From contig NC_090334.1 of NCBI RefSeq assembly GCF_035084215.1, positions 55,924,001 to 55,988,000 of the forward strand: a DNA stretch of 64,000 nt, read 5' to 3'. This DNA is from Heptranchias perlo (lineage: Eukaryota). Below, piece by piece: positions 1 through 64,000 of this stretch (its first letter is position 1; each line of letters begins with the position of its first letter). The notes beneath the pieces are model-generated. The model did not search any database, was not told the DNA's origin, and saw nothing but the letters and a program-made list of their open reading frames with translations. The position numbers were made by a program, and so were the translations under genes.

Positions 1-960
1 ATACAGCCAGAAGTATGGGCATGAAATTAAAACTCGAAAATATCTGTGTAGGGCTCGACGGTTCTTTAATTAGGTAACTAGAGCCAGCTCACCAAGAGAA
101 ATGGAGTACTATATAAAAGACCTGCTCTCTGCCTACTGTTGACATCATTTATAAGCTCACAACTGAATGAAGCCCTATTATATAGCAAGGGAGGATCAGG
201 AGGAGAGGTTGATTCTACAAATGCCTGATGGGAAGAAATATTACAATATGAAGAAGACTAGCAACAAGAGTAGCACTTGGAATGAAAATGAATAGAACAA
301 ATGGTTAGGTCGGATCCTCCAGGCAGTGTCCAAAGGATTCCACATTACACCTCCAAATGAGGGGAATTAAACTGCCAGAGATAAGACTCCTTCCATGAGG
401 GCTCAAGAGTGAGTGGAACACAAACACTAATCCAAAATACATGGCTGACAGGCTCCCAGCGGAAGTTTCCCATATATACGCCTCACAAATGCTGAGTGTA
501 GGTTTGTCCAGCAAAGAAAATATTATAGCACCTTGTGTACTTGATACTGAACTGCAGCGCTAATGACCCAGGTGCCGTTTGAACATAGCATGATTCCAGG
601 GCCATATGTAAGTACAGGATTGTGTGGGAAAGTACAAAGGGACAATCACCTGCAGCCTTTCAAAAGCAGCCATTTTACTTCAGATAGCATAGGTGTTTGT
701 ATGTATTTACTTTAAAAGAAATTGTTGTAGCTAAGCTGTTGTTGCTTTATAACTACAGTTTAACAAATTATTTTTTCTGGACTTTACCACAGGAAAATAT
801 ACTTCTTGGATAGCTGCATCTCTGTTTGAAAATTAACATCAGGTCTTAAAAGATGATCATATCGTCCTCTTTGCATTGTTTCTACTTCGAGTAAAACAAT
901 TGTTATTCTTATGCAAAAATATTTAACAAACACATTCCCAACATTAATAAACTATTAAAG

Positions 961-1432
961 AAGAAAGAAAGAGAGAGCTTGTATTTATATAGCGCCTTTC
1001 ACAACCTCAGGACACCTCACAGCGCTTTGCAGCCAATTAAGTAATTTTGAAGTGTAGTCACTGTTGTAATGTAGGAAATGTGACAGCCAATTTGCGCACA
1101 GCAAGCTCCCACAAACAGCAGCGGGATAATGATCAGATAATCTCTTTCAATGATGTTGGTTGGGGGATAAATATTGGCCAGGACACCAGGGAGAACTTCC
1201 CTGCTGTTCTTCGAATAGTGTCAAGGGATCTTTTACATCCATCTGAGAGGGCAGACAGAGCCACGATTTAAAGATACATCCAAAAGATTTCCATCTCCAT
1301 CGGTGCAGCACTCCCTCAGTACTGGACTGAAGTGTCAACCTAGATTATGTGATCAAGTCTCTGGAGTGTGTCTTGAACCCACAGCCTTCTAATTCAGAGG
1401 CAAGAGTGCTACCACTGAGCCAAGGCAGACAC
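961..1432 (-). mobile_element. tRNA-derived Deu-domain SINE (SacSINE1/AmnSINE-like), near full length
   Basis: Minus strand has a tRNA-like head (GGCTCAGTGGTAG...GGGTTCAAG), the Deu core TGCTGTTTGTGGGAGCTTGCTGTGCGCAAATTGGCTG, an L2-type tail GAAAGGCGCTATATAAATACAAG and a CTTT-rich end. Confidence 0.8.
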
Positions 1433-1612
1433 TTGACTAGTTTTTGCTTTGCAAGTTACGTACCCTTCGCTACTTTACTTTTTTGCAACAATCATGCAAT
1501 TTTAAGGGAATTTATGAAAATGAACAGATTTCCTCACCAATAACGGTTTGCACCATGAGGAAAATGAAGATCTGTGTAATAAAACTGACAGTCTATACTG
1601 GTATTGATCAAG

Positions 1613-1907
1613 TTTGCTCATGGTGCCAGTCTTGCTGCATGGCGCCAGGCTTGCTGCATGGCGCCAGGCTTGCTGCATGGCGCCAGGCTTGCTGCATGGC
1701 GCCAGGCTTGCTGCATGGCGCCAGGCTTGCTGCATGGCGCCAGGCTTGCTGCATGGCGCCAGGCTTGCTGCATGGCGCCAGGCTTGCTGCATGGCGCCAG
1801 GCTTGCTGCATGGCGCCAGGCTTGCTGCATGGCGCCAGGGTTGCTGCATGGCGCCAGGGTTGCCGCATTGTGCCAGGTTTACCGCATTGTGCGAGGGTTG
1901 TTGCATG
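1613..1907. repeat. 19-bp minisatellite (CTTGCTGCATGGCGCCAGG), about 15 copies
   Basis: 11 perfect units at 1631-1839 with degenerate units on both sides; explains the six overlapping repetitive ORFs. Confidence 0.97.
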
Positions 1908-2559
1908 CTCTAATAGAGGCAGGTTCTATTGAAAAGCATTTGCGGTAATCCTTTAGATTTTAACTAGATCAGTGGCAGAATACACAAAAAGTCTCATTCT
2001 ACTCCATTCATCCATTATACTCTTACCCACGTTTTACCCTGAGGCAACTCTGACTGAAATCTATATTTAAACACTTGAGGATTTGAACTAATGAGTCGGA
2101 AGTTTTAAAATATTTATGAAATATATACACTATGCTGGCTGACAACAATTAAACAAATAGAAATATGAATAATAAAGAATGTCTCCCGTGCTGAGGAGGA
2201 GTTCTCCATTTGTTTGAACACAGTTTCAATCAGTATAGAACTTTAATCTGTACAAAGATTTCACATTATTTTAGGTTTATAATACAGATTCTAATATTTC
2301 TGTAGGGTTTAGTAAACCTACCTGCATCTTCAAAATGGTGTCCCACAAGGAAAAATTGGCAGACATAGAAACATAGGAAGATATGGGACCAGAAGAGTCC
2401 ATTGTGACACTGCTGTCCAGTCCCAAAGGTCATGTAATATCATCCACTATCCTGTCTCTTCTATGCTTCATTCCAAATATCCCAAATTTAAAATGGCAAG
2501 GCAATTATTGAAACTCCTAGTCCATGTAGTACATCCTGGAGCATGAAGGGAGTACAGTT

Positions 2560-2662
2560 AGAATCATACAGCACAGAAGGATGCCATTCAGCCCATCGTG
2601 CCTGTGCAGGCTCTTTGAAAGAGCAATCCAATTAGGTCCACTCCCCTGCTCTTTCCCCACAC
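2560..2662 (-). mobile_element. CR1-type 3' tail fragment
   Basis: AGAATCATACAGCACAGAAGG...CCATTCAGCCC matches the reverse complement of CR1 3' ends elsewhere in the window. Confidence 0.55.
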
Positions 2663-2989
2663 ACTATAGTTAGTTGAATAAAATACATGTTGTGCACACC
2701 AGGCAATTCTTGAAATTTATCCCCGTACCTTCCACCATTCACTGTTGTTAACAAAATAATAGGAGATCATAAAGTGGAAACCTAAGAAAAAAAGCTAAGA
2801 AAATAAATGTTGAGGAAAAGTAGAAGAAATGCAAAAAAACCATGTCAAAGAACGATAAACTGTAAATAATATTGAAGAAAAATTCTGCTGGCCGTTGTGT
2901 GTTAACAACACAGTTAACATAGTAAAAAACTGTCCTCCGATCGCTATTTCTAACAAAATCATAAACACGTTTTCTTGGAATGCTTTAAT

Positions 2990-5055
2990 AACACTAAAAG
3001 CATACCGATAATAGTAGATAATCAAGGGACAAAGGGGAGGGAGGATCGAAGAACAATCACTATCACTAGAGAAAAAGTACTAGGCAAACTAATGGGTCTG
3101 CAGGCTGACAAGTCCCCTGGACCCAATGGCTTGCATCGGAGGGTCTTAAAAGAAGTGGCTACAGAGATAGTGGATGCTTTGGTTATAATCTTCCAAAATT
3201 CATTAGTTTCTAGAAAGGTCCCAGCGGATTGGAAAACCGCAAATGTAACACCCCTATTTAAGGAAGGAGGCATCAGAAAGCAGGTAACTATAGGCCAATT
3301 AGCCTAACATCTGTCATTGGGAAAATGCTAGAATCAATTATTAAGGAAGTAGTAGCAGGACATTTAGAGACTCAAAATAAAATCAAGGAGAGTTAACATG
3401 GTTTTATGAAAGCGAAATCGTGTTTGACAAATATATCAGAGTTAGACCATAAGACCATAAGAGATAGGAGCAGGAGTAGGCCATTCGGCCCCTTGAGCCT
3501 GCTCCGCCATTTAATGAGATCATGGCTGATCTGATTTTTACCTCAACTCCACTTTCCCGCCCTTTCCCCATATCCTTTGACTTGCTTGCTGATCAAAAAT
3601 TTGTCTAACTCAGCCTTGAATGTATTCAATGACTCAGCCTCCAAGAATTTTTGGGGTAAAGAATTCCAAAGATTCACGACCCTCTGGGAGAAGAAATTCC
3701 TCCTCATTTCCGTCTTAAACGGGCGACCCCTTATTCTGAGACTATGCCCCCTAGTTTTAGATTCCTCCATGAGGGATAACATCCTCTCAGCATCTACCCT
3801 ATCGAGTCCCCTCAGTTCTTTGAGGAAGTAATGAGCAGGGTGGATAAAGGGATTAAGGGGAACCAGTAGATGTAGTGTATTTGGATTTCCAAAAGGCGCT
3901 CGATAAGGTGCCACATAAAAGGTTACTGCACAAGGTAAGGGCTCATGTGTTGGGGGTAATATATTAGCATGGATAGAGGATTGGCTAACTAACAGAAAAC
4001 AGAGAGTCAGGATAAAGGGGTAATTTTCAGGATGGCAATCTGTAACTAGTGGGATGCTGCAGGGATCAGTGCTGGGGCCTCAACTATTTACAATCTATAT
4101 CCATGACTCGAATGAAGGAAGCAAGTGTACTGTGGCCAAACTTGCTGATGATACAAGGATAGGTGGAAAAGTAATTTGTGAGGGGGACACAAAGTGTCTG
4201 CAAAGGGATATAGACAGGTTAAGTGAGTGAGCAAAAATTTGGCAGATGGAGTATAATGTGGGAAAATGTGAAGTCATCTACTTTGGTAGAAAGAATAAAA
4301 AAGCAAAATAGCAAATGGAGAAAGACTACAGAATGCTGTGGTACAGAGGGATTTGGGTGTCCTCGTACATGAAACACAAAAAGTTAGCATACAGGTGCAG
4401 CAGGTAATTGGGAAGGCGAATGGAATGTTGGCCTTTATTTCAAGGGGGATGGAGTATAAAAGCAGGGAAGTCTTGCTACAACTGTAAAGGGTGCTGGTGA
4501 GACCACACCTGGAGTACTGCGTACAGTTTTGTTCCCCTTATTTAAGGAAGGATATACTTGCATTGAAGGCAGTTCAGAAAAAGTTCACTAGGTTGATTCC
4601 GGGCATGGAAGGGTTTTCTTGTGAGGAAAGATTGAGCAGGTTGGGCCTATACTCACTGGAGTTTAGAAGAATGAGAGGGGATCTTATTGAAACATATAAG
4701 ATTCTGAGGGGGCTTGACAGGGTAAATGCTGAGAGGATGTTTCCCCTCATAGAGGAATCTAGAACTAGAGGGCATAGTCTCAGAATAAGGGGTCGCCCAT
4801 TTAAGACGGAGATGAGGAGAAATTTCTTCTCCCAGAGGGTTGTGAACCTTTGGAATTCTTTGCCCCAAAGAGCGGTGGAGGCTGAGTCATTGAATACATT
4901 CAAGGCTGAGTTAGACAAATTTTGATCAGTCAAAGGATATGGGGAACAGACGGGAAAGTGGAGTTGAGGCCAAAATCAGATCAGCCATGATCTCATTGAA
5001 TGGTGGAGCAGGCTTGAAGGGCCAAATGGCCTACTCCTGCTCCTATCTCTTATGT
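2990..5055 (+). mobile_element. CR1 LINE, 5'-truncated, disrupted ORF2 (RT) plus 3' UTR
   Basis: Translations DKSPGPNGLH, DWKTANVTPLFK, LVRPHLEYCVQF, RRMRGDLIETYKI, RRNFFSQRVVNLWNSLP; multiple stops and frameshifts. Confidence 0.93.
3444..3813 (-). mobile_element. CR1 3' fragment nested antisense in the 2990-5055 CR1
   Basis: ORF 3543..3914(-) gives the CR1 C-terminus; AGACCATA-repeat tail at 3444; AGTT duplicated at 3440-3443 and 3814-3817; host frame resumes after it. Confidence 0.9.
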
Positions 5056-5079
5056 ATAATTTTGCCAGAAAGAGCGATC

Positions 5080-5525
5080 AGAGGAAATCTTGCCCTGTAA
5101 TTGCATATTGTCGTAATTCTGGAACAGTGTTTTTCCTGTAAACGAGTATTTCTGACAGATATGAATATAGCAAGAAATCAAGTTCAGAGGGAAAATACAT
5201 TTGCTGAGAAAATAACAATGTATGGACGATGCACGCCGTTATTAATGAGCAAATCTCGGCCAGAAACTTGTGGCGAGAAAGAGAAACCCCTGAATTGTGA
5301 GTCGCCACAAGTTGCTGTTTATTTCTCAATCCATAAATCTCATTAAGGAGATACACTATTGGTCCTGTTGTTCAGGTCCCAGATGCCCCGTTACCCTCAC
5401 TGCCCATTATCAGCTCACACTTCCAGCAACTTACAGGGCCAAACATTTTTGAGCTGAAGGGTACAGGAAAAAGTCTAACTAACCAGGCATGTCACGAGAT
5501 GCCCCACTCCAGCAAATTCTGGCCC
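5080..5525. mobile_element. Degenerate non-autonomous DNA transposon (Harbinger-type MITE)
   Basis: Right end AAATTCTGGCCC followed by AAT; shares CAGGTCCCAGATGCCC with the 12499-13283 element. Confidence 0.45.
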
Positions 5526-6099
5526 AATGAGAAAAGGTGTGGTACTCAGGAGACGTGTGCTCATAATATGGAAGCACTGCCAGTTTATTGAAAATGATAT
5601 TTACATTTTATGCTGAGCACAAAAAAAGATACTTAGTAAAAGCTCTAGTTACAAATATGCAGTGTGGGCAGCAATACAATCACTGTCACCATTTCACTTT
5701 TCTGTAGCTGTGTGATACTCAGCAGAAAAATGAATAGCTGATAGCAGATAACAGCGCTGCACATTTTTAACTCAAAAGATTCAAGAATCGTTTGTGCTCT
5801 TTGAAAATGAAAACTGTTCAATTATGGATCTGAGTTCAATCGTGCCCACTTATCCTATAAATTAAAGGTGCTAAACTGCCTATGTCATGGCATTGTTATC
5901 ATTTCTAAATAGTCAATGTGCCGACCACCAGCATGTTCTCCTGAACAAAAGATTGACCGTTCCCTGCTGTTACTGGTGGGATATTCTTTATTCAAATTAG
6001 TCAAATCAGTTGGAAAACCATTTTCAAATTTTAGACTTTCCTGGTGTTTTGGCAGCAGTTATCACATCATTTATGGACCTATTCACAAGGAAATAAAGC

Positions 6100-6536
6100 T
6101 TTGTGCCCAATGATTTAGATATCACTGAACAGTCAGTGACGCTCAGGATCTCTTGGGAACCATGACGCTTTTCCTGTGTGCCAAAGAGCCTTTGTCTTCT
6201 TGCCCTTATCTCTGCCAGCATTATCTCCATTGAGAATGATGGGGCCTTCGGCATTGCAGACCCTCCAGATGGTGCTCCTATTTCTGAGATGGCTTTTCAG
6301 CCTTCAGATGCAGCTCTCTCTCTATCCCTTACCTGCAGTCCTTCAGGCCATTTCAGTTGCAGGAGCCTTTAAAATACTGCAGCTCGCCCTGATTTCCTTC
6401 ATTCCCTACAGCAGAGACCCAGTCAGGAGGGGGATTCTTGTTCAATGAAGTTCACCCCAAGGAAATTGCAATCAGTTGCCGGCGGGACCCCGTGACCAGG
6501 TGAAAATCCCCCTCCAATCTTGGAAAAATCCAGCTC
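6100..6536 (-). mobile_element. Harbinger relic with Myb/SANT-like N-terminus
   Basis: ORF 6024..6254(-) KAPSFS..EIMLAEIRARRQRLFG resembles the Myb-like exon at 11651-11890; TIR-like end near 6520-6536. Confidence 0.55.
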
Positions 6537-6956
6537 TTTAAGTGAAACCACGTTTGTTGCAATGATGCACAATTATTTTCAGTTGTTAATCAGCATGTGA
6601 CAATGTCTATTGACCCCTTTAAACAGTGTTCCTTCATAAATTGAGATCTCTAATATAGTGCTGTGCAAACAAATTGTAAACATAACTGAAAGTGCCATTG
6701 GCATTTTTACTGTGACAGCTGTTATATCTATACCAAGAACCATGGAGCTCCTCTCTCTATGTTCTCCTTTGTTAATACATTAGGAATAACATCACCAAGC
6801 CTGACATGTGGCTGACCTGGGCTTATTCAGTACCACATTTCATTATTACTGATTTACACTGCGGCGAGGACAAAATAGAAAAAAATCAGGAATCGTTAAT
6901 GAATTTTGAGTGGGCTACAATAGATATGTTTTTTTTAAAGAAACAAAGCATAGTTC

Positions 6957-8976
6957 TGCTGCCCCTCGGCGACAACATCCGAAAACACGACGTCAGGTTC
7001 CACGTGTATCGGGTCCTGCTTTCATCTGCCAAAACTGCTCACTATTCCAGGATCATCCTGGAATGCAAAGATAACTCCCGGCTTCTCTCCTCCACTACAA
7101 ACCATCTTCATAAACCCCTCTGCCCTGCCCCCTCCACCCTCACCTCCAACAACTAGTGCAAAGAGCTCATGGACTTCTTTGTCACTAAGATTGAGACCAT
7201 CTGTTCAGCTGCCTCTGCCGCTTCCCTCCCTTCCCCTAGCCCATCAAGAAAACTTACCCTAAGGTTCCCCCTTGCCCTAGCCATGAACTCGCATCTTTCC
7301 CTAGTTTCTCTCCTACCTCCTCTCATACCCTCTCTGAGTTTATTTTGTCCATGAGACGCACTCCCTGCTCCCTCAACCCTATTCCACAAAACTACTGACC
7401 ACCCAACTTCCTTTCCTGGCCCCCATGTTAGCTGATATTGTTAACGGTTTCCTCTCCTCAGATACTGTCCCCCTCCCTTTCAAATCTGCCGTCATCAGCC
7501 CCCTCCTCAAAAACTCCCCCTTGATCCCTCTGTACTTGCAAACTACTGCCCCATCTCCAACCTCCCTTTGCTCTCCAAAGTCCTTGAACGTGTTGTCGCC
7601 TCCCAAATCCGTGCCCGTCTTTCCCGCAGCTCCATGTTTGAACCCCTCCAATCAGGTTTCCGCCCCTGCCACAGTACTGTAACGGCCCTTATCAAAGTCA
7701 CAAATGACATCCTATGTGACTGTGACTGTGGTAAACTATCCCTCTCGACCTGTCTGCAGCCATTGACAATGTCGACCACACCATCCTCCTCCAATGCCTC
7801 TCCTCCTTCGTCCAGCTGGGTGGGGCTGCCCTCGCCTGGTTCCATTCTTATCTATTCAGTCGTAGCCAGAGAATCGCCTGCAATGGCTTCTCTTCCTGCT
7901 CCCGCACCATTACCTCTGGAGTCTCCCAAGGATCTATCCTTGGCCCCTTCCTTTTTCTCATCTACATGCTGTCCCTCGGCAACATCATCTGAAAACTCAG
8001 TGTCAGATTCTACATGTACGCTGATGACACCCAGCTCTACCTCACCGCCACCTCTCTCGACCCCTCCACTGTCTCTGATTTGTCACGCTGCTTGTCCAAC
8101 ATTCAGTACTGGATGAGCAGAAATTTCCTCCAACTAAATATTGGGAAGACTGAAGCCATTGTCTTTGGTCCCTGTGACAAATTCCTTTCACTAGTCACTG
8201 ACTTCATCCCTCTCCCTGGCCACTGTTTGAGGCTGATACAGGCCGTTCGCAAACCTGGCAACCTATTTGACCCCGAGATGAGCTTCCGACCCCATATCCG
8301 CTCCATCACCAAAACCGCCTACTACCACCTCCGTAATATCGCCCATCTCCGCCCCTGCCTCATCTCATCTGCTGCTGAAACCCTCATTCATGCCTTAGTT
8401 ACCACTAGACTTGACTATTCTAATGCTCTCCTGGTTGGCCTCCCATCCTCCACCTTCCATAAACTTGAGCTCGTCCAAAACTCTACTGCCCATTTCCTAA
8501 CTTGCACCAAGTCCTGTTCTCCCATCACCCCTGCTCTCGCTGATCTACATTGGCACCCGGTCCAGCAAGCCTCGATTTTAAAACTCTCATCCTTGTTTTC
8601 AAATCCCTCCATGGCCTCACCCCTCCCTATCTCTATAACCTCCTCTAGTCCCTACAAGCTTCCGAGATCTCTGCACTTCTCCAATTCTGGCCTCTTGTGC
8701 ATCCCGGATTTTAATCGCTCCGCCATAGGCGGCCGTATCTTCAGCTTCCTAGGCTCTCAACTCTGGAATTCCCTACCTAAACCCCTCCGCCTCTCTACCT
8801 CTCTCTCCTTCTTTCAGACGCTCCGTAAAACCTACCTCTTTGACCGTGCTTTTGGTCATCTCTCCTAATATCTCCTTCAGTGGCTCAGTGTCAAATTTTG
8901 TTTGATAATGCTCCTGTGAAGTGCCTTGGGACGTTTCACCACGTTAAAGACGCTATATAAATGCAAGTTGTTGTTG
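6957..8976 (+). mobile_element. L2 LINE, 5'-truncated, disrupted ORF2
   Basis: LSKVLERVV, QSGFRPCHST, YADDTQLY, LQLNIGKTE, RLDYSNALL; 3' end GCTATATAAATGCAAG(TTG)n. Confidence 0.93.
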
Positions 8977-8981
8977 ATGTC

Positions 8982-9013
8982 GTTCTGATAAAAAGTCAGG
9001 GACCTGAAACATT
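8982..9013 (+). mobile_element. Penelope-like pseudo-LTR fragment, left half, with degenerate hammerhead-type core; continues at 12148-12220
   Basis: CTGATAA-AAAGTC-AGG-GACCT-GAAAC resembles CUGAnGA-stem II-GAAA. It joins AACTCTGTTTCTTTCCACAGATGCTGCCTGACCTGCTGA beyond the Harbinger, a sequence I recall as a common elasmobranch repeat. Confidence 0.5.
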
Positions 9014-9510
9014 GAGATAAATTTTACCGCTAAAGAACGGGTGGGTTGGGGGTGGGTGGGAATTGAAAATTCTCTGCTTTGGGAACGGGACTGCATCCCA
9101 GCTCCAACACGCTGACTTCTGGGTTTGACCCAGATGCAACTGGGTGCGTGCGCGCTTCTGAAACTCAAAAGGGACAATTGAGGTACTTAAAGTACTTAAA
9201 GATGTTAACTTCTTGTGGTTTAAACTATACAAGCCATTTTAACTGCTTCTTAATGTGTCTCCCGTGGCCTCTGAAAGATGCCATGGAAACGGGGATGAGT
9301 TCCAGCGGCACCCATTTGGCCCTTTAAACCAGCGATTGGCACATCTGAAGAAAAATTGAGTTTTTGCAGAAGGGCAATCAATTCTCTCAGACAAACCTTC
9401 AGCTGAGAATTCTTTGTGTTTAGTCTGAGATTTCTTCGTTCACACTCAGAATTCTTGTATTCACACATATTTATCTACATTTTGGACCCCCTTAAACTGA
9501 CAACATCACG

Positions 9511-10722
9511 ATGGGGGACGCAGTGGATTTATTGGAGGAGGCACATCACCATCCACAGCAGGTACGGCATGCAGTTCTGGGAGTTGCAGCTCCACAAGAC
9601 AGTGGTACGTCACAAGGATCTGCAGAAGAGCAGAGGGGAGACCAACGGAGGGACCGACGTCGCAGGAGGCACTACCCTCGTGAGAGGGTCTACAGACAGA
9701 GGCTGAGCTTCCTGGACCTCCCTGAGGAGCAGTGCCTATGAAGGCTCAGATTGAGTCACCAGATGGTCACAGACATCTGCACACTCCTTCATGCAGAGCT
9801 GCTCCCGAATGGGCCTGGTGGGCGCGCATTGCCCATCTCAGTTAAAGTCACCATTGCCCTCAATTTCTTTGCCTCTGGATCCTTCCAGGGCGCCACTGGC
9901 AACATCACCAGGATCTCTCAGTCGTCTGCCCATAAGTGTATATGACAGGTCACAGATGGCTTGTTTGCCAGGGCATCCGATTACATCAAGTTCCCTTGAG
10001 ATGGCGTCAGCCAGACTGAGAGGGCAGTGGGTTTCAATTCTCTCGCTGGCTTCCCATGGGCGCAGGATGCAACTGATTGCTCACACGTAGCAATCAGAGG
10101 ACCTGCACGTGAGCCAGAACTGTTCATCAACCGAAAGGGATATCCTTCCATCCATGCACAGCTGCTTTGCCACCACCAGAAGAGATTTCTGCAGGTCTGT
10201 GCCAAATTCCCTGGCAGCTGCCATGATTCCTTCATTTTGCACGAGTCCAACATCCCAGCCCTCTTCCATGGACAAGACAGACTTAAGGGCTGGCTGCTTG
10301 GAGACAAGGGATACCCCCTGGAGATGTGGCCCATGACACCTGTGAGAAACCCCACCAACGAGGCACAGCAACAGTACAACGACAGTCACATCGCCACCAG
10401 GTCTGTCATTGATTCAACCATTGGAATGCTCAAGATGCGCTTCAGGTGCCTGGATCGATCTGGGGGATCCCTTCAGTACTCACCAATGAGGGTGTGTAGA
10501 ATAACAGTTGTGTGTTGCGTCCTGCACAACATCGTTTAGCGGAGAGAATTACAGGTGGAAGAGCTCCCATGCGCCCATGAAGCATCTGCATCCGCCATCA
10601 ACATTGAAGAAGATGAGGAGGAGCAGGAGGAGGAGGACGGTAGGCAACTCATCGGCAGAGCAGCGGCACACTTGGCTGCTCGTGATGCCAGGGAGTCACT
10701 CATATCTGATAGATTCTCATAA
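9511..10722 (+). pseudogene. Harbinger DDE transposase (HARBI1-like family), 4 in-frame stops, no frameshift
   Basis: ORFs 9511, 9751 and 10027 share one frame: KVTIALNFFASGSFQ, DCSHV, NRKGYPS, PGSCHDSFIL, GWLLGDKGYP, GMLKMRFRCLD, CCVLHN; final TAA at 10720-10722. Confidence 0.92.
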
Positions 10723-11039
10723 GGAGATCTGCAAAGTGAAGATAGTGAATTACTCAGACCACCTGGAACGACCAACACCAGCCACTCCCCTCCCCTCTAT
10801 TTGCACAAAACAGTCCTACAACCACACATGCACCCATTGTAAACGTGCCCAATGGGTGGCATCAAGTCTTGCCATTCATGATGAAGCACATGCACGGGCG
10901 TTTTCATGAAAGGGACTCAAGAATGGACAAGACGTGGCAGTGATGGTGACAAGTATTACATTTATTGTGAATGTAACAAAAAACAAAGAGAAATGAAAAA
11001 CATGACATTTAGTCAGCCATCTTTGTGCATGCCCTTGGT

Positions 11040-11890
11040 GATTACAAAACCTATGCCTTCCTCTTCCTGCTACTTCAATGGGGTGCATCCCATGTGGCTT
11101 CAGCAGAGATAGTGGCAGGTTGTTCAGGTCTCTGCCCTGACTGCTGAGATGCTGTCTGGGTTTTGGAGCCCGTGAGGGCCCCGCCAAAGACTGCTCCACC
11201 TGCACCTGTGCAGGGGCAGACTTGGGCATCAGAAGAGGAGGCAGCATTGTGGATACTGGTTGCGGGGGGTGCAATGTGGGAGCACTTTGAGTGGAGTCCC
11301 CACATCCATGTCCCCTTTCACCATCATCCCTCTCCAGGGCCACAGCCACATCACTCCTACCACTTTGCTGGACAGCAGCTTGGAGAACATCTGTGCCGCC
11401 TTTTAAGCCCATTGCTAAAGTATCTGTATAAGCATCAGAGAGTGAGTATTGGACAGATTCATCACATTACATCAGGATTGGGGTGGGTTCACAAATGGGG
11501 AGATGAGGAAGTACACAAAAAATGAAGGTAAGTTGACATTGAGCATTAAGTGGGTGTGAGGAACGATGTAATGGAGTTGGCTTCGCAGGGTGTGGGGGGG
11601 GGAGGATAATGTGCACCACAGGATGTAGGTGAATTAGTAACTGTACTCACTTTTCCTGACCTGGTTAGGTCTTTGAAGCTCTTCCTGCACTGCACCTACA
11701 TCCTTGTCACCATGTACCTGCTGGTCACCTCCTCTGCCACCTCGAGACAGGCCTTCTTGGTGGCAGAGGCAGGGCGCTTCCTCATGTCAGCTGGGTACAA
11801 TGTTTCCCTCCTGCTCTTCACACCGGCTAACAGCAACTCCAGCGAAGAGTCACTGAACTGAAGTGCTGGCCTCGACCTCTGCTGCTCCAT
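11040..11890 (-). pseudogene. Harbinger Myb/SANT-like accessory gene (exon 1 at 11651-11890, later coding remnant ~11040-11410)
   Basis: FSDSSLELLLAGVKSRRETLY...EVAEEV...*VQCRKSFKDLTRSGK then a GTGAGT donor at 11650; in-frame stop at 11696-11698. Confidence 0.85.
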
Positions 11891-12498
11891 ATTTGCTGAT
11901 TTCTCCTTTCTCCCTCAAAGCCCATAGTTGCAATGGCCCTTTAAATACTCTGGCTCCCAGCACGTCATTTAGGTTCCCCATACGCCCGCTGCGCAGCTTG
12001 GAGACGCAAAACCCAGAGGTCAAATTAAGGGCCTTCAATTAAGTTGTGTTCGCTCGAGAAAACACACAAAATTTCTTTCTGGGTTTCCCACACGCGTATG
12101 ACCCTCCCCCCCCGCTGAGATCCCGCCAGTATGTTAAAATTTACCCCGATAACTCTGTTTCTTTCCACAGATGCTGCCTGACCTGCTGAATGGTCTCCAG
12201 CATTTCCTGTTTTTATTGTAGTTCTTCAGGGTTGTTTGCAGAGCCTGCTAAGTGGGCAACATTTTGCATTTAGTAATTTTTGTGCTTATTTAGAGCTGAG
12301 CAAGGCAGGAATCTTCTTTAAAGTGGTTGTGATTTTCTTTCTCTATGAGTAAATACTGTACAACATTTAAATTACAGTTGAGCAGAATTAAAAGCTTAAT
12401 GTTTCTGCAGCCATTGAATTTTTCATTCCTATTTCCGAAGATTCCTAGAGGATTTTGAAATTGTGCTGGGAGCTTTTTAGTCAGTCCTGTAAGATAAT

Positions 12499-13283
12499 GG
12501 GCTGGATTTTGCTCTAAAAATAACAGCAAGGCTAACAGCGCTCACCGTTATTTCAGTGCATCTGGCACAGCAACTTTCAGCGACCGCACATGCGCAATTA
12601 AACACAGAGATCTGGAAGTTGCTCTACATGATGCCTTGCTCCTCCGTAATCTCTTCCCAGAACTGCATCTCGTCGGCTGACTCACTGTTCAGATTAATGG
12701 AACAGTGTGAAGGTCCTGCACTGCCCAGAGGGAAATGAATTAATCGCCAGAAAAAGATATGTCAAGTTTTTAAGTCAAAGCAAATGGCATGGTAAGTCTT
12801 AATGACTGCCAAACAACCTCTCTGCACTGAAAATTAACTTTTACAAGTGTGGAGTCTCATTTCTTCACATTTTAATTGTTGGACATTCATAAAAAAATTA
12901 CTTTTTTTATTTTTAAAATTTTTCTTTTTGTCTCTTTTATCTCTGTCTTTTAATTCAATATTTCTTACCCTCTCTTTATTTTGCTTTCTGTAACTGATTT
13001 GACATTGAATTTACTATCCTAATTTACACTTACTGGTTCTGCGTCTGCGTAGGTTATCGATCTGATTGGTTAAGGGGATAGACAGCTCCTTATCCTGTTC
13101 ACACAGGTCCCAGATGCCCTGGAGAGGGTGCCACGCTGGATTGAGGGCCCCAGGAGAGGAACTTGCCGTGCAAAAGCCCATGAAATGTCCTGTGATATTT
13201 TAGCAGCTGCTTTGCACTCCCACAGTTTAGGATCAGCAACTATTGGGTTGGCCTAATTATATACTCAGTGCAAGTTCCTGCCC
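12499..13283. mobile_element. Non-autonomous Harbinger-type element
   Basis: Ends GGGCTGGATTTTGC and GCAAGTTCCTGCCC are imperfect inverted repeats; AAT lies 5' of the left end. Confidence 0.55.
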
Positions 13284-13439
13284 TTTTCTGGGCCTCCCAC
13301 CACGATCTCACACAGTTGGGGGTTTAGGAAAATCGGCACTCTGCGGCTCTTAAAGGGACTGTACCTGTGAATTAAAGGCGAGCTGCTTTCTATCTGCAGG
13401 AAAATGACAGGCTGCAAAAGTTGTTACAGTTGCTAAAAT

Positions 13440-13665
13440 ATCACAGGAGCCAAACAAAGTGCACTTCCATTCACTGATGCAGCTGTGGAACTGGTTCTTC
13501 AGAAAGTGGGCAAAAGGAGGGTTGCTTTGTTCGACACTGCTGGGCACCCTGTCCGTGGGGAGCAGTGCAGATTGTTCAGGAGGAAGTGGTGAAAAGGGTG
13601 AATGCCGTGTCCAACACAAACAGAACCTGGATGCAGATGAGTGAGAATGTTGATGGTGTTGAGAT
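13440..13665 (+). pseudogene. Degenerate Harbinger Myb/SANT exon
   Basis: LPFTDAAVELVLQKVGKRRVALF and EEVVKRVNAVSNTNRTWMQ across frameshifts; ends where the 30-bp array begins. Confidence 0.65.
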
Positions 13666-14918
13666 AAGGCTACCCAGCATAAGATATGCTGAGGTAAGGC
13701 TACCCAGCATAAGATATGCTGAGGTAAGGCTACCCAGCATAAGATATGTTGAGGTAAGGCTACCCAGCATAAGATATGCTGAGGTAAGGCTACCCAGCAT
13801 AAGATATGCTGAGGTAAGGCTACCCAGCATAAGATATGTTGAGGTAAGGCTACCCAGCATAAGATATGCTGAGGTAAGGCTACCCAGCATAAGATATGTT
13901 GAGGTAAGGCTACCCAGCATAAGATATGTTGAGATAAGGCTACCCAGCATAAGATATGTTGAGGTAAGGCTACCCAGCATAAGGTATGTTGAGATAAGGC
14001 TACCCAGCATAAGGTATGTTGAGGTAAGGCTACCCAGAATAAGATATGTTGAGGTAAGGCTACCCAGCATAAGATATGTTGAGGTAAGGCTACCCAGCAT
14101 AAGGTATGTTGAGATAAGGCTACCCAGCATAAGATATGTTGAGGTAAGGCTACCCAGCATAAGATAATTGTAAACAATTTTACAACACCAACTTGGTGTT
14201 GTAAAATTGTTTACAATTGTCAACCCCAGTCCATCACCGGCATCTCCACATCAGCATAAGATATGTTGAGGTAAGGCTACCCAGCATAAGATATGTTGAG
14301 GTAAGGCTACCCAGCATAAGATATGTTGAGGTAAGGTTACCCAGCATAAGATATGTTGAGGTAAGGCTACCCAGCATAAGGTTTGTTGAGGTAAGGTTAC
14401 CCAGCGTAAGGTTTGTTGAGGTAAGGGTACCCAGCATAAGATATGTTGAGGTAAGGTTACCCAGCATAAGGTTTGTTGAAGTAAGGGTACCCAGCATAAG
14501 GTTTGTTGAAGTAAGGGTACCCAGCATAAGGTTTGTTGAAGTAAGGGTACCCAGCATAAGGTTTGTTGAAGTAAGGGTACCCAGCATAAGATATGTTGAG
14601 GTAAGGTTACCCAGCATAAGGTTTGTTGAAGTAAGGGTACCCAGCATAAGGTTTGTTGAAGTAAGGGTACCCAGCATAAGGTTTGTTGAGGTAAGGGTAC
14701 CCAGCATAAGGTTTGTTGAAGTAAGGGTACCCAGCATAAGGTTTGTTGAAGTAAGGGTACCCAGCATAAGGTTTGTTGAGGTAAGGGTACCCAGCATAAG
14801 GTTTGTTGAAGTAAGGGTACCCAGCATAAGGTTTGTTGAGGTAAGGTTACCCAGCATAAGGTTTGTTGAGGTAAGGTTACCCAGCATAAGGTTTGTTGAA
14901 GTAAGGTTACCCAGCATA
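13658..14918. repeat. 30-bp minisatellite (GTTGAGGTAAGGCTACCCAGCATAAGATAT) in two blocks, ~17 and ~22 copies
   Basis: Direct 30-nt periodicity at 13658-14165 and 14252-14918; the two blocks carry different variants. Confidence 0.97.
14166..14251 (+). mobile_element. Very short Penelope-like insertion with inverted 5' end
   Basis: Perfect 26-bp inverted repeat (14166-14191 and 14193-14218), then GTCAACCCCAGTCCATCACCGGCATCTCCACAT; CAGCATAAGAT duplicated at 14155-14165 and 14252-14262. Family call is from recall of shark Penelope ends. Confidence 0.65.
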
Positions 14919-15461
14919 AAACAACTGCTGCAGTCAATGGGCATTATAACCTCTTACTTGAGAGATAATTCAGTTTTTGCTGGTCACTGTTGGTCAATTC
15001 ACCATCAGCCACGCTAAAGTACCATGGGAGGAGCTGTTCCACATATACTGCAGTTATACTGCATGTTCGGTATTGGTCTCAGTAGTGGGGACTTCTGCTC
15101 AACAGCTGCACATATTAGGAAATTGCGGGCGTGTGTTCAGAAAATTCCATTCAGTTTGTCTTTGAGTAGAGTTCAATACCTGTGCCTTTTATTCATTGAT
15201 CGAATTGCATGATTCTGTCTTTAAGAGTCAGTTATAAATTATGTTCCCGCGCAGAGCTTCACGCGCCAGGACAGCATACTGGAAATTCAAGCAAGCTGAT
15301 CAGCATACCCCACATGGTTTCCAACCCACTGTAAAGGAGTGGCAGGCTACGTACTGTGTGCTCCTGGTGTGTAAAGCTCGGCACTGAAAGCACTAATTCC
15401 TAAAAACTACTCTCACATAACTTCTACTCATTGAGATGATTCCAGTTATCGATTATTCTAT

Positions 15462-15619
15462 CTAGGCAGCGTGCTTGTCACAGTAGATAATGTGGTTTTC
15501 TCTCTGTGCACGTTCTGCATCAAACACCAGCAGGTGGCTGGCCAGGGTCTCTTCTGGGCTGGTCCTGATCAGTAATGGATCATTCCCAGTTACAACCGAC
15601 ATGAAGTTACAAATTAACA
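15462..15619 (-). CDS. Probable terminal exon of a Gfo/Idh/MocA-family (YteT-like) oxidoreductase; may be a pseudogene exon
   Basis: Acceptor TTGTTTTCTCTTTCTCATTTTAG; peptide LICNFMSVVTGNDPLLIRTSPEETLASHLLVFDAERAQRENHIIYCDKHAA* fits the recalled C-terminal motif F.SAV..NDPS.I.SGPEETL.SHLLVF.AE.SR.E.RVV; AATAAA on minus strand at 15188-15193. Confidence 0.7.
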
Positions 15620-15839
15620 CTAAAATGAGAAAGAGAAAACAATCCAAAGGTATTTTCTGCATTTTAAAATTAGGATTCCAAGCAGCTGAACAGTTACATC
15701 CTGTATTTGTTGCAACACTGTAGTAACCTACACTTTTATTCAAAAAAAATATTTTATAGGCAGTTTATAGATCTTGAAGTTGGAAATTGCTAAGCATAAG
15801 CATTCGCTCTTCCTTCAGTGAAGAAAAATAGACTTTACA

Positions 15840-16268
15840 GTATCCATCTCTCTCACTGGCCACTGTCTGAGGCTGAACCAGACCTTTCTCAACCTTGGCG
15901 TCCTATTTGACCTGGAGCGGAGCTTCCGACACCATATCCTCTCCATCACCAAGACTGCCTACTTCTACCTCTGTAACATCGCCTGTCTCTGCCCCCGCCT
16001 CAGCTCACCTGCTGCTGAAACCCTCATCCATGCCTTTTGATACCTCTAGACCCAACTATTCCAATGCTCTCCTGGCTGGCCTCCCATCTTCCACCCTCCA
16101 TAAACTTGAGCTCACCCGAAACTCTGCTGCCCGTATCCTAATTCACACCAAGCCCCGTTCACCCATCATCCCTGTGCTCACTGACCTACATTGGCTCCCA
16201 GTCCAGCAACACCTCGATTTTAAAATTCTCATCCTTGATTTCAAATCCCTCCAAGGTCTCGCCCCTTC
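15840..16268 (+). mobile_element. L2 LINE ORF2 fragment
   Basis: SRPNYSNALLAGLPSSTLHKLE, LTDLHWLPV, FKILIL; homologous to 8205-8625. Confidence 0.88.
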
Positions 16269-16689
16269 TGGGGTGGGGTGGGGGTTTAAAATCGAGGCCT
16301 TGATGTACTTTTGCGGAGATAAGGGCAAGGTTAAAGATAAGACAGCTGCCTGACACACCTCGGAAGACTGTGAGAAACTGTCATACACATTAGCAAACTG
16401 CTTTTGCATCAGTGAGAAAGATATAAAAACAGCCATTTTAGTAAGTTCGAGGAGACAGGCCAGAAGCAGAGACCAAGAAGGATGTCAACGAAGAATTAAC
16501 CCCTCAGTCTCCAGAAGCAGAAGACTTGATCATTCTGAGTTTCGAGTTGTACTACTGACTAAGGTTGTCAGCATCTCTATCTGTAAAACTGTTGTGTTTT
16601 AATGGCGATAACACCAATTATTTAGAAAAGTTGTCAGCCTTGGATGATCTTTACCTCTCGGTATCCTAAGTAAGAGACTGTTAAAAAAC

Positions 16690-19130
16690 CCTACAATATC
16701 ATTTCAATGGATGACTTGTGGGTAATAACACATACACTTCCTCGCCTTAGATAATGTACCCACTAAGAGTGACCTGAACAGCGGCAGAGGAGCTCTACAA
16801 AGAGACACTTGCCTCTACCAGAGTCATCATTGAGAGGATCATCAGCATCTTAAAGGGACATTTTCAGTAACCTAGAACATAAGAAATAGGAGCAGGAGTA
16901 GGCTATCCAGCCCCTCGAGCCTGCTCCGCCATTCAACAAGATCATGGCTGATATTCTACCTCAATGCCATTTTCCCCATATCCCTTGATGCCTTTAATAT
17001 CTAGAAATCTATCGATCTCTGTTTTGAATGTACTCAATGACTGAGCCTCCACAGCCTGCTGGGGAGAGAATTCCAAAGATTCACCACCCTCTGAGTGAAG
17101 AAATTTCTCCTCATCTCAGTCCGAAATGGCCGACCCCTTATTCTGAGACCCCTGGTTCTAGACTCCCCAGCCAGGGGAAACATCCTCCCTGCATCTACCC
17201 TGTCGCGCCCTGTAAGAATTTTGTGTCTTTCAATGAGATCACCTCTCATTCTTCTAAACTCTAGAGAATACAGGCTAACTTGACAAATCAGAATGGGGCT
17301 CTGGAATATGCTCCAACTTGTTCATCCTGCATAGTTGTAGCTTCCTGTTCATTGCACAACTTTGCCATCCAAAAATGGCTGAACATGGACATTCCTGGGG
17401 AGGTGGCTTTTGCTGCTCTGGAAGCAGAACTACATGAAGGAGAGCATCAGAATGACCATCGCTCCTTAGAGTCCTCAACGCCTGCTGACCCCAGGGCCTG
17501 GAAGCCAGTATGCAGGGTCCTGTCCAATCTCTCCCCTACTGCCACTAGGGCTGCAGTCTTCTGCGGAGGAGGAGGAGGAACCGACTGGCCCCAGGCTGCT
17601 GCAGATTCCAATGAAGGTGCCAACACTCCATTGATGCCTGCAATAAAGAAGAAGTTTCCAAGGTGTTGTCACAAATCAGGGCAGTGGACTATGAAAGTCA
17701 CACCTTCCTGTTGCCTCATATCCTTCGAGGCTGACCTCGGAGCCTGCATGTTGGAGTGATATTCCTTGAACATCCTGCTTTTCATGAGTTCTGGCTCCCA
17801 TAATTCCGAAACCATGAGCAGCCTTCTTCTCAGCCCCTGGTAGGTGGCACATCCTCAGCCACACCACATTCTTCTGGTTCCCTGGAGGTCTGTGAATCAC
17901 TCAGTGTCACATCTTCACTAACGCTATCTAATTCTCCCCGGGAGGAAATATTTGAGGTGGTGCATGGGAGTTAAAAAGCCAATGACGTAGGTGGTGAAAT
18001 GAAGAAGATTGTGACAGAGGAACATGGTGCACGATCTAGGTCGAGGGACTCATGGGTTGGCTTGACTTTCACTTTGTCACCCTCTTCATTGTCATCCTCC
18101 CTGGCATCTTCATCACCGTAGTCCATGAAGATGATTTCCCTTCTTTCCTGCTCATAGTCCTCCTCTTTGTGTTCATCAACTTCCTCATCCTCTGATCCCT
18201 GTTTCTGTGATGTATCTGGAGGAAAGGAGGGCATAAACAAAGAATGGGTTAACACCCTTGGGAATAAGAAGACAGGGAAAGATGTAAAAGCTGTAGCTGT
18301 GTGTTGCTTCACAGAGATGCCATGATAACTGCATAGGTGTGCACCCCTTAAGCTGATGCCAGTACTGTGCCACCAACCACGCATTTCCTGTGGGTAGAGT
18401 AGAATGCCACCCCAGCAGCTCCATGTAAGGAATGAGATCTTTGATGGTAGGGAAGTTCCCTCAAGTGCCCTGTATCTTTTGGGCTTTGTGCGTTCGAATC
18501 CCCGCAACAAGATTTAGTGAATTAGACAAAGGCTAGTAATTCAGAGCTGTTTCAAAGGTGGCATTGGACAACTGATGTGAGAGATCTGGTGGTATCACCT
18601 TGTTAAAGTGGAGAAAGAGGTTTAATGGCTCTGCATGCAGATAGTTGCTGTTAGGGGAGATGGCGAAACATGCTGTAAGATCCTGAGTTAGTGCTTAACC
18701 AATTTCAGTTTGATAAGAAAAGGCTTTAGCTTTTCTTCAAGAGTCTAGGCCACACCTCTCTCCTGGATCCCCCACCTCCCCCCAGCCTCTCCTGGTTGGG
18801 CCCACTTGTGTCTGTTTGTAAGCCAGTACACCTCATCTCTCTAGGCCTACTGGCATCCAGTCCTCCGGATCCCTACTGAGATGGAGAAGTGGAAACTCAC
18901 AGCTTAGGGAGTCACCACCCCAGCTCCAGCCATGATATCATTTTCATTGTAAGGTACAGGCCGAGGTGCCTCCTCTTCCAAGGCCAACAGGGAAATCCCG
19001 GAATCAGCAGGTACTTGGCATAACCAGGTCCCTACCATTTCTGGCAGGTCGTTACGGGATCTGTAATGGTGGAACCCCGCCCACTTTTCTGCCTAACCCG
19101 TTTTCTGCTGTTATTTCTGGCAGTTGGGGG
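16690..19130. mobile_element. Degenerate Harbinger: transposase C-terminus (+, ~16690-17400) and convergent acidic accessory-gene remnant (-, ~17970-18510)
   Basis: TRVIIERIISILKGHF, GALEYAP, IVVASCSLHNFAIQ; minus-strand acceptor CCTTTCCTCCAG at 18216 followed by a D/E-rich exon containing SLDL. Confidence 0.7.
16874..17275 (-). mobile_element. CR1 3' fragment inserted in the Harbinger transposase
   Basis: MRGDLIE...RRNFFTQRVVNLWNSLP; near-TSD TAACCT (16868-16873) and TAACTT (17276-17281). Confidence 0.9.
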
Positions 19131-20199
19131 AAGTGCCCTCATTCATGACTGGCACATTCAAATGAGGCGATGATGACATTATGCTCTTTTTCTGTTATTT
19201 CTATCTCGTATAAGGTCACTCTCAGTAATGCCAATATAAAACTACCATCCAGAATTGCATGATGCTACCTTCAAAGTGAAGCAAGTTTTAAAAACCAGCT
19301 TGTACATTTACAGGTGATTGACTACATTATGGAGCTGAAAATTTGGAAACTGAGTATTTACCTTTGGCCTAAGAAAAACCTCAGGGGATGTCAAGTGGAG
19401 CATAGGTGGGCCAGTCCACCTTACAAGGGCACATTGGCCCAGGCACCACTGAAGCGCTATTGCAGGCATGGGCCTCACCCTGACCATGCAGATGATGTCG
19501 TCAGTTTGGCACAGGGTCTTTGGGCTTGGGCAGCTGAGAATTCCACTTCACTGAACCTCTGCCGGTAGAGGAGGACTCTGGAATTTTAGGCCCAATGTGG
19601 TTAAATACATGGCTACTTTTTTGCTATTCTTTTGTGAGTTACACTATGTAAAATCAGTCAGTTCAGGTTTAATTCTAGAAAGACACATGAGAGTGTTTTA
19701 ATATGAGATGGGGATTATGCTCATTGATAATTTTTGTATGCAATACATGTATGAATAATTTAGCAATTCTGAGTACATTAGTGTATTGCAGTCCAAAATA
19801 AGTTTCACTTTAATGATATTGAAATAACACCTTTATGTTTTAATCTTCTGAAGTTTAATTAGAGAGAGACTTCCATACAACCAGTAAAGAGGATATACTA
19901 ATGTGCTATGAACTGATTAGGGATCTTAAAGGGTTCGGCACATCCTTACTCATTTAGACATTTACAGAGAAGTGATAAAATATCTGGTCCACAGCTGCTT
20001 GAAATTTTACTAGCTCCATTATGCATTTCTTAAAGCTTCAATGCCCCACAATAATTTTTAATTAAACTTCCAAAAATAACTCTAACTTGATAGATCAGTC
20101 CCCTATTCTTTTTATTAGTAAGGCATAGAGCAGATTTGCCTTACTATTATTTGCCTTTAGAGCTTAGTTCACTATAATAGTGACTTGGCCTGCAGGCTT

Positions 20200-20468
20200 T
20201 ACTCAGCTTGAAACCTGCATAGTCACACCTTTATTGTTGAACCTTCACCTGTCTTGGGCCTACCCTCTGGCAGTCTCTCCCTAAATCCCTTCACCTTGTT
20301 ACCACTCTCCACATCTTCAAAAGCTTCCTCAAAATTGACCTCTCCTACCATGCTTTCAGTCCTCTCTCCTAATTCTTCTATTACTGCCTAATGCTAGTTC
20401 TCAATTCTATGAAGCACCTTGGGACATTCACTGTGTTAAAGAATATGACTGTAAATTGTTGTTGATGA
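20200..20468 (+). mobile_element. Old L2 3' fragment
   Basis: Similar to 8740-8976 (CCCTAAATCCCTTCACCT, GAAGCACCTTGGGAC, TTGTTGTTG end). Confidence 0.55.
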
Positions 20469-20639
20469 TCGGCTTGCTTATTGAGTGCTGGATGCTATTA
20501 ATTTGCTCATGCAGATTTTGTGTGAGTTAAGCATAGTGCATTTCCTTTACCATCTTCTAACTTCTGCTCACCTTCCACTTACCTGTCTCCCTATTTATTT
20601 TATTAAGTCATTTACCATCTGAACATTAATATATTAGGT

Positions 20640-21070
20640 GGAAACTCTTCCTGGTCTTGCACAGTATGGGACTGATATGGGAAACCCTGATGCCTACGAG
20701 TGCCATCTTTGGTGCTGGCCACTTTGTTTAACCTCTGCACCCTGTCAATGGTGCTGCCCCTCACAGACAGTATTTGTCAGTTGCTTGATACTTGTGCGCT
20801 CTGCAGACTGCCTGGTGTTGCAGATGTCTCTTGCAGTGACTTGCAAGGTTCCAGTAGCTTGAAAGTTTCATGCTGTGATAACTTTCACTTTTATAGGAAG
20901 AACCATCCCTCTCCCAAATGTTGTCTGCGGACTATTGTGCGGGAGATGGTACAACTGTATACTAGCTTGTTACAAAGTGAAGAAAGGTCCTCCAACATAT
21001 CCAAATATGTGTAGAAGGGTCCATAACTGTGAGTCTCTGGATAGTGAGGGTGTGAATAAGACATCTCAGG
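20640..21070 (-). pseudogene. Harbinger transposase N-terminal relic
   Basis: Minus translation LPIKVKVITA*NFQATGTLQVTARDICNTRQSAERTSIKQLTN aligns with LPISVKVTIALNFFASGSFQGATGNITRISQSSAHKCI.QVTD at 9829-9957. Confidence 0.7.
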
Positions 21071-22112
21071 TGTCGTTGACCCTATACTTGTTGTCTGTTC
21101 ATGAACTTGCTTTTCTCATCTAAATCATCTAAACACAAGAAAGGAAATACTTTTACCAGCAACTTAAACTATGATCTCCCTTTAAGAAGCCTACTTGAGA
21201 GGGCCAAGGCTCAGGACATCTAATGCACCCATTTAAAACATTTAAAACAAGGTCAATGGAGCAATTACCAAAGGTTATGAAATTTGGCATGGGACCTCAT
21301 TTTAATGATTATATAGTGTATCATTCTGGATGCATGCTCTGTGTTAAAGGGAACATTGTATAACAGCCCTCGATTTTCCATCTTTTAGGTGGAAATCCTT
21401 CCAGTATTAAGACTACTTCTGAAAATATCTATTGAAGTTCAGCAGCACTGTTGCACATGAGGAGAGGTAAACAGGCATTTTTTTATGCTCATTTTATTTG
21501 AAAATATGGAGTTTGCTTTCAAAACACCTCTATTACAGTTTTTCAAGCTTGAAGATGAAAATGACCAAAGAAGACATGCCAGGTAGATTAGCAGGCACGA
21601 GAGGCAGACTGCCTGCACCTGCCATTGAATAGTCCCCACCACTTATATCAGGCACACTGGTGTTAATGTGGTTTGCCTGCTATATTAGGTGGACGGTAAA
21701 ACGAGGAGCACTTCTCGAACATTAACCTAATATTCAAAATGCCTCAAATCACCAGTTAACAAAGTTATCCAGCTTGTATCTGGCCTCACAAACTTTATTT
21801 GAGCCACACTTATTAGCAGGGCAAACCACATCATCTAAAACTATGGGTTCGTTTTTTGATGTCGTTAAGTGAACAGCTGTCTCTGGTAAGTCAGCAAGTA
21901 TGAGTTAGGTAGACCGAGGTACTGCACTAAATCACGCTGTGTCATCTTCGGTACCTCATTCATTTTGTTTGGGAGGCCAATTTTTGTGCTGAGACTCATT
22001 GTTCATGTCTTTCCAGCTATGTTTGCTGCTACAGTCAGTGCTGTTAGTACAAACTGTAAACCGACATTAATGACAGGGGATTAAGTGGCCAAGGTAATTG
22101 CAAGCGCACCTT

Positions 22113-22305
22113 AACAACAACAACAACAACAACAACTCACCTTTATATAGCGCCTTTAATGTAGTAAAATGTCCCAAGGCGCTTCACAGGATGATTATCA
22201 AACAAAATTTGACACCGAGCCACATAAGGAGATAATGGGGCAGGTCAACTAGGTAGGTTTTATGCAGCATCTTAAAGGAGGAGAGAGAGGTTTAAAGAGG
22301 GAAAT
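22113..22305 (-). mobile_element. L2 3' end with (AAC)n tail
   Basis: Reverse complement matches 8770-8976. Confidence 0.8.
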
Positions 22306-22499
22306 GAGGTGCGGACAGTTGATTGAACAGCTGAGTCTGCCCGACATAGCAGTAGCGTTTAAAACAGTATAAGCGTGGCCTTTGTTATTAACATCTATGG
22401 AAATAGTAAATGGCTAACGTTAGTTGCCCGGTATAAATGGCTAGTCACAATAACAATGGGCGGTATAAGTGGTGGGGGCTGTATAACCAACCATATCTA

Positions 22500-22750
22500 C
22501 CGGCAATGATCGAGTAGAATTTCCTCTGCAGACTTCAGGACAGCAAGGAGGCAATTGCAGAGCTGTGCCATCTTGCAGTAAGGAGACCCGGAAGCAACCT
22601 CCATAATTGAAACGGCACCGCTCGTGGCAGTCAAGATCACCTCCACTATCAACTGCTATGTGTTCACTTTCTTGAAGGCTATGAAAAGATCATTTGCTGT
22701 ACACAAGTGACTAATGCGTTATTCAGTATGCCCAGTACTTGCAATTATAC
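22500..22750 (+). pseudogene. Harbinger transposase relic
   Basis: SKEAIAELCHL, PLVAVKITSTINCY, TQVTNALFS. Confidence 0.55.
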
Positions 22751-22759
22751 GGTCATTTA

Positions 22760-22896
22760 ACTCATTGCTGTTTGTGGGACTTCGCTGTGCCTAAATTTGC
22801 TGCTGCGTTTCCCTACAGAACCACAGTGAATACGCTTCAGTGGCTGTGAAGTACTTTGGCCATGAAAAGTGCTATACAAATGCAAGTTCTTTCTTT
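22760..22896 (+). mobile_element. Deu-domain SINE 3' fragment
   Basis: TGCTGTTTGTGGGACTTCGCTGTGCCTAAATTTGCTGC...GCTATACAAATGCAAGTTCTTTCTTT; same family as 961-1432. Confidence 0.75.
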
Positions 22897-23644
22897 AGCA
22901 AATATACTTTTTATTAAGCTTGTTTGCCCCTTTAAATACTGGCCAAAACTGGCAATCAAACCATTTCCATGAAATCAGCTCAGAAAACAGCATTTGTGGA
23001 GCAGAGAAATACAGATTGGAAAATAAAAAGATAAAGCAAAAACACAGGCTCAGCTGCCTGAAGAAAGAGAAAATAAATTGAAAAAAAATTGAATATCAAA
23101 GCAATTCAATCTATTAACTGTTCTTTCTTGACATACGTTTGTGGATAACATAATTTTCTCAAACCTCATGTCAAATATTGTACTGTATCTTTGCAAAAAA
23201 ATTTATTATAAGTGCTATAATGAATCATGCAGAACATTTTGTAACCTCAGTACATTTCATTACTGAGTGCAGCACTGTTGTCGTTTTGGGTTTAAACATC
23301 CTGACATAAATTGGGTTAAGCAGTTAACACCTCCACCAGCAGTGTGTTCGCTGAACAGTTTTCACCAAAATACTTGCATGATGCGAGAACTTGGAAAACC
23401 ACGGATTGCGAAAAGGCCATTCAGCTCATCAAGCCTGCTCTGTCCATAGATCATGCAGAACCTGCTCATGTGGATACCATCCCATTTATTTAATCTGATT
23501 GCATTTTAAACCATAATTGAGTCTTTTTAATGTACTGCTTCTGTTTCAAATGTCTGTTGGCATGTAATGCAAATGGCACAACATTTTACTGTTTCCAATC
23601 GTGTATCAATGGAAGCCTAAGTATGGATTAATAGGATTGTAGTT

Positions 23645-23828
23645 ACAAACCTAATTGGTTCACTAATGCCCTTCTTGCAAGGGAATCTGTTGCTCCCTTC
23701 GCAGTTTGGCCGATAAGTGACTCAAGTCTCTCACTACATGGTTGGCCCTTATTCCTTCAGGGTAACTAGAGAGGGGCAATAAATGCTGCTTTGCCAGCAT
23801 CACCCAAGTCAAAAGATCAAATAAAAAA
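23645..23828 (+). mobile_element. SINE 3' fragment sharing its tail with the 49920-51353 LINE family
   Basis: GGGCAATAAATGCTG...GCCAGC matches the reverse complement of 49950-49990. Confidence 0.5.
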
Positions 23829-24279
23829 GCTTATACTCTGTATCATTAGTCTAATGTTAGTTGTATTACGATAGAGTGATTGCAACTTTTGTGCAGGCTA
23901 ATGGACATTCTGTTGACAATGGTACCCAGGGGAGTTCCACTTTTGATGTGCGAGCACTGCTCAATGGCATGGCCTTACACAGGGGACTCGCTGCCAATCA
24001 ATATTGTGACAATGATGCAACAATTGATTTTATTTATTGCTTTTGAGCTTTTGTAGAACAAATTACTCAAAAATTGTAATGCTTAGACAACCAAATAAAA
24101 AAAGTTCTTAAAGAATTCCAAACACAAAATAAAGTTTAAAAATTATTTCCCCAAGAACCTTTGTTCCTGTTGAAGTCTGCTCACAAATGCTATACAGCAC
24201 CAAAGCAATGAGTGACAAAGAGGAAAACACATTTAACAGCAAGTTCCCAACTGAAGGATAGAGGTGTTCAAGGCACCAG

Positions 24280-27200
24280 TACTAAGACAGGAAGGAGCTG
24301 TACCGTTGGGACGGGCTCCACCTGAACTGAAATGGAACCAGCGTCCTAGCAGAAAGGATAAATAGGACTGTGGATAGGACTTTAAACTAGTAAGAAGTGG
24401 GGAGGGATCTGGGAATATAAAATAAGCCTGAACAAAAAAGAAATAGGAAATGACAGTAAAGGTTCGACCAAGATAAGGAATAAGGGTGACATAAACAGTC
24501 AGAGAACAGATACAGTTATAGAACATAAGTATAAAATGATGGTTAAAAATAAAGTGAGAAGAACAGTTGATATAAACAAATAAATTGCCTGTATGGCAAT
24601 GTGCACAGCATCAGGAACAAAACCGGGGAATTGGAGGTAATAATTTGTAGCGAAGAGCCAGATGTAGTAGGGATAACTGAAACATGGCTACATAAAGAAC
24701 AGGACTTGCAGTTAAATATTGCAGAATATAATGTATTTAGAAAGGATAGAGAAGGAAGAGGGGTGGGGGTAGCTGTACTAATTAGAGATAACATAATGGC
24801 AGTAGAAAAAAGGGACATAATTCATAGAATCATAGAAATTTGCAGCATAGAAGGAGGCCATTCAACCTATTGTGTCTGCTAAAGATAGAAACAGAATCCA
24901 TATGGATTGAGATAAAGGATAAGAAGGGATCGATCACGTTAACAGGTTTATTCTACAGGCTACTTAATAATGGAAGGGAAGTGGATGAAGAAATATGTAA
25001 GCAAATCTATATAATGAGTAAAAGACATCAAGTAATAATCATGGGAGATTTCAAATACCCCCAAATAAACTGGAAAGAAGAGGTAGGGAAAGGGGAAAAG
25101 GGAATGGAGTTTTTACAGTGTGTTCAGGAGTCCTTTCTTATCCAGTAAGCAAAACAAGAGTGGGATCACTGCTGGATCTAGTAATGGGAAATGAACCAGT
25201 GCAGATAAGAGAAGTAAGCATAAGGGAACACCTAGGCAATAGTGATCATAACATAATAAGGTTTAAAACAACGATTTGGAAAGACATAAGTAAAACAAAG
25301 ACCAAAGTAATAGATTGGAGAAAAGTTAATTTGAGGGAATGCGAAAGGAACTAGGGAAGGTAAACTGGAAAAAAATGTTGAGAGATAAAAAGATAGAACA
25401 GCAGTGGGAAATATTTAAAATGGTGATCAATAGATTTCAGAAGAAATATATTGCATTAGAACATAAGCACAAACTAGCCAATAATGAAACACCATGGATG
25501 AATAAAGAGGTAAGGGTAAAATTGAAACAAAAAAAAAGCATACACTAAGTATATAGACAATAAAGGAGAGGATGACAAAAGGAAATACAAAGAGGTTAGG
25601 AAAGAAGTCAAAAATATTTAGGAAGGAAAAGAGGAACTACAAAATTTAAATTATCAACGAATATAAAAAGAAATAGTAAAATATTCTACAGACACATAAA
25701 TAACAAAAGAAAAATCAGGATAGGGATAAGGCCACTAAGGGATGCACAAGATAAACTCACAAGTAATGACAGTGAAATGGCAGAAATATTGAATAGTTAC
25801 TTTGCCCTCAGTATTTACCAGGGAGACTAACAAAGTGGATAAGATATTAGAAGAAGAGATCAAAAAAAAATAAAGACATTTTGGAAAGGAGGGAAATAAT
25901 TAATAAACTAATCAAACTTAGAGAGGATAAAACCCCTGGTCCGGATGGATTGCATCCGCTCATATTAAAAGAAGTTAGGGAAGAGATAGCAGAGGCACTA
26001 TTACAAATATATAAAAATTCATTCGAAAAGGGAATAGTGCCACAGGACTGGCGGACAGCAGTGAGAAATATTTAAAATGGTGATCAATAGATTTCAGAAG
26101 AAATATATTGCATTAGAAAATAATTCCTATATTTAAAAAGGGAGATAGAATACGTCCAGGGAACTATAGACCAGTTAGCTTAACGTCGGTGGTAGGAGAG
26201 ATAATGGAATCTTTACTCAAAGGTATAATAGAAAAACGTCTAGAAACCAAAAATATAATAAAGAGCAGTCAGCACGGATTTGAAAAAGGGAAGGTCATGC
26301 TTGACCAACCTTATTGAATTCTTTGAAGAAGCAACAGAAAGGGTAGATAAGGGTAATGTTGTAGATGTAATATATTTGGATTTTCAAAAGGCCTTCAATA
26401 AGGTATGGCATCATCGACTCATGACTAAGGTCAGAGCATGTGGAGTCAGGGGACAAGTAGCAGAATGGATAGCAAGCTAGCTACAAAGCAGAAAACAGAG
26501 AGTAGGGATTAAGGGTAGCTACTCAGACTGGCAAAAGATGGGAAGTGGTGTTCCACAAGGATCGAGCTGTGACCATTGTTGTTCACAGTTTACAGTAATG
26601 ATTTGGACTCGGGAATTGGAAGTACAATTTCAAAATTTGCAGACGACATCAAATTCGGGGGTATAGTTCATACAAAGGAAGAATGTGACAAAGTACAAGA
26701 AGACATTAATGAACTTGCATAATGGGCGTGTAATTGGAAAATTAATTTCAATATAGGTAAGTGTGAGGTGGTGCATTTTGGTAGGAAGAATAAGGAGGCC
26801 ACAGATTGCTTGGATAATAAAAGTCTAAATGGGGTAGAGGAGCACAGGGATCTCGGGGTGCAGATATACAAATCATTAAAAGTAACAACACAGGTTAATA
26901 AGGCTATAAAAAGGCAAACCAAGCACTGGGGTTCAATTCTAGAGGGATAGAATTGAAAAGTAGACAAGTTATGTTAAACTTGTATAGAACCTTGGTTAGA
27001 CCACACTTGGAGTATTGTGCACAGTTCTGGTCTCCATATTCTAAAAAGGATTTAGAGGCATTAGAGAAAGTGCAAAACAGATTCACAAGGATGATATGAG
27101 AACTGAGAGGATATACTTATCAGGAAAGGCTGAACAAACCGGGACTCTTTTCTCTAGAAAAGAGAAGGCTGAGGGGTGACCTGATAGAGGTCTTTAAGAT

Positions 27201-27558
27201 AATGAAAGGGTTTGATGTAGAGAAAATGTTTCCATTTGTGGGAGAGTCCAAAACTATAGGTCATAAATCTAAGATAGTCACTAATAAATCAATAGGGAAT
27301 TCAGGAAAAACTTCTTTACCCAAAGAGCAGTAAGAATGTGGAACTCGCTACCACAAGGAGTAGTTGAGGTAAATAGTATAGATGCATTTAAGGGGAAGCT
27401 AGATAAGTACATGAGGGAGAAAGGAATAGAAGGGTATCCTGATAGGGTTAGATGAAGAAAGATGGGAGGTGGCTCATTTGAAGCATAAATGCTGGCATAC
27501 ACCAGTTGGGCCGACTGGCCTGTTTCGGTGCTGGAGACTCTATATAACTCTGTATAAT
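24280..27558 (+). mobile_element. CR1 LINE (AT-rich subfamily): ORF1 end, whole disrupted ORF2, 3' UTR
   Basis: YRWDGLHLN (esterase end); APE motifs VVGITETW, IMGDFKYP, LGNSDHN; RT motifs DKTPGPDGLHP, GRSCLTNL, YLDFQKAF. Contains a short antisense CR1 tail at ~24822-24879. Confidence 0.93.
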
Positions 27559-28575
27559 GTTGATGCTAAGCATTGGAATCCTGTTCATAGATTCCAAATA
27601 CATCATGGGATTTTCCCTTACTGTATATAAAACTTGGGACATTAATGGGCATAGCACACAGACTCGAAGTGCTACAGATTCTCCTGAGTCATGCTTCAAA
27701 ATGCCCTGTGCACTGGGTGCGGAGAAGGCCTCAGTGCCCTATAAAGTGAGAAGCCTGTGCCTGATACACAGCAGCACTACAGCCACCTAAGATTGTATTA
27801 TTGGCTCCTATAGTTGCATTTCTGTCTTCCTGTATACAGGTCAGCAACAACCATTTACCCATTTATATTTATCAAAGTATTAGCTCCTTCTCCTCAAACC
27901 TAGTGGAAATGAATCGCAAAGACTATTAACATTTTGTGCCAACCCTTACCTCCCCATCTGATTGCGTGCAGATTAAACATAAGGCTCTTTGCCAGATGTG
28001 CTGGATGATGTGATGGATCTAGATAGATTATATATCCCAAGGCATGATTCCTTAGTTTCTCCTCTCATGTGCAGAATCACAGATGTTAAGAAACAGGTGG
28101 TGAGATAATCCTCACTGTGATCTACGGGCACAAAGAAAACCAGGAGCCTTTAGTTTTACACTATAAAAAGAATTTAAATTAAGATACAATACACAACTTT
28201 TTATCCCCAGGCGGTACAGAATCAGGCTTAATACAATGTCAAATACATAACTTTTTTCTAGTAATGACCTGCAGCTAATCTTACATTTAAAGTGCTATAA
28301 GTCCGTCAAATACAGGTAAAATTGAACTTTGTAAGGAAAACCCAGGGATTCCCTTCCTGTGATACCACTGGTCTCATGGACTATTGGAATTTCCATTACA
28401 AAAGGATATCTCCTTGTGGAGATTGGATTCAACCTTTTTTCGGGCTCAATAAACATAATTCCCTTCATAGAATTAGGGAAATTATGTGTATTATTTCAGA
28501 AGTCTGGTTCATGGAAGAAATGGGTTACACAAGGGGGCCGATATTGCAGTCCTGGTGCAAGTGCTGCAAGGCATT

Positions 28576-28748
28576 GAGGGTAATTTTGACTTTGGGCGAC
28601 AGTGTAAAACAGGAGATATTGGATCAGCCGCCCGTTATACATCCCTTCCAATTTTCATTTCCATTGACACCAATAATAATGTTGTTAGACGGTGGCTGAT
28701 CCACCATTGCTTGTTTTACACTATCGTTCCAAAGTCAAAATACCCCCC
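28576..28748. mobile_element. Hairpin MITE (Harbinger-type) with ATT TSD, nested in another MITE (~28532-28890)
   Basis: About 60-bp imperfect inverted arms (GAGGGTAATTTTGACTTTGG and CCAAAGTCAAAATACCCCC); ATT at 28573-28575 and 28749-28751; relatives start at 42218 and ~43653. Confidence 0.8.
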
Positions 28749-28892
28749 ATTGTGTGTGACGAGCTGAGAAGCGCTGAGGTTGTGAGTGGAATTTCCAGCG
28801 CCAACAGCATTTAAGGAGCTGCCAGCGACACTCATGCACCTTACTGGGAGAAGGATAATGCTGACTGCAGCTGAAGGAAGAGATAGGGAGGG

Positions 28893-30158
28893 CATGAAAT
28901 CGTGTTTGACAAATTTATTAGTGTTTTTGAAGATGTAACTAGCAGGGTAGATAAAGGGGAACCAATGGATGTAGTATATTTGGATTTTGAAAAGGCATTT
29001 GATAAGGTACCACATAAAAGGTTGTTACACAACATAAGGGCTCATGGGGTTGGGGGTAATGTATTAGCACGGATACAGGATTGGTTAATGGGTGGAAAAC
29101 AGAGAGTAGGGATAAATGGGTCATTTTCAGGTTGGCAGGCTGTAACTAGTGGGGTACCACAAGGATCGGTGCTTGGGCCTCAGCTATTTACAATCTATAT
29201 TAATGACTTAGATGAAGGGACAAGTGTAATGTATCCAGGTTTGCTGACGATGCAAAGTTAGGTGGGAAAGTTAGCTGTGAGGAGGACACGAAGAGTCTGC
29301 AAAGGAATATAGTCAAGTTAAGTGAGTGGGCAAGAAGGTGGCAGATGGAGTATAATGTGGGGAAATGTGAGGTTATTCACTTTGTTAGGAAGAGTAGAAA
29401 CACAGAATATTTTTTAAATGGTGAGAAACTATTAAATGTAGGTGTTCAGAAAGACTTGGGTGTCCTCGTACAAGAAACACAAAAAGTTAGCAAGCAATTA
29501 GGAAAGCAAATGGCATTTTGGCCTTTATGGCAAGGGGTTGGTGTACAAGAGTAAGGCAGTCTTACTACAGTTGTACAGGGCTTTGGTGAGACCTCACCGG
29601 GAGTACTGCATACAGTTTTGGTCTCCTTATCTAAGGAAGGATATACTTGCCTTAGAGACGGTGCAATGAAGGTTCACTAGATTAATTCCTGGGATGAGGG
29701 TTGTCCTATGAGGAGAGATTGAGTAGAATGGGCCTATACTCTATGGAGTTTAGAAGAATGAGAGGTGATCTCATTGAAACATATCAGATTCTTTGGGGGC
29801 TTGACAGGGTAGATGCTGAGAGGTTGTTTCCCCTGGCTGGAGAGCCTAGAACTAGGGGGCATAGTCTCAGGATAAGGGGTCAGCCATTTAAGACTGAGAT
29901 GAGGAGGAATTTCTTCACTCAGAGGGTTGTGAATCTTTGGAATTCTCTACCCCAGGAACTGTGGATGCTGAGTCATTGAGTATATTCAAGGCTGAGATCG
30001 ATAGATTTTTGGACTCTAGGGGAATCAAGGGATATGGGTAATCGGGCAGGAAAGTGGAGTTGAGGTCAAAGTTCAGCCATGATCCGATTGAATAGCAAAG
30101 CAGGCTCGAGGGGCTGTGTGGCCTATTCCTGCTCCTATTTCTTACGTTCTTATGTTCT
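28893..30158 (+). mobile_element. CR1 LINE, 5'-truncated RT plus 3' UTR
   Basis: [32 protein letters not shown]; TTCTTATG-like tail. Confidence 0.93.
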
Positions 30159-30164
30159 TTGAAA

Positions 30165-30500
30165 TGTTTTAAACACTAGGATGAGAATTTTAAATTTGAG
30201 TTATTAGGGGATTGGGACCCAATGTAGTTCAGTGAGGGCTGAGAGGAACTGGGTGTGGGATAGGATACAAGCAACAGAGTTTTGAATGGACTGACGTTTA
30301 TGGAGGGTGAGGATACAAGGCTGGCCAGGAGAGCATTGGAATAGTGGAGTGTGGAGATGACAAAGACACTGACGATGGCTTCAGCAGCCGATGGGCTGAG
30401 GTAGAGGAGGAGGCAGGCGATGTTATGGAGGTGGAAATAGGCATTTATAAGAAAGGATATGGGGTTGGAAATTCAGCTCAGGTCAAATAGGACACCAAGG
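30165..30500 (-). mobile_element. L2 ORF2 fragment
   Basis: Reverse complement resembles 8260-8610 (TATTCCAATGCTCTCCTGGCC). Confidence 0.7.
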
Positions 30501-30666
30501 AGCAAAATTTCTGCAATTTCCAGGCCGTTTAGAATCTGATTTTTGAAAGTTTTTGTTGCCTGAGGGATGGATGTTTCTGCCTACACCAAGTTAGTGAGTG
30601 AAGAGATAAAAGACATTATTTTGTGTTTTAACTGGGGCACAGAAGTAATTTATTTAAAGGAGTCAC

Positions 30667-30793
30667 ATGAGAACATAAGAAATAGGAGCAGGAGTAGGCC
30701 ATACGACCACTCGAGCCTGCTCCGGCATTCAATAAGATCACAGCTGATCTTCGACCTCAACTCCACTTTCCTGCCCGATCCCCATATCTCTTG
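30667..30793 (-). mobile_element. CR1 3' tail fragment
   Basis: GAACATAAGAAATAGGAGCAGGAGTAGGCC matches other CR1 tails. Confidence 0.85.
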
Positions 30794-31119
30794 AGTTCTA
30801 TGCAACTTTGAAATTTATTTTGCTGCAAGGCTATTTGATGACCAATCTGGAAGAATTTTGTTTTGCCTGCAGGGCTTGCCATTTAGCCCTTTGCCTAGAT
30901 ACTTTGTGCAGAATTTCAGAGTTGCTTTTGTTTTGATCATGGGAGGGGTCAGAGTGTAGTTTCCTATGGAGATACCTTTTTTCACCATTTTGATGGAAAA
31001 GGAGAAACAGAAAGAATGAATGGAGAGGAAGGTACACAAGTCTATATTAGAGGAGGTTCTGACCTACCCATGGTGCACCTGCCTTCACGGTTACAAACCC
31101 TGCCGCTCGTAACAGGACA

Positions 31120-32190
31120 TTGTAAGAATTCTGGGAATTCCACCTTTTCCCTGAGGATGTAAAACTTTGGCCATTGACCAAAATCCTAAGATGGAAGGAT
31201 AGGTGAGAGGTCACCAGACGAATCAACAACACACACAGTGGAATGTGGGAGAATTACTGCTTCAGACATGTCTCTGTTTTAATGCAAAATCTACAGCGGG
31301 TGGTCGACACTCAGCACTAATTCGAGAGGCAGTCGGCCATTGAGAGAGGCAACTGCTCCAGACATGGTGGGGCCATGTCTTTGCTTTAAAGCAAAACCGA
31401 TCAACACCTAGGACGTTGGATACAAAAGAAGCCTTGTGTGGCAAGTGCTCAACAAATTGGAATGAACAATGGTCCATCGAGAGAAGCAATTGCAACATGA
31501 TGAGAGACCATCAAAAGCTATCAAAGATTCTTAAGGACTTTGTAAGAACTGTTTAAACAGGTATGGAAGTGCCTCATTTAAGTGACGAAGACCATTGTAA
31601 GAGAGGGGTATATAAGTGGAAGCTCGAAACCCCTCTCCCTCTTGTTTTTGCAGTCTTGCTTTTGCTGTCTCTTGTTCTTCCCTCTTGTTTTGCAGTCTAA
31701 CTTTTGCTCCCTCTTGTTCTGCTCTCTCTTGTTTTGCTCTCTTGCTTTTCACCCGATCTCTCCAGGGAGGAGAGCAGCTTCCAGCGAAATCAACGAACCC
31801 TACGTGAGAGAACCGGTCAGCCAGACCTGCAAGTGCAAAGGATTGGTGAGCCTCGACCATACGTGTGTGTGTGTGATAGGTATCTCCAGGGTCCCCACCA
31901 AACTCTTAGTTTAGCGGGATAAAGTACTGTAGTGTGTGTGTGTAACTCAATGTACTGTGTAGGACTGTTTGTATTGTTATTTTCTTCGTGTTGACGGTAT
32001 AATAAAACCAACATTCCAATTCAATTCAAACACCGAGGTTTGTGTGTTCTCTGTGCTATTCGGCTACGTGATCCATCACCGGGTGCATTAGCATAAGTCC
32101 CATTTTCCTGAACCCCCAATCTGTGAGGTATAAGTGTTCCTTGGCTAGACTGGGGACCAGATATCTGCACCGATCAATAAGGTGAGAACA
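31120..32190 (+). mobile_element. Probable solo LTR (boundaries uncertain)
   Basis: TGTAAG start, TATA box (GGGTATATAAG, ~31606-31616), short pyrimidine-rich repeats, AATAAA at 32001-32006, CA end. No TSD found. Confidence 0.45.
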
Positions 32191-32499
32191 ACCCCAAAAC
32201 ACCCAAACATGAAAAGTTGTGTTTGCCCCAAGTTCATTTCACCAAACATTCACTGGGTGAAATTTCCACCTTTTGGAGCTCCATCTTCAATCACGATCCT
32301 CTACGTGCAAGGTTTTGCCAGTGGTTATCAAAGTCACAGAGCTTTGAATTTGTTTTACCACTCGATGTTTCCAGGGTGCCACTGGAGACCTATGCAATGT
32401 TAGTTTGGGTGTGATACTGGATCTGGCATGTCACATATTTTCTCTTTGAGAAAGCACCACAGTTTATCAATTTTGGGAAGACAGCAGTAGCAGCAGAGG

Positions 32500-33055
32500 G
32501 CAGTTGGGTTCCTTGTTGCAGAAAAGACTCCGCTGTCCATTCAGTCAGTCCCAAACACGAATACCTCTCAATCACCCACTTCCTCAAATATCTATCAAAT
32601 TTTCCCTTAGATGTTTTCTCCACTATCAGTCTCAATGCCTCCCTGGACGGTCCATTCCACATGTTCATCACCCTTTACATAAAGTAGTTAAATCAAAACT
32701 GTGAACTTTCTCTCTTTTAAGCTTGAGCCCATGTCCCTGGATCTACAGTTTGTGGTAATCTCAAACACATTAGCAGGGTTAAATAATATCTATTCCTTTA
32801 AGAATCTTGAATATTTGAATAATATTTCCCCTGAGCATTCTCTTCTCCAGAGTAAACTATCCCAGATCCTTCGACCTCCCCTTGTTGCTCAGAAGTCTTA
32901 AGGTAGGTATCAGTTAGTTCATCCTTTTCTGCACTGCCTTTAATGCCTGGATAATCTTGATATAGTACATTGTAATTGCCATTGTATACAATACGCGAGA
33001 TGTGTCCATACCAGGCCTTGTAAAGACCCATTATCACCTCCTGGATTTGCAATCA
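32500..33055 (-). mobile_element. Old CR1 3' fragment
   Basis: IQEVIMGLYKA and FDRYL remnants on the minus strand. Confidence 0.6.
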
Positions 33056-35384
33056 CTGGTTGAAATAACTAGGAAGTTAGGAATGTTTTTGTTCATTGTG
33101 TAAGCATGGAAAAAGCTTTGGTTGCTGTGTGTAACAAAATCAAAGTACAGTTAAAAATCAAATAATCACACAACCTCTTGTGTTAAAGCACAACAAAGGA
33201 GGGAAATTGCTTTGCTTCACAGTATGTCATAAATATCTTTTTCAAGATGTGAATACTTAATTCCTTTATTCTCATCAAGCTACTTGTTTTCCTCCACATG
33301 CACAATTATTTGATATTGTTTGAGGGAATCATTACCTTGTCCTATGTTATTTAGAAATTACATCATTATCAGCAAAAAATACACTTCTATAAGCTTTGAA
33401 AATAAAGCATTTCAAAAGAAAATCCTTTGAGATCAGGTTGTTGCCAACAAATTCTGTGATGGGTACTAGTGCTGTTTGGCACTTTATCTGTTTATTGTTT
33501 ACGAGTCAGCAGCCTTGTCCAATTCGCTCACCACAACTGTAACTAATTGGATCATTTGCAGTAGCGTTTCAAATAGTACATGTCATGAGATATCTTAAGG
33601 TAATTGCTTGGACTGAACTTCAGATCTATTGTCATGATCGACAGTAGGCTTCCTAACATCCATCAGCTCGGTCAATGCTTCACTATGTCACAGCCCTTCT
33701 TTCATTTCAACAATGGACAATGTCCCAACTGCTGTCTACATCAACCACATACCTCAAAACACTGCAAAGATTTTAGGATCCAATTACCGTTTGTTATAGC
33801 ATTAGACAATTGTATTGCAATACATCCATTACCTAATTAACAACAAATGCAAATTATTTAGCACACAACAGAAATACAATTAATGGGCATTTATCTCAAG
33901 ATTGCTAGTGATGAGTCCACCTTCAAAATGACATTATTGCATCCTTGCTCAATTGAAACTAGCATAACTTGCTCAATGTTTCCTTTTGCTGGCATGTGGA
34001 CCCATTACTAGAGGTCCAATTATTTTAAATGTTTGGTCCCAATGTGCTTTATTTATTTTAATAATTTGAATTATTCCTAAGCTGATATACTTCATTCTGT
34101 TAAATGGGCTAAATGTTGTCGTATTTGGTTCATTTTCACCACATTTCTTTAGCCATTAACAAACAAAACTAATTCATTTTAATGACTCTAAACCCTTCCA
34201 AGGCAGTTATGTAAAATGGTACCTTTCTCTAAAATATGCTTCCAAAGACAGAAATTCCACCTGCTGGGGATAGAATCGTGGAAAAGTTGTGGTCGGGATT
34301 TGCAATTGATGCAAAAGCTCGATTTAGTTTCTGCCCCATTTAAACTGCAGAGGAAATCCCAATCGGAGGAGATGGTGCACTTCTTCTGCCACCCTTTTAT
34401 TTCTCTAGCCATCACTTTAGGGGCACTTCTGGGGCCATTCCCAGGATACCCCTAGAATTGTGCCAGAAGCACCATCAGGCCCAGAGAGACCCATGTCCGC
34501 TGAGAATAGGTGTAGGTCCTGTTCTGAGCACAGGAAAGGCCCCAACAATGCACAAGACTCCCTCAGGGGAAATAATAAAAAATATTAACAGTTTCTTTAG
34601 CTCTTCTGGTTCACCTTCTTGGAGCAACTCCCATTATTTAAATGATCCTGTCACCAGGATTTGGAATGGGTCAACAGAAGGTGAAAGTGGCTGGCAGAAA
34701 TTCCACCCTGCAACTTCTGTACTACGGCATTGCTCCCCTCAAATGTTCTAACAATTGATGTAAATAGTTTCTTCCCTAAAGCTTTACTGCATGAATTAAG
34801 GTGTCAGTTATGGCAATAGCGATGTAGATCACTGTGCTGTGTCAGACTGTATGATACTGAGGACAGCTCAATGGTGATAGTAAGCTACATCAGTTCTTTC
34901 ATAAGTATAAAATTGGAAAGGAGGAGTGAATGAGTTATTACTGTGGCCTTCTGCATGAGTAGCTGAAACTCGCTGTTACTGGTGAGATGTTCTCTTTAGC
35001 AGGTGCCTCCTGTAATACATGGTGGAGAACTGAACACTACCACTGCCATTATTGCACATGCTGCAAAACCAGATCTTACCTAGTGAATTAACAGAAAGAA
35101 AGTGGCTTTGAACTCACAAATAAGGAGTCAACTTGATGTACATCAATAAATAAGGTGAACAAAGCTATTATGGAGAGTGGAGCATGCATTTCTGAGCATT
35201 AGTGGTTAAGTGCAGCAAAACAGGGAAAACTATTAGTAACTTTTTAAAAAGTGAATATTTGCTGAACTATTTTTCATGGAGCAGAGTAACACTATCATGG
35301 GTGACATAACTTTTCTAATCAATTTTTACATATATGTAATAATGCCTCTGTTATCTCTTCTCTAACTTCTTTTAATGTGTGCAG

Positions 35385-38060
35385 GTGCAATCCATCTGGA
35401 CCAAAAGTTTTATCCTCTCCAAGTTTGATTGATTTATCAATTATCTCCCCCCTTTCCATCTTATCTTTTTTGATCTCTTCTAGAGATCTCTAACAGAGGC
35501 ATTATTACATCTTCTGCTAAAGTCATGCTCATCAAGTTAGTCTCTCTGCTAAATACTGAGGCAAAGTAATTATTTAATATTCCTGCCATTTTGCTGTCAT
35601 TACCTATGAGTTTATTCTGCATATCCCTTAGTGGCCCTATCCCTATCCTGACTTTTCTTTCATTGTTTATGTACCTGTAGAATGCTTTACTATTTCTTTT
35701 TATATTCCTTGATAATTTAATTTCATAGTTTCTCTTTGCCTTCCTAATTGTTTTTCAACTTTTTTCCTAACCTTTTCATATTCCCTTTTGTCATCCTCTC
35801 CTTTGTTGTCTATGTACTTAGTGTATGCCTTTTTCTTTAGTTTCAATTTTGTCCTTATTTCTTTATTAATTCATGGTGTATCATTACTGGCTAGTTTGTT
35901 CTTGCTTTTTAGTGGGATATATTTCTTCTGGACTCTATTGATCACCATTTTAAATGTTTCCCACTGCTGTTCTATTTCTTTGTTTATCAGTAATTTTTTT
36001 CAGTTTATATTCCCTAGTTCCATTCTCATCCTATAAAATTATACTTTTTTCCAATGTATTACTTTGGTCTTTGCCTTACTTATGTCCTTCTCAATTTATG
36101 TCTTAAACCTTATTATGTTGTGATCGCTATTGCCTTGATGTTTCCCACACTTACTTCTCTTATCTATTCTGGTTCATTTCCCATTACTAGATCCAGCAGT
36201 GCTTCCTCTCTTGTTGGTTTTTTTTATATACTGGGTAAGAAAGGAATCCTGCACACACTGTAAAATCTCCATTCCCTGTACCCCTTTACCTATCTCTTCT
36301 TGTCAGTTTATTTGGGGATATTTAAAATCTCCCATGAATATTATTCCGTGTCCTTTATTCATTTCAGATATTTGCTTAAATATTTTGTCCTCCACCTCCT
36401 TTCCACTATTAGGTGGTCGTAGTATACCCCTATTAACGTGATCAATTCCTTCTTTGCTTTTATTTCAATCCATATGGATTCTGTTTCTATCCTTCTGTTA
36501 GTTATGTCCCTTCTTTCTACTGCCATTATGTTATCTCTAATTAGTACAGCTACTCCACCCGCCTTCTTATTTCCCTATCCTTTCTGATAATGTTATAACT
36601 TACAATATTTGGTTGCCAGTCCTGTTCTCCATGTACGCATGTTTCAGTTATTCCTACTACATCTGGTTCCTCGCTACGATTATTGCCTCCAGTTCCCCCA
36701 TTTTATTTTGGACACTGTGTACATTGCTGTACAGGCAGTTTAATTCATCTTTAATAGTTGTTCCTTTTACTTTATTTTAAACAGTCCTTTTATACTTCTG
36801 TTTGATAACTGTACTTGTTCCTTGACCATTTATGTTATCTTTATTCCTTACCCTGGTCTGACCTATATACTGATCTTCTGTTTTTTTTATCTTTAACTTT
36901 TTGCTATTGCTACCAGATCCCTCCCCCCATCTTGCTAGTATAAAGCCTTATGCACCGCCCTATTTATCCTTTCCGCTCGGACTCTGGTCCCATTCCGGCT
37001 CAGGTGGAGCCCGTCCCGGTGGTACAGCTCCTCCCTGTCCTAGTACTGGTGCTAGTGTCCCATGAAATGGAACCCCACCTTCCCACACCACTCTTTTAGA
37101 CATGCATTCACCTTTCTGATCTGCCTATCCCTATACCAATTAGCATGTGGCTCTGGTAGTGAACATGAGATTACCACCCGTGAGCTCCTGCTTTTTAATT
37201 TAGTTCCTAGCTTCTGATATTCCCTTAGCAGGACCTCCTCCTTGTTCTTCATTACATCATTGGTGCCGACATGGACCACGACAACTGGATCCTTCCCCTC
37301 CCTTTACAAGTTCCTCACCAGTTGCTCCGAGATGTCCTTTGCCTTTGCACCAGCTAGACAACACATCCTCCTGGACTCTCGATCGCGACTGCAGAGGACG
37401 CTATCTATCCCCGATTATAGAATCCCCTATGACACAACCTTTCCATTCTGATCCTTCCCCTTTGGACTGCCTTTTGCTCCACGGTGCCATGGTTAGCATT
37501 CTGGGCATCCTCCTTGCAGCCTTCATCCTTCAACAGGTATCAAGCATCTCATACCTGTTGGATAGGACCAGTGTCTGTGGGACCTCCTTCTCTACCTCCA
37601 CCTCCCTTATATATGTCAGAGTGTCTCTAACTCGCACTCCAGGTCAAAGACTCTGAGCCGGAATGTCTGAGGCCAGAGACATTTACTACAGATATGGCAA
37701 TCTGTGACAATCTCGCTGTCCACAAACTCCCACATATTACAGTCCCGACACACAGCCTATACTGCCATTTCTAGTTTTAATTTATTTAATCAGTAATTTA
37801 TTTCTAGGACTAATAGAATCACTTGAGATCTAGATTATATTTAGTAAGTAGATTTAGCTTGATTTCAAAATAATTAGTAACTAAGTCTTTTAAAAATTTT
37901 TAAGTATTTTTTTTAAGTTTTAAAAGCTTTAAAAGTTGCTAGATTAATTTATAGCCTCCTGTTTTAATTCGCTTAGCACCTCCTTCCCCCTCTGCACCTA
38001 CTCACACTCACCAAATTCCCAGTCGAAAGTCCTCACTCTGTTAGCAATTCACTCCGTTAG
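35385..38060 (-). mobile_element. CR1 LINE 5' half (5' UTR, ORF1, APE), with RT and 3' end missing
   Basis: ORF1 start ~37768 with C-x2-C...C-x2-C motif; VHVGTND esterase block; APE region; breaks at DKTFGPDGLH; same subfamily as 24280-27558. Confidence 0.88.
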
Positions 38061-39436
38061 AGGTTCATTCTCTGTCTTTACCAACCTCTGTACTCAAGCA
38101 TGATTTTATTTACTACCTATTGCTACCATCATCCCAGACAGCTTTTATGAAAAATAGTGAAAATGTGTAACATGTAAATGATTTGAGCCAGTGAGAAAAA
38201 TGAGTCTGCCAGACTTTAATGCAGTAACTTACATTATCTTAATTTACACAGTATTTCCTGATATAGTTTAACTCCAATTTCTTGCTCAATTGATCTTTTA
38301 ATTTGAAATGTTATTTTCAGTTTTCTAATAAGTTAAATAAAAGTCATAAATTTACATAGAAATGAAAATGCCTGTAAGATTGAATTATTCATAAATTAAA
38401 CAGTGAAAGGCAGTCACTCAGACCTAAAGCAACTCTTTTAGGTAGCCAACAATTTTGTTTTTATATTAGATTTTACAAAAATTAAAAATGAGTTTGCATT
38501 TAAAATGCCACAATTGCACTATTAAAGGTTATTAAAGATCACAATCCTATATTGCTGACAGGTTTGGTGCTAAAACTAATTGTTTTTAAAGCAGACTTTG
38601 ATGTTTCTTTTTCATCAATTGGTATCTGAGGACTTACAGTGCTTTACCTAAGTTGCCATAACAACCAAATATTCATGCTCTACTTGACAAAGCTGCTTGA
38701 TATTTAAAAATGCAGCTCAATTTTTAGTTACATTTTCTAATACATATCATGTGTCAGGCATGAAACAAGGAATGCTTTCATGAATATTAGATGTTACACA
38801 CACAGTTATGTAAAATTTCCATTAGCTTTTTTTGAATTTTTAGCATTAAATGCTACTTGAACTTTTGTAGTAGAGAATTTAAAGTATTTTCTATCCCCTT
38901 GGGTGTACCATTAAGGTCCCGGTAGATTTTTTTTGATTCATCCATATCATTATGTGTAATCTTAACATATTATAACAAACACACGCAAATTGGTTTTATG
39001 AACAATACTGATACAATTTAATGTGGGTGTCACCTGATATTTTCTCTTAAACTGCTGTTCTAAAAGACTTCTGTTTACGGTACTAAATAGTTGCCAATTT
39101 ACTCAGCATATAGACCTGAGAGAACATGAACTAGCATGATTTAATCATGATTTAATTGACCCAGCTGTGCCCACTACATTCCATTATGCAACAGACCTTC
39201 CTCATTTTCAGTAATAGTGAATACGAAGTCTCAATGGCAAACTGCTGTTATACTAGTTCAGACTTAAGTGTGGCAGGAAAGTCTCTGTAAGTCTCTAGTT
39301 ACCAGGAGACATGAGTCCACTGTTATGTCCGAATGAACATTCAAATTAGTGCGATAATAATTAGCTGCTTTTATTTCAAGACCCTCTAGAATATCCGTCA
39401 AAAAATAAGAAAAGTAAGGAGTGTAATTGCTACAAT

Positions 39437-41083
39437 GGGCTAGAAATTGAGCTGTCTAGCGTCCGTTGTTTCGGCACTACGCGGCCTCCCGAACATCCAA
39501 GATGGCGTCTTGGATGCCCACGCACGCTTCTAGCATGATGCGCGTCGGACATCATGCACAAATAACGAACACCGGCAGCATGTAAAGTAAGGAGAAAATG
39601 CGTTTGATCAGTGTGCAACACTGATTTAAAATGATAAGCACCACTTTGGGACTTAACGCTCCACTCAACGCATTATCTTAACCACGACCATCTGAACGTG
39701 TCTTAGAGTGCCTCGAGGACCCTCCACCAGCAGTATTTAAAAGAACCATGCAGAATTTACAGGTTGGTTGCTGGATTATTGCTCCTGGCTGCTGATGCAT
39801 TTGTAACTGTTTTTGGAGATCTCCTATACTTGAATACTAGGACGAGGGATCATAGCCTAACATTTCGAGCCAGGATGTGCAGGAGTGAAGTTAGGAAATG
39901 CTTCTACAAACAAAGGGGAACACTCTTCTGCAAACAGCAGTTGATGAAAGCTCACTTGTGAATTTTAAATTTGAGATTGATAGATTTCTGTGAACCAAGG
40001 GTATTAAGGGATATGGGGCTAAGGTGGGTATATGGAGTTAGGTCACAGGTCCGCCATGATATCATTGAATGGCGGAAAAGGCTTGAGGGGCTAAATGCCA
40101 CTGCCATGTGCCACTGTTATGTGCCACCTTCTCCTGCAAGAAAGCGGGACATGTGTCAGGGTGATGTGCCTGTTATGGTTGAATAGCTGCCAGTGTTAGC
40201 GGCCTGTGAGTTGTGGGTGGGCGGCTTGCAACAGTGGTAATGTGTAAGGGTGAGAGGAAGCATCTGATTGGAAGAGTTGAGTACTGATGGAAAGAGTTTG
40301 TTGGTAGGTGGGTGATGGGGGAGTAGCATGTGGAGCAGTGGATGCGGCTAGTGGTGCAGTTGGTAGGAGATGCCACTTGACAGTTGACCTTACTCACCTT
40401 GACCACTCGTGTCAAAGCATTGAACTTCTTCCTGCACTGCATCTATGTTCGTGGTGCTATGCGCCTGGCATTGACTTCGTCCCCTGCTGCCTCCCAATGC
40501 TTTTTGAGCATATGTCTGGAGGGCCTCTTGTCCCCCACTCCTTGCAGATATAGGATGCCCCTCCATCTGTCTACCTCTTGCACTAAGGCTTTCAGTGTAT
40601 CATCAGAGAACCTCGGAGTACATACTCTCGCAGGCCTGGTACCAACTCAGACCGGCAGATTAGAGGATGTGAGATTTAGTGGTGCGCAACCTTTATTCAA
40701 TGTTTTAACATAACTCAACAGTTTGTAAACATAGGGACAGGACCTGCACCTGTGTTTTACGTGTGTGATGTCTGATCTCCGTTCAGACTCTGTGCAGACA
40801 GCAGGCTGTTTTTTTAGCAAATAACAGGTACCGGCTAACGTTAAGAGATTTTGGCAGGCTGTCAGACAGATAGCCTGCCTTTAAGAGATTCGGGCTCCTC
40901 CTGCTGGTGGAAAGTGTGAATGTCGTGGAATTGTAGTGACAAGGCCTGGATTTTTTCATGCACGAGGTAAATTTTGTGATAGCACAAATGTCTCATCCTA
41001 CCTGCAATGGGTCGACCAGGCGGGGGTTAATCGCGCATTGCGATGCCCGCGCCCATTTTCGGGGTTTAACCAATTTAACTCCC
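39437..41083. mobile_element. Non-autonomous Harbinger with Myb/SANT exon (-) and an internal CR1 tail fragment (~39825-40100)
   Basis: Imperfect TIRs GGGCTAGAAATTG and CAATTTAACTCCC; AAT at 39434-39436 and 41084-41086; PRFSDDTLKALVQEV and QCRKKFNALTRVVK followed by a GTGAG donor (~40397). Confidence 0.75.
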
Positions 41084-41086
41084 AAT

Positions 41087-42214
41087 GTATTTACTCCCAT
41101 CAGGGGGCCATCTTGTGTTCAGTTAACAATAAGCAACTACCATATATATCACTTTCCCCCTCAGAACTACAAGATGAAAATAATCATCTCCAAGAATGAA
41201 CCTGAGTGACAGCTATAAAACATTAAGTAAAGAAATTCAGCAACTACATCTTACAATAACATGAACCATAGCACTCTCCCAGTAATAGGCAGGAAAGGTG
41301 GGTTATGCCAACACGAGAACCATAGTGGAAACCATTCAACACTATACTAACTACAAGTCCAAACAATTTGGAGGTTTCCTTGACCTTTGTGGATACCTTC
41401 AAGTAGGATTGACACTGGGTGAGCTGAGACTAATAACAGGAGCAGGAGATGGTAACTTCTCAGGTTCAGTTACAAAACTGTCAGGGTTCACAGCTTTCTT
41501 TGGAGACTGTCCTGGAGAGTTCACACTGAAGTCAGGAGCACAATGTCCTGGAAGGTAGTTGCTTTGTTACACGTGGGAATAGGTGAAACATCTGAAGCTT
41601 TCGAAGGAGATGTAACAGCGACATCCTTAGGTGGAATATGCATTGGTTGTAGGTCACAAGCAACACCATCATTTGCCACATTAAAGGTAGCAGCTCACTA
41701 CAATTCTTGTAATTGATCCTTATGATGGTTCCACAGCAAACCATCCACCAAAACTAAAAATGTAACAGCTCCAATCTTCTGTTCAGTAAAGCCAACATTC
41801 CATTTTTTCACATTCCCACGTAAATCAAGAAGTAATAGTCTTTCTCCCACACGGTATTGCTTCAAAGTTGATGATCCAGCATTATGAAGTTTTCTTCTTG
41901 ACACTGATGTTTCCAAGTCATGTGTAAAAATATCAAAATGAGTATGGAACTTTCTTCCAGTGAATTACTCAGAAGATGTCATACTCGTAACGGTATGAGG
42001 TGTTGTACAATAACTCAAGAGAAATACAGCTAATTTCAGATGCATGACCAGGATCTTGTAACACCTTCTTTAGAGAAGTTTTGAATATTCAACCTTCTCA
42101 ATTTCCCCATTTGTCCAGGTGGAAAAGTAATATGAGACACACCATTCCATATCAGGCAAACAAATACCGTAATTGGACATTGGAACCACTTCAAGCCATT
42201 TAGAATGAGAATCC
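41087..42214 (-). mobile_element. Gypsy LTR retrotransposon relic (integrase end, PPT, start of 3' LTR)
   Basis: DSHSKWLEVVPM, FLLSYCTTPH, WNHHKDQL, RYPQRSRKPP; PPT GAGGGGGAAAG (41152-41162) directly before TG at 41151. Confidence 0.75.
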
Positions 42215-42217
42215 ATT

Positions 42218-42340
42218 GGGGGTAATCTTAACTTTGGGCAATAGTTTAAAACGGGCAATATCAGATCAGCCACCCATCACACACCTCTCCCGATTTTCAT
42301 TTCTATTGACTTCAGCGAGAACGAAAATCAGGAAAGATGT
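42218..42340. mobile_element. MITE fragment of the 28576 family
   Basis: GGGGGTAATCTTAACTTTGGGC preceded by ATT. Confidence 0.65.
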
Positions 42341-42344
42341 ATAA

Positions 42345-42600
42345 TAGGTAAGAGTGAAACCGAGCTAGGCCAGTCCCACTGAGCTGGACAATAGAGGAAA
42401 GGTGTGGGAGGATGATGGTGTGGTTGACCACCAAAGGCTGCAGAGAGGTGAAGGAGAATGAAGAAAGATTATATACCACAGTCACATCCCCAGAGATGGT
42501 ATTTGCATCTTTGGTTGGGGCCATTTCGATAATCTGGGAGGGGTGCAAAACTGATTGTGGGGATTTAACTGGGAGTTGTGGTAAAGAAGGGCATGGAACT
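42345..42600 (-). mobile_element. L2 RT fragment
   Basis: NHTIILPHLSSIVQLSGTGLARFHSYL; homologous to 7600-7860. Confidence 0.7.
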
Positions 42601-45482
42601 GGAATCCCAATTGCAATGCCAGAGATTAAAGTAATAGAAAGGGATTAAGTGCATAATTCATAACTAGAGTGGCAGAACTTGGAAGGTCACTTAGTAGACC
42701 ACCAGTGGTTGGATGTTTCATTCAAGACTATTGGATAAATTAAAACATTTATTAAGAAGCTTGCTCACATTTGCCTCTGTGGCTTTAACCAAGGATACCA
42801 AGTGTTAAAGAGTGGCTACTTTTGATAAGATTACTGACTACACATCTGAAAACTCCTTAAGTTCTTTTCTGTCATAGTTGCTTGCTAGCCCAAATTAATT
42901 CCTAAAAGATTGAGGTAGTTAACTCATGATTAGGCATCTATTAGTAACTTCTATAAAAGGAAATGGGGATTTTGCCGGCTTGTGGTGCAGAATTATGCTT
43001 TTGTATATGTCTGCCAAGTGATTTTAATATATGCATGTCAAGTACAAGAGAAGGAAGGTCATTAGAACATATAATTAACTCTAATTGTAATAATGAAAAG
43101 CTTACTGTGTGGAAGAAATACCTCTCTTTCATTTATTGATGTTACCTTTAAGTGCATGTGTCAATAAATCCATTGCTTCACGTGAATTGGTGGCTAAACA
43201 TAAAACCCAAAAATGCAACATAATACGGAAATCAGTATGTTGCCAATTTAGGATCCGATTTTAATTATATGAATACTGCACAATATTTAGTAAACTGATT
43301 TTTCCGTGAGAAATCAAATGGTTCTGCCTAACCTATGTGCAGCTGTTATGTTAATTCATTGATTGAGGGTTTTAAAAAAAGTGCTGCTGGCTTCTGTGAC
43401 CTGGATTTATACGATGATTACAAAAGCAGCTTTGTACAGATTATGTGCTCTTCTGTGACATGATTCACTGATTATTGGGATGGTGAAGGCTGCTTTAGTT
43501 TTCAATGCAACTGCTTATTCTAAAGCTGTGGTAATACTATTCGTAGGAGCATATTTTAGGGTCGATGATAATCCTGGCCGCTCGGCGGAAACCGGGCACT
43601 CATTTTTACTGTCATTGCTTCTGAGCTTTGAGCCTTAAAGGCTTCAATATTTAGGGGTTATAAATCTGTCTTGGGAGATAGTGCAAAAGGCGGTATTGGA
43701 TCGGCCGCCTGTTATACGACCGACTGACGTGATATCACCTGTTTTGCGTGACTGCCCATGTCCAATTTCACTCCTTCAATCTCCTTGTTGCTGTTGGTGC
43801 TGCAAAAAAATTTCCCTCACTATTAAACCACTGCTCCCTTTCATTCCTGATGTTTCCACTCCTCTCCATTAAGATGCTGCTGCAGGCTCTTCGAAATCAG
43901 CCAGCCCACCCCCATATTTCCCAGCCCTAGATCGGCAAGCTGCCCAAAGGCAGTGCATTTTGTGCCAGATTCATTTCAATTAGAGCCGGCTACAAAACTG
44001 GCATTGGCCCAAAGCCGACTCCTTCGGGTGGGCACTGCACGCGGTGTACCCACTGCCCACCCGATTAATGCCGTAAACGGAAATTGCACAATTCCGATAG
44101 ACTGCTTGCTGCTGACCAGCAGCAGGCTACTGTTCAGATGGATTTGCCTGTACCAGTGGGAGAATACCAGCAACAGAAAACCAACCAGTTCTTCCAAAGA
44201 TGACAGCCACCATGAGATGGTCCAGGCTGATCTCAGATAAGAAGATAAGAATGCATGTTGGCTATTCAAAGTTGAATAAAATAGCCACGAGTCATCCAGG
44301 AGTACTATCCAAGAGATAGAAACTTCCCAAACTCTAAAATAAAAATAAAGAAAGATTCACCCAGGATTGAGCACTAGGCCCCTGCAGATATTGTCACTCA
44401 AAACTGATGGGAAGGTTGCAAGGCACTTGTTTGGCCTCCTTTCCTATACGAACAGGTAGCACCCACCTAAAGCAGCAGGTTTCAATGGTCCTTACAGGGA
44501 AAGAGCTTTATCTCACCTTCTTCACTGAACTTTTTTAGCATGTGTACTTAGTAGTGCCTGAAAGGCCAAAGCCCTGAATTGCCATGAATGCCTGAGTGCA
44601 TAATGGAAAGATACAAGCAGCAATCAAGGAATATCTCCAGCAATAACCAGATATTAGAATTCTCTATACAATCTTAAATATAGAATAGGGGCAGCCAGGA
44701 GAAAAATGGAATGGCTGGGGGCAGTTCTGGCGAGGGCAAAGGGAGCAAATGGAGCTTGGGACAGAGAGACAGTGGCAGGACTGGTTGTCCATTCTCCCTC
44801 GTTTTCCACCAATTTTGGGCAGGATCTAGGAGGAAAAATATGCCCAATGTGTTGAGTCAACTCCTAGATGCCTCTCAAGTGATCTGGTATAGATCGGTAT
44901 ATTTTTAATAAGCACAGTTGTGATTTTTCTTACTTACCTCAACACAGAGTAAATGACAAATATAACCAGAAAATAATTAACTCTAGACATAGTCCCAACT
45001 CAGTCTTCCCTATGCATTCTCAGTTCAGGAGAGTATTTAAGAGAGTGACATGTTGTACATTTATTAAAGGATAATGACCCAGAGTGTTTCCTTGAGCTCA
45101 GATAGTACATTTACGAGAAGGCCCAAGTTGCAGCAGTGAAGTAAAATACAATTGAAATGTTACTAAATTCACTCTGGAAAACAGCTAAGTTTGTATCCAC
45201 TTTTTATGGTAGCAGTTTCAGATACTTAAAGTAAAGGGTGAACATTTGAGGGAAAACAGCATAATAACATTTTCCTATAGTAAAGAAGCACTGTAGAGTA
45301 ATTAATGTTTCTACTTTCACATTGTTGAGCATTAAGATAGATAGCTTTGTGGTGAACATTACTTTCAAAGTCTCATTTTTTAATCTAGACCCAATGTCGA
45401 AACTGCGCTAAAAATGGCCGCTGTGATTTCCCTTCTGATATCCCACTGTGACCCTAATCTGCCAACTGGAAGTGTACCCAGT

Positions 45483-45925
45483 CATAGAAACAAAGAAAAA
45501 TAGGAGCAGGAATAGGCCATTCAGCCCCTTGAACCTGTTCCACCATTCAATCAGATCATGGCTGATCTGTACCTCAACTCCATTTATCCGCCTTTGATCC
45601 ATATCCCTTGATACCCTTGCCTAATAAAAATACTGTCCCTCTCAGTCTTGAGAATTTCAATTGACCCAGCATCCACAGCCTTATGGGGAAGGGAATGCCA
45701 GATTTCCACTACCCTTTGTGTAAAAAGTACTTCTTGATTTCACTCCTAAATGGCCTGGTTCCAATTTTAAGATTATGCCCCCTTGTGCTGGATTCCTCCA
45801 TCATTGGATTTCTCTGCATCTATCCTATCGAATTCCGTTTTTATTTTAGAGACCTCAATTAGATCATCCCTCAACCTTCCAAACTTAAGGGAATACAAGC
45901 CAAGCTTGTGCAACCTGCCCTCAAG
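45483..45925 (-). mobile_element. CR1 3' fragment
   Basis: LHKLGLYSLKFGRLRDDLIEVSKI plus tail. Confidence 0.85.
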
Positions 45926-48900
45926 GAAAATTAGATCAGGTACCAGCAGGATCATGTATACAGCCTGAAGTCATGCCTGCCATCTTACTGACAATCTCCG
46001 GAAAATCCCTTCATAAATGTCCTACTACTATTTTTTAGGTTTTCAGCTCACATGCTGTGTTGCAAAAACAAAACTTAAAATAACAAAGCTATCAAAGTGC
46101 TGTACTATTAATCCTGCAATACTGAAGTAATCACTAAGGGGGAAGAATAGCTGTGGTTGCCATACCTAGCAGCATTGTAAATGCATTCAAAAAGTGTTCC
46201 CAATACAAACACAGCAACGGCAACAATTCTTCCCTCTAATTTTTTTAAACAAAAATAAAAAATTGTGAACACCTTATTCTGCTCATCCAGTCATTTCTTT
46301 TATTTCTTTCCCTCTTTTTACCTTTACTTTTTCTAATTTTAATCTTTTTTTTACATCCGTTTTGTTTCTGAAACAAAACTTTTAAGACAATTCACTTATC
46401 TTATTTTATGTGCCTCCTAGATTCCACCACCCATTTTGGAGTTAGGAGCAAACTTGGAAAAATTGCCCTATGATCAGCTGAAAACCAGCTCCCAAAAGAC
46501 ACTTTCCATCAACTGAGTGCCAGAACAATAAAGATTCACTGATGCATCCGGGCTAATTTTTGACACAGATCAGCGAAAACACTGAAAACCACTTAAGTTA
46601 AGGGTAGGGCAATTTTAATTACAGTGAAAGGTTGTCAAAGTTAACTACATTTTTACATCTATATATTTGAAAGTACTCCAATAATATTAATTTACCTGTT
46701 AAATGTATCTAATTAAACAATTGTTTGATGACTTCTTTCTCCAGTCTCTTCTTTTCTTTTCCTGTCAGTTGTCTATTCCCATTTTAAAAGGCAGATTGAA
46801 AACAAGCATGGCACATGCACCTTTCCTCTTTGGGCTGGAGTTTTGGCAGGATGGTTCTTTCACCTGCCCTACCTGAAACAGGCAGATGCTTTGGCTGCCC
46901 AGAGGTATAAAAATGGCAGTGGGCAAAGTGTTGTCGTTAACGGGCCAGTAAGTCTACCGACTCCATTTTGAGGCCATTATCATCCCATTAATGCCAATCT
47001 TGACAAGTTAAAATCAACCTCCATGTTTCCAATAGCAATTAAAACACCTACTGCATTCATCTCCACGAAGATGTATGGAGGTATTGCTGTCATAGGAAAT
47101 GTCTGTAGAATTTAATCAGGAAAGACAGAATAAAGTAAGACAAGATGCCATGTGAGCCAGGTCATGCCTCGTCAAATGAACTGTGCCACGTAGTGATCTG
47201 TGCAGTAATAGTTTAAATATATGTAGTTATGCGAGTATTTTAAGGAAATGGAAGGCATTTTGGTGCTTGATATAAACTCACTTTTAGCCTTCTATTAATG
47301 ATTCAAAACGGCTCCTCTCAGAGGTTTGCATAGGATTTGTGACATTCTACTGATAGGAATAGGCATATGTCAAATTTTCTCTCATAAACACAGAATCTCA
47401 AAGTGCAGTTCATTAGACAAACCCCTAAAGTTGATAAGAATTCTGAAAATGGGTTTTATTGCTGTAACATTTATACAAATGCCTTCATTATCTTAATGGG
47501 GTTAGACCACATTTTTCATTCACAGTACTCCGAGATATTCAATTTCCAAAGTTGTCATTCGCCTTTTTTGGGATTTTGTTTTTCTTTAGCTAGGGCATAC
47601 AAACCAAATCTTCACCACAATAAATAGTTTCAAAATCTCCAAGAGGTAAAATTTGGTTATGGCACAGTTTCGAGTGCATAACTAACAGTGCAGTGTCAGC
47701 GCAGGCCCAAACTGGGAGGTCCTGAATTGGGCCTTGAGCCTCATGTACATTATTTGGTTGAGCTGTCGGTGCCTGTCGTGCCTTCACTGGCAGCTCGCTA
47801 TTTTGAAGAGACGAATGGCGGGCTGCTTGACTCGCCGACAGCGGCCCCAAGGTAAGTCCTGGGAGGAGGGTTGGAGCGGCAATGGGGCAGGGCCGATCGC
47901 AAGTACCATGGAGTCGGGGAAGCACTCCTGATCCTCCTGGCTCCATTTTCTGAAAATTGTTCAATATTAAAAAAAAATTACCTTTTGTTGGCAGCTGCTG
48001 CTTAGATCACAATGGCTGTTGAAGAATTTCAAGCCTGGCACCTGCTCCGCTTGTCGCAATCCAGTTTCTGCACGGGGGCTGAAAATAGGCATTAGGCCGC
48101 TTATTTACATATGTAAGGCATGTTTTAGGCGGCTGCCAGGGATGCCTGAAAAATGGCCCAACCCAATATCAGGTCAAATGTCTTTCGGACGTCCTTAGGG
48201 CGCAGGATCTTGGTCTTTGAAGTGGATCCTCATTGTGGTAATTTTTCACCCTCAAAACAGGTGCATAAGGTTCAATTCCTACCCTCAAATATTTCACACA
48301 TCCTCTCAGAAATGCTAGTTATAGCAAGAAGGGAAATAGCCTCCATCAATGGTGAGTAACTTTAAAGCACACAACTCATTAACCTTGGAGCAAAGACAAA
48401 GCATTAAGAGCTCTTTTTGCTAATCCTATCACAGCAGAAAGAAGCACCCAACTTAAACAATAGGCCCATCTCCTATATAATGAGCCCTTCACATCATATG
48501 ATGTTCCATCTAGCAGCCTGATCAAAAGATGGTAAAACTAGGTGGTTTATTTTCCGACTGTGGATGCTTCATTCTACAGCCATTTTCCCCTCGCGATGGT
48601 TCCATATTTATCATTCATAATGATAAGTGGATGATGCCTGGACTCTTATACCCAACCATGTTGCCCTGAACCAGTTTATTTTTTCCAGTTTTCTGTGTTT
48701 ATTTTGGCAGTAATTTTTTTTCTGTTTTTAGGGTTTAAAAAAAAATTACCAAATGTTTTGGATTTTTTTTTGTTACAAAGAAAGGCTGCTGAGGGTCAAA
48801 TGGGGTTTTAAAAAGTTTAAAAACTTGATCTTCATAGTGATGTGTTTCTTTGTGTGATTTGTGCTGGAATTATAGCAAGCTCTTGGTAAGAATATTTTGT

Positions 48901-49449
48901 TATTTTTTTCCCCCATAATTCTTGGTGTTTTAACAGATTTTATCACTTTAACTCATAAACTAAAAGCCCTAATTCTATTACACAGTGATGCTTTTTATTT
49001 AATAAATTAATAAGAGTAATGTAAGTTGGGTGTTGAGTACAGTGTTTTCTTTGATGTTTCTCATAACTGTATTGTACCTGATTCAAAACGGGAATCTAAA
49101 AGTGAAACAGTAATAAATAGCATTTACCTCAAAATATTCTGGAGAAGGTTTCTGTCATGATTACCTGTGTCTAGAAGCCTGTACTACTGAGACACAATGA
49201 TGAATTTAATTACCCATTTAATTTTGTGCAGGACTCATTAATTAAATATGGAGCCTTAGGAATCAAAGCCTGTTAGTGCTATAAATGACTAATTACCTCT
49301 ACACCTAATAGGATGATCTGGTCAAATTACAATTATAACTCATCAGTTTTATTAGGTTTGTCAAAGAAATTTACAAAATTTAGAAGGAGTTGATTGTGTA
49401 GCACCTAAATGTTTCCTCATAGAATATATAGCCAAGTATTTAAAAATAA

Positions 49450-51905
49450 ATGGCATAGAAATTCAATTGCACCTGGAAATGAGCGCGCTAGGGGAGGGGT
49501 GTGAGAGCACTTCATGCACCTGTTCCCATGGCTGCAGGGATCACATGAAATTAGTGCTGCCAGCTCATTATAACGAGTCAAGTGTGCAGCCTACGCTACC
49601 TGTGCTTTGGGCCAGAAACCCCCAGAGGCAACACCTCTATTGCTAGTGGGAAGAGGTTGTAGCGGAGGTTAATGCCAGGAGCTTAGCTCCCAGGACATGG
49701 CTGCATTGCAGGAAAAAGATCAATGACCTCACCAGTGTTGTCGAGGTAAGAATCTTACCTCTCAACTCAATTATTCTCTCTTCATGCCTCCACCACCTCC
49801 AGCCACACTATTCACAATACTCCCGTTCCCCTCTTCCCTTCACTCTTTTGCAATCACTGCACCACACTTCACTCCACTTCCTTAGCCTCCTACTTACACA
49901 CACTGCACCTTCAACTTTAAAAAAAATTCGTTCATGGGATGTGGGCGTCGCTGGCGAGGCCGGCATTTATTGCCCATCCCTAATTGCCCTTGAGAAGGTG
50001 GTGGTGAGCCGCCTTCTTGAACTGCTGCAGTCCGTGTGGTGAAGGTTCTCCCACAGTGCTGTTAGAAAGGGAGTTCCAGGATTTTGACCCAGCGACGATG
50101 AAGGAATGGCGATATATTTCCAAGTCAGGATGATGTGTGACTTGGAACGGAAATGTGCGGGTGATGTTGTTCCCATGTGCCTGCTGCCCTTGTCCTTCTA
50201 GGTGGTAGAGGTCGCGGGTTTGGGAGGTGCTGTCGAAGAAGCCTTGGTGAGTTGCTGCAGTGCATCCTGTGGATGGTACACACTGCAGCCACTGTGTGCC
50301 GGTGGTGAAGGGAGTGAATGTTTAGGGTGGTGGATGGGGTGCCAATCAAGTGGGCTGCTTTATCCTGGATGGTGTCGAGCTTCTTGAGTGTTGTTGGAGC
50401 TGCACTCATCCAGGCAAGTGGAGAGTATTACATTATACTCCTGACTTGTGCCTTGTAGATGGTGGAAAGGCTTTGGGGAGCCAGGAGGTGAGTCACTCGC
50501 CGCAGAATACCCAGCCTCTGACCTGCTCTTGTAGCCACAGTATTTATATGGCTGGTCCAGTTAAGTTTCTGGTCAATGGTGACTGCCAGGATGTTGATGG
50601 TGGGGGATTCGGCGATGGTAATGCCGTTGAATGTTAAGGGGAGGTGGTTCAACTCTCTCTTGTTGGAGATGGTCATTGCCTGGCACTTGTCTGGCGCGAA
50701 TGTTACTTGCCACTTATGAGCCCAAGCCTGGATGTTGTCCAGGTCTTGCTGCATGCGGGCTCGGACTGCTTCATTGTCTGAGGGGTTGCGAATGGAACTG
50801 AACTATATGCAATCATCAGCGAACATCCCCATTTATGACCTTATGATGGAGGGAAGGTCATTGATGAAGCAGCTGAAGATGGTTGGGCCTAGGAGCTCCT
50901 GCAGCAATGTCCTGGGGCTGAGATGATTGGCCTCCAACAACCACTATCATCTTCCTTTGTGCTAGGTATGACTCCAGCCACTGGAGAGTTTTCCCCCTGA
51001 TTCCCATTGACTTCAATTTTACTAGGGCTCCTTGGTGCCACACTTGGTCAAATACTGCCTTGATGTCAAGGGCAGTCACTCTCACCTCTGGAATTCAGCT
51101 GTTTTGTCCATGTTTGGACCAAGGCTGTAATGAGGTCTGGAGCCGAGTGGTCCTGGCGGAACCCAAACTGAGCATTGGTGAGCAGGTTATTGGTGAGTAA
51201 GTGCTGCTTGATAGCACTGTTGACGACACCTTCCATCACTTTGCTGATGATTGAGAGTAGACTGATGGGGCAGTAATTGGCCGGATTGGATTTGTCCTGC
51301 TTTTTGCGGACAGGACATACCTGGCGAGGCCGGCATTTATTGCCCATCCCTAACTATCAACACTATTCCAACCCTCGCATCCCCACACCTCATGTGTTCC
51401 ACACAACCATGGCCATTCGACCATGACAGGAATATTCTCAAAACAATTCACAAGGATGTTGCTAATACACTCCCTTTGTTCTTGCAGGAGAAGGTCACTC
51501 ATAACTTGTGACGGGAGGCTGTGATCGGAGGAGGCTGAGCCCACCTGCACATGCTTTCCCCTCTGGCCATCATGGACAGGGGGAGAGTCATGGCCGTGCA
51601 AGTGTCAATGCTGGAGGAGACTCCCTGCAGGGTTTCTTCATACCTTATCCTCTTTTTCCCTTCTTGCTTCTTTCTCACCCTACACACTCTGCATGACAAA
51701 CTGCAGCTTCTTTCAGCAGCCACTCATCTCTCTCTGCTCTCCCTTCACACTAAAAGCTAACCCTTCTCCCTCTCTTTCATTTCAGGTGCTGAAAATGTTG
51801 ATGCCGCAGTGCCACTTCAGAAAGAAGAGGCCAGCTTTCCTGAGGATGCAACGCCACTTGATCTAACCCTAGCAATCACCAGCTCAGAGACTGGCACCAT
51901 GCGTA
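49450..51905 (+). mobile_element. Harbinger relic with three-exon Myb/SANT gene remnant
   Basis: WEEVVAEVNARSLAPRTWLHCRKKINDLTSVVE|GTAAG (donor 49746); acceptors TTGCAG|GAGAAG (51488) and TTTCAG|GTGCT (51786); last exon has PLDLTLAITSS. Confidence 0.75.
49920..51353 (-). mobile_element. CR1/L2-group LINE (distinct family), 5'-truncated, inside the Myb intron
   Basis: NPANYCPISLLSIISKVME, QFGFRQ, ALDIKAVFDQVWH, QQDLDNIQAWAHKW, YKAQVRS; tail near 49920; AACT on both flanks. Confidence 0.88.
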
Positions 51906-53104
51906 AAGGTTAATAGCAATGTTTCTTTTATTATGAGTCAAAATTCAGTGGAAACATATGTAGCGCAAACACTGCAAAGCAATAAGTCATCAGCTGAGTT
52001 CCTGAATAATACCATGGAGCACAAAAACAATTGTGTCTCTATCGTGTTGAAAATATGCAGTGAAATAAGGTAGATTTCTGATCAACAGATTCGCAAAACT
52101 TCTCAAATGACCATGGCCTTGAAATTACATTCTGTGAGATGTTTAACTCGTTTGTATGAAATTACTTTGTCCACTATTTTAAATTGATTAATGCCTCTGT
52201 TAAAATAACAGAGTAAGGAATTTAAAATGAATGCATTAAATATTTGAATGTTAATCTTCATTTGACATAATTTGATGACTGGTGTGAATACATTATTGAA
52301 ACATCTTATTGAAATAGGGCAGACTTCATCGTTAAAATAAAAATTACATGCATTATGACTGGACAAATATGTTCTTCTAGGGATGCTGGCTTCATGAAAT
52401 CATCCTAATCACTTTCTGATATGCGAAAACAAACTAGATGATGCAGTGATGCATTTCAATATGATTCACATCATTATGTTAAGTGCCTGTGAGTAAAAAG
52501 AATAATGTGTACAATATTATTTTTCAGGAAGACAGCCAAAGATGGTGTCCTTTAATATTCCTTCAATATCTTAGACCACACGATTGGACATAGCAGCAAA
52601 TATGCAAAGGTTATGAGTCTGTGCAGAACTTTGGGAGTTGAAAGGTATGCACAACTTGTTGCTCTTATTGCATAACACAAGAATATGTTTTGATGTACAA
52701 ATTACAACTTATTATTTTATTATACATGAATTACATAAAATACATGAGTAGATTCCTTTTTGTATGACTTAAAAGCACTGAGTAGAGAGTGTAGCATTGG
52801 TTGCCTGTTTGCAACACTCTCATAAATACTTCCAAACCGACCTTGCTTGATGCAGCATAATAGGGTGAAAGTTGAGTGAACTTTTCATATTTATTTACAG
52901 ATTGGGAAGTCTAACTTTTACAGTTGCATAGCTTAAAAAAATCATTTTCTAACATTTTTGTGTGAGATCACTTTACTCCACAGTTATATTATTCATCCTA
53001 AAGATGCACCTTAGGCTGCCATTCTGCATAACATGCAGACTTATTTATAAATGACAACAACAATAACAGCAACTTGTTGTTGTTTTTTATGATAACATCC
53101 ATGA

Positions 53105-53366
53105 TTAGAAAATCTCAATGCAATCAGGCAGAGTCAACACGGCTTTGTGAAAGGAAAATCGTGTTTGACTAATTTATTAGAGTGCTTGTTACTTCCTCAA
53201 AGAAATGTAGATAAAGGCGATCCTGTGGATGTGGTGTACTTGGATTTCCAGAAGGCTTTTGACAAGGTGCCACATCAAAGGCTACTACACAAAATAAGAG
53301 CTCATAGTGTCGGGGGTAACATATTAGCATGGATAAAGGAATGGTTAACTAACAGGAAACAGAGAG
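53105..53366 (+). mobile_element. Older CR1, left part (continues at 58933-59998)
   Basis: [30 protein letters not shown]; continues as VGING after the insertion. Confidence 0.92.
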
Positions 53367-53394
53367 GGGTGATGGCTCACCAGGGGAAGGTGGC

Positions 53395-54718
53395 AGCGGC
53401 GGCGGACCTGGGCGGAACCAGAGGCGAGAGACCAGAGAGCGGGGATATAAAGAGCAGCGACCCGAGGCCCGAGACCTGAGCGGCGGCGGACCTGGGCGGA
53501 ACCAGAGGCGAGAGACCGGAGAGCGGGGATATAAAGAGCAGCGACCCGAGGCCCGAGACCTGAGCGGCGGCGGACCTGGGCGGAACCAGAGGCGAGAGAC
53601 CGGAGAGCGGGGATATAAAGAGCAGCGACCCAAGGCCCGAGACCTGAGCGGCGGCGGACCTGGGCAGAACCAGAGGCGAGAGACCGGAGAGCGGGAATAT
53701 AAAGAGCAGCGACCTGAGGCCCGAGACCTGAGCGGCGGCGGAACCAGAGGCGAGAGACCGGAGAGCGGGGATATAAAGAGCAGCGACCCAAGGCCCGAGA
53801 CCTGAGCGGCGGCGGACCTGGGCGGAACCAGAGGCGAGAGACCGGAGAGCGGGGATATAAAGAGCAGCGACCCAAGGCCCGAGACCTGAGCGGCGGCGGA
53901 CCTGGGCGGAACCAGAGGCGAGAGACCGGAGAGCGGGGATATAAAGAGCAGCGACCCAAGGCCCGAGACCTGAGCGGCGGCAGACCTGGGCGGAACCAGA
54001 GGCGAGAGACCGGAGAGCGGGAATATAAAGAGCAGCGACCCAAGGCCCGAGACCTGAGCGGCGGCAGACCTGGGCGGCACCAGAGGCGAGAGACCGGAGA
54101 GCGGGGATATAAAGAGCAGCGACCCGAGGCCCGAGACCTGAGCGGCGGCGGACCTGGGCGGAACCAGAGGCGAGAGACCGGAGAGCGGGGATATAAAGAG
54201 CAGCGACCCGAGGCCCGAGACCTGAACGGCGGCGGACCTGGGCGGAACCAGAGGCGAGAGACCGGAGAGCGGGGATATAAAGAGCAGCGACCCAAGGCCC
54301 GAGACCTGAGCGGCGGCGGACCTGGGCGGAACCAGAGGCGAGAGACCGGAGAGCGGGGATATAAAGAGCAGCGACCCGAGGCCCGAGACCTGAGCGGCGG
54401 CGGACCTGGGCGGAACCAGAGGCGAGAGACCGGAGAGCGGGGATATAAAGAGCAGTGACCCGAGGCCCGAGACCTGAGCGGCGGCGGACCTGGGCAGAAC
54501 CAGAGGCGAGAGACCGGAGAGCGGGAATATAAAGAGCAGCGACCTGAGGCCCGAGACCTGAGCGGCGGCGGACCTGGGCGGAACCAGAGGCGAGAGACCG
54601 GAGAGCGGGGATATAAAGAGCAGCGACCCAAGGCCCGAGACCTGAGCGGTGGCGGACCTGGGCGGAACCAGAGGCGAGAGACCGGAGAGCGGGGATATAA
54701 AGAGCAGCGACCCGAGGC
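53395..54718 (+). repeat. 16 x 84-bp GC-rich monomers forming the CR1 5' UTR
   Basis: Units start at 53395, 53479, 53563, 53647, 53731 (10-bp deletion), 53805 ... 54645; each has TATAAAG and most have GGGCGG. Confidence 0.95.
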
Positions 54719-54744
54719 TTGCTCTGAGACCAGCGGCAGAGTTC

Positions 54745-54820
54745 GGGGTGACGTCACCAGTCAGAAAGTGACGCGTCACAGGGGAGGCAGCTGATTGGTG
54801 AGTAGGTTCAGGTGAGTATT
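54745..54820 (+). promoter_or_regulatory. Putative CR1 internal regulatory block (CRE, inverted CCAAT, two splice donors)
   Basis: TGACGTCA at 54749-54756, ATTGG at 54794-54798, GTGAGT at 54798 and 54812. Motif matches only. Confidence 0.4.
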
Positions 54821-54977
54821 TCTACCATTTTACTGTAAGTAAAGTAATAAGAAAGGGAAGGTCTGCAGGTTTTATAGCAGGTAGTGTTTTGTTTTTTAGT
54901 GTACCTAGGTCCCTAGTATAGTGAACATTTTCTAATTTCAACGTAATTTAAAAGGGGTAACTAAGCTAAGGCAAGTC

Positions 54978-55928
54978 ATGGCAGCAGACCTCGCACCCGT
55001 GATATGCCCCTCCTGCAAGATGTGGGAAGTCATGGACACTACCAGTGTCCCTGCCGACCATGTGTGCAGGAAGTGTGTCCACCTGCAGCTACTGACCGAT
55101 CGTATCTCGGAGCTGGAGCTGCGGGTGGACTCACTGTGGAGCATCCGCGATGCAGAGAAACTCGTGGATAGCACGTTTAGCGAGTTGGTCACATCGCAGG
55201 TAAAGGGAGTACAGGCAGAAAGTGAATGGGTGACCACCAGGTAGAGTAAGAGGTGCAGGCAGGTAGTGCAGGGGTCCCCTGTGGCCATCCCCCTCTCAAA
55301 CAGGTATACCGTTTTGGATACTGTTGGGGGTGATGGCTCACCAGGGGAAGGTGGCAGCGGCCAGGTTCATGGCACCGTGGCTGGCTCTGCTGCACAGGAG
55401 GGCAGGAAAAACAGTGGCAGAGCTATAGTGATAGGGGACTCGATTGTAAGGGGAATAGACAGGCGTTTCTGCGGACTCAACCGAGACTCCAGGATGGTAT
55501 GTTGCCTCCCTGGTGCAAGGGTCAGGGATGTCTCGGAGTGGCTGCAGGACATTCTGGAGGGGGAGGGTGAACAGCCAGTTGTCGTGGTGCATATAGGTAC
55601 CAACGATATAGGTAAAAAACGGGATGAGGTCCTACAAGCTGAATTTAGGGAGTTAGGAGTTAAACTAAAAAGTAGGACCTCAAAGGTAGTAATATCAGGA
55701 TTGCTACCAGTGCCACAGGCTAGTCAGAGTAGGAATGACAGGATAGCTAGGATGAATACGTGGCTTGAGAGATGGTGCAAGAGGGAGGGATTCAAATTCC
55801 TGGGACATTGGAACCTGTTCTGTGGGAGGTGGGACCAGTACAAATTGGACGGTCTGCATCTGGGCAGGACTGGAACCAATGTCCTAGGGGGAGTGTTTGC
55901 TAGTGCTGTTGGGGAGGGTTTAAACTAA
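54978..55928 (+). pseudogene. CR1 ORF1 (zinc finger/leucine zipper plus SGNH esterase), one in-frame stop
   Basis: CPSC...CRKC, GDS, GTND, DGLH; ORFs 54978 and 55266 share a frame with TAG at 55242-55244. Confidence 0.92.
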
Positions 55929-55963
55929 AGTGGCAGGGGGATGGGAACCAATGCAGGAAGTCA

Positions 55964-58848
55964 GTGGGAAGTAAAGTGGTGACAGAAACAAAAGGCAGTA
56001 AGGGAGAGTGTACAAAACATGACCGGACAGATGGTCTGAGAAAGCAGGGCAAAGACCAAGGGAAGTCTAGATTAAACTGCATTTATTTCAATGCAAGAAG
56101 TCTGATGGGCAAGGCAGATGAACTCAGGGCATGGATGGGCACATGGGACTGGGATGTTATAGCTATTACTGAAACATGGCTTAGGGAGGGGCAGGACTGG
56201 CAGCTCAATGTTCGAGGGTACAGATGCTATAGGAAAGATAGAGCAGGAGGTAAGAGAGGAGGGGGAGTTGCGTTCTTGATTAGGGAGAACATCACGGCAG
56301 TAGTGAGAGAGGATATATCCGAGGGTTCGCCCACGGAGTCTATATGGGTAGAACTGAAAAATAAGAAGGGAGAGATCACGTTGATAGGATTGTACTACAG
56401 ACCCCCAAATAGTCAACGGGAAATTGAGGAGCAAATATGTAAGGAGATTACAGACAGCTGCAAGAAAAATAGGGTGGTAATAGTAGGGGACTTTAACTTT
56501 CCCAACATTGACTGGGACAGCCATAGCATTAGGGGCTTGGATGGGGAGAAATTTGTTGAGTGTATTCAGGAGGAATTTATCTTTCAGTATGTGGATGGCC
56601 CGACTAGAGAGGGGGCAAAACTTGACCTCCTCTTGGGAAATAAGGAAGGGCAGGTGACAGAAGTGTTAGTGAGGGATCACTTTGGGACCAGTGATCATAA
56701 TTCCATTAGTTTTAGGATAGCTATGGAGAATGATAGGTCTGGCCCAGAAGTTAAAATTCTAAATTGGGGAAAGGCCAATTTTGATGGTATTAGACAGGAA
56801 CTTTCAGAAGTTGATTGGGAGAGTCTGTTGGCAGGCAAAGGGACGTCTGGTAAGTGGGAGGCTTTCAAAAGTGTGTTAACCAGGGTTCAGGGTAAGCACA
56901 TTCCTTATAAAGTGAAGGGCAAGGCTAGTAGAAGTAGGGAACCTTGGATGACTCGGGTGAATGAGGCCCTAGTCAGAAAGAAGAAGGAGGCATATGACAT
57001 GCATAGGCAGCTGGGATCATAGAGATTGCCGGAGTAGAGTTAAGAGAGAAATCAGGAGGGCAAAAAGGGGATATGAGATTGCTTTGGCAGATAAGGCAAA
57101 GGTGAATCCAAAGAGCTTCTACAAATACATAAAGGGCAAAAGAGTAACTAGGGAGAGAGTAGGGCCACTTAAGGATCAACAAGGTCATCTATGTGCGGAA
57201 CCACTAGAGATGGGTGAGATCATAAATGACTATTTCGCATCGGTATTTACGATTGAGAAAGGCATGGATGTTAGGGAACTTGGGGAAATAAATAGTGATG
57301 TCTTGAGGAGTGTACATATTACAGAGAGGGAGGTGCTGGAAGTCTTAACGCGCATCAAGGTAGATAAATCTCCGGGACCTGATGAAATGTATCCCAGGAC
57401 GTTATGGGAGGTTAGGGAGGAAATTGCGGGTCCCCTAGCAGAGATATTTGAATCATCCACCGCTACAGGTGAGGTGCCTGAAGATTGGAGGGTAGCAAAT
57501 GTTGTGCCTTTGTTTAAGAAGGGCGGCAGGGAAAATCCTGGGAACTACAGACCGGTGAGCCTGACATCTGTAGTGGGTAAGTTGTTAGAGGGTATTCTGA
57601 GAGACAGGATCTACGGGCATTTGGAGAGGCAGGGACTGATTAGGAACAGTCAGCATGGTTTTGTGAGAGGAAAATCATGTCTCACGAATTTGATTGAGTT
57701 TTTTGAAGGGGTAACCAAGAAGATAGATGAGGGCTGTGCAGTAGACGTGGTCTACATGGACTTTAGCAAAGCCTTTGACAAGGTACCGCATGGTAGGTTG
57801 TTACATAAGGTTAAATCTCACGGGATCCAAGCTGAGGTAGCCAATTGGATAAAAAATTGGATTGACGGCAGAAGACAGAGGGTGGTTGTAGAGGGTTGTT
57901 TTTCAAACTGGAGGCCTGTGACCAGCGGTGTGCCTCAGGGATCGGTGCTGGGTCCGCTGTGATTTGTTATTTATATTAATGATTTGGATGAGAATTTAGG
58001 AGGCATGGTTAGTAAGTTTGCAGATGACACCAAGATTGGTGGCATTGTGGACAGTGAAGAAGGTTATCTAGGATTGCAACGGGATCTTGATAAATTGGGC
58101 CAGTGGGCCGATGAATGGCAGATGGAGTTTAATTTAGATAAATGTGAGGTGATGCATTTTGGTAGATCAAATCGGGCCAGGACCTACTCCGTTAATGGTA
58201 GGGCGTTGGGGAGAGTTATAGAACAAAGAGATCTAGGAGTACAGGTTCATAGCTCCTTGAAAATGGAGTCACAGGTGGATAGGGTGGTGAAGAAGGCATT
58301 CAGCATGCTTGGTTTCATTGGTCAGAACATTGAATACAGGAGTTGGGATGTCTTGTTGAAGTTGTACAAGACATTAGTTAGGCCACACTTGTGTACGGTT
58401 CTGGTCACCCTATGATAGAAAGGATATTATTAAACTAGAAAGAGTGCAGAAAAGATTTACTTGGATGCTACCGGGACTTGATGGTTTGACTTATAGGGCG
58501 AGGTTGGATAGACTGAGACTTTTTTCCCTGGAGAGTAGGAGGTTTAGGGGTGATCTTATAGAAGTCTATAAAATAATGAGGGGCATAGATAAGGTAGATA
58601 GTCAAAATCTTTTCCCAAAGGTAGGGGAGTCTATAACGCGGGGGCATAGATTTAAGGTGAGAGGGGAGAGATACAAAAGGGTCCAGAGGGGCAATTTTTT
58701 CACTCAAAGGGTGGTGAGTGTCTGGAACGAGCTGCCAGAGGCAGTAGTGGAGGCGGGTACAATTTTGTCTTTTAAAAAGCATTTGGACAGTTACATGGGT
58801 AAGATGGGTATAGAGGGATATGGGCCAAGTGCAGGCAATTGGGACTAG
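55964..58848 (+). pseudogene. CR1 ORF2 (APE endonuclease plus reverse transcriptase), two frameshifts and one stop
   Basis: ITETWL, GDFN, SDH; [19 protein letters not shown]; lesions at ~57020, 57960-57962 and ~58390. Confidence 0.95.
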
Positions 58849-58932
58849 CTTAGTGGTATAAACTGGGCGACATGGACATGTTGGGCCGAATGGCCTGTTT
58901 CCATGTTGTAACTTCTATGATTCTATGATTCT

Positions 58933-59998
58933 AGAGAGTAGGCATAAATGGGTCATTTTCAGGTTGGCAAGATGTAACGAGTGGAGTGCCACAGGGATCA
59001 GTGCTTGGGCCTCAACTATTTACAATCTATATCAATGACTTGGATGAAGGAACCGAATGTATGGTTGCTAAATTTGCTGATGACACAAAGGTAGGTAGAA
59101 AAGTAAGTTGTGAAGAGGACATAAGGAGTCTGCAAAGGGATACAGATAGGTTAAGTGAGTGGGCAAAAATTTGGCAGATGGAGTATAATGTGGGAAAATG
59201 TGAACTTGTCTACTTTGGCAGGAGGAATAGAAAAGCAGTATATTATTTCAATGGCGAGAGATTGCAGAACTCTGAGGTACAGAGGGATCTGGGTGTCCTA
59301 GTACATGAATCAAAAAGTTAGTATTAATGTACAGCAAGTGATTAGGAAGGCAAATGGAATGTTGTCATTTATTGCAAGGGGAATGGAATATAAAAGTAGA
59401 GATGTTTTGCTACAGTTGTGCAGGGCATTGGTGAGACCACATCTAGAATACTGTGTGCAGTTTTGGTCTCCTTATTTAAGAAAGGACAAATTTGCTTTGG
59501 AGGCAGTACAGAGAAGGTTCACTGATTCCTGGGATGAGGGGGTTATCTTATGAGGAAAGGTTGGACAAGTTGGGCCTGTATACATTGGAGTTTAGAAGAA
59601 TGAGAGGTGATCTCATTGAAACATATAAGATCCTGAGGGGACTAGAAGGGGTAGATGCTGAGGGGATGTTTCCCCTTGTGGGAAAGACTAGAACTAGGGG
59701 CCACAGTTTAAAAATAAGGAGTCTCCCATTTAAGACGGAGATGAGGAGAAATTTTTTCTCGGAGGGTCGTGAGTCTGTGGCACTCCCTTCCCCAGAGAGC
59801 GGTGGAGGCAGGGTCATTGAATATTTTGAAGGCTGAGTTAGATAGATTCCTGATTAACAAGGGAGTCAAAGGTTATAGTAGGTGGATGAGAAAGTAGGGT
59901 TGAGGTCACAATCAGATCAGCCATGATCTTATCAAATGGCAGAGCAGGCTCGAGGGGTCAAATGGCCTACTCCTGCTCTTAATTTGTATGTTCGTATG
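58933..59998 (+). mobile_element. Older CR1, right part with 3' UTR
   Basis: [28 protein letters not shown], tail. Confidence 0.92.
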
Positions 59999-61184
59999 CA
60001 GATAAACTAAGACAAAATAAAAAGAATTAGCATCTGAAAGTAACAGCAAATTATTTTTGGTTTGATATCTTTAGAAATAATAAATATAAAATAATGAACC
60101 ATTCAAATATATCTTTGAATCTGTTTTGTATATTACTCAAGGTTTGATGGTGACTCACCATTAAAATATTTCTTAATATACTATGATATTGTGGATTGTT
60201 AGTCAGATGTCAAATTTATTAGAAATAAATTCTGCAATGTGTCCCAAAGTCTGCAGGATACAGAATGCAAAAGAACTGTTGATCTTATATACAAAGCTGC
60301 AATGTAGTTAATTATTTATCTATAGGAAAATGCATAATTTGATTTACAGTTTAAGTGTCACAGCTGAGGAGGAGAACTGTTACCTGCCCTGAGCGAAAGG
60401 CTGAAAGCTAAAAGCTAAAGGCTATCAAATGGAAGATATATTGTAGAAGGTTTCTGTTTGCTGGAATGATCTTATTCCCTTTGTTTTCCATTTGAAGGCA
60501 CTAAAGCAGTCATGATATGTTTGAAAATCTTTGGATAAGAGCCAAATATAGATTTGTGCTGCACTGGCAAATATTGAAAAAGATGGTCTTTAATAATGAA
60601 TTTGCTGTACACTGTCATTTTTTTTCTTATTTTGCTGTACTCCCCTGAGAATGAATAACTTCAAAGCAAAGAATGCTGTCTGTTTCTTTGTAATATACTT
60701 GATGTTGTCAGAAAGAGCTTTGGCTTTGCTTTCAAAAGAAAGATTCAATCGGCAACATGCTGTAGACATGTGGCAAATCCAAAGAACAAGTAGTGATGTT
60801 GTATGAATACTGTATACCATTAATGCACTTCACATACAAACAAAATGTTATCGAGAAAATGTTACTGCGTTGAAGAAATAGTTGACAGACTCAGGCACCA
60901 ATGGTGTTTTTTTGGGGGCAGTACATTTTTTATTTTGGTTATGATTCAGAGATATATAGACAAGAAGGGGAAAGGTTATGGATGAGAGTCAGAGATAAAC
61001 GGACTTATTCTCCCGATGTCATGCTGGTTATTATGGCCTTTCACATTATGATGCAAGACCTGTCCTAAACTTTGTTGACCGTGATGCTTGGGTCACCACT
61101 CGGAAAGATGGTCTTTTGCTTTTTGGTATGTATGCCACTGCAGCTGGTATAGAGTGGGATTTTTCAAACTCTTATGCCAGATAG

Positions 61185-61430
61185 GAGCTCCCTAATGGCT
61201 TAGCTTATTAAGACCACGGAATAGCTGAGCCATTCAGACTGGAAAAGTACCAGATTCAATACTTGGACTATGTTTAGTTATCTGATCTCAGTCAGGGTGT
61301 TGGGGGGGGGGGGGTAACAATTGGCTTTCGTACTCTAGATTAGAGAGAGGAAATTCAGACAGCGCTCATGCTCCTGATTCCTAATCCAGAAATCCCGGCT
61401 GGACAATGCATGTATAAACATCAGGCACGT
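61185..61430 (+). mobile_element. Degenerate tRNA-derived SINE head
   Basis: A/B-box-like TGGCTTAGC...AGATTCAATAC, then GAGCCATTCAGAC/TGATCTCAG body recalled from shark SINEs. Confidence 0.45.
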
Positions 61431-61624
61431 GATTTCCCCTATTGGGAAGCCACCAGTGCTTATTGCCCTCTCACAGTGATATGGATATAAGTTTCACTTT
61501 GCAGCTGTCCCATTTCCCTTGATCAGAGCTGCAGCTATTTATTGTCCATAATTAGAACTAAGAGCACAAAAAAGGTACCGCTGAGCCTTATGTGCATCAT
61601 TTGGGCTTAAAATCTTGAAATACA

Positions 61625-62030
61625 GTGCTTGATTGGCATCCTGGCCACTGGACTCAGTATCCACCCCCTTCACCACCACAGCACTGTGGCTGCAGTATGC
61701 ACCAGCTAGAGGATGCACTGCAGAAACTCACCAGACTTACTTCAACAGCACCTCCCAGTCCCGCAACCTCTACCATTAAGAAGGAAAAGAGCAACGATGT
61801 AATGGGAATACCATCAACTCCAAGTTCCCATCCAAGTCGCACACATCTGACTTGGACATATACTGCCATTCTTTCATCATTGCTGCTTCAAAATCCTGAA
61901 ATTCCCTACTTAATGCCATTGAGGAAGCACCATCACCACAAGGATTGCAGCAGTTCTAGGAGAAGGTCCAACACTCCCTTCTGAGGGCAACTAAGGTTGG
62001 GCAATATTTGCATTGCCCAAAACCCAGGAA
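61625..62030 (+). mobile_element. 3' fragment of the 49920-51353 LINE family
   Basis: Aligns to the reverse complement of 49960-50350. Confidence 0.8.
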
Positions 62031-62584
62031 CACATTTTTAAAAAGTTGTTCATGTGGAAATTTATTTCCTAATATATACAAAAGAAACTCATAGCTAATA
62101 TTACAAAACAGTGGTGGTGCCATTTGACAAAGCTTCTCAAGTTTTGATCTTTCATTCTCAGGATGTGCAGCTTTAAATGTGAACACTAACAAGTATTCAG
62201 TCTCTTGTCATGCTCTTTCAAGTTTAAGAAAACAGCTTGTTCAGCTCTCCATCAGTTAGATTGCCAAATTGCACACTGAGGTTCTGAATCTTGTGTGGTC
62301 CTTTCTAGAACAGATTCATCCCAATGGGATGTTTAATGGCAGTTTCTAAATATCACTTGAGGGCAAAGGAATATAAAACAGTTTGACATCTGTGCAGAGG
62401 TTTTTAAGATGCCATCTGAATGTTCATGCTCCACAAGATATTTTGAAAATCCCAGAAGCATTAACTGAGTTCTCTTTAACTCACTATGGTGCTGTTTGGT
62501 GGGGGAGGGGGCTTAAAGAAATGAATTGATAGTGGGAAGAGAATAATTTACAAACATTTGGGAAGAATACAGTTTGCCTCACAG

Positions 62585-62818
62585 TAAGGTAGATTTTCCT
62601 ATTTCTGCAACTGTGCCTATTGGTGCTACACTTAAAGGAAAATTGGGCAGGAAGGACTGCACAGCTGTGAAGGAGCCCAGCCAATTTTCTGTTCACTTAA
62701 AATAATGGATGGAAAATCAGTCAGGCTCTCTTATGCGCATGCGATCATCTGAACCCAAGTTTCCTCTAGTCTTGGTGATCCAACACACCCAGGTGTAGGA
62801 ACAGGTAAATCTGCCCCA
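62585..62818. mobile_element. MITE-like element
   Basis: Imperfect inverted ends GGTAGATTTTCCT and AGGTAAATCTGCC. Confidence 0.4.
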
Positions 62819-64000
62819 GTTTCTTTATATCCTCACCCACCAGCAGCATTACTCTTGAGTGTCAGTAAGCATGCACTGCTAAAATTATCTCCATGTGCCA
62901 GGCAGCTCAGACTCATAAAATTACCCATATATGTCACACAATGCAAATTGTAAAACTACCCCCATACTGTTCATGAAGTTATCACTGCAAGAACATATAA
63001 CTATTGTTAGCAGTTTAACAAGCAAAAACTGAACCTCATGATCCCTATAAGGGTCTGTAACAGATTCAGAGGTGACACCAAATGGTAATCAATGTCTCAT
63101 TTATTAATGGTCAAATCAAACATGTAAATGTATCAAATATTTAGACAACAAAGATTAAAACACTATTACCCCATTTGTTCTCTGGGCAGAGGTTGTAATT
63201 AAGTTGGCAATGTGGTCGTTTCGAGTTTTCTGACAGTGAGTTGGTCTTCTGATAGTCAGGTGATCTTCTGACAGCTGTGTCATCTTCAGGCAGCTAAGTA
63301 TTCTTTTGACAGCAGGGTGGTCTTTGCTGATTCCTCTGCCCTGAGCTCAAAAGACATTGGGTTTTTATGTTCCCCCTGACAGGAAACTCCCACCATATAT
63401 GGAACAACACTCATAAGACCCTTAAAGATTAACAAAGTTGTTTTTCAAAGAATTCAAGATGGTCAGTTTGTTTTAACATCACTCATTTAACCACAAGACC
63501 CTTTTCAGCATAGCACTATCTAGCTATCTATCCATGGTCCTGGTCTTGTTGCTATCTTTGGATTATTGTTCCGGTTTTTTGGATCATTATTCCTTTTTTA
63601 TCATGTAGCTGCCATGTCTAGTAAGGAGGACGACACGGGTCAGTCACTAGTCAAAGGTTAACAGTTTACAATTCAGCAAAATAAGCCGCACACTAAACTA
63701 ATTATTCAGCACAGCCTGCAGAACATGATGGTTAGTAGCTTTGAGAAAAAGATGTCAATTTTTCCCTATTTCCAATATTCTTACAGGTCAGAGCAGATTG
63801 TTAAAGCTTCTTGGCCTGAGTAGAGTTCAGATGGTTGAGATACTTTGTCCTCACATACCTTTGTCCCACATAAAGACAAGGAAGTACTGTTGCCCCTTGT
63901 AACTCAGTTACTGTACCATTTGCAATCTTGTTTAACTCCATGGGTGCTCAAAGGTGGAGAGCTGGTAGATGGAGAAACACATTACATTCAAAAAGTTTTA

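Follow-up and report, generated by a model that had tools for sequence, protein, structure and literature searches.

LINEs must carry a promoter in their own RNA, and the LINE promoters described so far, in the excerpts of the literature cited here, are internal and TATA-less (papers marked "excerpt" are cited from part of their text). The locus studied here raises the question of how a LINE whose 5′ region is a tandem array of short units, each with a TATA-like box, would initiate transcription, and whether the box places the start of the RNA. To answer it, we consider the element, its array, the junction at its 5′ end and its relatives in sequencing-run contigs. All coordinates are those of the 64,000-nt stretch of DNA that was analysed (the window).

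The element is a CR1-type LINE insertion that forms one unit, from 53361 to 58938. It sits in the reverse transcriptase (RT) of an older CR1, and the older RT frame resumes on the far side of the insertion. ORF2 encodes an AP endonuclease and an RT, ORF1 is of the esterase type and matches PDB 4c1b (ORF1-encoded protein; E 8e-29), and the short 3′ UTR contains a hairpin and an 8-bp tail, with no poly(A). The tail is of the ATTCTRTG type, which we take to be the CR1 3′ end motif. An esterase ORF1 occurs in some L2 elements too and is not diagnostic for CR1 alone (PMC13343379, excerpt). In combination, the esterase ORF1 and the 8-bp tail place the element outside the L1 clade. ORF1 has an in-frame stop at codon 89 and the ORF2 reading frame is split into four pieces. 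Judged by its coding parts and its ends, the element is a near-full-length CR1 LINE that is inactivated by now (Table 1). Its host is probably a cartilaginous fish.

Table 1 Features of the CR1 insertion and of its 5′ region, in window coordinates
Feature	Position	Strand	Remarks
Target-site duplication, left copy AGAGAG	53361..53366	+	Hexamer repeated at 58933-58938
Templated 5′ addition, 35 nt	53366..53400	+	Exact copy of own ORF1 55327-55361
Array of 16 monomers	53395..54718	+	TRF: period 84, 15.9 copies, 95% matches
First TATA-like box TATAAAGA	53446..53453	+	Unit positions 52-59; repeated in 16/16 units
Predicted start dinucleotide TG	53477..53478	+	Putative +1 at 32 nt from first T
Unique tether, 259 nt	54719..54977	+	Between array and ORF1
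CRE TGACGTCA	54749	+	Tether
Palindrome TGACGCGTCA, CRE-like	54769	+	Tether
Reverse CCAAT	54794		Tether
Two GGTGAGT donor-like motifs	54797 and 54811	+	Tether
Pyrimidine/AG acceptor-like sites	near 54870-54920	+	Tether
ORF1	54978..55928	+	N-terminal CxxC...CxxC and SGNH esterase; PF13472 E 2e-13
ORF2	55904..58848	+	AP endonuclease and reverse transcriptase: PF03372, PF14529, PF00078
Short 3′ UTR	58849..58932	+	Hairpin (z -2.6) and ATTCTATG-type 8-bp tail repeats
Target-site duplication, right copy AGAGAG	58933..58938	+	Inside older CR1 RT

The window contains other repeats as well. Older CR1-like copies, some of them nested, lie at 3050–4964, 24535–27437, 28902–29961, 35331–37411 and 53105–59876, and L2-like RT fragments lie at 7538–7950 and 50440–51320; the clade labels of both groups are impressions. 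An ORF at 10000–10539 resembles what is presumably a fragment of a Harbinger/HARBI1-type transposase. Two tandem arrays, at 13657–14919 (42 copies of 30 bp) and 1614–1907 (15.5 copies of 19 bp), are unconnected with the CR1 element.

A first-pass annotation had described the 5′ UTR of the element as 16 monomers of 84 bp. The array is present, with TATAAAG in 16 of 16 units (the first at 53446) and GGGCGG in 13, and 15 units lie on the 84-nt register, but unit 5 (53731) is 74 nt long, 10 nt short of the others. Unit 16 departs from the consensus after 74 nt, where it enters the tether. The array is located upstream of ORF1 as described, but a unique tether intervenes, and the array makes up only part of the 5′ UTR. 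The 84-nt unit is 69% GC and CpG-rich, contains only four T and has no ATG. Over the whole array, the GC content is 67.5% and the CpG observed/expected ratio is 1.0, compared with about 0.4 in the ORFs. Long ORFs that span the array were discarded as a by-product of the repetition. No further copies of the monomer are found elsewhere in the window, and no Rfam matches are found within 53300–55000.

Chance accounts for the GC box of the unit but not for its TATA-like word. When the unit is shuffled 20,000 times, TATAAA appears in 0.095% (mononucleotide) and 0.065% (dinucleotide) of the shuffles, compared with 28% and 21% for the GC box; the 16 units count here as one observation, not 16. TATAWAWR is the TATA-box consensus, and TATAAAGA agrees with it at seven of eight positions, the mismatch being at position 7. 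The invariance of the box across the 16 units was considered as a sign of constraint and rejected, because CpG transitions make up seven of the ten distinct substitutions that the units show and the box contains no CpG.

The geometry of the box would fit a TATA-dependent promoter. Functional TATA boxes are mostly located at −29 to −32 relative to a pyrimidine–purine (YR) start, and −33 and −34 are allowed (PMC1779604, excerpt). The first-pass annotation had noted that 53479, the first base of the second unit, is 33 nt past the first T of the box at 53446. This spacing agrees with the published range, and a YR step is present at 32 nt. In particular, the TG at +32 is the only YR between +28 and +34 in the unit, recurs in each unit and is positioned one base upstream of the unit boundary. 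It supplies a putative YR start within the 29–34 nt that are typical of a TATA-dependent Pol II core promoter.

In the first-pass annotation, the TATA register was to predict the 5′ end of the element. The insertion had been taken to start at 53395 with the first monomer, which is incorrect: a 35-nt copy of ORF1 separates the target-site duplication from unit 1. The identity of 53366–53400 with 55327–55361 is 35/35 (E 1e-11 within the window). The copy shares 1 nt with the target-site duplication and 6 nt with unit 1 (AGCGGC microhomology). The first monomer-derived base lies between +33 and +39 of the TATA register. The insertion lacks the predicted +1 G. The claim that the 5′ end is in register with the box does not stand as worded: the interval begins at +33, but the junction is a chimeric template-switch junction with a 6-nt ambiguity, and n=1. 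The chance that such a junction touches +28 to +34 is 7/84 to 13/84 (0.08–0.15) for this one case. A match of at least 6 nt somewhere in the unique part of the element is available to 48 of the 84 registers.

The segment 53366–53400 illustrates plainly how re-priming can mark the 5′ junction of a CR1. Extra 5′ nucleotides are present in about 40% of genomic ZfL2-2 copies and have been attributed to template jumps (PMC2666801, excerpt). The 35-nt piece is of the same ordinary kind as the extra 5′ nucleotides and microhomologies of ZfL2-2 and L1 (PMC2666801, PMC2912911, excerpts), except that it derives from the element's own ORF1. It is plausible that priming began internally in ORF1 and aborted, and that the strand then re-annealed at the end of the cDNA or close to it, in which case the junction would mark the RNA start approximately. 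Back-splicing was rejected as the origin of the piece, the ORF1 side of the junction having no following GT.

To determine whether the array belongs to a family of copies, we turn to contigs of sequencing runs. Twenty of the 22 listed runs contain part of the window, all as contigs, and none of them is on record as RNA, which says nothing on expression; contigs show neither starts nor strand. Contigs of four of the 22 runs were placed on 54590–55930, a stretch with about 1.5 units. X1 is from organism A (DNA by guess), X6 from organism A (RNA by guess), X5 from organism B and X14 from organism E. Organism A has 0.72 of the window's words and may not be the window's own species. The summed word depth of the contigs is a rough measure, not a copy number.

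In X1, the summed depths in the three monomer bins are 26,606, 59,606 and 35,372; the depth is 48,796 at 54630, in the monomer, and 1,774 at the array–tether junction (54719). The first five of the eight long X1 contigs listed have depths of 28, 43, 34, 272 and 61. As orders of magnitude, these values would put organism A at between hundreds and about 1,700 monomers, with tens of copies of this junction. In X5, the depth is 238 in the monomer, 74 at the array–tether junction and 169 in the tether. In X6, the monomer is present and one contig jumps back 84 nt. Monomer and tether junction are multi-copy in X1 and X5, and the array is not merely a local satellite; it was a local satellite expansion that the first-pass annotation had named as fatal to its proposal. 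A monomeric 5′ UTR is very likely a feature of the subfamily.

Sixteen units are nevertheless atypical. The ratio of monomer to tether depth is 0.4 in X1 (1.4 in X5), and 1.5% of the X1 tether depth passes through the array–tether junction in the form seen here. Because the monomer depth is low relative to the tether and little X1 depth crosses the junction, most tether-bearing copies have no such monomer or have one that is less than 85% alike. Variant units occur as well: the start of the TATA is replaced in one X1 contig (depth 35), and 6 extra nucleotides lie between the TATA and the next unit in one X1 contig (depth 20). In X14, the three monomer bins are empty and the tether has next to no depth, and ORF1 is deeply covered. 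The L1 5′ UTR turns over faster than the ORFs (PMC5381506, excerpt); by analogy, the presence of ORF1 relatives and absence of monomers in X14 would fit such a fast turnover.

The contigs also bear on the 5′ ends of other copies. No 5′ end in the array is among the 24 of 1,465 loose ends listed, none of the 15 of 129 joints and 40 of 327 variant rows listed is informative for such ends, and no pile-up where many molecules begin is listed for the four runs. The depth of X6 rises from 4.6 (54590–54634) to 858 (54635–54679), which was rejected as a start: the segment is duplicated in the stretch, and the depth is that of contigs from one study. A pattern scan of metagenomes returned three loci, each matching only 20–21 nt and attributable to chance. 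As relatives of ORF1, 0 of 7 viral_contigs candidates and 0 of 125 genome_contigs candidates were confirmed.

The first-pass annotation had proposed that the array is replenished by expansion, and signs of this are seen in the variants. G70A is carried by 7 of the 16 units (P about 1e-4 across sites, assuming independence), and three variants are common to units 4 and 14. In other contigs, G70A accounts for at most 213 of the depth of 48,796 in X1 (about 0.4%; 35 contigs) and for 0 of 238 in X5. Its high frequency here and its rarity elsewhere indicate that a unit was mutated by CpG decay in methylated DNA and later multiplied at the DNA level, either at the locus or in a very small sub-lineage. 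At the time of insertion, the array probably had fewer than 16 units. The pattern supports replenishment by unequal exchange; for the long arrays of mouse L1, unequal crossing-over has been proposed (PMC6454616, excerpt).

The tether carries candidate promoter and splicing motifs. The CRE and the double donor each appear in 0.1% of 3,000 shuffles, for motifs that were picked post hoc. No upstream ATG is present in the tether (1.7 expected; P 0.14, not significant). The hexamer AGCGGC occurs again at 54732, at +36 from the last TATA, which is a second, partly independent coincidence; alternatively, the duplication may simply have arisen through this microhomology. The donor-like motifs would imply an RNA that starts upstream of 54797. 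One X6 contig exits the element at 54815, beside a GT, into 255 unrelated letters, and is possibly a spliced chimeric host transcript led by the CR1 leader, as judged from this one contig of a run that is RNA by guess. The 30 letters listed past the exit hold an ATG frame, MALAGIRV, which to our mind recalls the start of vertebrate AMACR. A donor-to-acceptor joint inside the tether is absent from the 15 of 129 joints listed. An older, diverged near-full-length CR1 at 37768 (minus strand) has a donor-like motif that matches the GTGAGTAGGTTCAG region at 13 of 14 positions, about 250 nt upstream, and neither an array nor a GC box precedes its ORF1 within about 1.7 kb. The shared donor motif hints that a leader intron may be conserved across CR1 lineages.

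Three other readings of the array have to be weighed. The array could be private to this locus, either as an assembly artefact or as a local satellite fused to a CR1. The largely private variant pattern would agree with this, as would the 35-nt chimeric joint, which is absent from the 15 of 129 joints listed for other contigs. However, the monomer and junction depths of X1 and X5 are far above single-contig levels, X6 contains the 84-nt jump-back joint, and a clean target-site duplication flanks the whole insertion. This origin is largely refuted, and we regard it as highly improbable. The array could also be a passive, minisatellite-like by-product of an 84-nt duplication between AGCGGC microhomologies, expanded in methylated DNA, with the tether (CRE, CRE-like palindrome and CCAAT) as the internal promoter and the register due to chance. 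The depth of the X1 tether, at least 2.5-fold that of the monomer, is in line with such a promoter, and so is the older CR1 with its donor motif and no array. In addition, the ORFs of this copy are broken and its array expanded locally after CpG decay, which shows that arrays can grow without selection. A passive array, however, leaves the TATA-like box at a canonical distance from the unit boundary unexplained, and in two organisms the unit is both homogeneous and present in many copies. We therefore consider a passive array with a tether promoter improbable.

The remaining reading keeps the monomers as promoters and dispenses with the box. The monomers would be additive CpG-island promoter or enhancer modules whose start is set without TBP–TATA contact, at a factor site or in a dispersed manner, and TATAAAG would be a relic of a captured host promoter. 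L1 regulatory regions are TATA-less, yet truncations and CAGE signals favor certain positions within their monomers (PMC7778262, PMC6454616, excerpts), and the CpG ratio of the array agrees with a CpG-island module. The incomplete match of TATAAAGA to the consensus and the TATA-altered unit of one X1 contig point in the same direction. On the other side are the rarity of TATAAA in the shuffles and the position of the lone YR of the canonical window, one base from the junction interval. A start without the TATA is unlikely in our judgement, though it is the strongest of the three competitors. It bears on the weak side of a TATA-placed start: mouse L1 monomers function without a TATA (PMC7778262, excerpt), and a monomer array can thus do without it. 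Likewise, the register comes from a single chimeric junction with a 6-nt ambiguity, and the CRE and CCAAT motifs of the tether could be the promoter.

Taken together, a mouse-L1-like monomer promoter on a CR1 is probable from the sequence. It is likely that the monomers contribute to transcription, and the case for a start placed at the next unit by the TATA is evenly poised. The best overall explanation, which we hold with as much doubt as belief, combines a bipartite 5′ UTR, a TATA-placed start, a relay from unit to unit and replenishment at the DNA level. The 5′ UTR of the subfamily would consist of a variable array of 84-nt CpG-rich monomers and a unique tether. Each monomer would act as a small Pol II promoter of the upstream type, and its TATA would place the start about 32 nt downstream, at the G directly preceding the next unit. 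The RNA would drop the firing unit and retain the units downstream, and the new copy would begin at a unit boundary, equipped with a promoter. Copies initiated from the last TATA would begin at the tether and retain no unit. The lost units would be offset in genomic DNA by unequal exchange or slippage, processes that could yield the shared variants. At the insertion at 53361, 35 nt copied from ORF1 would have re-annealed through AGCGGC at the cDNA end or near it.

A broader scenario is offered tentatively, its chances lying a little on the unfavorable side. The CR1 lineage may have internalised an upstream TATA promoter by tandem duplication, at least one unit being lost per retrotransposition and DNA-level expansion resetting the count. 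The relay would then be independent of that of mouse L1, the unit number would be a generation counter, and a spliced leader would drive host transcripts.

The tandem promoter units of mouse L1, to which the first-pass annotation appealed, are well established and survive truncation (PMC6454616, PMC7778262, excerpts). Mouse L1Md elements (A, Tf and Gf) have a bipartite 5′ UTR of CpG-rich tandem units in variable number and a tether (PMC6454616, PMC9022269, excerpts). The CR1 element has the same layout, with tandem CpG-rich units and a tether before ORF1, and units that are multi-copy and attached to the element. In L1Md, preferred 5′ positions match CAGE peaks and are read as parental start sites (PMC6454616, PMC7778262, excerpts). 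L1Md differs in belonging to the L1 clade, with units of about 200 bp that are TATA-less in these excerpts and broad starts near YY1/AP-1 sites, whereas the CR1 combines an esterase ORF1 with 84-bp units whose TATA-like box predicts a start at the unit boundary. The activity of L1Md monomers is proven, whereas the CR1 monomers are known here from sequence alone. The CR1 array and the mouse L1 monomers are, by the look of their parts, a convergent design.

Other systems share single aspects of the proposal. TRE5-A of Dictyostelium has a tandemly repeated A-module. This short 5′ module (200 bp) has promoter activity in a non-LTR element, like the unit proposed here (PMC3159450, excerpt); TRE5-A is of a different clade, and the excerpt does not mention a TATA. 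In Drosophila HeT-A and in Penelope, an upstream copy promotes the downstream unit, which offsets the loss of an upstream promoter (PMC1636488, PMC2377424, excerpts). Their unit is a whole element or a pseudo-LTR, and the Penelope promoter is TATA-less in the excerpt, whereas the CR1 unit is a small 5′ module. Vertebrate CR1-group elements likewise have repeat subunits near the 5′ UTR (PMC13343379, Fig. 4 legend, excerpt). Those elements are ORF1-less and have 1–5 units of 100–500 bp, compared with 16 copies of 84 bp and an ORF1 here, and "promoter", "TATA" and "monomer" have 0 matches in the main text of that paper as excerpted. 5′ repeat units of the CR1 group are thus already in print; neither a TATA-anchored relay nor a CR1 array of TATA-bearing monomers turned up in searches of the open literature, a scope that excludes Repbase/Dfam and the subscription-only work on the CR1 leaders of chicken and turtle.

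Should the array alone prove real, the locus is a modest addition, a mouse-L1-like 5′ UTR on an ORF1-bearing CR1. A TATA relay predicts that 5′ ends and CAGE peaks fall at one position modulo 84 and that at least one unit is lost per generation. If true, it would be a second, convergent solution to the need of LINEs for a promoter in their own RNA. This solution would be made out of a standard upstream promoter, and it would come from a superfamily in which transcription has been little studied.
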